A stretch of DNA of 64,000 nt, from positions 1 through 64,000 of IMG/VR virus record IMGVR_UViG_3300046010_015054. One strand, written 5' to 3'. The DNA is from a virus. Below, piece by piece: positions 1 to 64,000 of the stretch. Under the pieces are notes generated by a model. That model did not search any database. It was not told where the DNA came from and worked only from the letters and a program-made list of their open reading frames with translations. Each line of letters begins with the position of its first letter. Positions within the stretch are counted from its first letter, which is position 1. Both the position numbers and the translations under genes were made by a program.

Positions 1-7261: not shown

Positions 7262-7657
7262 CTACATATTTTGAATAATTCGCGAAGAAGAATAATCTTC
7301 AATTCTATCAAAAAACACAAGGTCTTCAGCAATACCGATTCCAATAATCTTTCCATATTGCTCGATATAGTCACTACCGATTACGTGTATAGTGGGATTA
7401 TACGCCATCATAAGCTCACGTAGTTCGTCGTCGCTCGAGAATGCGAAAACTTCATCTACATATTTTATAGAACGTATAGCAAACATACGATCTTCTAAGG
7501 TATGAAACGGACGACCTTCTCCTTTTAAATTTGTAACCCTATCATCGGTATCTAACCCTACAGCAAGGTGATCTCCTTGTGCTTTAGCAAATTCGAGGAG
7601 TTTAATGTGTCCGGGATGAAGTACATCAAACGTTCCATTAACCCAAATTTTTTTCAT
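7262..7657 (-). CDS. cytidylyltransferase-like nucleotidyltransferase (RfaE/HldE domain II type)
   Basis: GTFDVLHPGH, KGEGRP, GSDY and YSSSRII motifs. Confidence 0.85.
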   Translation of the reverse strand: MKKIWVNGTFDVLHPGHIKLLEFAKAQGDHLAVGLDTDDRVTNLKGEGRPFHTLEDRMFAIRSIKYVDEVFAFSSDDELRELMMAYNPTIHVIGSDYIEQYGKIIGIGIAEDLVFFDRIEDYSSSRIIQNM

Positions 7658-7782
7658 GATTGACGTTCTTTCCAGTTACGATACATTTTAACGGCTACAG
7701 CAAATCGTTGCGGGTAAAACTTATAAGTTGGCTTTAAACGCGCCATAGCGATTCGCATAAATTGGTCTTGTTGAGATTCCAT
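7654..7782 (-). CDS. small hypothetical protein (42 aa)
   Basis: Read by hand: MESQQDQFMRIAMARLK...; ATGA overlap with the next gene. Confidence 0.5.
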   Translation of the reverse strand: MESQQDQFMRIAMARLKPTYKFYPQRFAVAVKMYRNWKERQS

Positions 7783-7784
7783 GT

Positions 7785-8468
7785 TTATTCAAAAATTACA
7801 TTAATGGTTGTATCTTTTGTAACTCGTAATCCAGAGTCATTATTAAACAACACACGAATAAATAGTTGAGCAGTATCGCCTACCATCTCGTTGTCAAGGA
7901 AAAACTGCTGTCTGGGGGCGTAATTATACTTGCTGTAAGTCCCTAATAAAGTCGGGGTGTACGGACAATCCCAGCACATGCGTTTTGGAATTTGATATCC
8001 TGCAATATTAAGTGGGGGGTGAAGCTGGGAAATTTCTTTAAGGGTATAAGTGCGAGAGCCGACGGGAAAAGGGATCTCGAAACTTCTATCCGAAAACCAA
8101 CTCATATACGAGTACATTGGAATCGTCCATTGCAACGTATCAAACACAACCCAATAATCCGTATCGTATTGAGTCTCGATTAGGGGAATTTTGTTCACTA
8201 CGTAATTCGGATTCAACTCCTCCAAATAACCTTGAATTGTGAAATAATTTAGACCACGAAATTTTACTCTCGTGTACCCGTTTCCGTCTGTGTAAGAACC
8301 GGGTGAAACAATCGTATCAACAAAAAAGTGCATATTACAATTCCCGTCGGGGCAAGGGTAAGCATATACTTTTTCTTTCTCACACGCTGTAATAAGAACA
8401 AACGCGATTGCTGCAATTATAGCTACAATAGCTGAAATTGCAAGGTCTGATTTAGTTTCTTGTTTCAT
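7785..8468 (-). CDS. putative lipoprotein
   Basis: Hydrophobic signal ending LITA-C-EKE. Confidence 0.7.
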   Translation of the reverse strand: MKQETKSDLAISAIVAIIAAIAFVLITACEKEKVYAYPCPDGNCNMHFFVDTIVSPGSYTDGNGYTRVKFRGLNYFTIQGYLEELNPNYVVNKIPLIETQYDTDYWVVFDTLQWTIPMYSYMSWFSDRSFEIPFPVGSRTYTLKEISQLHPPLNIAGYQIPKRMCWDCPYTPTLLGTYSKYNYAPRQQFFLDNEMVGDTAQLFIRVLFNNDSGLRVTKDTTINVIFE

Positions 8469-8471
8469 ATT

Positions 8472-9263
8472 TTATCCTGCATAAGCCATTGCTAACTCGT
8501 ACAACTCGCTATTAAGCTTGATATCTTGTTGAAAGTTCTTAATTTTGCGAGCTTTGCGGTTTTTCTTTCCGTTTTGGTAATTTACCATCCCGTGAATCAA
8601 CTTTTCTTGAACTACATTGTAGATACTCCACAAATCGTTTCCTTTATCTTCGGAGCGGGTAGGTTCTAAAAGCTCGTCCATGTTAAACGTTAAATTTTTA
8701 GTATCGAAACGCAAACCAAGAGCAGCAAGAGCAAACTTTTCTTTCTTTTCTTTATCCAACTGGGTTTGCTTAAAGCGATTCATGCATTCAACTGTCAATG
8801 GAAGTTTTTCTACCATTTCGTTGATTGTCTTTTGAAGTTCTTCAAAATCGTAACCCATGTGGCGAATTTTTAGGCTTGCGAAATCTTGATCACTAATAAC
8901 TAACCCATTTTCACACACCAAACGGAACAAACCTGCTGTAAAGGTAAACGCATTCTTTCCGTCGTGTGAATTTGTCAATAAGATACGGGGAAAAACTTTA
9001 TCGTTGTCGGTTCCTTCAATCACGATATCCGCATTTCCGAATACAACCAAGTGCTTTTGGTAACCCATTCCTTTACGGGCGCGAACTTGCTTTGCATCAA
9101 CTACTCCCCAACCTAAAGCACTCATATCGTCAATGATCTGCTCTGTTGAGATATGTTTGTAATGCTCACTTGTTTTACCACCTTTGTCTTTGGTGAAAAC
9201 ACTACTTGCGGCTTGACGAATTTCTTCTTTCGTCATGAATTTGTTTATCTTGATGTCTAACAT
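8472..9263 (-). CDS. DUF932/DUF945 family protein
   Basis: LTNSHDG, GLFRLVCENGLV, IRH and LWSIYNVVQE motifs. Confidence 0.85.
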   Translation of the reverse strand: MLDIKINKFMTKEEIRQAASSVFTKDKGGKTSEHYKHISTEQIIDDMSALGWGVVDAKQVRARKGMGYQKHLVVFGNADIVIEGTDNDKVFPRILLTNSHDGKNAFTFTAGLFRLVCENGLVISDQDFASLKIRHMGYDFEELQKTINEMVEKLPLTVECMNRFKQTQLDKEKKEKFALAALGLRFDTKNLTFNMDELLEPTRSEDKGNDLWSIYNVVQEKLIHGMVNYQNGKKNRKARKIKNFQQDIKLNSELYELAMAYAG

Positions 9264-9371
9264 AACCTGGTTTTTTAAATTAATTTTTTAATTTTAACGC
9301 GGTAAAGATATAAACGATTTCCTGCGCAGCCAAATTTCCTCTGCCGTAAAATCGCGTTCTTCACCCTTTTT

Positions 9372-9926
9372 TTATTTCATTTGAAACCCGTACCAAACTG
9401 AACGATATAATCCACTGTACTGTTCGTTTGAATTGCCGTACAACACACCATTCACAACTGCAAGAGCGTGACCTTCAACAACCAAAACAAACCGACCAAC
9501 TGGGTTACTTTCAATAAAAGATTTCACTGTAAAACCTGTTGGTTTTTTGTACTTAGGGTTAGCCAATATCTTTTTATTTGTAGAATTAGCAATATTCTTT
9601 TGCATCCAAGTTTTATCGGGATGAGCTCCAATAAAATTAATACGTCTACCATTTTTGATTTTACCAATAACGTTTTTACTGTATAAAAAAGTATAGGTAC
9701 CTTGACGATCTTGGCGCTTCATCTCTTTTTTAATGTAAGCGTGAGCTTGTTCGTATGGAAGATCTAATGCACACATGAAAGCACGAACCACACAATCGTT
9801 GGTTTCGCGTTTAGCTAAATCACTATTACTTTGAGCAAGAAAATTACTATCAACAAAATATTCTTGTTTGAATTGCTCGCGATATACCTCGCGGAACACA
9901 CTAACTTTTACTTTTTCTGTAATCAT
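9372..9926 (-). CDS. conserved phage hypothetical protein
   Basis: NDCVVRA...GHALAVVNG Cys/His pattern; start at MITEK after AGGTTATG leader. Confidence 0.6.
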   Translation of the reverse strand: MITEKVKVSVFREVYREQFKQEYFVDSNFLAQSNSDLAKRETNDCVVRAFMCALDLPYEQAHAYIKKEMKRQDRQGTYTFLYSKNVIGKIKNGRRINFIGAHPDKTWMQKNIANSTNKKILANPKYKKPTGFTVKSFIESNPVGRFVLVVEGHALAVVNGVLYGNSNEQYSGLYRSVWYGFQMK

Positions 9927-9989
9927 AACCTTTATTTCTTTGATATAAAGATACGAAACGGAATTCACCCAACCACATTATATACGGAT

Positions 9990-10320
9990 ATCCTTTGTCG
10001 ACGCGCAAATTTTTTTATTAGAGTCGAAATGCGCGGGGATGGGTATGTGGTGAAGGGGGTATAGGTAAATCTACATTTAATATATAAGTATATACGTTCG
10101 ATGCCTACTATCTATATTCGATCTATTTTTACATCCACTTTTACTATAGGTAGTGCCGGCCCCCGTATGGACATCAGCGCGCGTGGGTACCAACCACTAT
10201 AGTAGTACGTACGTACGCCCAACCCCCCTAGTAGGTACTGCCGGGGTAGTATAGATAGGATAGGGACGGGCACCCGAAGGTACCCGCCCCACCACCTAAC
10301 CAAATGTAACCCCTTTAGGT
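9990..10320. other. GC-rich non-coding block
   Basis: No credible ORF; G/C runs, six GTAC sites, motif shared with 11677-11703. Confidence 0.5.
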
Positions 10321-10322
10321 CA

Positions 10323-10661
10323 TCACTTGCTCTTAAACCAGCGTTTCCACACAATTGAATTTGTGAAGAGGGCCTGGCGTGCTTTTTGGCGTTGGCTTCT
10401 CATTTCAACCTGAGTATTCTCAGGATAACATTTAAATTGAAATGCCAGACGCTTTGTTGTAGGCACAATCGAGACATCACTCAACGCTACAAAGTCTCGG
10501 GCAGGGATTTTAGCAATAATGCCTGCGTCGTCCACAATCAGGTTTATGATTACTTCCCCACCTTTGGTTTCGCTATTGAAGATACGATCCTCCTCAACAT
10601 TGAATTGATAGCGCCCTTGAGTGGTTACACCCTCAGTTGAGCAATAAATCTCGTGTGCCAT
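10323..10661 (-). CDS. hypothetical protein
   Basis: 112-aa ORF coupled to the upstream gene. Confidence 0.65.
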   Translation of the reverse strand: MAHEIYCSTEGVTTQGRYQFNVEEDRIFNSETKGGEVIINLIVDDAGIIAKIPARDFVALSDVSIVPTTKRLAFQFKCYPENTQVEMRSQRQKARQALFTNSIVWKRWFKSK

Positions 10662-10882
10662 TACTTCTTCTTAGATTTCTTGGTTGATGATACTTCCATC
10701 GCATCGAACACCTCCATCGGTACCTGCTTTGGGGCTTGTAAAACGGGGGCTGTCTTAGACGGGCGACCACGCTTTACTTCCATTCCGGCTGCACGTTTGG
10801 CTTCCCAAGCGGTCAAGCGGGCTTGACGTGCACTTGAAGGATTGATCTTACGACCACGGGATTTAACAACTAACTCACTCAT
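10661..10882 (-). CDS. small basic protein with AT-hook-like motif
   Basis: SRGRK and KRGRP motifs, Lys-rich tail; own promoter. Confidence 0.65.
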   Translation of the reverse strand: MSELVVKSRGRKINPSSARQARLTAWEAKRAAGMEVKRGRPSKTAPVLQAPKQVPMEVFDAMEVSSTKKSKKK

Positions 10883-10965
10883 AACTAATTAAATTAAATA
10901 AAATTAAACAAATCGTTCAATGGGGTAAAATTACGAAACGGGTTTGGGGTAACCAAACCCCTCCT

Positions 10966-11553
10966 TTAGGCTTTTAAAGGCTTTAAAGAACTGCGGTAGC
11001 GGTAGTGTAAGCACTGAACATCACCCCCACACAACGTTCCGAATGATTTAAATTTCATCTGTTCGTTTATGATTGCTGTTACTTCAGCTCCGTCTCCACC
11101 TACGCTTACCTGAATATTATTAGCAGACATATCGTTGGTAATGTCTTTAGCTAGGGCACGGTTTAATTTAACCATGTTCGCCCCAATAAATGCTTCGCGG
11201 TACTTAGCTTCCCAATTACCCATCATCATGGTTCTCAAATCGTTCACCATGTACATCAAGTCTTTATAGTAACTCATTTCTGTCCGTCCGCGGTAATCAC
11301 TAGGGTAGGCAACGGGTAATTCATATTGATTCAACTCCCGATTATATGTTTTAAACTGGGTCATGTAAATGTATTTGTGGGCGGATTGATAGGTATCAAC
11401 TTGATTACCATAACCACTTCTAAGCTCATTACCGTCAATGCTCATCCACTCCAGGAATTCATTGTAACGTTCCTTCATGGTGTTGATCTGGCGATCGGCT
11501 AATTGCTCAACAATCACCTTCGCTTCGTTCTGGATTTCATTTAATGCGTTCAT
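10966..11553 (-). CDS. hypothetical protein
   Basis: 195-aa ORF with AGGTTATG leader and promoter; ends CGGDVQCLHYRY. Confidence 0.75.
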   Translation of the reverse strand: MNALNEIQNEAKVIVEQLADRQINTMKERYNEFLEWMSIDGNELRSGYGNQVDTYQSAHKYIYMTQFKTYNRELNQYELPVAYPSDYRGRTEMSYYKDLMYMVNDLRTMMMGNWEAKYREAFIGANMVKLNRALAKDITNDMSANNIQVSVGGDGAEVTAIINEQMKFKSFGTLCGGDVQCLHYRYRSSLKPLKA

Positions 11554-11883
11554 AACCTTGATTTTAATCGTTTTTTTAATTCAACGCCATAAATGTATGA
11601 ACGGATCATTGCGCAACCAAATTTTTCATGCAATTTTTTGCGGGGCGGGTCGCGATTCTCACCCGATTTGTATATACTTTTAACTATAGGTAAGATCCGG
11701 GGCACTCCCTGTAAAAAGGTTGACTACCCTCCACTCCCGTGTCATCTCATATATCAATATCTTGACACATACACATATCCAAACATCCATATCTCACAAT
11801 ATACGGATAGGACAGGTCACATTACTCAACCACCCACATCAGGGTCATCCCCGTATAATGGTGTTATGTTTTATAGTATCAAT

Positions 11884-12192
11884 TTACAGGGGCAGGACAC
11901 GTAGTTCCACATCCACGTATTCCCTCAAATGAGATACGAACGTAGGCCACGTGATTCTCTCCAATTGCTCCAGTTTGATGTAATGGATGTTCTCGATCGT
12001 GACCGTCTCACACCATAGATCCATCCGCGGGATGAGACCTTCGTACTCGTTCCGTTTCATGAACCGACGCACGTGCGATTTATTAAGAAGCATTCCCGTC
12101 GTGATTTGAGCTGGAGTTATTGCCGTATCGCCTTTATATTCTTGCCCCCATGAAGTGCTGTTTATGAGTTCCATGATGTTAGAATCCCTCAT
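11884..12192 (-). CDS. hypothetical protein
   Basis: ORF in a tightly packed run. Confidence 0.6.
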   Translation of the reverse strand: MRDSNIMELINSTSWGQEYKGDTAITPAQITTGMLLNKSHVRRFMKRNEYEGLIPRMDLWCETVTIENIHYIKLEQLERITWPTFVSHLREYVDVELRVLPL

Positions 12193-12397
12193 AAAAGTCT
12201 GTTAATTCATTTTGCTCGCGGGCTGTTTCAAACGCCTCAAGAATGTCATCCACATTTGAGGGTTCTTGACCTTCACTATCGAATACTTCAATCTCGTAAT
12301 TCATCATGTTTTCGGTTTCATCAATGGTGTAGTAGTTACCTTCATAGATGAACTCATAAGTGAGTTTTTTAGATACCAATGAACCTTTATTTTCCAT
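12179..12397 (-). CDS. small acidic hypothetical protein
   Basis: 72-aa ORF with AAGTTATG leader. Confidence 0.65.
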   Translation of the reverse strand: MENKGSLVSKKLTYEFIYEGNYYTIDETENMMNYEIEVFDSEGQEPSNVDDILEAFETAREQNELTDFYEGF

Positions 12398-12423
12398 AAC
12401 TTGTTTTTTTAATAATTAAATAA

Positions 12424-12684
12424 TCAATCGTTGTAGAGCTCAAAAATTACTTTGTTCGCTTTATCCATTATTCGAACAGCATTCCAATCATCTAAGCTAC
12501 CTACTCGGTATTCAACGTCTGCGTTTACATCATAGCGATAGATATCGTCTGAGCTGCCACCAAAATAACATAGAATTTTATATTCATCCTCTGTGTGACC
12601 AATGAATGTGAACGTGTATTTGTAATAGTGAGAAAAGCGTAGTAATGTGTTACCGAATTTCTCCTGTACTTGTTCTTTATTCAT
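12424..12684 (-). CDS. hypothetical protein
   Basis: ATG lies in junction repeat copy 1. Confidence 0.7.
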   Translation of the reverse strand: MNKEQVQEKFGNTLLRFSHYYKYTFTFIGHTEDEYKILCYFGGSSDDIYRYDVNADVEYRVGSLDDWNAVRIMDKANKVIFELYND

Positions 12685-12713
12685 TTTATTTGGTGTTAAA
12701 GGTTACTGTTTGT

Positions 12714-12926
12714 CTATAAGTAATTTAAATCTTCAGCTAACCCAACAACCTCAAAGCACCACTTCATTTGGGGTTTATTCATCTGCAAAACATTGTCGTT
12801 AAGTGGTTGGCCGCAGCCGTAAAACTTGCCTATTATTTTGGATTTAAGTTTTTTGTTCTCCTCAAGCATTTCTTTGTATTTCTCGATTTCGAGCTGTTGC
12901 TTTACAATTAATTCATCTTTTTTCAT
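12714..12926 (-). CDS. hypothetical protein
   Basis: ATG in junction repeat copy 2. Confidence 0.7.
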   Translation of the reverse strand: MKKDELIVKQQLEIEKYKEMLEENKKLKSKIIGKFYGCGQPLNDNVLQMNKPQMKWCFEVVGLAEDLNYL

Positions 12927-13138
12927 TTCTCTGTGGTGTTAAAGGTTTCGTTGTAGTATTCCTCACATTGAGAACCGACTGTTGGAACCCACTGTCCGCC
13001 ATCCCAATAGGCATTTTCAATTTCTTCCTTGTGCATTGCTTTGGCTTGTTCTAAAATTGCTCCAATGGCAAGTTGATTACCACTTGGGATTAGTTTTTCC
13101 AATTGACTAGCTACCCATTCAATACTGCTCTGTTTCAT
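12923..13138 (-). CDS. hypothetical phage protein
   Basis: MKQSSIEW...AKAMHKEEIENAY...YYNETF; starts and ends in junction repeats. Confidence 0.75.
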   Translation of the reverse strand: MKQSSIEWVASQLEKLIPSGNQLAIGAILEQAKAMHKEEIENAYWDGGQWVPTVGSQCEEYYNETFNTTEK

Positions 13139-13160
13139 TTCTCTTAAGTGTTAAAGATTA

Positions 13161-13451
13161 TTAATCGTTTTCTTTACTAAATTGACCTAACATTTTTACT
13201 ACTAATTCAGCCATCTTGATCTTGTCATCCACTTCACTTTGAATACGACCAATCAAATAACCAGCTAAAACGAGTTTTTTCTCATAGGCAGATAATTTAA
13301 TACTTGAATTCAACTCTTCACGTTGAGTGTAAAATGCCATAATTAATAGAGCATCTGAAATTGTTTCTTGCTCATCATAGGTTTCTCGAGCTACTTTAAG
13401 CATAGCATCAAAGCATTCCTCCTCCAAACCTAAACCATCAGTAATAGTCAT
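13161..13451 (-). CDS. hypothetical protein
   Basis: Start moved to MTITDG after AGGTTATG leader and promoter. Confidence 0.65.
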   Translation of the reverse strand: MTITDGLGLEEECFDAMLKVARETYDEQETISDALLIMAFYTQREELNSSIKLSAYEKKLVLAGYLIGRIQSEVDDKIKMAELVVKMLGQFSKEND

Positions 13452-13559
13452 AACCTTAATTGTTGGGGGTTTAATTAGATTTCCAACACCATAAATGTAC
13501 AAAAGGAATTTGACGCAACCACATATGAAACGTCTTTTTTAATCCGTTTTTACCTGTTT

Positions 13560-14192
13560 TTAACCAATGATTTTGAAATTTAGAGCAATGGTTACTCTTA
13601 GATCATCACTATTATTCCTATAAATAACATGATCTAAATGAGAAGGAAATATAATAAAATCACCCTCATTAATTTGTGGTGTAAACACTTCTTGATATAA
13701 AGAATGCTCTGGATTTGTTTCCTGTAAATTTTTAATTACAGGGTCACTTAAACTTTTATAATATTTAGCTTCATTTAATCTTGGATTAATAAAGGTAGTA
13801 CCTGTATGAACTTGAGGATTAAATTTAAAATAATGTACAGCTGAAAAGTCACAAGCTATATGATTATGCTGCATTCCATCTTGTCCCTTACCATAAACAT
13901 TATACCAAATATTATCTATAATTTCCCAACTTCTACCTGCACCAAAAAATTCAAGGCAAAATTGATCTATATAGTATTGATAAATGGAGAAAAAATGTTC
14001 CCAATTAATTTGATATGGTAGTTGTTCATTATCATTTTTACCAAATGAAGTATGAACATTCCAATCATATGAATGGTGTGGGAATGCCTTATAATTAATC
14101 AGCATAGCTTCAAGATGAATTTGTTTTAAAAATTCAGTCTCAGCTATATTTGTTTTATAATAAAATGGAGAAAATAAATTAACTCTTTCCAC
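13560..14192 (-). CDS. 2OG-Fe(II) oxygenase (TIGR02466-like)
   Basis: WYNVY, HNH, FSAVHY, IFPSHLDH, RVTIALN. Confidence 0.8.
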   Translation of the reverse strand: MERVNLFSPFYYKTNIAETEFLKQIHLEAMLINYKAFPHHSYDWNVHTSFGKNDNEQLPYQINWEHFFSIYQYYIDQFCLEFFGAGRSWEIIDNIWYNVYGKGQDGMQHNHIACDFSAVHYFKFNPQVHTGTTFINPRLNEAKYYKSLSDPVIKNLQETNPEHSLYQEVFTPQINEGDFIIFPSHLDHVIYRNNSDDLRVTIALNFKIIG

Positions 14193-14356
14193 TAAAAAGA
14201 CAAGAAATTTTGCTTATAATGTTCAATAAAATACCTCTCAGTCATAATACGAGAAGTATTTTTATGCTTTAGGGCTTGTTTTTGATTTTTATATCTATAA
14301 ATTTTACCCCACTCATCAATTACAACCCAAGGTTCATTTTCAATCTTGTTTGCCAT
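14192..14356 (-). CDS. small hypothetical protein
   Basis: Start at MANKIE; packed between neighbours. Confidence 0.5.
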   Translation of the reverse strand: MANKIENEPWVVIDEWGKIYRYKNQKQALKHKNTSRIMTERYFIEHYKQNFLSF

Positions 14357-14771
14357 AACGATTATAATAAAATTCAACTAAACTTTTTAGATGTTTGTTT
14401 TCTTGCTCTAAAAAATTAACTCTTGCTTCTAATTTTCTAATTTCTTCAGTTAAAATAATAGGATCTCTTAAAGGTAATTTTCTATTAGTTAATTTAGGTA
14501 CTTTTTCAAGATGCTTTTTAGCTACTTTAAAATAATGAACATATTCATCAGAAAAATTAACATTAGCTTGGTGATGTTTAGTTGCATGACAGACAGTAGA
14601 GTGATCTCGATCCCACATTCCACCTAAAATTTTAGCTGTAGATAAACCTCGACTAGCACAGATAAAAGCATTTCTTACAAATACATTAGTTCTTTCTCTT
14701 GAATTTAGTGATTTAAATTCCATACCTAATTCTTGTAAGTAATTGTTTTTAGCTATTTTAAGCTGTTTCAT
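14340..14771 (-). CDS. DnaA C-terminal (domain IV)-like HTH protein with coiled coil
   Basis: LGGMWDRDHSTVCHA matches the DnaA signature RDHTTV.HA. Confidence 0.65.
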   Translation of the reverse strand: MKQLKIAKNNYLQELGMEFKSLNSRERTNVFVRNAFICASRGLSTAKILGGMWDRDHSTVCHATKHHQANVNFSDEYVHYFKVAKKHLEKVPKLTNRKLPLRDPIILTEEIRKLEARVNFLEQENKHLKSLVEFYYNRYGKQD

Positions 14772-15018
14772 CTGTGTTAAGCTTTACAATTTTAACTAAT
14801 TCTTCTAAATCACCTGAACCTTTAATTTTAAGAGTATCCGAGTCAAAAATAGAACACCACCATCCTTCTTTTTCAGCCTCATCATTAGCATTTGAGATAA
14901 GACAAATATCACCAATATCTAAAGTATAGTAATAAAAATCATTATCGTGACCTGATTCTTCTATCGGAACATCATTACGTTCAAAACCCAATTTTTCAAA
15001 AATTTCCTCAGTCATCAT
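14758..15018 (-). CDS. hypothetical protein
   Basis: Start at MMTEE; KLGFE motif. Confidence 0.6.
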   Translation of the reverse strand: MMTEEIFEKLGFERNDVPIEESGHDNDFYYYTLDIGDICLISNANDEAEKEGWWCSIFDSDTLKIKGSGDLEELVKIVKLNTDETA

Positions 15019-15170
15019 TAACATTTTATATGTCCCCAAGATACGGAAAATCCCCAACGTCCCCAAATTACGTCTACACAATAATTACCAAATAATAATT
15101 TATCGTAAGTGTATTTGATAGTTGGAGTTATAAAAAACTCGTACAACTGCTCGTAACGTTCAATTTTCAT
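15018..15170 (-). CDS. small hypothetical protein
   Basis: Start at MKIERY; contains a promoter-like motif, so uncertain. Confidence 0.4.
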   Translation of the reverse strand: MKIERYEQLYEFFITPTIKYTYDKLLFGNYCVDVIWGRWGFSVSWGHIKC

Positions 15171-15171
15171 T

Positions 15172-15372
15172 TCAAGGAAAAAATTTAGTTTCTTCAAAAG
15201 TAAATAATAGTGTTCCATCTGGTTTGTCCCATTCATCTAAGCCTTCAACAAAACCGCAAAATTTATATTCTGAAAAATTATTTGTTTCGTTAACTTTAAT
15301 AATTTCAATTTCGTTTAAAAGAAATTCAATAGGCAGTTCCTCAATTGCCATTTTAAGTTCGAGTAGGGTCAT
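15172..15372 (-). CDS. hypothetical protein
   Basis: 66-aa ORF, overlapping stop/start. Confidence 0.55.
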   Translation of the reverse strand: MTLLELKMAIEELPIEFLLNEIEIIKVNETNNFSEYKFCGFVEGLDEWDKPDGTLLFTFEETKFFP

Positions 15373-16085
15373 AACTTAGTTTTTTTTCTCCACTTTCCAT
15401 TTTTATTTTCAAGTAAATCTAAATATTCTTCTTTAATTACCCAACCCTGAGTTTGAAAATTTAATCCTCTACTAACACGCGCAGCATTACCTTCATCTAC
15501 AATAGGATACTTTTTAACTAAATGGCGGGCATATCCAAAAAATGGTTCATAATCATTATGATACCACCATCTTTCTAATTCTGGGTCTTTACTTTTTTTA
15601 CGTTCACCTATTTGGGTTAGATCAACTTTACCTTTATCTTGGTAAATCTCCAAAGCTTCAATATAGCGATTTTTTACTAATCCAGGATTAACAGGTTGTT
15701 TAATATGGATAGTTTTATTATCCAAAATATCTTTAATAGGATCTAAGTAAGCATTTGAAATATGAAGATCAATTTGATCATAGTTATCTTTTAACCAATC
15801 AAATTGTTTTTTTACTTTTTCAACCCATTTTTTTAATTGTTCTCCCTCTAACCTATTAACTACTTTAAGTCGAGCTCCTTTAGCTAATGTAGTTTCATAG
15901 GGTTCAATTATTTTCTTAGGTGAAATTAAACCATATTTAGATGATAAAATTAAATAATCATCATAATATTCTTTAATAAAATTTACCTGATATCTAAACT
16001 GAAAGGAAATATCATACATCTCCTCAGCAGTACATTTATATTTTTGTTTTTTGGCTTTACAATTTATTATTGCTAATCTTGACAT
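15369..16085 (-). CDS. DUF6884-like protein
   Basis: IINCKAKK..A..MY, ILSSKYGLI.P..IEPYE.TL. Confidence 0.7.
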   Translation of the reverse strand: MSRLAIINCKAKKQKYKCTAEEMYDISFQFRYQVNFIKEYYDDYLILSSKYGLISPKKIIEPYETTLAKGARLKVVNRLEGEQLKKWVEKVKKQFDWLKDNYDQIDLHISNAYLDPIKDILDNKTIHIKQPVNPGLVKNRYIEALEIYQDKGKVDLTQIGERKKSKDPELERWWYHNDYEPFFGYARHLVKKYPIVDEGNAARVSRGLNFQTQGWVIKEEYLDLLENKNGKWRKKTKL

Positions 16086-16636
16086 AATATACGAGCTCTT
16101 TCTAATCTTTCTTGTAAATCTAAATGTACGAACTCTTTAGCAGATAATCCCTTTGAAGATGGCCTTGTTCCTTTATTATTGAAATTAAATGGTGGTTCTT
16201 TTTGGTTTTTACTTTTATATAATTCTATATAACGTGATTCTTCCGGTACGGAATCGACTATCTCATCTCTAACCAGTTCGCCGTTAAATAAATATTCTCT
16301 ATAAATTGGAGGTGAAACTAAAGCATAAAGATCAATAGTAAATCCACTATTCAACAATTCTAAAATAGTAGGTTGCATTTTTTTATCATGTGCGCCTGGT
16401 GTTCCTTTATCACCATTAGAGGTTGCTCTGACTCTAGATTCTAAACCCCCCAAACCATCTGTAGAGCCAATTTTTAATATCTTACCCGTTTTTTCTGAAA
16501 CATAAAAATAGACTGAAAAGTTTCTATTTTTATAAAGAGGATTATTTTCCAAAAACAACCACTTCCATCCTGTTTCCGTCTTAATAGCTTTTGCTACCTT
16601 TTTTGGAGAAGGATTGTTTAAATCATCTATTTTCAT
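16073..16636 (-). CDS. GIY-YIG-like nuclease
   Basis: SVYFY...ILKIGST..GL.SR, late E..YI, PPFN. Confidence 0.55.
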   Translation of the reverse strand: MKIDDLNNPSPKKVAKAIKTETGWKWLFLENNPLYKNRNFSVYFYVSEKTGKILKIGSTDGLGGLESRVRATSNGDKGTPGAHDKKMQPTILELLNSGFTIDLYALVSPPIYREYLFNGELVRDEIVDSVPEESRYIELYKSKNQKEPPFNFNNKGTRPSSKGLSAKEFVHLDLQERLERARILCQD

Positions 16637-16693
16637 AACCTTTATTTTTAATTACCCCTAAATATACGACCCGTTCTTCAGGTCTCCAAATCT

Positions 16694-16987
16694 TTATTTC
16701 CAATCACTATATTTAAGCCCCCATTGCAAATTAACCCATTGCATTTCTTTCTCAGCTAAGGTTTTATTCAATTTGAGGTTTTTACGCAGATAATCTACAC
16801 CCCAAACTTTCCATTCATCAGCTTGAGCTGTAGTCATAGTCCATTCGGTCCACCAATTGTCCTTACGACCTTTGATATCTTCATAGGTAACATTGTGACC
16901 CGCAATAATAAACATTTGATTAAGCAGGTCAATTACTGCCTGCTCTCGTTTCTGATCTCTGGTTAATCGCTTGCGTTTAGCTTCCAT
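16694..16987 (-). CDS. hypothetical protein (Trp-rich)
   Basis: 97-aa ORF. Confidence 0.7.
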   Translation of the reverse strand: MEAKRKRLTRDQKREQAVIDLLNQMFIIAGHNVTYEDIKGRKDNWWTEWTMTTAQADEWKVWGVDYLRKNLKLNKTLAEKEMQWVNLQWGLKYSDWK

Positions 16988-17319
16988 AGTTCGTATACTG
17001 AATTATTTGTTCTAAATTTAAGATAATTTTCTCGAACTTCCAACACCTCTGTCAAAGAAGTTGTTTGCCAGGTAAAGAATTGATTGAATGGAGACATAAT
17101 CAAAGAACGTCCAACAGCAGGTTCATCGTGTCTTGCTTGAAAACGACCTTCCTCATTCCATTCAACCCACATTACTTCTTTAGATTGATTTTCTAGTCCG
17201 TCTCGTTCACGAACTAATTTCCAATTGAATTCGTTTTCAATCACTCCTTGTTCCAGAGCAACCTTCATAACATTATCTTCTAATGTCATTGGGATTTTAG
17301 TTTGTTTGAGTTTGCTCAT
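16963..17319 (-). CDS. hypothetical phage protein
   Basis: TWQTT...F.T.NSVYEL; ATG in junction repeat copy 4. Confidence 0.7.
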   Translation of the reverse strand: MSKLKQTKIPMTLEDNVMKVALEQGVIENEFNWKLVRERDGLENQSKEVMWVEWNEEGRFQARHDEPAVGRSLIMSPFNQFFTWQTTSLTEVLEVRENYLKFRTNNSVYELWKLNASD

Positions 17320-17582
17320 TTCTCTTTGGAGTTAATTTGATTTTTGACATAAGAAATTTTCTCATCTTCGGTCAAATCGGTAAAAAATTGAACTGCTATT
17401 GCTTTTCCAAATAATACTTTTCTAGCCATTACAAATCGGTCTTTAAGCGTAGTGTATTTCTTGTCATAATTAAGAGGTTTAGCAATTTGCCACCCTTCAA
17501 GCATTTTACCTTCAATCACTACTGATGCCTGTTCTTTTACTGATTGGTCTTTTACCAATTCATCAATTAAGATTGTTTTCAT
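17316..17582 (-). CDS. hypothetical protein
   Basis: Start moved to MKTILIDE in junction repeat copy 5. Confidence 0.7.
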   Translation of the reverse strand: MKTILIDELVKDQSVKEQASVVIEGKMLEGWQIAKPLNYDKKYTTLKDRFVMARKVLFGKAIAVQFFTDLTEDEKISYVKNQINSKEK

Positions 17583-17769
17583 TTCTCTTTGGCGTTGAAG
17601 GTTAATATTGCAAAGAATCCAAAGAAGAACGATGTTATTACCCATCTGTAATCTTCAATAGGTGTGTTAAATTTGAATTGAGAAGCAGCATATGCTCCTA
17701 TCATAAACATACCTAAGTAACTTAATATTGCGCTAAGTGTCTTTTTCATTTCTCTTTGGTGTTAAAGTT
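17317..17769 (-). repeat. junction repeat cluster 2 (3 copies: 17317-17340, 17580-17603, 17747-17769)
   Basis: TTAACTCCAAAGAGAAATG / AACCTTCAACGCCAAAGAGAAATG / AACTTTAACACCAAAGAGAAATG. Confidence 0.85.
17579..17749 (-). CDS. small two-helix membrane protein (56 aa)
   Basis: Read by hand: MKKTLSAILSYLGMF...FFAILTFNAKEK; bounded by repeat copies 6 and 5. Confidence 0.65.
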   Translation of the reverse strand: MKKTLSAILSYLGMFMIGAYAASQFKFNTPIEDYRWVITSFFFGFFAILTFNAKEK

Positions 17770-18019
17770 CCTGAATCTGACCCAAGTACTTAGTTACATC
17801 ATCTTCAGTCAAATATCCAAGTACATCATCAGTAATAGGAGTATCATAGCAAATAGCATCATCTTTTATAACTGCTAATTCGTATAAACCCTGATTACCT
17901 CCGTAGCTGTACGGAGATTTAATAACACTAGCACCGTACCCGTTATCAAAATTGATACGTGCTTGAATACCTACATCAAATTGCATAGGTTGAAAATCTA
18001 AGTCATTAAATGTTTTCAT
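17762..18019 (-). CDS. conserved phage hypothetical protein
   Basis: [10 protein letters not shown]...SYGG..GLYELAV; start at MKTFND. Confidence 0.75.
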
Positions 18020-18647
18020 CTTCTTCTTTATTTTGTAATTTTTCCAATTGTTCTTCAAGGTGTTTGATGCCAGTGAAAATAATTTTAGCATCTGGGTCAG
18101 GCTCGTACATAGCAATATCTCGCATTAGCTTAGCTCTGTAACCTTCCTTATAATATCCTTGTTCAATCCAACTTGCTAAATTATGTAGGTGTTCAGGTCC
18201 TGAAATTGAAATACGTAAATCGTAATCACACCATTTAGTTTTCCAATCCCAAAACATAATACCTTTAGTTAGTTTTCGGTGTAGATCACTTAACCTGCGA
18301 TTACGAACACGAACTAATGATTTATCGTTTCCAAACACGTGTAGGAAACGTAGAAACCATCTTGGACACCACCAAGGTTTTGCTTCATAATCCATTGCTA
18401 ATACAAGCGGTAACAATGCATTACAGTAAGTCTCAGAGGTATAATGAAGTGAGATGTTCAAATATCCATACTTCTCTGTTTTGCGTGGAAATAAGATGTA
18501 ACGTAAATCACTCCATTCTAAATTACGAGTGGTAATATACTTTTTCTTACGACCTTTCCAAAATAGGATAGTATACTTTAAATCTTCCAATCGCTCTTTA
18601 AGCGTTGGTTTAGGTAGTGGAGTAAAAAATTTACTATTTTTGTTCAT
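18006..18647 (-). CDS. hypothetical protein
   Basis: 213-aa ORF. Confidence 0.75.
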
Positions 18648-18649
18648 AA

Positions 18650-19345
18650 CTAAATAAATTCTAATTCGTTTGTTTCAGGATCCCAATCAATAGTAATTGG
18701 TTTGTTAGCGTATTTGTATTTTTCATTCAATACAGCAGCATTAATGAAGTGTGTGCCTTCGTGGAACTTATAACCATAACCTGAATGAATGTGTCCAAAC
18801 ACGTGAATTTTAGGTTTTAATTCATCTACTCGAACACGAAGCAATTCACAACCTACATTCAAGTTACCATAAGGGGTAACATCACAATGACCAAATGGAG
18901 GACCGTGAGTAACTAAAATGTCAGTATCGTTTGGAATATCTTTCCATTTCAATTCCAACTCCCAACCATTTCGAGGCAAATTAAAAGCCCAATCGTAAAA
19001 TTCTGGTTGCCAAGGTGAACCATAAATTTTTACTTCATCAATAACGTGAGACTGATCTTGTAGGTAAATTAACCCACCACTATAGGCATTCATCAACTCC
19101 ATAGCTAAATTAGGATAATCTTCAAACAATCGATCGTGATTACCAGCAATAAACACTCGGTGTTTGTAGTCCATTGTAAGCAATGAACTATACCAATTTA
19201 CAAAATCAGCTACGTCTTGTGACTCATAACCTGAATTCATAAAATCACCAGCGTGAATGATCAAATCACCACCAGGAAGATCTTTATTGATTTCCCTATG
19301 TTTAGTGTGAGTGTCACTGATGAAGGTGATTTTCATTTCATTCAA
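18650..19345 (-). CDS. calcineurin-like metallophosphoesterase
   Basis: SDTH, HAGD, GNHD, THGPP, FGHIH. Confidence 0.92.
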   Translation of the reverse strand: MNEMKITFISDTHTKHREINKDLPGGDLIIHAGDFMNSGYESQDVADFVNWYSSLLTMDYKHRVFIAGNHDRLFEDYPNLAMELMNAYSGGLIYLQDQSHVIDEVKIYGSPWQPEFYDWAFNLPRNGWELELKWKDIPNDTDILVTHGPPFGHCDVTPYGNLNVGCELLRVRVDELKPKIHVFGHIHSGYGYKFHEGTHFINAAVLNEKYKYANKPITIDWDPETNELEFI

Positions 19346-19898
19346 ATTTAGACTTCAATTTTTCAGCTAAAGCTTTAACTTTCAAAATGTAATTAGGATC
19401 TTCTGCGTAACCCAATTGAGCTAACAAGTTGTAGTACTCTTCATCACTATTAACTTTAGCTAAACCTTGGTAAGCTTGATAGTAACCATAATCTTCAACT
19501 GATGATTCCCACTTATCGTAATAGGCGTGACCACGCTTAATACCTAAGCTAGTAGTTGGCCTAATTCTAGCTTTCTTCATACCAAACAGATTGTGGTTCT
19601 GTTTAAAAATGGCTGAAGTAAAGTTACCGGTCTCAATTTTAGTTTGAGCTAGTACAATATAGGGTTTATTTATATTCTTAGACTTTAGTTCTTTAACTAA
19701 TTGATCTTCACTAAAGTACTTTTGATCTAAATATATAATAAACTCTCTTTCGTGTTCTGTAAGCGAATTAACCGCCTTATAACGGCCAACCATATACGAA
19801 ACACCACCAATGGCGACTGCAAGAAGCGCGTTTGTTATAAAAAAACGGCTGTTTACTCGCTTAAATACGAGTTCCTTTTTGTTGTAAATGTAAAACAT
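19338..19898 (-). CDS. GH73/glucosaminidase-like peptidoglycan hydrolase with N-terminal membrane anchor
   Basis: AQ..IETG, NLFGMK, YAEDPNY; hydrophobic segment at residues ~19-37. Confidence 0.8.
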   Translation of the reverse strand: MFYIYNKKELVFKRVNSRFFITNALLAVAIGGVSYMVGRYKAVNSLTEHEREFIIYLDQKYFSEDQLVKELKSKNINKPYIVLAQTKIETGNFTSAIFKQNHNLFGMKKARIRPTTSLGIKRGHAYYDKWESSVEDYGYYQAYQGLAKVNSDEEYYNLLAQLGYAEDPNYILKVKALAEKLKSKFE

Positions 19899-19903
19899 AA
19901 CTT

Positions 19904-20050
19904 TTATTTAAAAGTGAAACGAACACGATTAGCCCAAGCATTTTCATACTCTTGCTCATCCAACATACTTTGGATTACCTCTTCTCTGGTACGACCCATT
20001 GCTTTCAGCTCTTCGTCTGTAAACAGGGCGCTTATTTCTTCTCTTGTCAT
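19904..20050 (-). CDS. small hypothetical protein (48 aa)
   Basis: Read by hand: MTREEISALFTDEELK...; promoter and GGTTATG leader upstream. Confidence 0.55.
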   Translation of the reverse strand: MTREEISALFTDEELKAMGRTREEVIQSMLDEQEYENAWANRVRFTFK

Positions 20051-20080
20051 AACCTTTTTCTTTTGATTAAATATACGAAT

Positions 20081-20293
20081 CTACTTTACGATATCCAACA
20101 TTTCGTCAGCACTTATCTCGTATATCTCGTATAATTGAGTTTCAATCATAGTACTTGTCAATTGAATCTGATTGATAACATCATACACCTTTTGACTGTA
20201 CTTAATTTTATTGTCGTTGATTTGTTCAGCAAGTATATTGATTTGTTGTACATTAAGTTTCAACAACTCAATCAATAATTCCTTCTCTGTCAT
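20081..20293 (-). CDS. hypothetical protein
   Basis: 70-aa ORF. Confidence 0.6.
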   Translation of the reverse strand: MTEKELLIELLKLNVQQINILAEQINDNKIKYSQKVYDVINQIQLTSTMIETQLYEIYEISADEMLDIVK

Positions 20294-20331
20294 AACTTTA
20301 ATAGTTAAAATAATTTAAAAAAAGGAGGGGT

Positions 20332-20592
20332 TTAAAACCCCCCCAAATGAGCTTTAAATTCAGCCATCTCTTCATTGTACTGCTTCTTCATTCTCTCTTC
20401 CATTCGAAGTACATCTTTACAATCCATCAGGTACTCCTTCATTGCATTCAGCTTAGCATCCATTTGCTCTGGGCTGAGAAAATTCTTTTCAATGTGCAGA
20501 TCTGAAAGATTTGAAATAGTGCGCTGCAAAACGTCTTGGATATCAAAACCAAACATTTCGTTGTGCTTTTGTGCGAATTCGTTCTTGTTCAT
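20332..20592 (-). CDS. hypothetical protein
   Basis: 86-aa ORF, AGGTTATG leader. Confidence 0.7.
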   Translation of the reverse strand: MNKNEFAQKHNEMFGFDIQDVLQRTISNLSDLHIEKNFLSPEQMDAKLNAMKEYLMDCKDVLRMEERMKKQYNEEMAEFKAHLGGF

Positions 20593-20629
20593 AACCTTGA
20601 TTTTTAATTTAACGTGGTAAATGTACGAT

Positions 20630-20663
20630 AAAAAAATCGGGACGCCACATTTAGCGTCCCGAT
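20630..20663 (-). terminator. intrinsic terminator overlapping a promoter -33 element
   Basis: ATCGGGACGC/GCGTCCCGAT 10-bp stem followed by a T-run on the minus strand. Confidence 0.75.
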
Positions 20664-20689
20664 CTTTAACCGAAAGATACCTCTTTTTA

Positions 20690-21058
20690 CTACAACATCC
20701 ACAAAAGTTGTTTAGCTGTGTTCTCCCTATCCAAAGAATAGATCCTAAATTCCCCGATTCCGGAACAATACTCCTTCATCGAAAAGTCTTTAGCTCCCCA
20801 CTTCTCTAATACTTTCTTCTCCACCATTCGAGCTTTTCCCTGCGTAATTGAGGTCACCTGCCCTAAAATAGTAACTTTCCCGAATAGTTCTTTCCAGGCC
20901 ACTGAATCATTATCAATCCGTCCTTCAAGTCTGGTATTATTTCTAATACGCGTTTCAGCGTTTTCCTTAGAAATACCAATCTTGATGAGGGGATTTTTAG
21001 TTGATAGCATACCACCTTTATACTCCTCAAATTTTAATAAGTATATACAATAGTTCAT
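20690..21058 (-). CDS. GIY-YIG-like protein
   Basis: CIYLLK...IKIGIS..R, E..VL, GIGEF. Confidence 0.5.
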   Translation of the reverse strand: MNYCIYLLKFEEYKGGMLSTKNPLIKIGISKENAETRIRNNTRLEGRIDNDSVAWKELFGKVTILGQVTSITQGKARMVEKKVLEKWGAKDFSMKEYCSGIGEFRIYSLDRENTAKQLLWML

Positions 21059-21203
21059 TTCTCATCGAATTTACCGAACATTGCTTTTCCAAAACAAGTC
21101 CCAAAAAGAAAAAAGAATCCTACATTCCAAGGGTAATCTAATATCACTCCTATACACCAAAAGGTAAAACCTAATAGTGCCCATCCGTGGCGAGTTAATT
21201 GTA

Positions 21204-21443
21204 TCATTTATTACGTGCTTTATCGTGTTGGTGCTCGCATTTTGGGCTACAAAAATATTCGCTGCCGTCTTTGATTTGGTATTCTTTATTACACCATCTA
21301 CATTCGTTAAACCAAGAGTAGATCATTTTTCTATACTCTTCTTGTGCTTCTCTTTTTAAGCGTTCTTGTTCTTCTTGTGTGTCGCGGTAAATCCAATAAA
21401 GGATCCAAATCACGATTCCGATAAGTGCAATTATCCCATACAT
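21204..21443 (-). CDS. membrane-anchored protein with Zn-finger (CxxC...FCSxxC)
   Basis: N-terminal TM helix; CRWC and YFCSPKC. Confidence 0.65.
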   Translation of the reverse strand: MYGIIALIGIVIWILYWIYRDTQEEQERLKREAQEEYRKMIYSWFNECRWCNKEYQIKDGSEYFCSPKCEHQHDKARNK

Positions 21444-21757
21444 AATTTATTGTGTTTTTTGAGGGGTGGGTTGTATATACGGATATTAATATAAATGTAT
21501 TGTAGTTAAAAAGCTTTTAGTTAACTTCTTTTACAAAATCAATAAACTCTTTTAACGCTTGATGCCTTGGAAGTTGTTCTTCTAATTCAAAAGGATCGGC
21601 ATAACTCTCTAAATCATTTAGATAAAGCTTTGCTTGCTTTTCTAACCATTTAATTTGCTCGTTTGCATTCATAACTTTAATTTTTAAAACTTTTTCTAAA
21701 TGTATGAAATGTTTTTTAAATTTCCAAATATATCTTTATATATTACGTTTTTGACTA

Positions 21758-21790
21758 TTTGGTTACTTAAAGATGACGACGTATATTTAT
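21758..21790 (+). promoter_or_regulatory. promoter for the plus-strand lipoprotein gene
   Basis: TTTGG-N17-CGTATATTTA on the plus strand. Confidence 0.65.
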
Positions 21791-21824
21791 AGCAAATTTA
21801 AATTAACCCTTAAAAACCATTAAC

Positions 21825-22028
21825 ATGAAAAAATTACTTTTAATTGGGGTTGCGTTGGTTATGGCTTCTTGCTCTACTTCAGACTATGCTGTTCACAGCA
21901 TTAAAGAAACACCTAAAACCACTCGTCAAGCATTAATATATGATGATCACGTAGTTATTGTTACTAAAACTAGATTTACTTTAGAAGAGTATAGACAGTT
22001 AGTAGCAGTTACAGAAAATAATAAATAA
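21825..22028 (+). CDS. small lipoprotein (only clear plus-strand gene)
   Basis: MKKLLLIGVALVMAS-C lipobox; own promoter and terminator. Confidence 0.8.
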   Translation: MKKLLLIGVALVMASCSTSDYAVHSIKETPKTTRQALIYDDHVVIVTKTRFTLEEYRQLVAVTENNK

Positions 22029-22058
22029 AAAAGGGCGCTTTAAGCGCCCAATTTTTTT
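22028..22058. terminator. bidirectional intrinsic terminator
   Basis: AAAAA-GGGCGC-TTTAA-GCGCCC-AATTTTTTT between convergent genes. Confidence 0.75.
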
Positions 22059-22252
22059 CTTAATACTTTATGGGTGTGTTCATAACTCACCAACATGTTA
22101 TAGTAATCTATAATTTTATATTTATCTTTTATAAAATCTTGATAACTTGTTTTGGATGCCATACTTCTCCAAAATTTAAGTTTTAAATTAAGTGGAAGTT
22201 TTTCAAACCAATCTAAAATTTCATTATCACTCAATGAATCTACATTCTTCAT
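22040..22252 (-). CDS. hypothetical protein
   Basis: 70-aa ORF. Confidence 0.6.
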   Translation of the reverse strand: MKNVDSLSDNEILDWFEKLPLNLKLKFWRSMASKTSYQDFIKDKYKIIDYYNMLVSYEHTHKVLRKKLGA

Positions 22253-22469
22253 AGCGACATATTAGATCGGCATTTTTAGAGGTTACATCAACAAAGACAA
22301 CACTTTTAAATGGTATTTCTTCTTCCGATACTCTCCATTCTACATTTTTGCCCTTTTCAAGCCAGTAATCTACTTTAAGAGCATTACATCTGTCTTGAGC
22401 TTGTTCTTCAGTTGGGTAAGCAGAATCAATATTCTCGAACCAATCGAAAACTACAAATATTGTTTTCAT
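22227..22469 (-). CDS. hypothetical protein
   Basis: Start at MKTIFVV. Confidence 0.6.
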   Translation of the reverse strand: MKTIFVVFDWFENIDSAYPTEEQAQDRCNALKVDYWLEKGKNVEWRVSEEEIPFKSVVFVDVTSKNADLICRYEECRFIE

Positions 22470-22601
22470 ACTACACAACCATTTACAAACTTCAAAACCC
22501 TTCCGCTAGCTATACCTTTGGTATTTAAACGTACAGCCCACTTTATATCTCCATCTTTATGAATTACTTGATATCGTTCATTATTATGGAGGAGGTACTC
22601 G

Positions 22602-22805
22602 TTATAAACTTTCTGTTTGAATTGTATCCTCTTCATATTCAAAATTATTTCTAAAAGGATAATTTTTGTAGTGGCCTCTAATGCTTGCTAATTTTTCTTC
22701 AGCATCAGCACTAGCAACAATACTTCCAAATCTATACAAAACAAAACGTTTTTTTTCTTTAACAATAGTTAGATTAGCTCGACTACCTGTTTTACCAGAA
22801 CTCAT
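22602..22805 (-). CDS. hypothetical protein
   Basis: 67-aa ORF, ATGA overlap. Confidence 0.6.
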   Translation of the reverse strand: MSSGKTGSRANLTIVKEKKRFVLYRFGSIVASADAEEKLASIRGHYKNYPFRNNFEYEEDTIQTESL

Positions 22806-23041
22806 ACTGCAACTTTAAATTTATGGGTGTATTTTTTTAAACGTAAACGACGGAAAGGGTCATATGGTGTTCTACCAACAAAAACACCTGAGTCAAAATA
22901 AAAATTAATTTGATCTGTAGGGCAATTGTTTTGAAAACATTGATGAATCTCCCTGATATATTCTATATCATCTGGGAAATTCATTTTAATGGAGCTTATT
23001 TTTCGCCCGCTTCGGATTTGTTCAATTGTGACTTGTTTCAT
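22802..23041 (-). CDS. hypothetical protein
   Basis: 79-aa ORF with promoter and AGGTTATG leader. Confidence 0.65.
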   Translation of the reverse strand: MKQVTIEQIRSGRKISSIKMNFPDDIEYIREIHQCFQNNCPTDQINFYFDSGVFVGRTPYDPFRRLRLKKYTHKFKVAV

Positions 23042-23116
23042 AACCTTAACTTTGGATAAAATTATGAATAAATCATAACATAACCAAATATTTTTTTAAC
23101 CGAAAAATACCTAGGA

Positions 23117-23566
23117 TTATTTACCTATAAACTTATTCCATTTAGCTTTGTAAGATTCTGTTACTTCTTCACTTCCTTGGAATAACATACCTTCTAAAGC
23201 ATCTATCATTTGTCGCTTGCCGTAGACCTTAATACGATCCCATTTATTAATATTTGGGTTATAGAAGTAAGCAAAGTCAGCACCATATGAATCTACTAAA
23301 TCAGCTACATCTTCAACTGCATCTTGTGGATCCATTTTATTCAAGTCTACCTTATCTGCAGTGTCTTGTCTATTAGCTTCAATTTCTCCAGTATCAGCAT
23401 TAACATAGCTAATATAACCTCTATTAGCAATTTCTTTTGCTTTTTCAGGTTCATTATAAAAAGTTTCTAATGCCTTACCTAAATTTTCAGGATAACCATC
23501 ATAATGGTTGTAAGTTGTAGTTAGAACTCCATCTTCAAGGTATCCAATCAATGCACGTGTTGCCAT
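23117..23566 (-). CDS. conserved phage hypothetical protein
   Basis: MATRALIG...YNHYDGYPE..G motif. Confidence 0.75.
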   Translation of the reverse strand: MATRALIGYLEDGVLTTTYNHYDGYPENLGKALETFYNEPEKAKEIANRGYISYVNADTGEIEANRQDTADKVDLNKMDPQDAVEDVADLVDSYGADFAYFYNPNINKWDRIKVYGKRQMIDALEGMLFQGSEEVTESYKAKWNKFIGK

Positions 23567-23700
23567 AGCTTAATAATTTATGTTAATAAATATATAAGAA
23601 AAACTCATCTTACTTTTCAGGTGCAGGATTTGGTAATTTATCTGCCCATTGATTAAAATCTCGTTTACCACCCCAATTTGGAGGGTAAACAGCACGTACA

Positions 23701-23994
23701 TTAATAGTATCTTGGATTGACCGGCACTTTGTCTCTGGGGTCTCCTTCAAGTGTGTAAACAAAATTGTTTGTTCCTTGCGGTTCCACTGTAACGTTTGTT
23801 TTAAAAAGGTAAATAGGTCCTTCATAACTGCGATAAATTAATTGGTTGTTTTCATCAATGTCTGTAGAGATACGGCGTTCACCATCAAAACTACGGAATT
23901 GGCGAGCCGTAACTCTGTACCAACTGTCTTTAATTTTTACCTCACAACATTTGTAGGGTTCAAAATCGTATTTTAACGTAACCGTTTTAGCCAT
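23701..23994 (-). CDS. hypothetical protein
   Basis: Start at MAKTV; WYRVT.R.FRSFDGERRI. Confidence 0.65.
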   Translation of the reverse strand: MAKTVTLKYDFEPYKCCEVKIKDSWYRVTARQFRSFDGERRISTDIDENNQLIYRSYEGPIYLFKTNVTVEPQGTNNFVYTLEGDPRDKVPVNPRYY

Positions 23995-24038
23995 AACTCT
24001 TTTTTGTAAATGTATAAACAATTCTTCAGATCACCACA

Positions 24039-24284
24039 TCAATCGGCAAGAAGAAGATCATTGTTTTCTAAGGTGTACCAAAAACGTTCTAACCATAATC
24101 CGATCCGAACGTTATCAACAATATCGTCTACACTTAAATGATTTGCATAGCGATGTTGAGCGACTAATAAAATGCCCAAGTCACATAAATCTCGAGCCAA
24201 GTCTCTATTACCTTCTTTTATTGCTTTTCTAGCTTTGTCGTAGGTTTTTGAAACTGATCCTTTGCATAATTCACGAGTGTACAT
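24039..24284 (-). CDS. hypothetical protein
   Basis: 81-aa ORF. Confidence 0.65.
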   Translation of the reverse strand: MYTRELCKGSVSKTYDKARKAIKEGNRDLARDLCDLGILLVAQHRYANHLSVDDIVDNVRIGLWLERFWYTLENNDLLLAD

Positions 24285-24546
24285 TAGGTTAGGTTAGGTG
24301 TTAGGGTAGTAATATTTACTATTTAATTATTTATTGTATTTATACAATAAATTTACGATAAAAACTTTGCTTTTCCAAGCAGTTCATATCACGTAATTAT
24401 TACTTAACCTTTTAAAATTTGTTTGGTAGCGTTTTTGGCATTATCAAGATCTTTTTTAATATCAGTGATTGCATGCCTAATTTTCCTTACTTCAATATAT
24501 AGAAGAACTATACATGAAATTGAAAATCCAAAGAAAAAATATTCCA

Positions 24547-24705
24547 TTATTTATTTTTAGATTTAATTTTGTAATAAGCCATAAAATACCTATCCTTTAA
24601 ATCCATTTCTGGATTTGATTTTTTAAGTGTTTGGGCTTCATTCATAACATCTTCATAGTAGCCTTTTTTATGGGCTTTAAGTAACAATTCTTCAACATCA
24701 TTCAT
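24547..24705 (-). CDS. small hypothetical protein
   Basis: Start at MNDVEE. Confidence 0.55.
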   Translation of the reverse strand: MNDVEELLLKAHKKGYYEDVMNEAQTLKKSNPEMDLKDRYFMAYYKIKSKNK

Positions 24706-24928
24706 CTTCGTCAGAAAAACCTTCAATTGTATTATAATAAGCGTCAAATATGCTCTCTATTTCCGAAAATGTTTCTTCATTTTCTACTTCAAAGCCGTTT
24801 TGATCCGTAATACATATTAATTCTTCATCTAGGTTTGTGTGATCTAGCTCTAAGTCTACTTTATAATGTTGTTCGTCGTTGTGATTATATACCAAAAAAG
24901 ATTTTGTAGTAGACGTATGAATAACCAT
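24698..24928 (-). CDS. small acidic hypothetical protein
   Basis: 76-aa ORF. Confidence 0.6.
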   Translation of the reverse strand: MVIHTSTTKSFLVYNHNDEQHYKVDLELDHTNLDEELICITDQNGFEVENEETFSEIESIFDAYYNTIEGFSDEDE

Positions 24929-25111
24929 ATTAATTAAGATTAAGATTTATTTTTCTATTATTTTCTATTATTAATTCTAAAGCTGCTTCAAGACCATGGA
25001 CATAACCATTATCAAACACTACTTCACCATCAGTGTAGTCTCTAGAAGGATTTAACATTTCTAGTTTATGTTCTTGAATAGCTTCTTCTAATTCTTGTAT
25101 TATATTCATTT

Positions 25112-25759
25112 TTATCCTACATTAAAGGCTATTGCTATTCTAGGTTCAGATACGGGATTTTCTAACACCATATGTCTAAACCATAAAGGAAAAATATTAT
25201 ATAAACCTACTTCAGGTCTAGAAAATATAAAATCCCAAGTATAAGGATTATTACTATCTACTACAGGAAATTTTTGTAAAAGTCTTTCAGTTACTGGGTC
25301 TTCGAATTCTAAAGCTGAAGTACCTGCAGGAGCTGTTAGATACATCACACCGCTAAATACGCAATCATAATGGGTATGACTTTTATGATAACCTCCTTTA
25401 TCTAGAGCATTAGCTAGTAAAAATACATTATTTTTCAATCCACGTCTGTGAAATCCTTGTTTTTCAAGGAATGTACAACCTAACTCATATACCCATTCTT
25501 TCATTTCTTTAAACTCAGGTATATCTACTAAATTAAAATCTGGGATATTGTGAGTTGTTCTTCCTCTGGGGAAGAAATCAGGATTGCAAGTTCTAGGGTC
25601 ACTAAGTAAATCTTGAACAATAGGTAAATATTTTTGAGCTAATTCTAAATTATAACCCCAACCAAGAGGTACAGCAAAATGCCCATCTACATTCATTTCA
25701 ATTTTTTTTGTTTGAGGAATTTCATTTCTAAAATCTCCTCCAATTTGACCTTTTTTCAT
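25112..25759 (-). CDS. 2OG-Fe(II) oxygenase (TIGR02466-like)
   Basis: HKSHTH, FSGVMY, F.DP, IFPLWFRHMV, RIAIAFN. Confidence 0.8.
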   Translation of the reverse strand: MKKGQIGGDFRNEIPQTKKIEMNVDGHFAVPLGWGYNLELAQKYLPIVQDLLSDPRTCNPDFFPRGRTTHNIPDFNLVDIPEFKEMKEWVYELGCTFLEKQGFHRRGLKNNVFLLANALDKGGYHKSHTHYDCVFSGVMYLTAPAGTSALEFEDPVTERLLQKFPVVDSNNPYTWDFIFSRPEVGLYNIFPLWFRHMVLENPVSEPRIAIAFNVG

Positions 25760-25760
25760 A

Positions 25761-26567
25761 TTAAACATACCAAGCTGTAAAAGCTATTCTTTTATTTTTA
25801 ACACCCTTAACTACTTCACTTACAAAATGTGGTGCTCCTCCTACTACATTAAACATAGTTAAAGTATTAAAAGGAGGATTTACTGCTTTAGTAACTACCT
25901 CATTACCCCATTCTGTTTTCATAAAAACGCCTCCGTAGTAAGGTTTCCAATCTTTAGATAAATGATATACCATAGCTACTCTACCATTATCACCATCAGT
26001 ATGAGGTCCATTATAATGACCTTCTTCATAACAAGATACAAAACTATATTCTGGTATATATTCTAAATTTTTAAAACCTGTTAAATTTTCTATTATTTTT
26101 ATAAATTTATTAGAACTAAACCATTTTAAATAAGGATGAAAATCATTTGTTCTTCTATAAACATAAGCAAATTGATTATTTGCAATAGCTTCTCTGGCAA
26201 ATTCTAATCTATGAGGTAAAGTTGGGTCATCATCTTTAGTTAAAAACATATGGTAATAACCTTCTTCTGTTAATGGGTTTCCATCTTCAACTTCACCATA
26301 ATTAAAGTAAGGATCAGGATGTACAACTAAATCCCAATCATCTTTATGTTTATCATAATAGTAACTATGTAAAATACTAGCTATATCCTCAGGAAAAAAT
26401 TCATCCCAATTAAAAACACTATTATTAACCCAACTTCTTTGAAGAGATTTTAATTTTGGGGCACTAACACTAAATTGGAACTGATAAGGGATTTTAGAGG
26501 GTTCAATTTCATTTGGCAAAGAATTGCTAAAATCTTGACCTATTTGTCCTTTTTTTGAGTAGTCCAT
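25761..26567 (-). CDS. 2OG-Fe(II) oxygenase (prolyl-hydroxylase-like)
   Basis: Y..GHY.GPHTD, YHL..W...YGG, PPFNTL, HFVSEV, RIAFTAWY. Confidence 0.85.
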   Translation of the reverse strand: MDYSKKGQIGQDFSNSLPNEIEPSKIPYQFQFSVSAPKLKSLQRSWVNNSVFNWDEFFPEDIASILHSYYYDKHKDDWDLVVHPDPYFNYGEVEDGNPLTEEGYYHMFLTKDDDPTLPHRLEFAREAIANNQFAYVYRRTNDFHPYLKWFSSNKFIKIIENLTGFKNLEYIPEYSFVSCYEEGHYNGPHTDGDNGRVAMVYHLSKDWKPYYGGVFMKTEWGNEVVTKAVNPPFNTLTMFNVVGGAPHFVSEVVKGVKNKRIAFTAWYV

Positions 26568-26616
26568 TTTTTAATTCCTTATCTTCTAATAAATATAAAA
26601 AAAATTTCTTGAGATT

Positions 26617-27315
26617 TCACGTTAAATTATTAGGATCTAGCATTTCATAATTAAAAATTTCAAAATCTTTTTTATATCTTTCATTAATTGTTTCCACAAG
26701 ATATGGTGTTAACATTTCTTTATAATTAGGTTTAGGCACATTAAAAATTTTTGATATTTCTAATAAATGTGGAAAATTATTTTTTATTTCAAAACCTAAT
26801 TTTTTTATTATGTTTTCTAAACCTTCTTCAAATTTAAATATTTGATAGTTAACATTTACATCTTCAAAAAATTTATATTGTTCTAATGAATGATACGAAT
26901 GATAATGATTCTTTGCAGGATGTTTAAAATATCTTTCAACACAATAATCAATATACATTTTTTTTGAATAATTAGGTAGCATATGATAATTATATTTTAA
27001 AGGTACTGCTTCTGTAAAAAGTAATTCAGATAAAAATTTAAAATAAGGATTTCTAACTATTGAAAAAATAGTCCAAGAGTCGTCTACAAAAATTTTATTT
27101 TTTTTAGCAATATCTAAAATAAATTTTAAATTATAATGCATTGTTGGTACAACCATAAAGTGTTGTAATTGAATTTTAGGGTCAACACCAAACCCATGAA
27201 CTAATAGACATTCATTTCTTTGATACCCATAATAATTCATAATAAATTCCTCAACCGAAGAACCTCCAGTTTTAGGAATATGAACAAATATAGTTTTTTC
27301 TGGAGGTAAAATCAT
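26617..27315 (-). CDS. sulfotransferase family protein
   Basis: FVHIPKTGGSSV (5'-PSB) and IVRNPY..FLS (3'-PB). Confidence 0.85.
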   Translation of the reverse strand: MILPPEKTIFVHIPKTGGSSVEEFIMNYYGYQRNECLLVHGFGVDPKIQLQHFMVVPTMHYNLKFILDIAKKNKIFVDDSWTIFSIVRNPYFKFLSELLFTEAVPLKYNYHMLPNYSKKMYIDYCVERYFKHPAKNHYHSYHSLEQYKFFEDVNVNYQIFKFEEGLENIIKKLGFEIKNNFPHLLEISKIFNVPKPNYKEMLTPYLVETINERYKKDFEIFNYEMLDPNNLT

Positions 27316-27599
27316 TAAATAATACCTTTCTTTTTAGCAGTTTGATAGCCTACATAATAACCTTCAGCTTCATCAAAATACATTCTTTTGGTTGCAGGAA
27401 GATTTTCTTGTTCTTCCTCAAAATTTTTATAATTTTTAGGATATTCTATATCTACTGAAATAGGTCCAAAAGCAAATTTAGTTTTGTCCCAAGTCCAAGT
27501 TGTTTTAATCCCATCTTTTTCAAATACTTGTGTATATTTAAGTAAAACTTCATTTAGTTTTTCAGAAGGACGTCCTTTGGGTAATTCGTAATTCGCCAT
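27315..27599 (-). CDS. hypothetical protein
   Basis: 94-aa ORF. Confidence 0.7.
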   Translation of the reverse strand: MANYELPKGRPSEKLNEVLLKYTQVFEKDGIKTTWTWDKTKFAFGPISVDIEYPKNYKNFEEEQENLPATKRMYFDEAEGYYVGYQTAKKKGII

Positions 27600-27624
27600 T
27601 TTTTATTTTAAAGATATAAATGAA

Positions 27625-28362
27625 TCAGGGCGTAACCACACCTCTTTTTGAAACAACTATACTAGCCATTTCATTAGCATACGCAATTGATGCTCTTTCT
27701 TCTAATGTCTCTAAAAATTTAAGAGCAAAAGCAGCTACAAATGTATCTCCAGCTCCTGAAACATCTATGGTTTGTTGGGGGTTTTCTTGAGGAATTAACT
27801 CACCATTGTAATATGCTCCTTTAGAACCTAAAGTAACAATAATATTTTTAGGATCTAGATGTTTATTATTTTTAGATTCACTTTCATTTAATTTAATAAA
27901 TGAAAATTTATTAGCTATGTCTGGGGTTAATTTACGTTTAGTATCTAAAATAGATAATTTAGCAAGATGACCAATATTCCATAGACTAGTAGTATCTAAG
28001 AATCCTTTATTATAATCACTTACAATAACAGCATCTGCTTCTTTGATAGATGCTTCTATTTCAGAATCAGTTATAAATCGATCTATCTTACCTTCCCCAG
28101 TATCTACTCTAAGGAACATGTGGTTTGATTTTACATCAACATATCTTGTTTTTGTAATATTTTTATCTTGAGAAATTAGAATAACATTTGCCTTTTTATC
28201 TAATACACAAACATTTTCATATACATTTCCGGCCATACCATTGTTTGTAGTTGTTTTAACCGGGTTTAAAACTGGGACTGGCGCCTCTGGTGATAATCTA
28301 TTTACTTCACAATATATAAACTCATCAATGCACTGTTCGCCAATTATTATTATTTTTTTCAT
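27625..28362 (-). CDS. PfkB-family sugar kinase (RfaE/HldE domain I, heptose-7-P kinase-like)
   Basis: RLSPEAPVPV, GMAGNV, SDYNKG, DVSGAGDTF. Confidence 0.88.
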   Translation of the reverse strand: MKKIIIIGEQCIDEFIYCEVNRLSPEAPVPVLNPVKTTTNNGMAGNVYENVCVLDKKANVILISQDKNITKTRYVDVKSNHMFLRVDTGEGKIDRFITDSEIEASIKEADAVIVSDYNKGFLDTTSLWNIGHLAKLSILDTKRKLTPDIANKFSFIKLNESESKNNKHLDPKNIIVTLGSKGAYYNGELIPQENPQQTIDVSGAGDTFVAAFALKFLETLEERASIAYANEMASIVVSKRGVVTP

Positions 28363-28620
28363 TTTCTAAAACTTGTAATTCCAAACTTAACCCAAGACAG
28401 ATACTTTGAACAATATCTGGGTTGTAAAGTATTAAGTCTACCCATTTTTCATCGGGTAGACTATATACTAAATCAAGCATTGAATTCGGAGTCATTAAAA
28501 TGCATATAAAGTGGATTTTGCTCTGGTTTTGGCTTTCTTTTTTTTCTTAGTTCAGGATACTGGGTTTTAGCCCATTTGTGCCATTCCATAAATGTTTCAT
28601 AGGTTTGACGTGCTGAATTA

Positions 28621-28926
28621 CTACTCATGACTTTGATTGATTATTTGGTTTATTAAATTAATTGCTTTTGAACAATATTCATATTGTTCGTTTTTTTCAA
28701 GGGTAATTATATTCTTATTTAAGGTATCGATAAAATTTGAACGCTCCAAGGTAATGTCTAAAACTTCTTGCTCTTCTATTAATTCTATTGAAAAGACTGG
28801 TATGTGTTGTTTTTTGGTTTTTAAATTTTTTTCAATAATATCAACTATAGACATAGAAATTTTACAACCATTCTTAATTAAAAATGATTCAAATTCTTCT
28901 TTATTTTGCACCGCAAGTTGTATCAT
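28621..28926 (-). CDS. hypothetical protein with C-terminal UVR-like motif
   Basis: LEKNEQYEYCSKA. Confidence 0.65.
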   Translation of the reverse strand: MIQLAVQNKEEFESFLIKNGCKISMSIVDIIEKNLKTKKQHIPVFSIELIEEQEVLDITLERSNFIDTLNKNIITLEKNEQYEYCSKAINLINQIINQSHE

Positions 28927-29079
28927 TTTAAAAATTATCTAAAAATTTACCTTTAGTTTTTTTATTTTTTAAATTTTCAAATTTTGCATCATTATCCAAC
29001 ATTTTAGAAGCTAATCTTTCTAAATGTTTTGATTTAGATTTTTGATAATCTTTAGTTACTTGTTCATGTTTTTTACTTT

Positions 29080-29718
29080 TCATAAATGAGAAACAATATT
29101 TAAATCATCTAAATCACTTTTAGGAGGGTTATATAAACCTAATTCTTTTAAACGTTGTGCTTGGTAATCATCTAATTGCCAATCAGCATCGTGCCCATGA
29201 TTTATAGGTTTATGTTCTTCCATCTGTTCAATTTGTTTATCAGTAAAAATATTACCAACAGTTAAAAAGTAACAATTATAACAAAGCATTTCAAGATTTT
29301 CAAGTCTATAATTTTTCTTATTATTATCCTTAAAATGCATTATTAAAGGAACTTTATAATCTAAAATTCTTCTTTCTTCAAAACCACAACAATCACATTT
29401 TTCTTGTAAATACCCCTCTTCAAATAAACGCTTTTTTACTTTTTCAGGACTAAAATTTGTCATAGGTACTCTACCTTCTAACAAATCTTGTAATGCTGGG
29501 ATTTTTTGGCTATTTTTTAAAAATTTAGGGATGCCTACTCCTTTTTGATTAAAATGGATTTCAAATAATGTTCTATTATCCTCACCTTTATAAAGCTTAG
29601 CCCATTTTTTATAATGTTGGTAACTTACATTAAGATAGCGAGCTGCAGACCTGTTTGATTTAGTCTGTGACATAGCAGCTATAATTTGCTCCTTAGTAAG
29701 TGGTTTGGGCAGTGGCAT
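29080..29718 (-). CDS. HTH + HNH-like endonuclease/DNA-binding protein
   Basis: SNRSAARYLNVSY HTH; CDCC...H...N.RLENLEMLCYNC. Confidence 0.7.
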   Translation of the reverse strand: MPLPKPLTKEQIIAAMSQTKSNRSAARYLNVSYQHYKKWAKLYKGEDNRTLFEIHFNQKGVGIPKFLKNSQKIPALQDLLEGRVPMTNFSPEKVKKRLFEEGYLQEKCDCCGFEERRILDYKVPLIMHFKDNNKKNYRLENLEMLCYNCYFLTVGNIFTDKQIEQMEEHKPINHGHDADWQLDDYQAQRLKELGLYNPPKSDLDDLNIVSHL

Positions 29719-30035
29719 TATTCTAAATCTCCTTCTATTTCATCAAGGTTAATTGATTGAATTTTTTCAATATGATCATCTTCATGCTCATAGTCAATTT
29801 CTTCTAGCACTTTAGGCTTTTCAAAATTACTTTGCTTGTGCATTATTTTTCTATATTCTTTTTCTTCTACAATTACAATATCTGTAAAGCTATGGTCTCC
29901 TTCTCCATATTGGAAAGTAAGTCCTTTTTTTCTTCCTGAGTCACTGCAATTGACACAATATTTTGTATTGGGGAGGATTTCTAATCTTTTAGGATTAATT
30001 TTTTCTCCACATCCCAAACATTCTCTTTCTATCAT
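29718..30035 (-). CDS. TraR/DksA C4 zinc-finger protein
   Basis: CLGCGEKINPKRLEILP.TKYCVNC. Confidence 0.8.
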   Translation of the reverse strand: MIERECLGCGEKINPKRLEILPNTKYCVNCSDSGRKKGLTFQYGEGDHSFTDIVIVEEKEYRKIMHKQSNFEKPKVLEEIDYEHEDDHIEKIQSINLDEIEGDLE

Positions 30036-30430
30036 TCGTCTTGAAGGGTTACAATAAGGTTATATAATTCTTCTGATGTGTGTATTATATATGCATTCCC
30101 CTCTGTATCATTAAGTGTTCTATCCTCATCTGATTCAGCTAATGGGTGTTCATATATATACCATAAAATTACTTCAGCAATGTCTTCAGGGAAAGCTAAG
30201 TAAATTAGGCCTTCTAAAGATTTTGCGTATGTGTCTTCAAAAGCCCAAGCATCAATACCAAATTCTTCTTGTAATTTAAGTGAACGTAAAATTGCATTTC
30301 TATAATTATCTACAAATATTAGAAAATTTCTTTTTTCCTTTTGCTCGTCAGTTAAAATAACACCATCAAATTCTACTTCAATTCCTAATACAGAGTTAAA
30401 TAGGTCTACTATATTATCAATCTCTTCCAC
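30032..30430 (-). CDS. acidic hypothetical protein
   Basis: 132-aa ORF. Confidence 0.7.
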   Translation of the reverse strand: MEEIDNIVDLFNSVLGIEVEFDGVILTDEQKEKRNFLIFVDNYRNAILRSLKLQEEFGIDAWAFEDTYAKSLEGLIYLAFPEDIAEVILWYIYEHPLAESDEDRTLNDTEGNAYIIHTSEELYNLIVTLQDE

Positions 30431-30745
30431 TTAAAATCTATGTTTTAATTCTACTAATTCTTGACATGTGTCGTAATCTTCTAACTTTTCATAGTAAGCT
30501 AAACAACTATTTAAAAGTTTTTCGTATTGACTTTTTTTAATTTTTATTTTAGCTTCTAAATTAACAATTTCATATAAAACACATTCACTTTTATTTTTTC
30601 TAATTGCTTGCTTTAAAGCACTTACTGCTCCTTTAAAAACAAGTTCTGAAAATTCATCTGAAGATTTTAAAGCAGTAAGATCTTCTGAATCTTCATAGAT
30701 TAAATTAAGTTTAAGAGGGATTTCCCATGTGGCTTTTTTCTCCAT
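30431..30745 (-). CDS. hypothetical protein with C-terminal UVR-like motif
   Basis: YYEKLEDYDTCQELV. Confidence 0.65.
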   Translation of the reverse strand: MEKKATWEIPLKLNLIYEDSEDLTALKSSDEFSELVFKGAVSALKQAIRKNKSECVLYEIVNLEAKIKIKKSQYEKLLNSCLAYYEKLEDYDTCQELVELKHRF

Positions 30746-30756
30746 AACAATAAATA

Positions 30757-31548
30757 TTAAATTTTAAAATCGGGAACCCTATCGTACTGATGTACTAGGC
30801 AGTATGTGTCTCCAAATTCAGTATAGACTTGATTGTCTTTTATAACAGGAGGATAATCTAGAAGAAATTTATCGTATTTATCTTTTACTTTAGGATCATG
30901 AGTAGTTCCTAATTGAGCACACCAGGGTAGATTCATACTGGTGAATGCTGTAATATCTTTCCAAGGTTTTAGATTAAGTAGAATATTAAATGCAGCTTGA
31001 TCTGGTTGTGGGTCATATTGAGTACCTACTAAACTAAGATGGAATACTTGAAAACAAAAATCTCTTAAATACTTATTTTCCCCTGCAAAAGTACCAGCAT
31101 TATAAATTTTATTATTTTTATTTAATTCATATAAATGGGGGTAGCATTTATTTAGATTATCATTACCCCAATCTTCATTTTTATAAAGTAAACCTTCACT
31201 ACCCGCAATAATTTTTTTTCTACCAATTAAAGTAGAACTAATAAAGGGCATAGGATCTCTTTGAAAGTATACATCTTTAACATCAGTAACTATAATTTTA
31301 TTATAATCCTGATTGTTTTTTAGAAATGTATAGATATCTAAAAATCTTTGAACAACTATATGAAAACCTAAAGGTTGAGTTAAAACTATTTTAACTTCAT
31401 TTTCATTTAAATAATCAATAGTTTCTTTAGGTAAATCGTATCCTAAAATTAAAATTTCACCTTGAAAATATTTTTTAGCACTTTGAACCCAATTATGTAT
31501 TTTATCTGGAGTGTATTTAGTTAAGTTCCCTATTAGTAAGTTTTTCAT
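30757..31548 (-). CDS. putative GT-A glycosyltransferase
   Basis: TDVKDVYFQRDP, NAGTF.G, DQAAFN, HQYDR. Confidence 0.75.
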   Translation of the reverse strand: MKNLLIGNLTKYTPDKIHNWVQSAKKYFQGEILILGYDLPKETIDYLNENEVKIVLTQPLGFHIVVQRFLDIYTFLKNNQDYNKIIVTDVKDVYFQRDPMPFISSTLIGRKKIIAGSEGLLYKNEDWGNDNLNKCYPHLYELNKNNKIYNAGTFAGENKYLRDFCFQVFHLSLVGTQYDPQPDQAAFNILLNLKPWKDITAFTSMNLPWCAQLGTTHDPKVKDKYDKFLLDYPPVIKDNQVYTEFGDTYCLVHQYDRVPDFKI

Positions 31549-32404
31549 CTAATTTTATTAACTCAAATTGGAAATTATTATGTGCGTGCTTAGTAAATTC
31601 TTCTTTTCTATCAATTAAGGTAAGAAAATCCTTAAAATACTCCAACCTAAATTTATTATTTTCAATAACAATTTCGTTTTCAATAACATATTGCTGTGGG
31701 TGGATATTATGACGTTTTAATATCTCACAACCACACATTATAAAAGTATCATCTAAACCATAAGGTCCTAGATCATCTGGGATATCTATTAGGCGAGCTA
31801 ATTTAGTAGAGATAGTTGTGCCCCATCCCGCAAATTTAAATCCTTGAATTGGTTTTAAATTAACATCACCTTTAAATTGAACTGCTTTATAAGGATCTCT
31901 ATTAAAATAGTTTTCATGATTAGCTTCTTCATTAAAAAAACTTTCATTACTAACTATATCCCAAGTAGTGTCCCACATTCTGGTTAATTGTGGAGTTATA
32001 ATTGATAGAGGATTGGTTGCAATTTCAATACTATCAAATACTCTTCTTAAAAATGTATCATTAAAAATAACATCAGTATCAAGATACATAATATAATCTG
32101 CATCTGTAGTTCTAATTGTATGTCTTCTTAAGTCATTGCAACCTAAAAATGAAGCACTATCATCTATTCTTAAAACACATTCAGCCCAATCTTCATTTAA
32201 TTTAATTAATTTATGATAAGCATCTTCAAAAAACCATAAACCAATTTTAGATAAATTCCAATTTACTAAATTAGTATTAAGTAAAACTTCAATTCTTACC
32301 CTATGATTTTCATTTAAATAATGACTTGAACGTTTTAATTGAATTAAAGTTTGTTCTAAAGCATTAAGTTCATAAGGTAAGGTGTGTATTATTATATGAA
32401 TCAT
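31517..32404 (-). CDS. putative GT2-like glycosyltransferase
   Basis: ADYIMYLDTDV (DxD), GPYGLDD. Confidence 0.7.
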   Translation of the reverse strand: MIHIIIHTLPYELNALEQTLIQLKRSSHYLNENHRVRIEVLLNTNLVNWNLSKIGLWFFEDAYHKLIKLNEDWAECVLRIDDSASFLGCNDLRRHTIRTTDADYIMYLDTDVIFNDTFLRRVFDSIEIATNPLSIITPQLTRMWDTTWDIVSNESFFNEEANHENYFNRDPYKAVQFKGDVNLKPIQGFKFAGWGTTISTKLARLIDIPDDLGPYGLDDTFIMCGCEILKRHNIHPQQYVIENEIVIENNKFRLEYFKDFLTLIDRKEEFTKHAHNNFQFELIKLDEKLTNRELN

Positions 32405-33168
32405 TATAACGTAACTAAAGTATGATCTTTTAATCCTGTAATTATATCAAATTGCTCCCAACCTTCAGGAACTTCCCAGTGTTCACAGAGAAGTGGATTT
32501 TGAATAATTTCATAACCACCAATCATCATAATGTATTGTAAGAAGAAATCAACCCAACCCATAATTTTACTAACTTTAACTAACTCATCATAGTCTTCAT
32601 AAAGTTGATCTTTACAATTTTCCCAAGCTTCAATAAATTGTTCTCTATTAAAAATAGTTCCACCACCTGAAGCATATCCTGGGCATGTGGTTACTCCTCC
32701 TAATTTAGCAGAATAATCAAAAAATTCTCTAGGTATAGGATTTGGTCTCATTCTTCCTGTTGGACTCGGTGCTGTAGGGTGGATTGCACAACTAAATTCA
32801 TAATCTAAAATAGTAGCTGGTTTAAGAAGAAAATCATCTTCTTCTAATAGCATCATATAATGTGAATCAGTTGTTTTACAAGCTTCATAGAAGCCCCTAA
32901 TAAATTCAAATGTTTTTTCTTTATCCCAACATTCGTAACCAACATTGACATTTCCAAAGTTACCACAATAACCTAATTGAAATAAATTAATTGAGGTTTT
33001 AGCCCCAATTTCTAGACCACGTTGTTGATAATTAATCAGATCACCTTCATAATCTACATTAATGAATAAATCAGCATCTGGGTAGTATTTTTTAAGGCTT
33101 TGAAGTGATTTAATCCCAGAATCTACATTTCGGTATGCCCAAAGGTACCCACTTATTAGTTTACTCAT
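32404..33168 (-). CDS. putative glycosyltransferase
   Basis: MLLEEDD, GGGTIFN; locus context. Confidence 0.6.
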   Translation of the reverse strand: MSKLISGYLWAYRNVDSGIKSLQSLKKYYPDADLFINVDYEGDLINYQQRGLEIGAKTSINLFQLGYCGNFGNVNVGYECWDKEKTFEFIRGFYEACKTTDSHYMMLLEEDDFLLKPATILDYEFSCAIHPTAPSPTGRMRPNPIPREFFDYSAKLGGVTTCPGYASGGGTIFNREQFIEAWENCKDQLYEDYDELVKVSKIMGWVDFFLQYIMMIGGYEIIQNPLLCEHWEVPEGWEQFDIITGLKDHTLVTL

Positions 33169-33829
33169 GTCTGGTTAGGATATATAAGTTATTAGTAATC
33201 GTATTTATAAATTCTTCTTCAACCCATTGAACTTTACCTAAACCTACTTGATTTACCATTGGTAGATACCAATTATGCATAGCTATATTTACATTATAAG
33301 ATGGGTTAATCTCCATTTCATGAATAGAATCTATAACATTTCCTAACATATTATAAGGAAATACTACAAAAGTATCATTTACAATGGGTAAATGAGTAAA
33401 TTCAGGTTCTCTCCAAAGAAAATTAAATTTAGTAAAATCAAAATTATATTCTTTAAATGGATTTTTTAAAAATTTAATATCAAATCTAGTAGATATTACT
33501 AAATCTAAATCTTGATTTCTCATTTGTTCTAAACTAACAATGTAAATAGAAGATATAGCTTTAAAATTACCTACTTTATCACCTCCTCCTAATTGATTAT
33601 AAGAAGAAGGAGCAATAATGAAGTTTTTAGGTGAGTAATATTTTTGTATGTCTTCTATTTCAGAATTAAGATAAGTACAAAGATAAAATGAAATTTCGTG
33701 TCCTTCTTCTTTTAGAGGATTAACAATGTGCTCAAAAAATTCGTTTATAGCGTCTTTATAGTTCCTATATCGACCGAAAACCCCATCATTATAGGACACC
33801 CCAACTAAATTTATACCGATTTTCATCAA
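33161..33829 (-). CDS. putative glycosyltransferase-like protein
   Basis: DLVISTRFD, VND.F; paralog of the next gene. Confidence 0.55.
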   Translation of the reverse strand: MMKIGINLVGVSYNDGVFGRYRNYKDAINEFFEHIVNPLKEEGHEISFYLCTYLNSEIEDIQKYYSPKNFIIAPSSYNQLGGGDKVGNFKAISSIYIVSLEQMRNQDLDLVISTRFDIKFLKNPFKEYNFDFTKFNFLWREPEFTHLPIVNDTFVVFPYNMLGNVIDSIHEMEINPSYNVNIAMHNWYLPMVNQVGLGKVQWVEEEFINTITNNLYILTRHE

Positions 33830-34530
33830 CTTATAACTTTATCTGAGATGATATTTCCATTTTGGTCACCCCACCAGAGCCAGTTATCTCTTAAAAGTTG
33901 AAATTGGAGAGATAGATTTTTTTGAGAATAAGTTATTAAACCTGCTCTATTCACTATTTCAGTCCAACTTTCTTCAGCACTACCTAAATAACCTTTTTCT
34001 TGTGAGTAATTAATTAACTTGTAAAATACCCCCCAATATAATTTTTCAGCATTTTGGTAATTAGTAATACATAAATTATCATCAAGAAAATTACCATCAC
34101 TACTATGATTAACTAAACTATGATCTAAATTTTCTAAATTTAAAGGTTGAAAAATACCTAAATCATATCTACTTCTAATTATAACATCATATTGAATTTG
34201 AGTATCATACATTTGTTGATAAACATTTTGCCAACTATAAACCATTGGAAATTGTCTAAAACAACTCATTACATCATATTGAGGTAAAGGTCTGGAAGTA
34301 TCGTTATGAGGTAGTTTTATACCTTCTTTATATTTAGTAAATTTGAAAGGTTCCTGTATGTGGGTTGATTTAGCATTAGGATAAAATTGAGATATTTTAT
34401 TCCATTCTTCATCTTTCCAAGCATGTAGATAGATATCTACATCATAATTATCTATAAGATGCCCCCAAGTAGCTTTATATCCTTCTTCTACCTTTCTAGC
34501 AAGACCTGATAGTAGTAGTGCTACTTTCAT
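33826..34530 (-). CDS. putative glycosyltransferase-like protein
   Basis: KVALLLSGLAR, DIYLHAW, YDVIIRSRYD. Confidence 0.6.
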   Translation of the reverse strand: MKVALLLSGLARKVEEGYKATWGHLIDNYDVDIYLHAWKDEEWNKISQFYPNAKSTHIQEPFKFTKYKEGIKLPHNDTSRPLPQYDVMSCFRQFPMVYSWQNVYQQMYDTQIQYDVIIRSRYDLGIFQPLNLENLDHSLVNHSSDGNFLDDNLCITNYQNAEKLYWGVFYKLINYSQEKGYLGSAEESWTEIVNRAGLITYSQKNLSLQFQLLRDNWLWWGDQNGNIISDKVIS

Positions 34531-35282
34531 ATTCCGTATTTAACTATATCCTCGTGTTTAAATAATCCTTCTCCGTGTGCACAAGTAAAGTTTTGTCGAG
34601 CCCACCAATAACTAATATTCTTTTCTAAATCTATACCTTCACCTGGAAATTCAGTAAGCACTTGTTCAAAAAATTTAGTTTTAAATAGTCCTGGATTGTT
34701 AGTCCAATTACTTACTTCAGAATCAGCTAAATAATAATTTTCTTCTAAAAAATCTAATTTAGAAATTTTATCTGGGAATTTTTGATCAGGATTTTCAACC
34801 CAATGTACACAATCAAGTAAGTGACTAGATCTAGTTTGAATCCAAGGATCAATATAATTCCAATTAATGCTCATGTAACGTTCACTGAAATGAGGATAAC
34901 CTGGTTGTTTTCTATGACGTAATCTAATTGTACTGATTCCTCTGTCTAAAAGTTTAATTCCGTTGTTTAGCCTATTGTAAGTAATCTCAGAATTTTCAAT
35001 TAATTTCCAATCATGTTCTAAAATAAGAAAATTTTCATATTTAGCTTTTTTAACTAACTCAATAAAAGCTTTACCAATACCAATATTATCAGGTGAAGCT
35101 ATATACTCAATTCCAAAATGATCAGCAATTCGTTTATCTTCATCACTAAATTCTTGGAAGAATAATTTTATATCATCAGATAACTCTAATAAACCATTAT
35201 GGTAATATGTAACTAAAGTTTCTACTAAAGTTTGCCCTGAATTCCAGGCTAATATTCCTATACTTAAAGGTAATTTATTCAT
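34527..35282 (-). CDS. putative GT2-like glycosyltransferase
   Basis: NIGIG, FLILEHDW, WTNNP, FKH. Confidence 0.65.
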   Translation of the reverse strand: MNKLPLSIGILAWNSGQTLVETLVTYYHNGLLELSDDIKLFFQEFSDEDKRIADHFGIEYIASPDNIGIGKAFIELVKKAKYENFLILEHDWKLIENSEITYNRLNNGIKLLDRGISTIRLRHRKQPGYPHFSERYMSINWNYIDPWIQTRSSHLLDCVHWVENPDQKFPDKISKLDFLEENYYLADSEVSNWTNNPGLFKTKFFEQVLTEFPGEGIDLEKNISYWWARQNFTCAHGEGLFKHEDIVKYGI

Positions 35283-35905
35283 AGAGAATTATAGTAATTG
35301 TTTTGTCTTTCTTGGCGTTCAATATCCTTATGATGCTCTAAAGCAAATTCTTCCTCTAAAGGTAAAATAGCATGAGTCTTATAACCATCTAAAACCTCAT
35401 GTACTTTATTCTTCCATTTAATTTCAGGGGTACGTTTGTAAATTCTCCACTGGAGGTCAGGCCAATTAACTCTACCTCTATTATCTACAGTCCACCCCCA
35501 TTTTTGGGTATGTTCTTGGGTAAGACCTTTAACTGTATTAATGCGGGGTACTCTAAGTACTTCTACATCATTATTTTCAAGAAGAATGGGCAAATATTGT
35601 ATTAAGTACCAATTAGGCATTTCATCTGCATCAATTTGAAAGATATAGTCTCCTAAACAAGCTTCTGTCAGGGCATTTTTCATATTAGCAAAATGTCCAT
35701 CAAAATGGTAATGAATACATCTAAAAGGAGCAAATGTAAGTTGAGATTGAGATCTTAAATACTCATCTACTGATTTAGAGCCATTACTAGAATCATAAAA
35801 TACAACTATTTCATCCTGTTTTCTTTTATTTTCAGCTAAAAAAGGAAGTAGGCGTTGTATTTCTGCTAATTCATTACAAACTGTTATAGCGTAACTAATT
35901 TTCAT
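35279..35905 (-). CDS. GT2 glycosyltransferase
   Basis: ISYAITVCNE, FA..KN, IFQIDADE, WPD.Q.R, VHE. Confidence 0.85.
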   Translation of the reverse strand: MKISYAITVCNELAEIQRLLPFLAENKRKQDEIVVFYDSSNGSKSVDEYLRSQSQLTFAPFRCIHYHFDGHFANMKNALTEACLGDYIFQIDADEMPNWYLIQYLPILLENNDVEVLRVPRINTVKGLTQEHTQKWGWTVDNRGRVNWPDLQWRIYKRTPEIKWKNKVHEVLDGYKTHAILPLEEEFALEHHKDIERQERQNNYYNSL

Positions 35906-35907
35906 CT

Positions 35908-36357
35908 TTATTCAGGTAATACACCAATATATGAGAGTGCTTCCATATAATCACGTTCATGAAAATGCATCATAGTAGACATATCCATTTTCCACTCATA
36001 ATCTTTACCTTTTTCTTTAAACTTGGCTCTTTCTTCTTCAGGCATTGGAACTGCTTTAACCGCAGCCCAACCCCAAACAGCTCCTTTACCAGCACCATCA
36101 GCAAATACCATTCCTTTATCAGGAATATTTACAATTGAAGGCATCCAGACAAGACCATTTTCATCTTCACCCATTAATTCTTTATATAGTTCTGGAAGAA
36201 GTTCAAGTTGTTCTTTTAAAAATTCTGAGTCACGTTTCATAGCTGAATTGGCTTGAAAGCCACAGCCATAACAAAAGTGTAATGTGATTTTAGAGTTTAC
36301 TTCTTGTACATAACAAGCATCTGAACCACAGCGGTTACAAGTTGTTAGATTATCCAT
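35908..36357 (-). CDS. Zn-ribbon hypothetical protein
   Basis: CNRCG...CYGCG. Confidence 0.7.
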   Translation of the reverse strand: MDNLTTCNRCGSDACYVQEVNSKITLHFCYGCGFQANSAMKRDSEFLKEQLELLPELYKELMGEDENGLVWMPSIVNIPDKGMVFADGAGKGAVWGWAAVKAVPMPEEERAKFKEKGKDYEWKMDMSTMMHFHERDYMEALSYIGVLPE

Positions 36358-37630
36358 TTAATTTTTCTAATTTTGGTAGTTGTAGTTTTGGTAATTCTAA
36401 TTTTACTTCTTTAGGAAATTCAGGAATATTATTAGTCAAAATCATATCTAATTTTTCTTTCATTTTATCCCAGCTAAATTCAGTTTTGCTTCTATAAGCT
36501 TGTCTTTTAGCTCCATCAAGATATTTTTTATAATTTTCAAATACATCTCTAAGATAAAAACCAACCTGCCCAGAATCAACTTGAAACCATTGAGCTTCAG
36601 TTAAAATCATATCTTTTACTGCTGCTGAAGGATGAACATTTTCTAATTTACCATTAATTAAAGGGACAAATTCAGGGTTAAGAAACTCTGTGTGGGCACT
36701 CCAATTTGAAGTAATAATTGGTTTTTTAGAAGTTGAAAACTCAAGTAAAGGTCTTCCAAATCCTTCACCTTTAGTAAAACTAATCATAGCTTTAATTTTA
36801 GGATGATTATAAAGAACATTTATATCTTCATCACTTAAATCACCATGAACTAAATAGATATTAGGTAAATTAGTACTATTTACACTTTCTCTAATTGAAT
36901 TAATTCGTTTAAGTAATTCATCTCTATCCATAATAGATGAACCCATTACACTAGTTTTAAGAATAAGTGCAGGTTTTTTAGCTTTATTTTTAAAAGTTTC
37001 AAGAAACGCTTTAATCATATAACCTACATTCTTTCTATCTTGACCAAAATCACCTTGTAACCAATGACCTACAAATAAATAAGCAAAATCTTCAGTTACT
37101 TGTGATAAGTTAAAAATTTCATTAGTTGATTTATATTTTTCTAAATCAACACCTTCAAATAACACTTCAATAGTAGTTTTTAACTCAAGATTTCCTTGAA
37201 CTAAACCTTGAGCATTTCTTACTTCATATTTAGTATTTTGGAAAACCCCTTTAGCAAATTCAGAAGATGTAATTACTAAATTCATTCTATTACAACCTTC
37301 AACCCAAGGGCCTGAAATTAAAGTAGTTTCCATTCCTGCAGTAACACCAATGTTATATTTTCCTACGGGTTGAAATTCATTGGGGACTGTAATTTGCATC
37401 CAAATTTCAGGTTGTTTATCTAATCTAGGTTCTTTTAAAATGTATTTATTTAAAAATTCCCATTCAGGATTTTCTAAAATAAAGTTCCAAGCGGTATTAC
37501 CCCATCTTTGGGGGATAATTTTTACATCATACTTATCAAGTTCAACAATAGCTTTAACTAAATCTCTTGAGCGGGCTCCATAACCTGAGTATGTGTCTAT
37601 AGGACAACTAATTGCGAATATAGGCTTCAT
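36350..37630 (-). CDS. GT4 (GT-B) glycosyltransferase
   Basis: SGYG, DRKN, GEGFGRPLLE. Confidence 0.88.
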   Translation of the reverse strand: MKPIFAISCPIDTYSGYGARSRDLVKAIVELDKYDVKIIPQRWGNTAWNFILENPEWEFLNKYILKEPRLDKQPEIWMQITVPNEFQPVGKYNIGVTAGMETTLISGPWVEGCNRMNLVITSSEFAKGVFQNTKYEVRNAQGLVQGNLELKTTIEVLFEGVDLEKYKSTNEIFNLSQVTEDFAYLFVGHWLQGDFGQDRKNVGYMIKAFLETFKNKAKKPALILKTSVMGSSIMDRDELLKRINSIRESVNSTNLPNIYLVHGDLSDEDINVLYNHPKIKAMISFTKGEGFGRPLLEFSTSKKPIITSNWSAHTEFLNPEFVPLINGKLENVHPSAAVKDMILTEAQWFQVDSGQVGFYLRDVFENYKKYLDGAKRQAYRSKTEFSWDKMKEKLDMILTNNIPEFPKEVKLELPKLQLPKLEKLNG

Positions 37631-39066
37631 TAATATACTAAACTATGATTTATATAATTAGGTTTAATTTTATCAACTTTGATAACATCGTATTTAGGTC
37701 TTGGAGACCAAGTATGAAATAGAGTATCACAAGCTTCAATAACTCTCTCACCCATAATTTCAGCAGTAAAACCGGCTTCTACATTAGTAGCCCATTTTCG
37801 ACCTTCTTCACCTCGTCTTTGTTTTTCTTCAGGTGTCATTTCGTAAAGCTCCATAATTCTATCAGAAGCATCTTCAGGAGTACATCTATCATCCCAAATA
37901 TAAGGAGTTAAAGGGCTACCAACTAAAGAACGATTTGAAGGATATACGGGAAAAGCCCACTCACCATGTTTAGTTAAAGTTTTTCTATTATTTGAAGGTA
38001 ATTCTGGGGTAGGTTCAAACCAACCTCCTTTTTTACCTTCAAATCTCATTTGGTCTTGCATTCCTCCTGTAACATTAGCAATAAATGGGGTTCCGGTTAC
38101 CATTGCTTCAGTTAATGATAAACCCCAACCTTCAGCTGATGATAAAAGAATAACAGCATCTGATATGTTATACATTTTATTTAAAGTAGCATGATCCACT
38201 TTATCATAAGAGAAATAAACATTATCATAAACATCTCCAAATAATAATTCTTTAACAGCTACTAAATCTGTACCTGCTTCACTAACTAATTCAGTATGAA
38301 GTAAAAAAGCACATTTATTAGCTTTTTCTTTAGGTAGTTTATCTAAAAATAATTTAAATGCTAATAAAGTATCTGGGGTAGATTTTCTTCTAATATTTCT
38401 AGAATTAAAAAATAAAATAAAATCATATTCTTTACCACCAAATAATTTCTTTTTAATTTCTAATAATTCTGTACTATTTTTTTCAATAGGATAAAAGAAA
38501 TTAGTATTAATTCCATGGGGGATGTATCTTGTTACTTTATCTTTTATTTTATCACCTAAAACTAATTCATTAATTAATTTAGTTTGTTTTGAGATAGCTA
38601 ATAAAGCATCACACGATTCATAAAATGCTCTATTATAATGAGGAGCAGGGTAATCATCCCAAATATTAAGATAAATGATAGGCATTTTTTGGCGAATCTC
38701 ATTTTCAATCTGAAAAAGCCAAATAAAGTATCTAGGATCTGTAATTAAAAAGATAGCATCAAAATGTTCTCCTTTTAAAATAGCTCTAATTTGATCAGCA
38801 CTACCATAACCAGTATTAGCCATGATATGAACATATGAATCACTAAGCCCTGTTAATTTATCAGTCTCAGGACTTAAATCAAAACGTTTTCCATTTTCTG
38901 GGTGGTTAACTGCTCCTCCTAAATTTACCCAATTAAAATGGTGGGCTGTGTGTAGGATAATTTCTTTACCCATACTACCAACACCCGAAGGAAATCTAAT
39001 ATCATCTGTAATTAATAATATTTTCTTCCTCTCATTTTGAGGAAGATATCGAAACTTATCTTGCAT
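37630..39066 (-). CDS. GT4 (GT-B) glycosyltransferase
   Basis: SGVG, IPHGI, RNIRRK, AEGWGLSLTEAM. Confidence 0.9.
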   Translation of the reverse strand: MQDKFRYLPQNERKKILLITDDIRFPSGVGSMGKEIILHTAHHFNWVNLGGAVNHPENGKRFDLSPETDKLTGLSDSYVHIMANTGYGSADQIRAILKGEHFDAIFLITDPRYFIWLFQIENEIRQKMPIIYLNIWDDYPAPHYNRAFYESCDALLAISKQTKLINELVLGDKIKDKVTRYIPHGINTNFFYPIEKNSTELLEIKKKLFGGKEYDFILFFNSRNIRRKSTPDTLLAFKLFLDKLPKEKANKCAFLLHTELVSEAGTDLVAVKELLFGDVYDNVYFSYDKVDHATLNKMYNISDAVILLSSAEGWGLSLTEAMVTGTPFIANVTGGMQDQMRFEGKKGGWFEPTPELPSNNRKTLTKHGEWAFPVYPSNRSLVGSPLTPYIWDDRCTPEDASDRIMELYEMTPEEKQRRGEEGRKWATNVEAGFTAEIMGERVIEACDTLFHTWSPRPKYDVIKVDKIKPNYINHSLVY

Positions 39067-39071
39067 GAAAA

Positions 39072-39260
39072 CTATTTTTCTATTTCTAAATTATTGTGGT
39101 TATGTAATTGTTTTCTAAAATTCTCATCAGTAAGATATAAATGAATAGCTCGGTCGGCAAGTTTTTGAAACGAAAACTTATGTCTTACACACGAAACTTT
39201 AAATTCATTAAATAAATCACTTTGGATTTTTACACTGGTTAATGTCATATCTTTTGCCAT
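39072..39260 (-). CDS. small ribbon-helix-helix-like DNA-binding protein
   Basis: LTSVKI beta strand followed by two helices. Confidence 0.55.
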   Translation of the reverse strand: MAKDMTLTSVKIQSDLFNEFKVSCVRHKFSFQKLADRAIHLYLTDENFRKQLHNHNNLEIEK

Positions 39261-39308
39261 ATTTATATAATTTTATATACGAACATACATATATCGGGAT
39301 TTACATTT

Positions 39309-40253
39309 CTATTGAAAATTGCACAAATTTTTCATGTCTTTAAAAACACAATATTGACAATTCCATTTAGAGGGTTTTGCTTCTTGTTGATGCTTATTAT
39401 AAGTACCATCTTTTGAGAAAGCAAGCTCAATAAACGTATTAAGTCTATTTGTGGCTTGATTTAATTTTATCTTACCAGAAGTAGGCTTATGAGTTTGTAT
39501 TCTTCTATCAGGATACTCACTTTCTTCATTTATTTTTCTTTTTAGAATAAAATATTCTATATCTATATTTTCTACTGGGTAGTCAAATTGCTCAGCAAAA
39601 AATTTTTTATAAAGAATAAGTTGAGAATTTTTTACTTCATCACCTTTTTCTTTTTGTTTCCAACCCCTAGTACTAGTTTTAATATCTATAATTTTTACAT
39701 TTCTAGTATTTTCATTATAAAGTACTAAATCAAGTAAACCTTTATAAAGAATACTAGGGTATCCTGAGTGTGGTTTAAGTATAATTGGGAGTTCAATTCC
39801 TAATAAATGCCAAAATCTTTTACTAAAATATTTACCTTTATTTTTCTTAAACCAATTTATAATAGCTACACCATCATTAAAAAATTCTCTTAGTTCAGTA
39901 GCACTAGAAAAATGGATTTTATTGTTTTTTTCGTAATCTTGTTTATATTGATTACGTAATTTTTCTTCAAATAATCCAATAATATTTTCTCTATCAGCTG
40001 CAGCTATACTTTTACTATACATTATTTGTAGATAATGTTGCAATGTTTCATGCATAGCAGTTCCAAAGGTCATATGAATGCTAAATTCACTTTTATAATG
40101 ACCATCACGATAAAGAAGTGCCCATTTATGAGGACACTGCTCGAAAATTTGATATTGACTAAAAGAAATTACTCTGTTTTTAGTATAATCTATTTCAATT
40201 AGTTTTTTATCTCTTACTTCTTTTAATATACTTGGTTCTTTCTTTTTAGCCAA
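39309..40253 (-). CDS. PD-(D/E)XK nuclease (RecB/Cas4-like)
   Basis: SFSQ..CP, FGTAMH, E..GLLD..IIDIKT, QL.LY, CQYC..C. Confidence 0.88.
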   Translation of the reverse strand: MAKKKEPSILKEVRDKKLIEIDYTKNRVISFSQYQIFEQCPHKWALLYRDGHYKSEFSIHMTFGTAMHETLQHYLQIMYSKSIAAADRENIIGLFEEKLRNQYKQDYEKNNKIHFSSATELREFFNDGVAIINWFKKNKGKYFSKRFWHLLGIELPIILKPHSGYPSILYKGLLDLVLYNENTRNVKIIDIKTSTRGWKQKEKGDEVKNSQLILYKKFFAEQFDYPVENIDIEYFILKRKINEESEYPDRRIQTHKPTSGKIKLNQATNRLNTFIELAFSKDGTYNKHQQEAKPSKWNCQYCVFKDMKNLCNFQ

Positions 40254-40255
40254 AA

Positions 40256-41350
40256 CTATTCTTTTATAAATCTAGTATTTAATTCTAAAATATTTTGAGG
40301 AGATACTTTATTTGTAAATTCTTCTACTACTCCGTTTCTTATATTTTTATTAAATACTATATATTCTCCTTCTAAATCTAATTCATCATAACACCACGTA
40401 AAAGGATTAAGTGAAATGTTTTTATGATAAATTTCTTTCCCTTCTAAATTAATAACCTTACATTCAATCTCCAAGCTATCTTCTTCATTCCAGTAAAATA
40501 AACCTATTTTATTAGTAAGTTCTTTTTTATCATTTTTATGTAAAAGAATTTTACAAACTTTAGGTATATTTTTCCATTTATCTACCCACCCTCCAGGATT
40601 ATTAATAAGATCAAATTTAGAATTAGGATATTGATCTCTAACACTTCCTGGGTGGTTTATACCTTTAAATGGGTATTTTTGTTTTTGGTAATAAAATATT
40701 GTTGGGATAATATATTCAATCCATTTACCATAATAGTTAATTTTTTTACATAAATCCCAATAGTCTTTATCATTATTTACTAGATTAAAACCGGTAAATA
40801 AATCTGTAGAAAAGCCTACCATATGAACATCCATTAATCTATGATGAGGTTTGGCCCAATCTCCTTCTTGACGTTCACCATATAAAAGAAAATGTTCAAA
40901 TGTTTCTAGGTCATTTTTTAAAGATTCTAAATCATTTAGATCAAATTCGGTATCAGCTTCAATTCTAAAAATACGTTTATAACCTAAATTTTCAGCTGCT
41001 GTGCTAGCAAATATAAAACTATTGTAAATATTAGCAGTATGATCTTGAACACCTACTAAGGGTAACCAATTTTCATGGGTACCCATAGATGTTTTTACAT
41101 AAACATAAGGACGTTCATATAATTCTTTATCTAAAAGTTCTTGAGGGGGATGCCCTATCATAAATCCTCCTGTATGATTCCAGTAATGTTTTACTTTAGA
41201 ATCTAACCCCCATGAAAATGAAAATTTATTAAATAAAGCAATTTCATATGGTAAAATTGAATTAAGTTGATCTATTAAATTAGAACATACTTTTGCTCTT
41301 TCTGGGGTAGATAAATAACCATCTACAACTATTAATAGATCTGAGGTCAT
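40256..41350 (-). CDS. hypothetical protein, possibly glycosyltransferase-like
   Basis: 364 aa; RIEAD motif; locus context. Confidence 0.5.
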   Translation of the reverse strand: MTSDLLIVVDGYLSTPERAKVCSNLIDQLNSILPYEIALFNKFSFSWGLDSKVKHYWNHTGGFMIGHPPQELLDKELYERPYVYVKTSMGTHENWLPLVGVQDHTANIYNSFIFASTAAENLGYKRIFRIEADTEFDLNDLESLKNDLETFEHFLLYGERQEGDWAKPHHRLMDVHMVGFSTDLFTGFNLVNNDKDYWDLCKKINYYGKWIEYIIPTIFYYQKQKYPFKGINHPGSVRDQYPNSKFDLINNPGGWVDKWKNIPKVCKILLHKNDKKELTNKIGLFYWNEEDSLEIECKVINLEGKEIYHKNISLNPFTWCYDELDLEGEYIVFNKNIRNGVVEEFTNKVSPQNILELNTRFIKE

Positions 41351-43803
41351 ACTTTTATGATATTTGTGTAAATAATCTTATTAGTATATTCTTCTACTAT
41401 TCTAGTTTCATAATAACCTGAGTTTAGAAATAAATCACTTAAGAAAAAACTCCAATATTTAAAAATTTCTTGATAATTTAAAGTATAAAGAATCTGATCA
41501 TTGTTTAATATTTCAAATCTAACAACAGGTTGGAGATTTTTATCTCCTAAAAACGAATTTTTAGTCCACCAAAAAGAATTATTTTTGTATTCAATTAAAA
41601 AATCATCTTGAGATAATATCGTTTTAAAATAATTTTCTTTTAATTGGTTTTGAAATTCAGGATTTTTAAACCCATGAAATGCAATTAAATCATTTTCATG
41701 TTGAGGTAAGACTAATTCATCAGATACTGGATGTTTGCCATATTTGTAGTTATGGAATATTTCCATATCAACGTATGGGATTTCTTCAATATCTACTAAT
41801 GGGAGGCATTTTCTGTAATTATATCTATTAATTAATAAATTAGCAGAATCTTCATCATGTAAAGCAAATATACCTGGTTTAGTATTTTTGTAAGTATTAA
41901 ATAAATTAATTTGTTCTTCAAAAAACCATTTACAAGTTTTATCAAAAACAATTACATTAGTTTTTCTTCTAGGATAAACATGAACTGGGTCACCTGTAAC
42001 ATCTGCTAAAATATTTAAAGGGCTAGACCATTCTTCTCCTTCAATTAAATTCATAACAACAATCCTATCGTGAGTATGTGAATTTATTAAAGGAAATCCT
42101 TCTAAATGCTTAAAGTATTTAACTATAGAATCAGCATTTACTGTCAAAGAAATATCTGTATCAACGTACACAAATTTACTTTCGGGAAGATATTCAACTA
42201 CATCTGTTAAAATAGAAGGCTTTAAGGATAATACATTATCATATTTACCTCTAGCATTTAATTCACCTAATTCAACATCTAATCTTCTTACTATAAATTG
42301 ATCACTTAGTTTAAAAGCTAAATCTGAGGTATAGTTTATAGTATAAAGAATACATTTTCTATTAGAAAATTGTTCTATTGAATTAATTAAAACCTGAAGT
42401 AAAGATTCATAATTTTTAGTAAAATGGGTTACCCAATAAAAATCTTCTAAATAAACTTTTTTATATTCTGAAATTATAGAATTTCCTCTAAAGGATAATT
42501 TTGTATAAGGTTTATTATAGAAATGGTGAAGCATAATTTCCTTATCTTTACAATAAGTTTTACCCCCAACCCAAGTAGCTCCATAAATTACTTTACCTGA
42601 TTCTTCTTCTAGATTTTGACTATAAGTAATTACTTTAACTTTTTTATTTTGAGTAGCCCAATCATTCAAATCCTTTTCTCCTATACCATAAATTTCTTTA
42701 GTATCAAAAATATTATAATATCTTTCAGTCTGGAATTGGTTTAGTATTTCAGGATCATTTTTAAAAATTAATAAAGGACCTCCTAATCTATTATGAAAAT
42801 TTTCTCCTCCAGTACTTATAAAATCATATTCTCCTAAATAAGGATTTACCCAATTGTACAGATCACCCATTAAAGTGTCTATATCAAAAATACCAAAATA
42901 GTCATACTTTGAATAATCAATTATGTCGCTAAACATATTTACAAAGTATGAAAACTTTAAATCAGTAATTTTTTTATTACCTCCTAAAAGTTGTAATTCT
43001 CTATTATTAGCACGACTAAATCTTTGTTTTAATTCTTCTATATTTAAAGGAATAATATTATAATTAGAAGGTAAATTAGAAATATCTACTTCTTGATCTG
43101 TAAAAAAGTAAATATCAAAAATTTCATTTTGCTTTGTAATAGTTTCTTTATGAAACTGATAATAATCTGGTAAAGGTCCTAACCAAACTTCAATTAATAA
43201 TACTTTGGGTTGAGAGTTATATTTTAAAATAACATCTCTTTTAGCATTAAATTCTATAAATGAATATCCTACACTTTTAGCTTTATTAATAGTATCTATT
43301 CTAGTTTGGTCTGGGGTTAATTCATTAGCTTCAAAAATAATAGTTTCAGGGTATACATTATGTCCTCCTTCTAGGATATTATTAACAATAATAGTATCGT
43401 GCCCTTCAGCATCTATTTTTAAAGTTTTAACACTTTCTATATTATACCTTTCTACTAAATCTTTCCAAGTAAGAACTTCTACTTCATCTATTTTTAAAAG
43501 ATGTTCTAAACTTCGTTCTTTTAACTCTCTAAGAGTAACAGGATGAGGTTCACCAATAGAATTACAACCTTTTAAATACCAAGAAAGATTATTAGATTCT
43601 ATGTCTTCAGGTTCAACATAATAAACCTGAGTAATTCCTGAATAGTTACTAATGGCATGGTTTAATTTAGTAACTTTTTCTTTATTTGGTAGGCGATTAA
43701 GGTATAAATTAACAGCATCTATAGATAATCCTATTTCATCAGTTGAGGATTGGATAAGAGTTTCAAAATCAGAAGTACCTATTTCTATAAAATCGTAATT
43801 CAT
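41347..43803 (-). CDS. multidomain FkbM-like methyltransferase + two glycosyltransferase-like domains
   Basis: FIEIG...LKIDAEGHD; WLGPLP.Y...FFTD...DLK...FDIDTLMG; VYVDTD...HDE. Confidence 0.7.
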   Translation of the reverse strand: MNYDFIEIGTSDFETLIQSSTDEIGLSIDAVNLYLNRLPNKEKVTKLNHAISNYSGITQVYYVEPEDIESNNLSWYLKGCNSIGEPHPVTLRELKERSLEHLLKIDEVEVLTWKDLVERYNIESVKTLKIDAEGHDTIIVNNILEGGHNVYPETIIFEANELTPDQTRIDTINKAKSVGYSFIEFNAKRDVILKYNSQPKVLLIEVWLGPLPDYYQFHKETITKQNEIFDIYFFTDQEVDISNLPSNYNIIPLNIEELKQRFSRANNRELQLLGGNKKITDLKFSYFVNMFSDIIDYSKYDYFGIFDIDTLMGDLYNWVNPYLGEYDFISTGGENFHNRLGGPLLIFKNDPEILNQFQTERYYNIFDTKEIYGIGEKDLNDWATQNKKVKVITYSQNLEEESGKVIYGATWVGGKTYCKDKEIMLHHFYNKPYTKLSFRGNSIISEYKKVYLEDFYWVTHFTKNYESLLQVLINSIEQFSNRKCILYTINYTSDLAFKLSDQFIVRRLDVELGELNARGKYDNVLSLKPSILTDVVEYLPESKFVYVDTDISLTVNADSIVKYFKHLEGFPLINSHTHDRIVVMNLIEGEEWSSPLNILADVTGDPVHVYPRRKTNVIVFDKTCKWFFEEQINLFNTYKNTKPGIFALHDEDSANLLINRYNYRKCLPLVDIEEIPYVDMEIFHNYKYGKHPVSDELVLPQHENDLIAFHGFKNPEFQNQLKENYFKTILSQDDFLIEYKNNSFWWTKNSFLGDKNLQPVVRFEILNNDQILYTLNYQEIFKYWSFFLSDLFLNSGYYETRIVEEYTNKIIYTNIIKV

Positions 43804-44381
43804 TATTTTATTTTTTTAGCGGGAATCCCCACATAAACCCCAGATTCTTCTATAGGTTTTACTACGCATGAATTCATACCAATGGTAGATGAGCTATGGA
43901 TTGAAAGTTTTTCTTTAATAGACGAGTTAGTACCCATATAAACCATATCAAATATGGTAACATTACCTGATACTATGGCTCCAGGCATAGCACTAAAATA
44001 AGAACCTATTTTACAATCATGACCAATTTGATTACCTCGATTCAAAATAGAATGTCTACCTAATTCAATATTTGTAGTTAATATGCTATTTACTCCTATA
44101 AAACTACCTACTCCTACTTTGATATTACTATCTAATATTTGAACTGTTGGATGAACAAAAGTAAAATATTGAGTTTCTTTAGGTAAACGTTGAACTATAT
44201 CAAAACGATCTTTTGGGTCAGCTACGGCAACCATCATAGCATATTCTTGAGGATTAAACTCAGAAATAGGCTTAGCTACATCATTAGCATACTGATCATC
44301 TACAAAAAATGTAACTTCATCTTCAATCTGACATGCTACTTCTCTTGCATGTCCTCCATAACCGAATAGTGCTAATTTCAT
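43803..44381 (-). CDS. NeuD/PglD-like left-handed beta-helix sugar acetyltransferase
   Basis: GYGGHAREV, hexapeptide repeats, IGHD, VGIPAK. Confidence 0.9.
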   Translation of the reverse strand: MKLALFGYGGHAREVACQIEDEVTFFVDDQYANDVAKPISEFNPQEYAMMVAVADPKDRFDIVQRLPKETQYFTFVHPTVQILDSNIKVGVGSFIGVNSILTTNIELGRHSILNRGNQIGHDCKIGSYFSAMPGAIVSGNVTIFDMVYMGTNSSIKEKLSIHSSSTIGMNSCVVKPIEESGVYVGIPAKKIK

Positions 44382-45037
44382 TGTTGATAAATTGGGAATT
44401 TAGATAGATCTGGGTATGGTAGAGTTAAATCTTCGTTTTGTTTTTTACTACCATCTAAATTATAAAATTGATTCATAAGTAATAAACCACGAGCTGCTAA
44501 TTCAGGCATCATATAAAAATTCCACCCTAGCATATCAAGATTATCGTCATGATATGAACACTCACGTCTTCCTGAATATCTGGCTCTTTTGAACCAATGA
44601 TAAGCTGCTAAATTATCAGTTAAGATAGCTCCTCCTTTACTTAATTTAAAATGTTTATATGGGCCCGTAAAAGAAATACACATATGGGTTCCTTTTAAGT
44701 ACATATCTGCTGTAAATCTTAAAGCAGAATCATACACATTACTATTACCTAATTCATAGGCTCCAGTTAAAGTACCCTTTTTTGTATCTAAACATCCGTA
44801 ATTTTTAGTAAACTTAACTTTTAAACCAGCATGAATAATTTCACAAGGTACAGATGGGTAAGTTCGATTTGGGATAATAATATGATCACTAATAATACTT
44901 TTCTTTACATTTTTTTCATAATATAAAGCTAAAAATAAAGCATTAGACATGTTATCTAATGTAACGACATAAGGGGCCCCAGTATAATCACCTAGGGCTT
45001 TTTCAAACTCGTTTGTTATATCATAAACGTTTTTCAT
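44378..45037 (-). CDS. short DegT/DnrJ/EryC1/StrS aminotransferase-like protein
   Basis: FE.AL..Y.GA, DSA, SF...K...GGAI, GWNFYM; only 219 aa. Confidence 0.75.
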   Translation of the reverse strand: MKNVYDITNEFEKALGDYTGAPYVVTLDNMSNALFLALYYEKNVKKSIISDHIIIPNRTYPSVPCEIIHAGLKVKFTKNYGCLDTKKGTLTGAYELGNSNVYDSALRFTADMYLKGTHMCISFTGPYKHFKLSKGGAILTDNLAAYHWFKRARYSGRRECSYHDDNLDMLGWNFYMMPELAARGLLLMNQFYNLDGSKKQNEDLTLPYPDLSKFPIYQQ

Positions 45038-45446
45038 ATTCCATCTTAATATAATTTCTATCTCTTACAAATCCACGCTCACCTGTTTCTTTAAAACCTA
45101 ATTTTAAATATAAATCTTTAGCAAAATTATCACTAAAAACCCATAAACTAGCATAAGTTTTATCTTTTAGATACTCTTGATAAGCAGCTTTAGCATATCC
45201 TTGTTTTCTATGTAAAGGATGGATATCACATCCAACTTCATCTCCATTAGTTCTTAAATAACCTACAGCTTCTAAGTGTTTATTAATTATAATATACCAA
45301 GGAGATGTTAAATTACTAAACCAGCTTTCACATTGTTCAAGATTAAAAATAGAATTATTCTCTAAATTTCTTCTAGTTGAATAATCATTTCTAACTTCTA
45401 AAAGAAATGGTAAATCTTCTTTAGTTAAAAGTCTTAATGTTACCAT
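45021..45446 (-). CDS. GNAT acetyltransferase (PseH-like)
   Basis: LRLL..EDL, HRKQGYA, N.A..LY.KLGF. Confidence 0.85.
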   Translation of the reverse strand: MVTLRLLTKEDLPFLLEVRNDYSTRRNLENNSIFNLEQCESWFSNLTSPWYIIINKHLEAVGYLRTNGDEVGCDIHPLHRKQGYAKAAYQEYLKDKTYASLWVFSDNFAKDLYLKLGFKETGERGFVRDRNYIKMEYEKRL

Positions 45447-46633
45447 CCTTTTTTAATACAATCAGCAATGTATTCTCTTTCTTCAGGAGTAACCCACCAA
45501 CCAACTGGGATTGAAACTATTTTTCCAATTGTTTTATCCAATGTAGGGAGTGAAGTTCTAAATTCTTTAACGGCTGTATGCTTATCATTTCTTTCATGTA
45601 CTTGAGATACAGCAATTTTACATTCATCCATCCAACGATAGAAACCATCTCTATTGTCAACTAACATTGAGTAAATCCAAAAAGAACTTTCATGACCAAA
45701 ATGACGATCTAAAAGAGTTACACCCTTAACATCATTAAGATTTGAATCATAAAAAAAAGCATTTTCTTTATGTTTATTTACTATTGAGTTGATGTGTTTT
45801 AGATTTTCTATACCAATAGTCGCATTAACATCATTCATGTGGAATTTATAACCCCACTCTTCAATATTGGCTTCACAACGGAAATCTTTACGATCACCAT
45901 CTCTGTCAATTCCATACCAACGAATTAATTTACCTCTATCATGTAGTTCTTTATGAGGTGAAAGAAGTAAACCACCGTCTACTGAAGTAAGGTGTTTAAT
46001 TGCTTGAAGAGAGAACATAGTTAGATTACCATGACTTCCAATTGGTTTGTTTTTATAGTAAGAACCAAATGAATGAGCTCCATCTTCAATTACAGCAGGT
46101 TTAAAACCATACATGTGATAGGCTTTATTCTGTATTTGTTTAATTTTATCTAAATCGTTAGGGTACCCACCCCAATGGACTAACATTATAGCTTTGGTTG
46201 TGGGGCTAATTTTACGAGCTAAGTCATCCAAATCCATATTAAGTGTAGTAGGGTCAATATCTACCCACTTAATTTTTAAACCATGAGCTAAAATAGGCCA
46301 ATTTGAAGCAGTACACGTCATAGCTGTAGCTAACACTTCATCTCCAGGTTGTAAGCCTGGCCAATTGGTTTCGTATCCTATAACTCCTTCAAAAACTTTA
46401 TTATAAGTAGCAGGTTTTTTTAATAAATGAAGTGCTAAATGTAAAGCAGAAGTTCCAGAATTTACGGTTTGAACATAATCATGATTAAAATAGGTTTTAA
46501 GTTGATTTTCAAACTTTTCAACTTGGGGACCTTGACCAATGTAGCCACTGTTAAGAACTTTTGTTACCTCTTCAGCAGCGGTATCCGCCATGAATACTTT
46601 AAATAATGGAATTTTATTTTTTGGACTAAACAT
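45440..46633 (-). CDS. DegT/DnrJ/EryC1/StrS PLP aminotransferase
   Basis: NSGTSALHLA, VHWGG, IEDGAHSFG, SLQAIKHLT..DGG. Confidence 0.93.
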   Translation of the reverse strand: MFSPKNKIPLFKVFMADTAAEEVTKVLNSGYIGQGPQVEKFENQLKTYFNHDYVQTVNSGTSALHLALHLLKKPATYNKVFEGVIGYETNWPGLQPGDEVLATAMTCTASNWPILAHGLKIKWVDIDPTTLNMDLDDLARKISPTTKAIMLVHWGGYPNDLDKIKQIQNKAYHMYGFKPAVIEDGAHSFGSYYKNKPIGSHGNLTMFSLQAIKHLTSVDGGLLLSPHKELHDRGKLIRWYGIDRDGDRKDFRCEANIEEWGYKFHMNDVNATIGIENLKHINSIVNKHKENAFFYDSNLNDVKGVTLLDRHFGHESSFWIYSMLVDNRDGFYRWMDECKIAVSQVHERNDKHTAVKEFRTSLPTLDKTIGKIVSIPVGWWVTPEEREYIADCIKKGW

Positions 46634-46634
46634 A

Positions 46635-47075
46635 TTATTTATATTTTTCTATATAATCACTACAAACACCAAGTGTTTTTTCGTTAGGTTCTTTATTAAA
46701 TACTTCGGGCATAACTAAAATACCTCTTTCAAATAAATTTGTTGACCAAATATAACCCTTAGATGTTAAAACACCAAGGTCATTTTCATGCCAAAAATAA
46801 TTTACTTTATCACCATTTTGATCTAATTGATTTAATGTAGATAAAGCAGCCATATTTTTACAATGAATCCAAAGATTAGGATAGTTTTTATCTAAAAGAT
46901 CAAAAGGAAATTCATATTGTGGTTCATCATGCCCAAGCATAAATTTTCCGTTTTCAAGCCAAACATCAATTTCAACATCATATCCTGCTTTTAAAGCTTC
47001 AAAAATATATTCTGGGTGGTTTTCGCGTTCAGGGTTGGGGCCTGAAATGTTTCCGCGGTGTGATATTAATTTCAT
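46635..47075 (-). CDS. small GDPD/PLC-like phosphodiesterase
   Basis: ISHRGN, EN, DVEIDVW, LGHD, WIHCKN, GVCSD. Confidence 0.7.
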   Translation of the reverse strand: MKLISHRGNISGPNPERENHPEYIFEALKAGYDVEIDVWLENGKFMLGHDEPQYEFPFDLLDKNYPNLWIHCKNMAALSTLNQLDQNGDKVNYFWHENDLGVLTSKGYIWSTNLFERGILVMPEVFNKEPNEKTLGVCSDYIEKYK

Positions 47076-47767
47076 TTTTTAATTATTATTGACATATTAT
47101 TTCCTAAAGGTTCTTTAATTTTTATAATAGGTAAAACACCAAATAATTTTTTTAGAAACTTAATTACTTTAGGTGTCATAAACTCAGGAAATATATCGTG
47201 AAGTACAATTATATATTCTTTATCTAATAAAGGATAAATTGCTTCTATATCTTTTATTAATTGATCAGGAAAATGTCCTCCATCAATAAAAATAAAGTCT
47301 AAAGGCTCTGTAATGTGCTTTTTAATACATTTTTCAGTATCATTAGGACTCCAACCTATTTCTAAAAAAACATTATCTTTTAAATCAAAATGTTCTATTA
47401 AGTAATTAGCAGATTTATAACCATCTGCATCATAAAACAATGAAGGATTTTGATTTTCATAAGTCCAAAAAGAATTTACTTCTTCTTCAATATAGGCATC
47501 CATTGAAACAAGTTTACCTCCTGTTTGTTTAAATCCTAATCCTAAAGCGGTTGTACTAATGCCAAACGCTGTAGCTATTTCAAAACCATTTTTACAATTA
47601 TATTCTACTATAGTATTTTTTAAAAATTCAAATTCAGTAGGTCTAATTGAATAAGGAAAATCATGACCAACCATTTTTAAATTTTTACCTAAACCATATT
47701 CTCCAGGAGCTATTTCATACTGAACAGGTCCATCTTTTAGATTAAGTAGATTTTCAAAATAGTCCAT
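47072..47767 (-). CDS. class I methyltransferase (Methyltransf_24-like)
   Basis: EIATAFGIST, FIFIDGGH, VLHD. Confidence 0.8.
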   Translation of the reverse strand: MDYFENLLNLKDGPVQYEIAPGEYGLGKNLKMVGHDFPYSIRPTEFEFLKNTIVEYNCKNGFEIATAFGISTTALGLGFKQTGGKLVSMDAYIEEEVNSFWTYENQNPSLFYDADGYKSANYLIEHFDLKDNVFLEIGWSPNDTEKCIKKHITEPLDFIFIDGGHFPDQLIKDIEAIYPLLDKEYIIVLHDIFPEFMTPKVIKFLKKLFGVLPIIKIKEPLGNNMSIIIKK

Positions 47768-47769
47768 AA

Positions 47770-48420
47770 TTATTTTATTTTAGCAAATCCAATCCCCCAA
47801 TCATCTTGTTGCTCACAATATTGAGTAACTTCAAAAATATCTGGGTTTAGGTTTTTAATAATTCTACTAGGGCCTGGGTGATAATTTGTGTCATGGAAAC
47901 CTATTACCCCACCAGGTGCCATGAAATCAACATACCAAAGTTCATCAATAACTTGATTAATAGAATGCCAACCATCTACAAATAAAAAGTCAATTTGAGA
48001 TATTTTTAGAGCATCTAATTTAGCTTGAATTTTTTCATAATCTTCACTTTTAGATTGTAAAGTAAAAATATTTCGACCCATTCCCTGTAAGAATGTTTTA
48101 TCATCAATATCAATTCCTAAATAAATAGCTTTAGGATTTTTATGTTTTAAAAGTATAGAGGTTGAAGTTTGGTCGTAGGATTGGTTATAAGTAATTCTTG
48201 AAACACCAATTTCGACAATAACCTTAGTTTGGTCTTTTACTTTAGTAAATTCTTCGGTCAATGCTGCTTGGTTGCACATTGAAAATTCTTTGTTCCCTAC
48301 TAATTCAAAAGGGTTAGGGAATTGAGGTATAAAATCTTTATCGTTATCTTCTAAATTTTCTAGTCTAATATCATTTACAAGATATTTTTGTATATTATGT
48401 TTTCTAAAGTTGTTTTCCAT
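47770..48420 (-). CDS. class I methyltransferase (Methyltransf_24-like)
   Basis: IVEIGV, FLFVDGWHS, PGGVIGFHDT, GP. Confidence 0.8.
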   Translation of the reverse strand: MENNFRKHNIQKYLVNDIRLENLEDNDKDFIPQFPNPFELVGNKEFSMCNQAALTEEFTKVKDQTKVIVEIGVSRITYNQSYDQTSTSILLKHKNPKAIYLGIDIDDKTFLQGMGRNIFTLQSKSEDYEKIQAKLDALKISQIDFLFVDGWHSINQVIDELWYVDFMAPGGVIGFHDTNYHPGPSRIIKNLNPDIFEVTQYCEQQDDWGIGFAKIK

Positions 48421-48430
48421 TTTATTATTA

Positions 48431-49666
48431 TTAAAAAATTCTATATGCTAAATCTTCAGAAAACTCTTCTTTACCCCATTTTTCAATAGCAGCTTTATAT
48501 TCAGGTTTATCTGTTTCGTGATTAATTGCTTGTTTCATAGCTAAACCACCTGCTAAAGTTCCCATAGGATGACCATGTAATGCTCCTCCTACATTAGCTA
48601 ACCAATCATTACTTTCTAACGACTGATTAATAAATTGAACTAGTCCTGGGTGCATACCGCAACTTAAAGCAGGGACAATATTGTAATGCCAAAGTACTTT
48701 TAAGGCATCTCTTAATTCTTCTTCGTCTTGATTCATGTAACCACCAATCATACCAGCGTGGATTGAATCAGCACCTGACCATCCTGCTATCTTACATATT
48801 ACAGGCCAGTAAATATGGAATGGTGCTCTTCTATCTGTAAAGAATTTATCACCACTCTTTTGGAAGTGAATCCATAAACAAGGATTTTGTTTTCTAATTG
48901 CTCTGTATATTCCTAATCCACTCCAAACGTTAATGTGAATGCCATTTCCACCATTATCTGCTACAAATTTAGCTCTTTCTAAGGCATATGGGCTATCCCC
49001 ATTTATACAAAAACAATAAATAACGTCAGGAGCATTTTCTTTAAGCCATGATGCAATCAAAGGTACTCTTACTTCAAGAGGACAATGTTCTGGGTTAGCT
49101 AATAATTCATCTTCTTTAATAAAATTAACTCCCCCATAAACCATTTCTTTTACTGCTTCTAGTAGTACTTCAGGACTCATCCCTACTTTAGGTTTAATAA
49201 TACCTCCTAAAAATGGTTTGTCATAAACCTTATTAAATTTTCTCCAACCATCAATTCCGTAGGCAGGTTTTAAAGCAAATTGTTCCTCTACTTTTTCTGG
49301 GAGTTGGATATCAAGTACTTGGCATTTTTGAATTTCTAAGATATCAACTTGACCACCTGCTATATGGCATAAAATTTGAGAAATACCATCTTCTTCAAGA
49401 TTAATATTAGCTAAAGGAAATGCTATTTTTACATTTCCTGCTTTAGTAGATTTAAGATATTCTTGATTAGCTAAAATAAAACAACTATGGTTTTCAAACA
49501 TTTCTTCTGTTTCCCATATACTTCTATTATTAGGATTACCTATACTTTGACCTATAGCTAAATTCCAAGCTGCTTCTCGAAGTGAAGTTTTTGCTTCTAA
49601 ATAATAAGTAACTATAAAGTATTTTTCTTTATTTATTTCTTCTTCTGTTCTAAAAATTTTAATCAT
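48431..49666 (-). CDS. RuBisCO-like protein (form IV RLP)
   Basis: IIKPKVG, GG.NFIKEDE, IHAG, PALSCG.HPG, GGA.HGHP.G...G..A..QA. Confidence 0.9.
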   Translation of the reverse strand: MIKIFRTEEEINKEKYFIVTYYLEAKTSLREAAWNLAIGQSIGNPNNRSIWETEEMFENHSCFILANQEYLKSTKAGNVKIAFPLANINLEEDGISQILCHIAGGQVDILEIQKCQVLDIQLPEKVEEQFALKPAYGIDGWRKFNKVYDKPFLGGIIKPKVGMSPEVLLEAVKEMVYGGVNFIKEDELLANPEHCPLEVRVPLIASWLKENAPDVIYCFCINGDSPYALERAKFVADNGGNGIHINVWSGLGIYRAIRKQNPCLWIHFQKSGDKFFTDRRAPFHIYWPVICKIAGWSGADSIHAGMIGGYMNQDEEELRDALKVLWHYNIVPALSCGMHPGLVQFINQSLESNDWLANVGGALHGHPMGTLAGGLAMKQAINHETDKPEYKAAIEKWGKEEFSEDLAYRIF

Positions 49667-49669
49667 AAC

Positions 49670-49990
49670 TTATACTATATACTTATCTCCTTTTACACTA
49701 GGGGTTTTTACAACTATTAGTTCACAATTAGTTAAAAATTCAGGAACTGCTACTTCACCCGGGTGTAGAATAAATATATCACCCTTTTTTAAGTAAGTCC
49801 CGCTTAACTTCATCTTCCCACGAATAATATAATTTATTTCAGTAGCTACTTTGTGGTAGTGGTTATCCCAAATTTCTCCTTTTGGGTGAAACTTATAACT
49901 AACTTCAAATTCTTTTGTAGAATAAGCAGTTGGTTCGAAGTCACCTACAAACCAACCACCTACCATATTTTTACCTTTTAAAACGTCCAT
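49670..49990 (-). CDS. cupin-fold protein
   Basis: GGWFVGDFEP, HYHK.ATE..Y..G, GDIF.L.PGE. Confidence 0.75.
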   Translation of the reverse strand: MDVLKGKNMVGGWFVGDFEPTAYSTKEFEVSYKFHPKGEIWDNHYHKVATEINYIIRGKMKLSGTYLKKGDIFILHPGEVAVPEFLTNCELIVVKTPSVKGDKYIV

Positions 49991-51363
49991 TATTTAAAAT
50001 TTTCAAGATAATACGTTAACTCTTCAGGGGTACCTAATCCCCACATATCATCTTTATCAATCATAAAACATGAAATATGTTTATCATCTTGAATAGCTTC
50101 ATTATATACAGGACAAACATAAAATTCATTATTTACCCTAATATTTTTAGAAATCATTTGTTCAGCATATTTTACAAAGTCTGAACCTTGTTTCCAGTAA
50201 TACATTCCAACTGTTGCATTATCTGAGATTGGGTTTTTTTCTGCTACTTCGGTTACTCTATTATTTTCATCTACTTTAGCAAATGACCATTTAGGATGAG
50301 TGCCTTTAAAACATAAAATACCTCCATCAACACTAGTTTCATTCATTTTATAAAAGAATTCATTTGAATCCCAAATAATATGTTGATCTGAATTAGCAAA
50401 CAAAAGTGGAGAATCATTATCAATATATTCTTTAGCTAATAAAGCAGTACAAGCAGCACCTTCGGTTACACCATCTACTTCTATAATTTTACATCCTGGA
50501 GTAAGTAAATTGAGTAGAGTATCTAAGTTGTATTTTTCTCTATGTTCTTTTTGTACTGCATAGATAAAATTAGCTTTAATGTTAAGCATTTCAACTACAA
50601 CTTGAATCATAGGTTTACCTTTAACATCAATTAAAGGTTTAGGGAATGTATAACCCGCTTGAGCAAATCTAGAACCTGCTCCAGCCATTGGTATAATTAC
50701 ATTTAATTTATTATCTCTCCAAGCAGGTGATTTCATGACGTATCCTTTTTCTATTTCTGTTAATTTATTAAAAATATTTGTATAAGTAACTTCTTTTGGA
50801 TTTTTTACTCTTAAAATATGTGATTTACTTCTTGAAGCTGCTAATAATCCATAAGGTGAATCTTCTACAATAAGTGTTTCTTCTGGGAGGCAACTCATCA
50901 TAGAAATAGCCTTCCAATACATTTCAGGGTGTGGTTTGCTATTTTTAACGTCTTCGTTAGAAATAACTAAATCCATAAATTCCATTATCCCTAACTTAGA
51001 AAGTACAGTTAATACTGTTTTTCGAATGCTATTAGAACAAACTGCTAGTTTATAACCGCTTTCAGATAAAGATGACATCATTAATTGAAATTCTTCATTC
51101 GGTTTAAGGGCACGAAGTTCTTCTAAAGTATATTTTTGTTTATCTTCCCAAACTTTAGAATGTAATTCAACTGGTAAACCTTTTTCCTTAGTTAACATTT
51201 CAAGTTTTTGATTGGTTTTTAAACCATCATATTTACTTAAATGTTCTTTCCAACTAATAGAATATTCATTCCCTAAAGCTTTATTTAGGGCTTCATAATG
51301 AAGATTTTTAGCTTCAACTAATACTCCATCTAAATCAAAAATAATTAACTTTATCATTTCCAC
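49990..51363 (-). CDS. HAD phosphatase fused to sugar-phosphate nucleotidyltransferase
   Basis: FDLDGVL, KPHP, VEDS; then IPMAGAGSRF...PKPLI, EK.PIS..ATVG.YY, GLGTPE. Confidence 0.88.
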   Translation of the reverse strand: MEMIKLIIFDLDGVLVEAKNLHYEALNKALGNEYSISWKEHLSKYDGLKTNQKLEMLTKEKGLPVELHSKVWEDKQKYTLEELRALKPNEEFQLMMSSLSESGYKLAVCSNSIRKTVLTVLSKLGIMEFMDLVISNEDVKNSKPHPEMYWKAISMMSCLPEETLIVEDSPYGLLAASRSKSHILRVKNPKEVTYTNIFNKLTEIEKGYVMKSPAWRDNKLNVIIPMAGAGSRFAQAGYTFPKPLIDVKGKPMIQVVVEMLNIKANFIYAVQKEHREKYNLDTLLNLLTPGCKIIEVDGVTEGAACTALLAKEYIDNDSPLLFANSDQHIIWDSNEFFYKMNETSVDGGILCFKGTHPKWSFAKVDENNRVTEVAEKNPISDNATVGMYYWKQGSDFVKYAEQMISKNIRVNNEFYVCPVYNEAIQDDKHISCFMIDKDDMWGLGTPEELTYYLENFK

Positions 51364-51716
51364 TTATTTCTCATAACTAGCTGGGCAATGATTCCATAGT
51401 TTGAAATGTCAATAAAACTATCAATTGCGGCTTCTCCTGCTACGTAATTTTTACCATTACGCTTAAGAATATTCTTTAAGCGATTGATTTTATCATTACA
51501 GCGAAGCCAGATGCCTGTGATTGAAAGGTTTATATCATCTTGGTCTTCGAGTGTTGAGCCCAAAGCAATATTACCTAGACCGTAATCCATCATTTTAGCA
51601 GCGAACAATTCATATTGTTCCTCTTGAATTTGCTTAAATTCAGCTGCTAATTCAGGGTATGTTTTTTGAAAATCTGTAACTGCTTTTGAATTACCGTAAC
51701 CTGCTTGTTCTTCCAT
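51354..51716 (-). CDS. nucleotide-modification-associated domain 1 (DUF1599/Nmad1)-like protein
   Basis: K..DYG, LR.NDK.NRL, DSFIDISNYGII. Confidence 0.7.
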   Translation of the reverse strand: MEEQAGYGNSKAVTDFQKTYPELAAEFKQIQEEQYELFAAKMMDYGLGNIALGSTLEDQDDINLSITGIWLRCNDKINRLKNILKRNGKNYVAGEAAIDSFIDISNYGIIAQLVMRNKWK

Positions 51717-51717
51717 T

Positions 51718-52395
51718 TTATTTATTGTTTATGTAAATTATAACTTCATTATAGTATTCTATAAAATGCTCATTCCACAAATCCCATTTTATATCTATCC
51801 CATCTACAGAATATACAGCATGATTTGGAAAAAGCCTAAGGAAAACATCCCTAAATACTCTAAATTGTTGTTTTAGTTCTGGGGTAGATAGATGCCATTC
51901 ACCTACTGCTACTCCTAGATTATCTTTTAACCAACAAAGATTTTCAAAATTAAAAATACTATATTCTCCTCCTTCACAATCTGTTTTAAGAAAATCTATC
52001 TTATTAATATTATTTTCTTTTAGTAAAGTTTTAAATGAAATACCCTCTAATGTTGAAGATTTTGTTGGATCAAAAATTTCAGTAGTAGCTAATTCACCAT
52101 CAGTAGGTGTTATAGCTTTTTTAATAATAGTAACAGGACCTCCTTGTGTATTTTTTTCTAAAGTAGGGTGTTCAATTACTGATGGTTCTATACAAAATAC
52201 TTTAGATGGATTTTTATGAAGTATAGAATAAGTAAAAGGACCAATGCTAGAACCAACATCTAATACAATATCACCTTCTTCAACTTCAAAAAACTTTTCG
52301 TATAAATTTTGTTCAAAAATTTCAAATGTAATAGCCTTTTGGTGAAAAGCATCTCCTTCAGCCATCCAACCCCAGTCAAAACCTTTTAAATCCAT
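51718..52395 (-). CDS. FkbM-family methyltransferase
   Basis: VLDVGSSIG.F, IEP, IDFLKTDCEGGE, EWH. Confidence 0.88.
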   Translation of the reverse strand: MDLKGFDWGWMAEGDAFHQKAITFEIFEQNLYEKFFEVEEGDIVLDVGSSIGPFTYSILHKNPSKVFCIEPSVIEHPTLEKNTQGGPVTIIKKAITPTDGELATTEIFDPTKSSTLEGISFKTLLKENNINKIDFLKTDCEGGEYSIFNFENLCWLKDNLGVAVGEWHLSTPELKQQFRVFRDVFLRLFPNHAVYSVDGIDIKWDLWNEHFIEYYNEVIIYINNK

Positions 52396-52396
52396 A

Positions 52397-52813
52397 TTAA
52401 AGTTTTTTAATTAACTTATCTTGTTCTTTAACGTCAACTCCCATTTCCCACAAAATATGTCGAACACCTGGTTCTCGAATTATATCAATATAGTGATCAG
52501 CTTCACCTAAACTACATTCATAATATTTTGCTATGTATTCTACTACTTCTTGTGGTTTTATTTTTTTATTTGATTTAGTGTATTTTAAAAATACATTTTT
52601 CTTGGGAATCATTTGACAATAAATGGTATAATATTTTTCTTTTTCGGTAAACGGGATTGTTTGGACATAATTTACAAATTCTATATAATTAACATCCATC
52701 GATAAATACCGATTAATCATGAAAACATTAAAAGACTCGCGATCTTTCTCAGAAAAATTTTCCCAAGGTGTTTTATTGGTTGTTATTTCTTTTAACCAAT
52801 CAAACAAATTCAT
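52397..52813 (-). CDS. clamp loader small subunit (T4 gp62-like)
   Basis: MNLFDWL..I, FMINRYLS, YY.CS..EA; near the gp44-like gene. Confidence 0.75.
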   Translation of the reverse strand: MNLFDWLKEITTNKTPWENFSEKDRESFNVFMINRYLSMDVNYIEFVNYVQTIPFTEKEKYYTIYCQMIPKKNVFLKYTKSNKKIKPQEVVEYIAKYYECSLGEADHYIDIIREPGVRHILWEMGVDVKEQDKLIKKL

Positions 52814-53042
52814 TGTACTCGTCTTGTAAATCCTTAGGTAAAGTATCTTTTAGAATTTTACCACTAGTTACATCATAAAATACGGGGATAGGGATAATAG
52901 CATCCTCTGCAGTTCCGGTCATAAATTTAGAAGCTTTGCGAAGAATAAGACCTTCAGCAAATACTACATTACCATCTTCTGATTTTACGATTTCTGTATT
53001 TTTTAGATTAATATTTAATCTAGGTTGTTCTGTGTTTTTCAT
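52800..53042 (-). CDS. hypothetical protein
   Basis: Start at MKNTEQ; LRK.SKF.TG..DA.IPIPVF. Confidence 0.65.
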   Translation of the reverse strand: MKNTEQPRLNINLKNTEIVKSEDGNVVFAEGLILRKASKFMTGTAEDAIIPIPVFYDVTSGKILKDTLPKDLQDEYNEFV

Positions 53043-53236
53043 GAGTTTTCTTTTTTGTGTTTTAACCAATCTAAATAAAAGCCTATTCCTACTATTATAT
53101 TCATCCCAAAGGAAGCTATAATTTCATATAAATCTTCATATACATTTGTTGTTAGGTGAACGTGTCCTACCATCCAAAAAGGTATTGACAAATTACCACT
53201 AATCCAACTTAATGTATATGAGATAAATTTTTTCAT
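53039..53236 (-). CDS. small membrane protein
   Basis: Start at MKKFISY; two hydrophobic segments. Confidence 0.6.
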   Translation of the reverse strand: MKKFISYTLSWISGNLSIPFWMVGHVHLTTNVYEDLYEIIASFGMNIIVGIGFYLDWLKHKKENS

Positions 53237-54138
53237 AGAGCTTGAATAACTTTTGCAATACAAGCCATGATATTAATTTCTTTATCTATTCTAAAATTAG
53301 CATGATATTGATATTCTTCAAGAATAATTGTTATAACTCCCTCGTTCCCTCCAGCATATGTTGAAGCTTTCTCGTAAAGTGCTTTAAATAATTCATCATA
53401 ATCATTAATATTAGAATCTGTAATTATCTGGCGGATATTTTTCCAGTTTTTACTGGTTTTAAGTTCGTTTATAACTTGCTCAATGTAATTATTCGATACA
53501 AGTATTGATTTATCTAAAGTAAGTTTATTATCAATTGTAGATAATTGAGCTGTACCTAAAATTTTACGAACATCTGGGTAAAATTGTTTAACAATAGTGC
53601 CTAATGATTCTTTATCCCAATCAATATTTTCTTTATCTAAAATACCTGCTACGTGTCGCGCAACATCCTTCATTGAAGGAGGTATAATTTTAAGTACCTG
53701 ACAACGTGATTGAAGAGGGTCAATAATACGCTCAACAAAGTTACAAGTTAAAATAAAACGAGTACTTCGTGAAAAAGTTTCAATAACACTTCTTAATGAA
53801 GCTTGGGCTTGAATTGTTAAGAAATCTGCTTCGTCTAAAATAACTACTTTGAGTGGTTTGAACGAAGCAACCGAAGCAAAACCGGACACTTTGTCCCTAA
53901 TTGTTTCAATTCCTCTTTCGTCTGAGGCATTGATGTAAAGATGGTCACAATTAAGGTTATTAACAATGAGCTTAGCAAGAGTAGTTTTGCCAGTTCCAGC
54001 GGGTCCATAAAATATAAGATTTTGAATGTCGTTCTGTTCTAAATATTTAGAAATTGTCAGTTTGACATTCTCATTTCCTACATATTCATCAAGGGTTTTA
54101 CTTCGGTACTTCTCAACAAGTAAAGTATGTTCTTTCAT
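53233..54138 (-). CDS. clamp loader AAA+ subunit (RFC/T4 gp44-like)
   Basis: EKYR, GPAGTGKTT, NASDERG, ILDEAD, LQSRC. Confidence 0.95.
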   Translation of the reverse strand: MKEHTLLVEKYRSKTLDEYVGNENVKLTISKYLEQNDIQNLIFYGPAGTGKTTLAKLIVNNLNCDHLYINASDERGIETIRDKVSGFASVASFKPLKVVILDEADFLTIQAQASLRSVIETFSRSTRFILTCNFVERIIDPLQSRCQVLKIIPPSMKDVARHVAGILDKENIDWDKESLGTIVKQFYPDVRKILGTAQLSTIDNKLTLDKSILVSNNYIEQVINELKTSKNWKNIRQIITDSNINDYDELFKALYEKASTYAGGNEGVITIILEEYQYHANFRIDKEINIMACIAKVIQAL

Positions 54139-54147
54139 ACTTAGAAG

Positions 54148-55803
<1,656 letters not shown>

Positions 55804-56094
55804 TTATTTATTAATTTTTGCTAAAATATCATTTTCTTTACCAATCCAGTATTCTTCACCTTGATATTCAAATTTGGTAAATCCTAATGCAGGTAATACA
55901 ACAATATCTCCTACTTCGAGGATAGTTTTAACAAATTTTCCATAACCTGATTCAAAACCAGGGCCAATAGAAATAACTTCTGCTGTTTTATTTCTTTCAC
56001 TACCCAAATCAGGTACAATAATATTACCATAAAGAGTTTCTTCCAATTCAATTGGTTTTACTATAATGGCATTAAATAGGGCTTCTAATTTCAT
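55804..56094 (-). CDS. groES: co-chaperonin GroES
   Basis: GNII.PD, V..GPG, VGD.V, E.DILA; adjacent to groEL. Confidence 0.92.
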   Translation of the reverse strand: MKLEALFNAIIVKPIELEETLYGNIIVPDLGSERNKTAEVISIGPGFESGYGKFVKTILEVGDIVVLPALGFTKFEYQGEEYWIGKENDILAKINK

Positions 56095-56378
56095 AACTCT
56101 GTTAGTTTACTTAATCTATCAATTATTTTATTATATTCTTTAATGAATTCTTTTACACTTTCGTAACTACCTTTTTTAACTTCACTTTTAGCAATTGCCT
56201 TTAAACAACTACCAAAATCAGAGAAAAACCCTAAAGTGTTTTGATATTCTTTACCACTTTCTTGGGCTACAATTATTTCTTGTACTGCATAGCAGTAGTC
56301 ATCTAATTGTATAAAATAAGGTTCGAGAGCAGGATCTTTAATGTACCGGATTCCTGTCGGTTTTTGGTTGTCACTCAT
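56091..56378 (-). CDS. hypothetical protein
   Basis: 95-aa ORF heading the groES-groEL unit. Confidence 0.7.
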   Translation of the reverse strand: MSDNQKPTGIRYIKDPALEPYFIQLDDYCYAVQEIIVAQESGKEYQNTLGFFSDFGSCLKAIAKSEVKKGSYESVKEFIKEYNKIIDRLSKLTEL

Positions 56379-56454
56379 AAACTTTTTAATTATAACCGAA
56401 GATACGAAAAGACCTAATACCCGGCAAGCTAAAGTACGAGGTCTTTTATAAATA

Positions 56455-57201
56455 TTAAAGATCTGCTTTTCTTACTAAAAAGTAAGTACTTTCAATATTT
56501 TCGTTTTCAAATTGCAATTTTAATAACCCTTGAGTGTTTAAACTCATGTGAGCTGTTTCAAAATCTTTATTATTACTTAATATAGTTTTAAGAATGTCAG
56601 AATTAAACGGAATTACAAAATCCATAGTTCCATTTGATAAAGAAACATCTTGAATTATATAATTAATTTTATTAGAATGTTCTGAATTGTCTCCAAAGAT
56701 TAATTCTAATACAGCTTCACCATCAAAATTTCTACCTACATTAAAAATAACATTATCACTATCTAAAGCTGATTTTGCTCTAATAATGTTATCTACTATT
56801 TCTTTAGTTAAATCACAATTAATCTCAAATGTAAAATTATCAGTAGGTTCATTTAATTTTTTAAACTGGTTAAGTAAAATATCACCTAGTGGATAATGTA
56901 GTGTGTAATTGGTATCTGAAAATGAAAGTTTAGTAAATACTTTATTTATAGAATCTAATTTTAATTCTATTAATCCTGTTGTTACTGCAAGTAATTTATT
57001 AAGTTTACTTGTATCAGTTATACCAATTTCACAATTATTTAAAGGAAAATTTTTATGGCATATTTTACCAATCATTTCCTTATTAGGTGATTTAAAACTA
57101 ATATTTAATTTTTTATCACTTACTTCCCACCTAACAGCTTCATTAAGACCTCCCAAAAAATATTTTGAAATAATTGATTGGAGTTCACTTTTATTAATCA
57201 T
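56455..57201 (-). CDS. DNA sliding clamp (gp45/PCNA-like)
   Basis: 248 aa, beta-rich, ends GLLKL.F...STYFLV; sits between polB and the clamp loader. Confidence 0.7.
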   Translation of the reverse strand: MINKSELQSIISKYFLGGLNEAVRWEVSDKKLNISFKSPNKEMIGKICHKNFPLNNCEIGITDTSKLNKLLAVTTGLIELKLDSINKVFTKLSFSDTNYTLHYPLGDILLNQFKKLNEPTDNFTFEINCDLTKEIVDNIIRAKSALDSDNVIFNVGRNFDGEAVLELIFGDNSEHSNKINYIIQDVSLSNGTMDFVIPFNSDILKTILSNNKDFETAHMSLNTQGLLKLQFENENIESTYFLVRKADL

Positions 57202-57204
57202 AAC

Positions 57205-58134
57205 TTATATATTAAAAAACATTGTAATGTAAGGGTTAAGATTTAAACTCCAACCCAAATCATGATAAAAACCTTCTAATTTACTTTCAAGAATAGACTC
57301 AAAAGATTTATTTTTATTTGCGTACTTATTTAAAAGATCTTTTATTTTATCAGGCATATCAAAATCAAGAAAAGCAAGTGCCTCTATTTTATAAGGATTA
57401 TCTTTTAAGTAAATCCATTTTACTTTATCACCTTGTACAATACGAGAATGTTGCTTATCTAAGCCCCAAAATGATAATAAATCATTATATTTAATAGCAG
57501 CTTTAACTGAAGCAGGTGCTCCTTGTTTAATAGCAGAGAACATTTCACCTTTTTTAGCTTTACGTTCAATGTATTTATCTAAAGTTTTAACTGAAGTAGG
57601 GTTACCTAAAATAGCAATATCTAAATCTTTAGAAAGAATATAATTTTTAAAATCTAAAAGTAATTTATCAATTTCTTTTTGATCAGATCCTTTTAGTACT
57701 TTTTCTAAGATTGAATTAAAGAATTTACCAAATATTGGAGGGAAATTAGCTTTCATAAACTCTAACCCTTTAATATCTAATTCTTCTTTAGTTACACCTT
57801 CTTTTTTAGTAATCCATTGAGCATATCTACGAGTAGCTCTAAAATAGGCCGAACGAATAACTGCTTCAGTTTTCATTTCAAATCGGTGTTCTTTAATATT
57901 GAATACTTCTTCAGCCATTTGTTGGTAGTACCCCGTAATTAAATCTTGGTATTTAAGGGCAATCTTTTCTAATGCTTCATCTCTTTCTGCTTCAGACATC
58001 TCATCAAAATTAGGATAAAGATGCTTTAATAAAGGCTCTGCATTATAATAGTTAGAATCCGTATCTACATAAGCACAGAAATTCACGTCATCTTCTTTAC
58101 AGATGAACCACGGAGTACCTTCTAAATGAATCAT
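57205..58134 (-). CDS. family B DNA polymerase, C-terminal part
   Basis: YVDTDS (motif C), RRYA, IKGLE. Confidence 0.92.
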   Translation of the reverse strand: MIHLEGTPWFICKEDDVNFCAYVDTDSNYYNAEPLLKHLYPNFDEMSEAERDEALEKIALKYQDLITGYYQQMAEEVFNIKEHRFEMKTEAVIRSAYFRATRRYAQWITKKEGVTKEELDIKGLEFMKANFPPIFGKFFNSILEKVLKGSDQKEIDKLLLDFKNYILSKDLDIAILGNPTSVKTLDKYIERKAKKGEMFSAIKQGAPASVKAAIKYNDLLSFWGLDKQHSRIVQGDKVKWIYLKDNPYKIEALAFLDFDMPDKIKDLLNKYANKNKSFESILESKLEGFYHDLGWSLNLNPYITMFFNI

Positions 58135-58355
58135 TCTATTACTTGAATTTCGCCTAAATTATCAGACGGAATATAATATTTAAAATCATACCCATCAAGC
58201 CATTCAGTAACAATTTTCTGCATAGCAGAAGACTTACCAGTGATAATTTTAGTATTTTTAAATTCTTGAGAATGCCAAAAGAAAAAATCAACTAATTCTT
58301 TCTCAACATCCTCATGTTTAACACCATGTAAATCTAGGGTTCTTTGTGTTTTCAT
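58131..58355 (-). CDS. stand-alone Smr-domain protein
   Basis: TLDLHG, IITGKS, N.G. Confidence 0.8.
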   Translation of the reverse strand: MKTQRTLDLHGVKHEDVEKELVDFFFWHSQEFKNTKIITGKSSAMQKIVTEWLDGYDFKYYIPSDNLGEIQVIE

Positions 58356-58600
58356 TCTTCATCAAATACTTCTAAAGGTTGTTCTTCTTCTCCTTTAGAA
58401 TTATAAATGGTTTCTAGAGCAAAAATAGTAAATTTTTTACCTTTAATTTTAAAAGTACCTCCTTGTTTTAACATTTTCTTTAATAAAGAGGTTTCTTTAT
58501 CTGACCAATTTAAAGTAAGATTAATTAATTGATCTTTATTTAATTGTTCTCCATCACAAAATATAGTGACTCCGTTTCGAATTGATTGTTTTGATATCAT
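58352..58600 (-). CDS. hypothetical protein
   Basis: 82-aa ORF inside the polB split, ATGA-type coupling. Confidence 0.7.
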   Translation of the reverse strand: MISKQSIRNGVTIFCDGEQLNKDQLINLTLNWSDKETSLLKKMLKQGGTFKIKGKKFTIFALETIYNSKGEEEQPLEVFDEE

Positions 58601-60312
58601 AAGGCTATCTCTTCTCGCATTATTTTGTTCATATGTGTGTTAGCAAACAAGGCCGATTCTTGGATAATACGCTGACCGGACAATGTAATACTCTCACTTA
58701 GAATAACATTACCATAACGAAAACCCCCTAAAGCAGTAGCACCATACAATGAGTTCAACAAGATCTTCATTGTATGTTGTAGTAAGTGGTATTGAGCCCC
58801 TTTCTCTTTATCACCTGCTTTATAAGATTCCTTCATTTTATTTTTATACAAAACCCTTTCTTCAAACCATTTAGCAAGAATAGTTTTCAATACTGAATCG
58901 AAATCTGTTCTATACATAACACCATTAGCAGACACTGCAAATCCCATATCTTCAATTAGATTTATAAGTTTCCCAGCCTCTATCTTGGTTCGTTTTCTGG
59001 ATGAATTTTCCAGTGTAAGTTCGGTTTCCGGATTTAGTTTTTTCAAATCATTTAATCCGTAACGGCAGTTAAATATTTCCTTTCCTTCCACTATAACTTT
59101 CTCATTTGGTATAATTATACGCCCTACTAGCGTTTCTTTACCAATGTTTAAAGACATAATAATAGATGGGTATAGAGAAGTTAAATCTTCGTCAAACATA
59201 TACTTATATAACCCTGCTTGGGGGCAAAATAAGTAACCACCGGCGTAGTTCAACTTAGTAATTGGGTTTTTATCGCGGCTAGGCGGTATAGTACCTTGAG
59301 ACAATAGGTAAGCACTAATTGCGCCGTCGTGAATCATGCTGTTTTTATAGACGTCACTATAATTGATCTTACCTTTGTGGGCTAGGTTTTTTGTTAACGA
59401 AATATATTGAAATTTTTCGTCTAACGCTTTTAAGATCTCAACATCTCGAAAGTTATATTGAATAAAAGTTTGAATATCTTCTTCAAACAACCGATCTAAA
59501 CTACCTTCGTATTCAATTTTTTCTAAACCAACGTATTTTTTACCTAACGCATCTAATTTATACGAGGGTTCATCTTTAAAGCTATATTTTTTGTGTAGCT
59601 TCATGTAGTCAAGATTTTCAACTCCCGCCATTAGTAGGGGTTGGTCTTTATTCCACTCACTTTGGTCGTAAACAATGTTAACCGGAGAGATAGCACTAGC
59701 GATTTCTTGGTCGAATACATTAGAGATGCGGTAGTAGAGGTAGGGTATGTCGAAATAATCGCTATTATACCCTATGAGTATATCCGGATTAATTTCGCGC
59801 ATTCTTATTAAGAAAGTTTCTAAAAGCTTTTCTTCGCTTTCACAAGGAACAATTTCTTTATTTTTAGCTTTGGTGTGCTTTAATTGTCCTTTTTTATCTA
59901 AAATAAGAATTACCCATTGATCCTCTTGTTTGTACCACCATGCAATTGAAGTAACGGGTTTGGGAGCACTTTTGATATATTCTTCCGTAAGTGCTCCCCC
60001 CATTTCAATCTCAATATCAAAAAATACTTCTTTATGGGTTGTTGAAGGTTCATCATTAGTTCCATACTTTTCAACTAAAAACCTTTGGTAAGGTTTCATA
60101 TCGTTAAAATGAACTTTATTATCTTCTTTATCCCATTTGTAAGTTTTCCTAAGAGATTCTTTTTTTAAACCAACAAATTCTTCTTCTTGTTCGTCACATT
60201 CGATGTAGGCAGGGTAGTTCCACTCAAAATTAGTGTAACCCTTATCTTCCCATAAATGGATTTTATATTTGTTATTGCCTAATCTAGTAGCAAAACAAGA
60301 TTTGTAACTCAT
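58597..60312 (-). CDS. family B DNA polymerase, N-terminal part (exonuclease, motifs A and B)
   Basis: FDIE, GYNSDYFDIPY, YNFRD, DLTSLYPSII, KILLNSLYG. Confidence 0.95.
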   Translation of the reverse strand: MSYKSCFATRLGNNKYKIHLWEDKGYTNFEWNYPAYIECDEQEEEFVGLKKESLRKTYKWDKEDNKVHFNDMKPYQRFLVEKYGTNDEPSTTHKEVFFDIEIEMGGALTEEYIKSAPKPVTSIAWWYKQEDQWVILILDKKGQLKHTKAKNKEIVPCESEEKLLETFLIRMREINPDILIGYNSDYFDIPYLYYRISNVFDQEIASAISPVNIVYDQSEWNKDQPLLMAGVENLDYMKLHKKYSFKDEPSYKLDALGKKYVGLEKIEYEGSLDRLFEEDIQTFIQYNFRDVEILKALDEKFQYISLTKNLAHKGKINYSDVYKNSMIHDGAISAYLLSQGTIPPSRDKNPITKLNYAGGYLFCPQAGLYKYMFDEDLTSLYPSIIMSLNIGKETLVGRIIIPNEKVIVEGKEIFNCRYGLNDLKKLNPETELTLENSSRKRTKIEAGKLINLIEDMGFAVSANGVMYRTDFDSVLKTILAKWFEERVLYKNKMKESYKAGDKEKGAQYHLLQHTMKILLNSLYGATALGGFRYGNVILSESITLSGQRIIQESALFANTHMNKIMREEIAL

Positions 60313-60929
60313 TATTTAAAGAATTGATTCAGATCAGGTTTAAAATAATTAATTGATTTCATTACTTTACGGTCTCGAGTACGATATACAACATACTTGT
60401 TACCAACCTGCTCATAGTGACAGCCTTCGCCTTGTTCTTGTGAACGTGTTTCAACAGTCTTTTGTGCCTCTTCTTGTGTAAAACAAGCTTTTGAAAGATT
60501 TGATGCCTGTACTTCCATATAAGCGGGCCAAATTTGATTCTTAAGGCCATGAAGCATAGTACCGTTCCCAAGGGATACATAAGCAATGTCACACAATGCA
60601 TCCAAAATTTCCACGATGTCTTGTTTTTCACAAGCTTGTTTATATTCCTCAAGTTCTTCCAAAACGAAGTTGTAGACAAAATCCCATTCAGATTTTGCTG
60701 GAATTGTGGGTGCATAATTGTTGGGTTTATTCATTAAGCTGTTGAACTCTTCAACCTCGCTTACGAATGGTACATATTTGGAATTGAATAATTTTGCAAT
60801 TCTACCTGCAGTTTCTTCAGCCCAATCTATTTCAGGGTTACGGGTTGCTTCATCTCGATCAGAGAATGAACGAAGTAATCCTAAACTATTAATTAATTCT
60901 ATTGTTATTAATTCTTTAAATTGAGACAT
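60312..60929 (-). CDS. MazG-like / PRA-PH-like NTP pyrophosphohydrolase
   Basis: LEELEEY, ILDALCDIAYV, EVQASNLSK, KVMKS..Y.KP. Confidence 0.85.
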   Translation of the reverse strand: MSQFKELITIELINSLGLLRSFSDRDEATRNPEIDWAEETAGRIAKLFNSKYVPFVSEVEEFNSLMNKPNNYAPTIPAKSEWDFVYNFVLEELEEYKQACEKQDIVEILDALCDIAYVSLGNGTMLHGLKNQIWPAYMEVQASNLSKACFTQEEAQKTVETRSQEQGEGCHYEQVGNKYVVYRTRDRKVMKSINYFKPDLNQFFK

Positions 60930-61620
60930 GACCATTATTTATTTTAAGACTATCAAAGAATTCTTTACGAGCTTGGTTATCATTTTCCATGAACACACCT
61001 GATGCTTTGGTAGTTACCATTGCTGCACCTTGGTGATTAATACCTCTACAAGATACACAGTTGTGTGTAGCAACTACAGTTACAATTACACCACGATTAC
61101 CTTCACATACTTTATTTACTGCTTGGTGAATAGCTGATGTAAGTTGTTCTTGGATAGCACCTCGACGACCAAAATGTTCTACAATTCGGTTTAGTTTAGA
61201 TAAACCAATTACACGACCATTATCTCCAGCTACATAACCAATATGTACTACACCACGAATTGTTTGGTGGTGGTGTGAACACATTGATGTAAGTTGAATG
61301 TTACGTTCAATGATAATTCCATCATAACCATCTGAGGGGAATGAAGTAATTTCTGTAAATGGAGTATAACGGCCTTTCCATAAATCGTTTACGTATGCTT
61401 TAGCTACGCGACGAGGTGTCTCCATTGAGTTAGGGTCATTTTGCCAATCACATTTTAGTGCTGTAAGAAAGCGTCCAAAGTGCTCTGCTGCTTCCTCGAT
61501 CATTGCTTCTTTTTGTTCAGCTGAAAGTGGGAAATCACCTGCTACTCCGTTTGCGAAACCAACAGGAACGCATTCAATATTTTCGTGTTTTTTACGACGT
61601 TTATTTTCTATATTTTCCAT
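60916..61620 (-). CDS. folE: GTP cyclohydrolase I
   Basis: ETPRRVAK, SMCSHH, GLSKL.R, QEQLT, H.C...RG. Confidence 0.95.
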   Translation of the reverse strand: MENIENKRRKKHENIECVPVGFANGVAGDFPLSAEQKEAMIEEAAEHFGRFLTALKCDWQNDPNSMETPRRVAKAYVNDLWKGRYTPFTEITSFPSDGYDGIIIERNIQLTSMCSHHHQTIRGVVHIGYVAGDNGRVIGLSKLNRIVEHFGRRGAIQEQLTSAIHQAVNKVCEGNRGVIVTVVATHNCVSCRGINHQGAAMVTTKASGVFMENDNQARKEFFDSLKINNGHVSI

Positions 61621-61643
61621 AACATTAATATAATAACTTTTTT

Positions 61644-62168
61644 TTAAAGAGCAAAGATAGATTTAAGATTTCTTTTATAACCCCCTGTTGAATCCATTCC
61701 ATAACCAATCAACCATTCATCCTCGCATTCAAAAGCATGTCTAAATGAAGATATAAGACTATGAGGTCCTATAGGGTTAAATTCATTTTTAGCTCGTTTT
61801 ACTAGAGTAACAACATTGATATCTTTTGCACCTTTAATATTAAAATATTTAGCTAAAAATCGCATTGTTTCTCCTGAATCAAAAATATCATCAACTAAGT
61901 AAACGTACTTACCCTGCACTGATGTTTCAATATCTTTAGTGAGTTGAATACTGCCTCGTTCTTTACCTGAGTAGGATTTGACTCGAACAAAATCACATTC
62001 TACATCAATATCCATATTACGAACTAGATCTGAATAGAACATAAATGCTCCATTTAGTACTCCTACCATTACAACAGGTGTAGCATCATTTTTATGCTCG
62101 CGAGAAATTTGTTGAGCAATAATTTTGGTTTTAATGTCTATATCGTGAGCAGAATATAATTCAATCAT
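61644..62168 (-). CDS. hpt: hypoxanthine/purine phosphoribosyltransferase
   Basis: VLNGA.MF..DL, KSY, LVDDIFDSGET, IGYGMD...RNL. Confidence 0.88.
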   Translation of the reverse strand: MIELYSAHDIDIKTKIIAQQISREHKNDATPVVMVGVLNGAFMFYSDLVRNMDIDVECDFVRVKSYSGKERGSIQLTKDIETSVQGKYVYLVDDIFDSGETMRFLAKYFNIKGAKDINVVTLVKRAKNEFNPIGPHSLISSFRHAFECEDEWLIGYGMDSTGGYKRNLKSIFAL

Positions 62169-62170
62169 AA

Positions 62171-63109
62171 TTAATTAGATAAAGGTGCTTTGATTGGATC
62201 GTGGTGAATATAGTTTTTTAATTCTGCCGATACACTACCTTCCAACAAATCTAGTTCTGTTATCTCTACTGTAGGTAAAGTCATTGGTTTTCTAGTGATT
62301 TGTTCTTTTGCCTGTTCAACGTGATTTGAATACAAATGAACATCACCTAAATTACCAATCAATTCATCAGGTACCATGTCTACTTCTTTAGCAATCATTT
62401 CAAGCAATAATCCGTAAGAGGCAATATTGAATGGTAAACCTAAGAATGTATCTACTGAACGTTGATTCCACATTAGAGAGATTGCTCTGTATTTTCCAGG
62501 ATTAATAATCTTCTCTTCACGTGTAGTTGGTCTTGTATAAACTTGAAATCCGTAATGGCAAGGAGGTAGAGCCATATGTTCTAGATCATCAACATTCCAA
62601 GCTGAAACCATTAATCGTCTTGAATCTGGGTTTGTTTTGAGTTGATAAATTAGATTTTTAATTTGGTCAATATCACCACCTGCTAAATCAGATGATGGCC
62701 ACTTTCTCCATTGTGCTCCATAAATTGGTCCTAACTCACCCCAAACGTGTGCAAAAATAGGATCTGTTTTAATACGCTGAACAAAGTCTTCCATTGACAA
62801 TGGTTCATCTAATTCGTATTCCCATACAGTTTTATAACGTTTGTATGCATCCCCAGTCCATATGTTACATCCATTCTCAACCAAATACTTAATGTTGGTA
62901 TTTCCTTTCAAAAACCACAGTAACTCAGTTACCATAGTTTTGAATGCCATTTTCTTAGTAGTAAGCAAAGGATAACCGTCAGACATTTTATGTCTGATCT
63001 GACGACCAAATACTGAAATAGTTCCGGTACCTGTTCTGTCTTCCTTTTTTACTCCGTTATCTAGGATATCTTGTAGGAGTGCTTGGTATGTTTTATCTAA
63101 ATTGTTCAT
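62171..63109 (-). CDS. thyA: thymidylate synthase
   Basis: DRTGTGT, ELLWF, PDSRR, ALPPCH, QRSVD.FLGLPFN. Confidence 0.97.
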   Translation of the reverse strand: MNNLDKTYQALLQDILDNGVKKEDRTGTGTISVFGRQIRHKMSDGYPLLTTKKMAFKTMVTELLWFLKGNTNIKYLVENGCNIWTGDAYKRYKTVWEYELDEPLSMEDFVQRIKTDPIFAHVWGELGPIYGAQWRKWPSSDLAGGDIDQIKNLIYQLKTNPDSRRLMVSAWNVDDLEHMALPPCHYGFQVYTRPTTREEKIINPGKYRAISLMWNQRSVDTFLGLPFNIASYGLLLEMIAKEVDMVPDELIGNLGDVHLYSNHVEQAKEQITRKPMTLPTVEITELDLLEGSVSAELKNYIHHDPIKAPLSN

Positions 63110-63279
63110 TTTACAAAACGTGTTGCAGAGTGAGTCCCATCTGGGTTATTTGTAAAACTGGCTAAGTTAATAAAATCTTGTTTATTTTTAATAGCATTAT
63201 GAACGACAACAGAAATAATTTTACCTGTAGAATCGTCTACTATAACATGTCCTTTATTATTTTCTAGTAGGAGCTGCAT
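63106..63279 (-). CDS. small hypothetical protein
   Basis: Start at MQLLLEN. Confidence 0.5.
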   Translation of the reverse strand: MQLLLENNKGHVIVDDSTGKIISVVVHNAIKNKQDFINLASFTNNPDGTHSATRFVK

Positions 63280-63409
63280 CGTAACATTTTTTACAAATCC
63301 AAACAAAATGAGGAATCCCAAAGTTATTTCTTTCTACTTTAACTCCTTTTTTAAAAGTTATAGAATCTAAACAGTTATGGCAAACTATTTTTTCACTAGT
63401 TTTAGCCAT
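63257..63409 (-). CDS. small Zn-ribbon protein (50 aa)
   Basis: Read by hand: MAKTSEKIVCHNC...WICKKC. Confidence 0.55.
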   Translation of the reverse strand: MAKTSEKIVCHNCLDSITFKKGVKVERNNFGIPHFVWICKKCYDAAPTRK

Positions 63410-63588
63410 TATTTTATTTTTTTTACTTCGTAAATATTTCCTGAAGTGGTGTTGGCTTGAAATAGTTCAGCTAATTTTGTAGCAGCACTCATAGATTCAA
63501 ACTCCATAGGAATACCCTCACTATCATTCACGATGATAGTACGAGGGATTCCTTGGATGTTAGTATGCTTAAAAATGACAAAAGGCAT
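63409..63588 (-). CDS. small hypothetical protein (59 aa)
   Basis: Read by hand: MPFVIFKHTNIQG...; stop/start coupled on both sides. Confidence 0.55.
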   Translation of the reverse strand: MPFVIFKHTNIQGIPRTIIVNDSEGIPMEFESMSAATKLAELFQANTTSGNIYEVKKIK

Positions 63589-64000
63589 TAGACTTCACGT
63601 TTAGTATCAAAAGCAATAATATGTTCACGACCTGTAAAGTTATAGTAATTCTTAGTACACCAATCAATTACCATAGGATAAACACGAATTAGTTCTTGAC
63701 GATTATCTCCAGGAGGCATAATCCAGATTTTATCTTTTGGTACTTCTAGCTCATCCATAAATGAACGAATTTCAGCCCAAGTTTCTGGCATTTCATCTGG
63801 GTTAACGACTACCTTCATATGGTAGTCTGAATGATAAGCCATTGACTTTTTAATCGCGTCTTTGTTTAGACGTAGTCGATTGTGAGTATCAATGAATTTT
63901 TGATCTACAATACTCCCAAGAGGTGTAGTACCCCCAAGTACAGGCACGCTGTTACTAAATTTAGGGCTGAAACTAATAAGCCCAATAGGATAATCTGTTT
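63588..64000 (-). CDS. queE: 7-carboxy-7-deazaguanine synthase (QueE-like radical SAM), C-terminal part; 5' end outside window
   Basis: Frame open to the right edge: LISFSPKFSNS, KVVV, IWIMPPG, FTGREHI; near folE. Confidence 0.7.
   Translation of the reverse strand, partial: TDYPIGLISFSPKFSNSVPVLGGTTPLGSIVDQKFIDTHNRLRLNKDAIKKSMAYHSDYHMKVVVNPDEMPETWAEIRSFMDELEVPKDKIWIMPPGDNRQELIRVYPMVIDWCTKNYYNFTGREHIIAFDTKREV

What the first reader, a model, noticed from the sequence alone, without database searches (positions are those of the whole stretch)
46635..51363. Phage RuBisCO-like protein in a candidate sugar-nucleotide pathway
Seen: a full-length 411-aa RLP is tightly linked to a cupin, a HAD-phosphatase/nucleotidyltransferase fusion, two methyltransferases and a GDPD-like protein, all inside a glycosyltransferase locus. 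By eye, against RuBisCO numbering, it keeps K175/K177 (KPK), K201/D203/E204 (KEDE), H327 and the phosphate-binding glycines. It appears to replace E60 (GQSIG), H294/R295 (HFQK) and K334 (GGYM). Established: form IV RLPs do not fix CO2 and perform enolase, isomerase, decarboxylase or transcarboxylase chemistry on sugar-phosphate-like substrates, mostly in salvage or catabolic routes. Inference: this RLP works biosynthetically to make an unusual (possibly branched or rearranged) sugar phosphate, which the HAD/NTase fusion activates for the neighbouring glycosyltransferases.
Basis: partly seen in the sequence, partly recalled or inferred. Interest (0 to 1): 0.85.

Follow-up and report, generated by a model that had tools for sequence, protein, structure and literature searches.

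The report
Phage RuBisCO-like sugar-activation cassette
An uncultured T4-like phage carries a RuBisCO relative that cannot fix CO2 and that travels with, and is sometimes fused to, a sugar-activating enzyme in surface-sugar gene clusters of phages, giant viruses, SAR11, Legionella and tiny archaea, so it probably helps build an unusual activated sugar, a role never tested for this family.

Summary
Window 48431-49666 (-) encodes a full-length 411-aa form IV RuBisCO-like protein (RLP). It is translationally coupled to a HAD-nucleotidyltransferase (NT) fusion, a 106-aa cupin, two methyltransferases and a 146-aa pared-down GDPD barrel, inside a glycan-biosynthesis block of a 170-kb, 34% GC myophage.

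Among RLP lineages under 80% identical:
- 29 of 31 viral and 21 of 22 cell-labelled lineages have the NT within 3 kb.
- Cupin and mini-GDPD follow in about 80% of viral and about 50% of cell-labelled lineages.
- Natural fusions exist: RLP-NT, RLP-NT-cupin (on a giant-virus contig) and GDPD-RLP.

The clade (85 sequences, support 100) has a near-invariant signature: E60Q, N123G, H294Q, R295K, H298D, K334Y and G380C, with K175, K177, K201, D203 and E204 kept. It is separate from form II/III RuBisCO, MtnW and OiaX. Cellular copies lie in surface-glycan loci, including the region beside the 23S rRNA gene in a complete Pelagibacter genome and next to LicD in Legionella.

A biosynthetic, nucleotide-activation role is well supported by context. 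The substrate, product and order of steps are unknown. Phage RLPs were published in 2019 (Jaffe et al.) without a function. This scan has already reported the same cassette on other genomes.

The parts
49990..51363 (-). HAD (beta-phosphoglucomutase-like, residues ~1-190) fused to a sugar-phosphate nucleotidyltransferase (residues ~215-457)
   Evidence: Pfam HAD_2 1.3e-32, NTP_transferase 1.7e-9. NCBIfam TIGR02009 3.4e-27, below its cut-off. NT half against the PDB: 4evw 6e-22. NT family profile: 4evw 1e-34, then GMPP, RmlA, GlmU and HddC. The NT is found within 3 kb of the RLP in 29/31 viral and 21/22 cell-labelled lineages.
49670..49990 (-). 106-aa metal-binding cupin
   Evidence: phrog_24762 6e-34. 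Invariant H44, H46, E51. PDB profile hits to cupins. AF2 pLDDT 89 and Foldseek cupin hits. Next to the RLP in 24/31 viral lineages. Fused to RLP-NT in P0277 and P0278.
48431..49666 (-). Form IV RuBisCO-like protein, 411 aa, of the 'phage/SAR11/DPANN' clade
   Evidence: Pfam PF00016 and PF02788. Best PDB hit 3nwr, 1e-33. NCBIfam scores far below every equivalog cut-off. 2234 metagenome homologues. Clade support 100 and residue signature.
47770..48420 (-). 216-aa class I SAM methyltransferase (Methyltransf_24), a frequent cassette member
   Evidence: Pfam 9e-6. Directly follows the RLP in 13/31 dereplicated viral lineages.
47072..47767 (-). 231-aa Methyltransf_24 methyltransferase, specific to this phage lineage
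   Evidence: Pfam 1.5e-10. A homologue was found in only 1 of 83 loci, the window itself.
46635..47075 (-). 146-aa mini-GDPD (pared-down glycerophosphodiester-phosphodiesterase-like barrel with the catalytic motifs kept)
   Evidence: phrog_34507 7e-31. Invariant H6, R7, E18, N19, E35, D37, H49, D50. PDB profile 7e0v 7e-5. VIA-align Z 10.7 to GDPDs. In 25/31 viral lineages. Fused to an RLP in P0171.
33826..34530 (-). DUF7796-like protein. This family often follows the cassette elsewhere and is a possible transferase of unknown fold.
   Evidence: Pfam DUF7796 6e-5; 6/10 family members match, best 9e-10. Within 3 kb of the RLP in 19/31 viral lineages. No PDB relative.
36350..46633 (-). Surrounding glycan-building genes: PseC-like aminotransferase, GNAT, DegT-like fragment, PglD-like acetyltransferase, 818-aa FkbM-domain protein, 364-aa unknown, PD-(D/E)XK nuclease, two GT1
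   Evidence: Pfam and NCBIfam.
51354..52395 (-). Upstream genes in the same coupled run: DUF1599 (120 aa) and an FkbM methyltransferase (225 aa)
   Evidence: Pfam and NCBIfam fkbM_fam 1.6e-13. DUF1599 lies near the RLP in only 6 of 83 loci, so it is not core.

Best explanation
The RLP is the signature enzyme of a mobile four-gene cassette, NT - cupin - RLP - mini-GDPD, here with a HAD domain fused to the NT and two methyltransferases inserted. The cassette makes a nucleotide-activated sugar-like unit for glycan decoration.

Proposed steps (all inferred, none shown):
1. The RLP uses its retained carbamyl-Lys/Mg2+ site (K201, D203, E204) and K175 to enolise a common ketose phosphate, most likely a pentulose phosphate. 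It releases an isomer. It has lost every residue for CO2 addition and C-C cleavage.
2. The cupin does a metal-dependent follow-up step such as isomerisation, epimerisation or elimination. It is dispensable in some lineages.
3. The NT joins the phosphate to an NMP, giving an NDP- or CDP-linked unit. Where the beta-PGM-like HAD is present, it would move or trim a phosphate first.
4. The mini-GDPD, or LicD in Legionella, handles the phosphodiester, probably by transferring the phospho-sugar to an acceptor. Methyltransferases, DUF7796 proteins and glycosyltransferases then tailor and use it.

The order of steps 1 and 3 could be reversed. In the phage the product would decorate either the host surface glycan or the phage's own fibres.
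For: Shown here:
- The RLP is genuine but non-carboxylating.
- The genes are translationally coupled.
- IMG/VR holds at least 341 viral contigs with relatives. In 83 fetched loci with otherwise unrelated flanks the order NT-cupin-RLP-GDPD is exact in 32.
- Dereplicated counts: NT 29/31 viral and 21/22 cell-labelled; cupin 24/31 and 10/22; GDPD 25/31 and 11/22.
- Fusions: P0122 RLP-NT, P0171 GDPD-RLP, and P0277/P0278 RLP-NT-cupin.
- The clade is monophyletic (support 100) with a near-invariant active-site signature. The outgroup contains form III, form II, MtnW and OiaX sequences.
- Cellular copies lie in glycan loci. The complete Pelagibacter chromosome carries the module beside the 23S rRNA gene. 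A SAR11 single-cell genome has it between pheT/lepA and GT17/GT61. Four Legionellaceae have RLP+NT next to LicD. Francisellaceae and Turneriella have Wzz or GT2 nearby.
- In a Pfam census of 150 random neighbours, methyltransferases and glycosyltransferases dominate and no kinase or isomerase is among the 25 commonest families.
- The NT profile is nearest to sugar-1-P nucleotidyltransferases.

From established knowledge (my memory, not tested here): LicD-family enzymes transfer phospho-alcohols from CDP donors; S. pneumoniae AbpA cytidylylates xylulose-5-P directly; known RLPs do enolisation chemistry.
Against: - No enzyme was assayed. The substrate, product, nucleotide and order of steps are unknown.
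- Characterised RLPs all work in salvage or catabolism.
- GDPDs are normally hydrolases, not transferases.
- The LicD/mini-GDPD complementarity rests on one lineage (Legionellaceae).
- Many 'cellular' hits are MAG or SAG contigs that could be viral contamination. The Pelagibacter complete genome, the Legionella and Azospirillum isolates and L111, which has housekeeping flanks, are not.
- The HAD domain and the methyltransferases are not conserved, so the window's version may differ from the core.
Confidence: 0.62

Rival explanations
1. A SAM by-product salvage module. The RLP and cupin would work like the MTA-isoprenoid shunt of Rhodospirillum rubrum and R. palustris, where a DeepYkr RLP is a 1,3-isomerase and the adjacent cupin is a methylsulfurylase. 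Alternatively RLP, HAD and cupin would mimic MtnW, MtnX and MtnD. Either way the module would clear inhibitory by-products for the many phage methyltransferases.
For: RLP next to a small cupin is exactly the known shunt pairing (PMC5893883). The window also has a HAD and several SAM methyltransferases.
Against: - SAM methyltransferases make SAH, not MTA.
- No MtnP, MtnA, MtnK or MtnB appears in the window block or in the neighbour census.
- The universal partner is the NT, not the cupin or HAD.
- There are fusions to the NT and to GDPD.
- MtnW model scores are far below cut-off.
- Cellular copies sit in glycan loci.
Confidence: 0.1
2. A catabolic or salvage cassette. The mini-GDPD would cleave a phosphodiester-linked sugar or polyol from host envelope polymers or nucleotides, and the RLP and cupin would process the released phosphate ester for phage metabolism.
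For: GDPDs are hydrolases (fold match).
Against: An NT is a biosynthetic, PPi-releasing enzyme and is the most conserved partner, and it is fused to the RLP. The context is glycosyltransferase- and methyltransferase-rich. The cassette lies in the SAR11 region beside the rRNA operon and next to the LicD transferase.
Confidence: 0.1
3. A donor for DNA or nucleotide hypermodification. The activated unit would be attached to phage DNA bases rather than to glycans.
For: DUF1599 ('nucleotide modification associated domain 1') lies directly upstream. T4-type phages are known to glycosylate DNA (established knowledge).
Against: DUF1599 accompanies the RLP in only 6 of 83 loci. The same cassette is chromosomal in SAR11, Legionella and DPANN glycan loci. 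No hydroxymethylase was seen in the block.
Confidence: 0.05
4. An auxiliary carbon-fixation gene, that is, a working RuBisCO.
For: RuBisCO fold. JGI annotation calls homologues 'ribulose-bisphosphate carboxylase large chain'.
Against: K334Y, H294Q, N123G, E60Q, R295K and H298D are near-invariant. The form III model scores 155 bits against a 497-bit cut-off. No small subunit or phosphoribulokinase was seen in the annotated block of the window (29-58 kb); the rest of the genome was not searched for them.
Confidence: 0.01

Closest known systems
'Form IV-like' RuBisCO-related proteins of phages and Beckwithbacteria (Jaffe, Castelle, Dupont & Banfield 2019, Mol Biol Evol, PMC6389311)
   Same: Almost certainly the same clade. 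It is found on IMG/VR myovirus-type contigs, groups with Beckwithbacteria (L100 lies inside my clade), diverges from all other RLPs and has its key residues replaced.
   Different: That paper left the function open and its text does not mention an NTase, cupin or glycosyl context. Here the clade is extended to SAR11, Legionellaceae, DPANN and giant viruses, and tied to a conserved cassette and to fusions.
DeepYkr RLP (5-methylthioribulose-1-P 1,3-isomerase) plus adjacent cupin methylsulfurylase of the MTA-isoprenoid shunt (R. rubrum, R. palustris; PMC5893883)
   Same: An RLP paired with a small cupin. The chemistry is enolisation without carboxylation. The product is a ketopentose 5-phosphate that later meets a cytidylyltransferase (IspD) in isoprenoid synthesis.
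   Different: No MtnP or MtnA partners. The NT and mini-GDPD are the conserved partners. The context is glycan loci. Sequence membership could not be tested because no reference sequence was on hand.
MtnW-MtnX-MtnD (RLP enolase, HAD phosphatase, cupin dioxygenase) of Bacillus methionine salvage
   Same: The same three folds occur in the window.
   Different: MtnW models score 92-125 bits against cut-offs of 409-514. The HAD is absent from most loci. There is no MtnB, MtnK or MtnA.
CDP-alcohol routes for phospho-decoration of glycans: LicC/LicD (phosphocholine), TarI/TarJ (CDP-ribitol), AbpA/AbpB (CDP-xylulose to CDP-arabinitol). Cited from memory.
   Same: An NT of the same fold activates a non-anomeric phosphate ester and a phosphotransferase puts the unit on a glycan. 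LicD sits next to RLP+NT in four Legionellaceae.
   Different: No reductase or kinase is present. An RLP supplies the unit. In most loci a mini-GDPD stands where LicD would be.
GmhB-HddC (HAD phosphatase plus NTase) of GDP-heptose synthesis
   Same: HAD plus NT logic. HddC is among the PDB relatives of the NT.
   Different: The HAD here is beta-PGM-like and is fused. No heptose isomerase or kinase is present.

Membership tests
RuBisCO large-subunit superfamily | N-terminal domain plus C-terminal TIM-barrel catalytic domain | tested here: met
   PF02788 4.3e-6 and PF00016 1.2e-30. 98 PDB RuBisCO/RLP sequences match at E<=1e-3.
Form IV RLP | Keeps the carbamyl-Lys/metal triad (K201, D203, E204) and K175 but lacks residues essential for carboxylation | tested here: met
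   The KEDE and KPK motifs are kept. E60Q, N123G, H294Q, R295K, H298D and K334Y are replaced.
Bona fide RuBisCO (forms I-III) | K334, H294, N123 and E60 present; score above the NCBIfam equivalog cut-off | tested here: not met
   All four residues are replaced. TIGR03326 scores 155.5 bits against 497; PRK13475 scores 98.5 against 489.
MtnW/YkrW DK-MTP-1-P enolase | Equivalog model score; methionine-salvage partner genes | tested here: not met
   NF007095 scores 125 against 409; TIGR03332 scores 92 against 514. MtnW-type sequences fall in the outgroup. No Mtn genes appear among the commonest neighbour families.
OiaX/OiaC apiose-pathway RLPs | Equivalog model score | tested here: not met
   NF042437 scores 114 bits against 700. 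OiaX-type sequences fall in the outgroup.
DeepYkr RLP (MTRu-1-P 1,3-isomerase) | Phylogenetic placement with R. rubrum and R. palustris RLP1; adjacent cupin methylsulfurylase; MtnP/MtnA supply | not testable with these tools
   No labelled DeepYkr sequence could be fetched. Cupin adjacency is present, but no MtnP/MtnA-type family is among the 25 commonest in the neighbour census.
Jaffe 2019 phage/Beckwithbacteria form IV-like clade | On phage (myovirus) contigs of IMG/VR; groups with Beckwithbacteria; outside other RLP clades | tested here: met
   At least 341 IMG/VR contigs. Beckwithbacteria L100 lies inside the clade, and the clade has support 100 against the rest. The test is indirect because their sequences were not compared.
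GDPD (PF03009), for the 146-aa protein | HR...E.D...HD catalytic and metal motif | tested here: met
   Invariant H6, R7, E35, D37, H49, D50. Profile against 7e0v 7e-5.
GDPD (PF03009), for the 146-aa protein | Full (beta/alpha)8 barrel of about 220-250 residues; Pfam model match | tested here: not met
   Only 146 aa and no Pfam hit. The model nevertheless aligns along whole GDPD barrels at Z 10.7 over 139 residues, so it is a trimmed relative.
Cupin superfamily, for the 106-aa protein | Motif G(X)5HXH(X)3-4E(X)6G and a double-stranded beta-helix | tested here: met
   The motif is visible in the alignment. 222 Foldseek hits at E<=1e-3, all listed ones cupin-fold proteins.
Sugar-phosphate nucleotidyltransferase (PF00483) | N-terminal GxGxR(F) loop and a GT-A-like NT fold | tested here: met
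   PF00483 1.7e-9. G14, G16, R18 and F19 are conserved. Profile against 4evw 1e-34, and GMPP/RmlA 1e-11 to 1e-9.
Beta-phosphoglucomutase-type HAD | DxDG nucleophile motif; subfamily model score | tested here: inconclusive
   The FDLDG motif is present. TIGR02009 scores 95.8 bits against a 153 cut-off, and other phosphatase models also hit. Mutase versus phosphatase cannot be told.

The most novel reading that the evidence does not exclude
This RLP clade catalyses a RuBisCO-superfamily reaction not yet described. It would yield a new nucleotide-activated keto-sugar or polyol-phosphate donor. The mini-GDPD would be a new kind of phospho-sugar transferase standing in for LicD. The resulting decoration would be a widespread, unrecognised component of the surface glycans of SAR11 and other microbes, copied by their phages and by giant viruses to remodel host or virion surfaces.
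Probability: 0.3. Interest if true: 0.8.

Novelty: new variant of a known kind. Interest (0 to 1): 0.62.

Why it matters
- RuBisCO's relatives are known only from carbon fixation and from salvage or catabolic routes. A clade hard-wired, even fused, to a nucleotidyltransferase inside O-chain-type loci would give the fold a biosynthetic role in glycan building.
- It would add a sugar donor that current glycan annotation cannot see.
- The carriers include SAR11, the most abundant marine bacterium, together with hundreds of aquatic phages and some giant viruses. The unknown unit may therefore matter for phage-host recognition in the ocean.
- Metagenomic 'rbcL' calls in viromes from this clade should not be read as viral carbon fixation.
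- The hypothesis is directly testable with four small soluble proteins and with cultured carriers.

Tried and rejected
- Megablast of 46000-52000 and tblastn of the RLP against 50,697 phage records gave no match.
- A distant blastn of 4001-12000 found only tRNA matches.
- The clamp loader is at most 40% identical to any cultured phage and GroEL is 57% identical to Flavobacterium phages, so the host is not assigned.
- Contigs of P0122 and P0134 were too short or had no DNA.
- Single-linkage clustering merged the mini-GDPD with a 260-aa family. Alignment showed no real homology. The 260-aa family is DUF7796.
- The DUF7796 profile found nothing in the PDB and showed no relation to LicD by hhalign.
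- Foldseek on the mini-GDPD gave only weak rows (E about 0.01). VIA-align settled the fold.
- The promoter and terminator scan was uninformative: 70 promoter-like sites against 91 expected.
- Literature searches found no functional assignment for this clade.
- The carbon-fixation reading was rejected on residues.

Full report
**Setting.** The window is the first 64 kb of a single 170,105-bp contig with 33.9% GC. It encodes T4-type replication genes: clamp loader gp44/gp62, a GroEL and a PD-(D/E)XK nuclease. Nearly all ORFs lie on the minus strand. No cultured phage is close. The clamp loader is at most 40% identical to any record, and megablast finds nothing.

**Observation.**
- The 411-aa protein has both RuBisCO large-chain domains.
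- Its best solved relative is the uncharacterised Burkholderia RLP 3nwr (1e-33), followed by form III enzymes and MtnW.
- It scores far below every NCBIfam equivalog cut-off: form III 155 against 497 bits, MtnW 125 against 409, OiaX 114 against 700.
- The HAD-NT fusion and both methyltransferases have Pfam support.
- The 106-aa protein is a cupin by motif, by PDB profile search (4e-6) and by fold: pLDDT 89 and 222 Foldseek hits.
- The 146-aa protein keeps the GDPD motifs HR, EN, ExD and HD. It hits GDPD 7e0v by profile at 7e-5.
- Its pLDDT-91 model aligns over 136-141 of 146 residues to 21 chains at Z 8-10.7, nearly all GDPDs or GDPD-like phospholipase D enzymes. It is a pared-down barrel.

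**Active site.** In spinach numbering the RLP keeps K175, K177, K201, D203, E204, H327, S379, G381 and G404. It replaces E60Q, N123G, H294Q, R295K, H298D, K334Y and G380C.

**Distribution.** The word-indexed search found 2234 homologues. An exhaustive HMMER search of 50%-identity representatives found about 20 clusters at 38-54% identity, then a drop to 36% or less where ordinary RLPs and RuBisCOs begin. IMG/VR holds at least 341 contigs with relatives, and 80 were fetched.

**Neighbourhood.**
- In 83 loci whose flanks are otherwise unrelated to the window, an NT homologue is present in 80, the cupin in 66-76, the mini-GDPD in 66 and the 216-aa methyltransferase in 25.
- The order NT-cupin-RLP-GDPD is exact in 32 loci.
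- After dereplication at 80% RLP identity, and requiring at least 3 kb on both sides, the viral counts (n=31) are NT 29, GDPD 25, cupin 24, DUF7796 19 and MT216 13.
- The cell-labelled counts (n=22) are NT 21, GDPD 11 and cupin 10.
- The HAD domain is usually absent. Some loci carry both a HAD-NT+GDPD pair and an NT+cupin+RLP trio.
- Synechococcus phages S-CAM9 and S-PRM1 have the HAD-NT (59% identity) and a mini-GDPD (43%) without an RLP or cupin.
- In a Pfam census of 150 random non-module neighbours, methyltransferases (FkbM and others) and glycosyltransferases dominate. No kinase or isomerase is among the 25 commonest families.

**Fusions.**
- P0122 is an RLP-NT fusion and P0171 is a GDPD-RLP fusion.
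- P0277 and P0278 are RLP-NT-cupin fusions in one chain of about 815 aa.
- P0277 lies on a contig with a Pox_VLTF3 gene, so it comes from a giant virus.

**Cellular carriers.** One scan of species-representative genomes found 48 loci.
- In the complete Ca. Pelagibacter sp. Uisw_094 chromosome the module abuts the 23S rRNA gene. From my own knowledge, this is the SAR11 hypervariable O-chain region.
- SAR11 single-cell genome L111 has the module between pheT/lepA and GT17/GT61 genes.
- Three Legionella isolates and a Tatlockia MAG have only RLP+NT, with a divergent LicD gene beside them (1e-42) and no GDPD or cupin.
- Azospirillum, Turneriella, Elusimicrobia, Francisellaceae, DPANN archaea and Patescibacteria (including Beckwithbacteria) also carry the module.

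**Phylogeny.**
- A FastTree of 165 sequences puts all viral and cell-labelled copies plus 16 representatives in one clade of 85 with support 100.
- That clade has a near-invariant residue signature, and every outgroup sequence tabulated keeps H294.
- The outgroup contains 18 form III-type, 10 OiaX-type, 4 MtnW-type and 1 form II-type sequences.
- With midpoint rooting the deep branches are cellular and the viral sequences sit in the crown. The root is not established.

**Literature.**
- Jaffe et al. 2019 reported about 80 phage 'form IV-related' sequences from IMG/VR that group with Beckwithbacteria. They left the function open and mention no NTase, cupin or glycosyl context.
- The RLP+cupin pairing is known from the MTA-isoprenoid shunt.
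- I found no paper that assigns a function to this clade.

**Earlier findings of this scan.** After my own analysis I looked up this scan's notes. The same cassette has been reported on many other genomes, with the same reading. These notes are not independent evidence.

**Reading.** Context, fusions and cellular loci support a nucleotide-activation route to a glycan building block, with the RLP as an enolising isomerase-type enzyme. The substrate, the nucleotide, the order of steps, the role of the mini-GDPD (proposed to be a LicD-like phosphotransfer) and the acceptor are all inference. The rivals are SAM by-product salvage, catabolism, DNA modification and carbon fixation. Each is less consistent with the universal NT partner and the glycan loci.

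Noticed in passing
DUF7796 proteins might act on virion fibres, which would point to the fibres as a possible acceptor of the cassette's product.
   Followed up: partly
P0203 (metagenome protein, 583 aa): A TIR domain fused to a distant RLP, 27% identical to the window's. This could be a defence-type architecture.
   Followed up: no
P0153, P0162 (metagenome proteins, 726 and 742 aa): IF-2B (ribose-1,5-bisphosphate-isomerase-like) domains fused to form III-type RuBisCO. This puts two steps of the archaeal AMP pathway in one chain.
   Followed up: no
P0155 (487 aa): An unannotated 320-aa N-terminal domain is fused to an RLP of this clade. By eye the domain looks like a glycosyltransferase.
   Followed up: no
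window 44378-45037 (-): A 219-aa ORF matches only the first ~70 positions of the DegT aminotransferase model. It lies just downstream of a full-length PseC-like aminotransferase and may be a remnant or a new domain.
   Followed up: no
window 54148-55800 (-) and 55804-56378 (-): A phage-encoded GroEL (PF00118 1.4e-68; 57% identical to Flavobacterium phage GroEL) is preceded by two ~95-aa ORFs that could include a co-chaperonin.
   Followed up: no
L009:7802-9675: In the closest relative (RLP 97% identical), a DUF7796 gene and a homologue of window ORF 40256-41350 sit between the HAD-NT and the cupin. The cassette is therefore rearranged even between near relatives.
   Followed up: partly
L095:4707-5708: The Pelagibacter locus has a D-2-hydroxyacid dehydrogenase (SerA-like), a second HAD-NT and a CTP_transf_3 gene near the RLP. 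These may hint at the substrate supply.
   Followed up: no
window 4700-5900 (approx.): The distant blastn of window 4001-12000 matched only annotated tRNA genes (tRNA-Leu, tRNA-Arg, tRNA-Met) of many unrelated phages.
   Followed up: no
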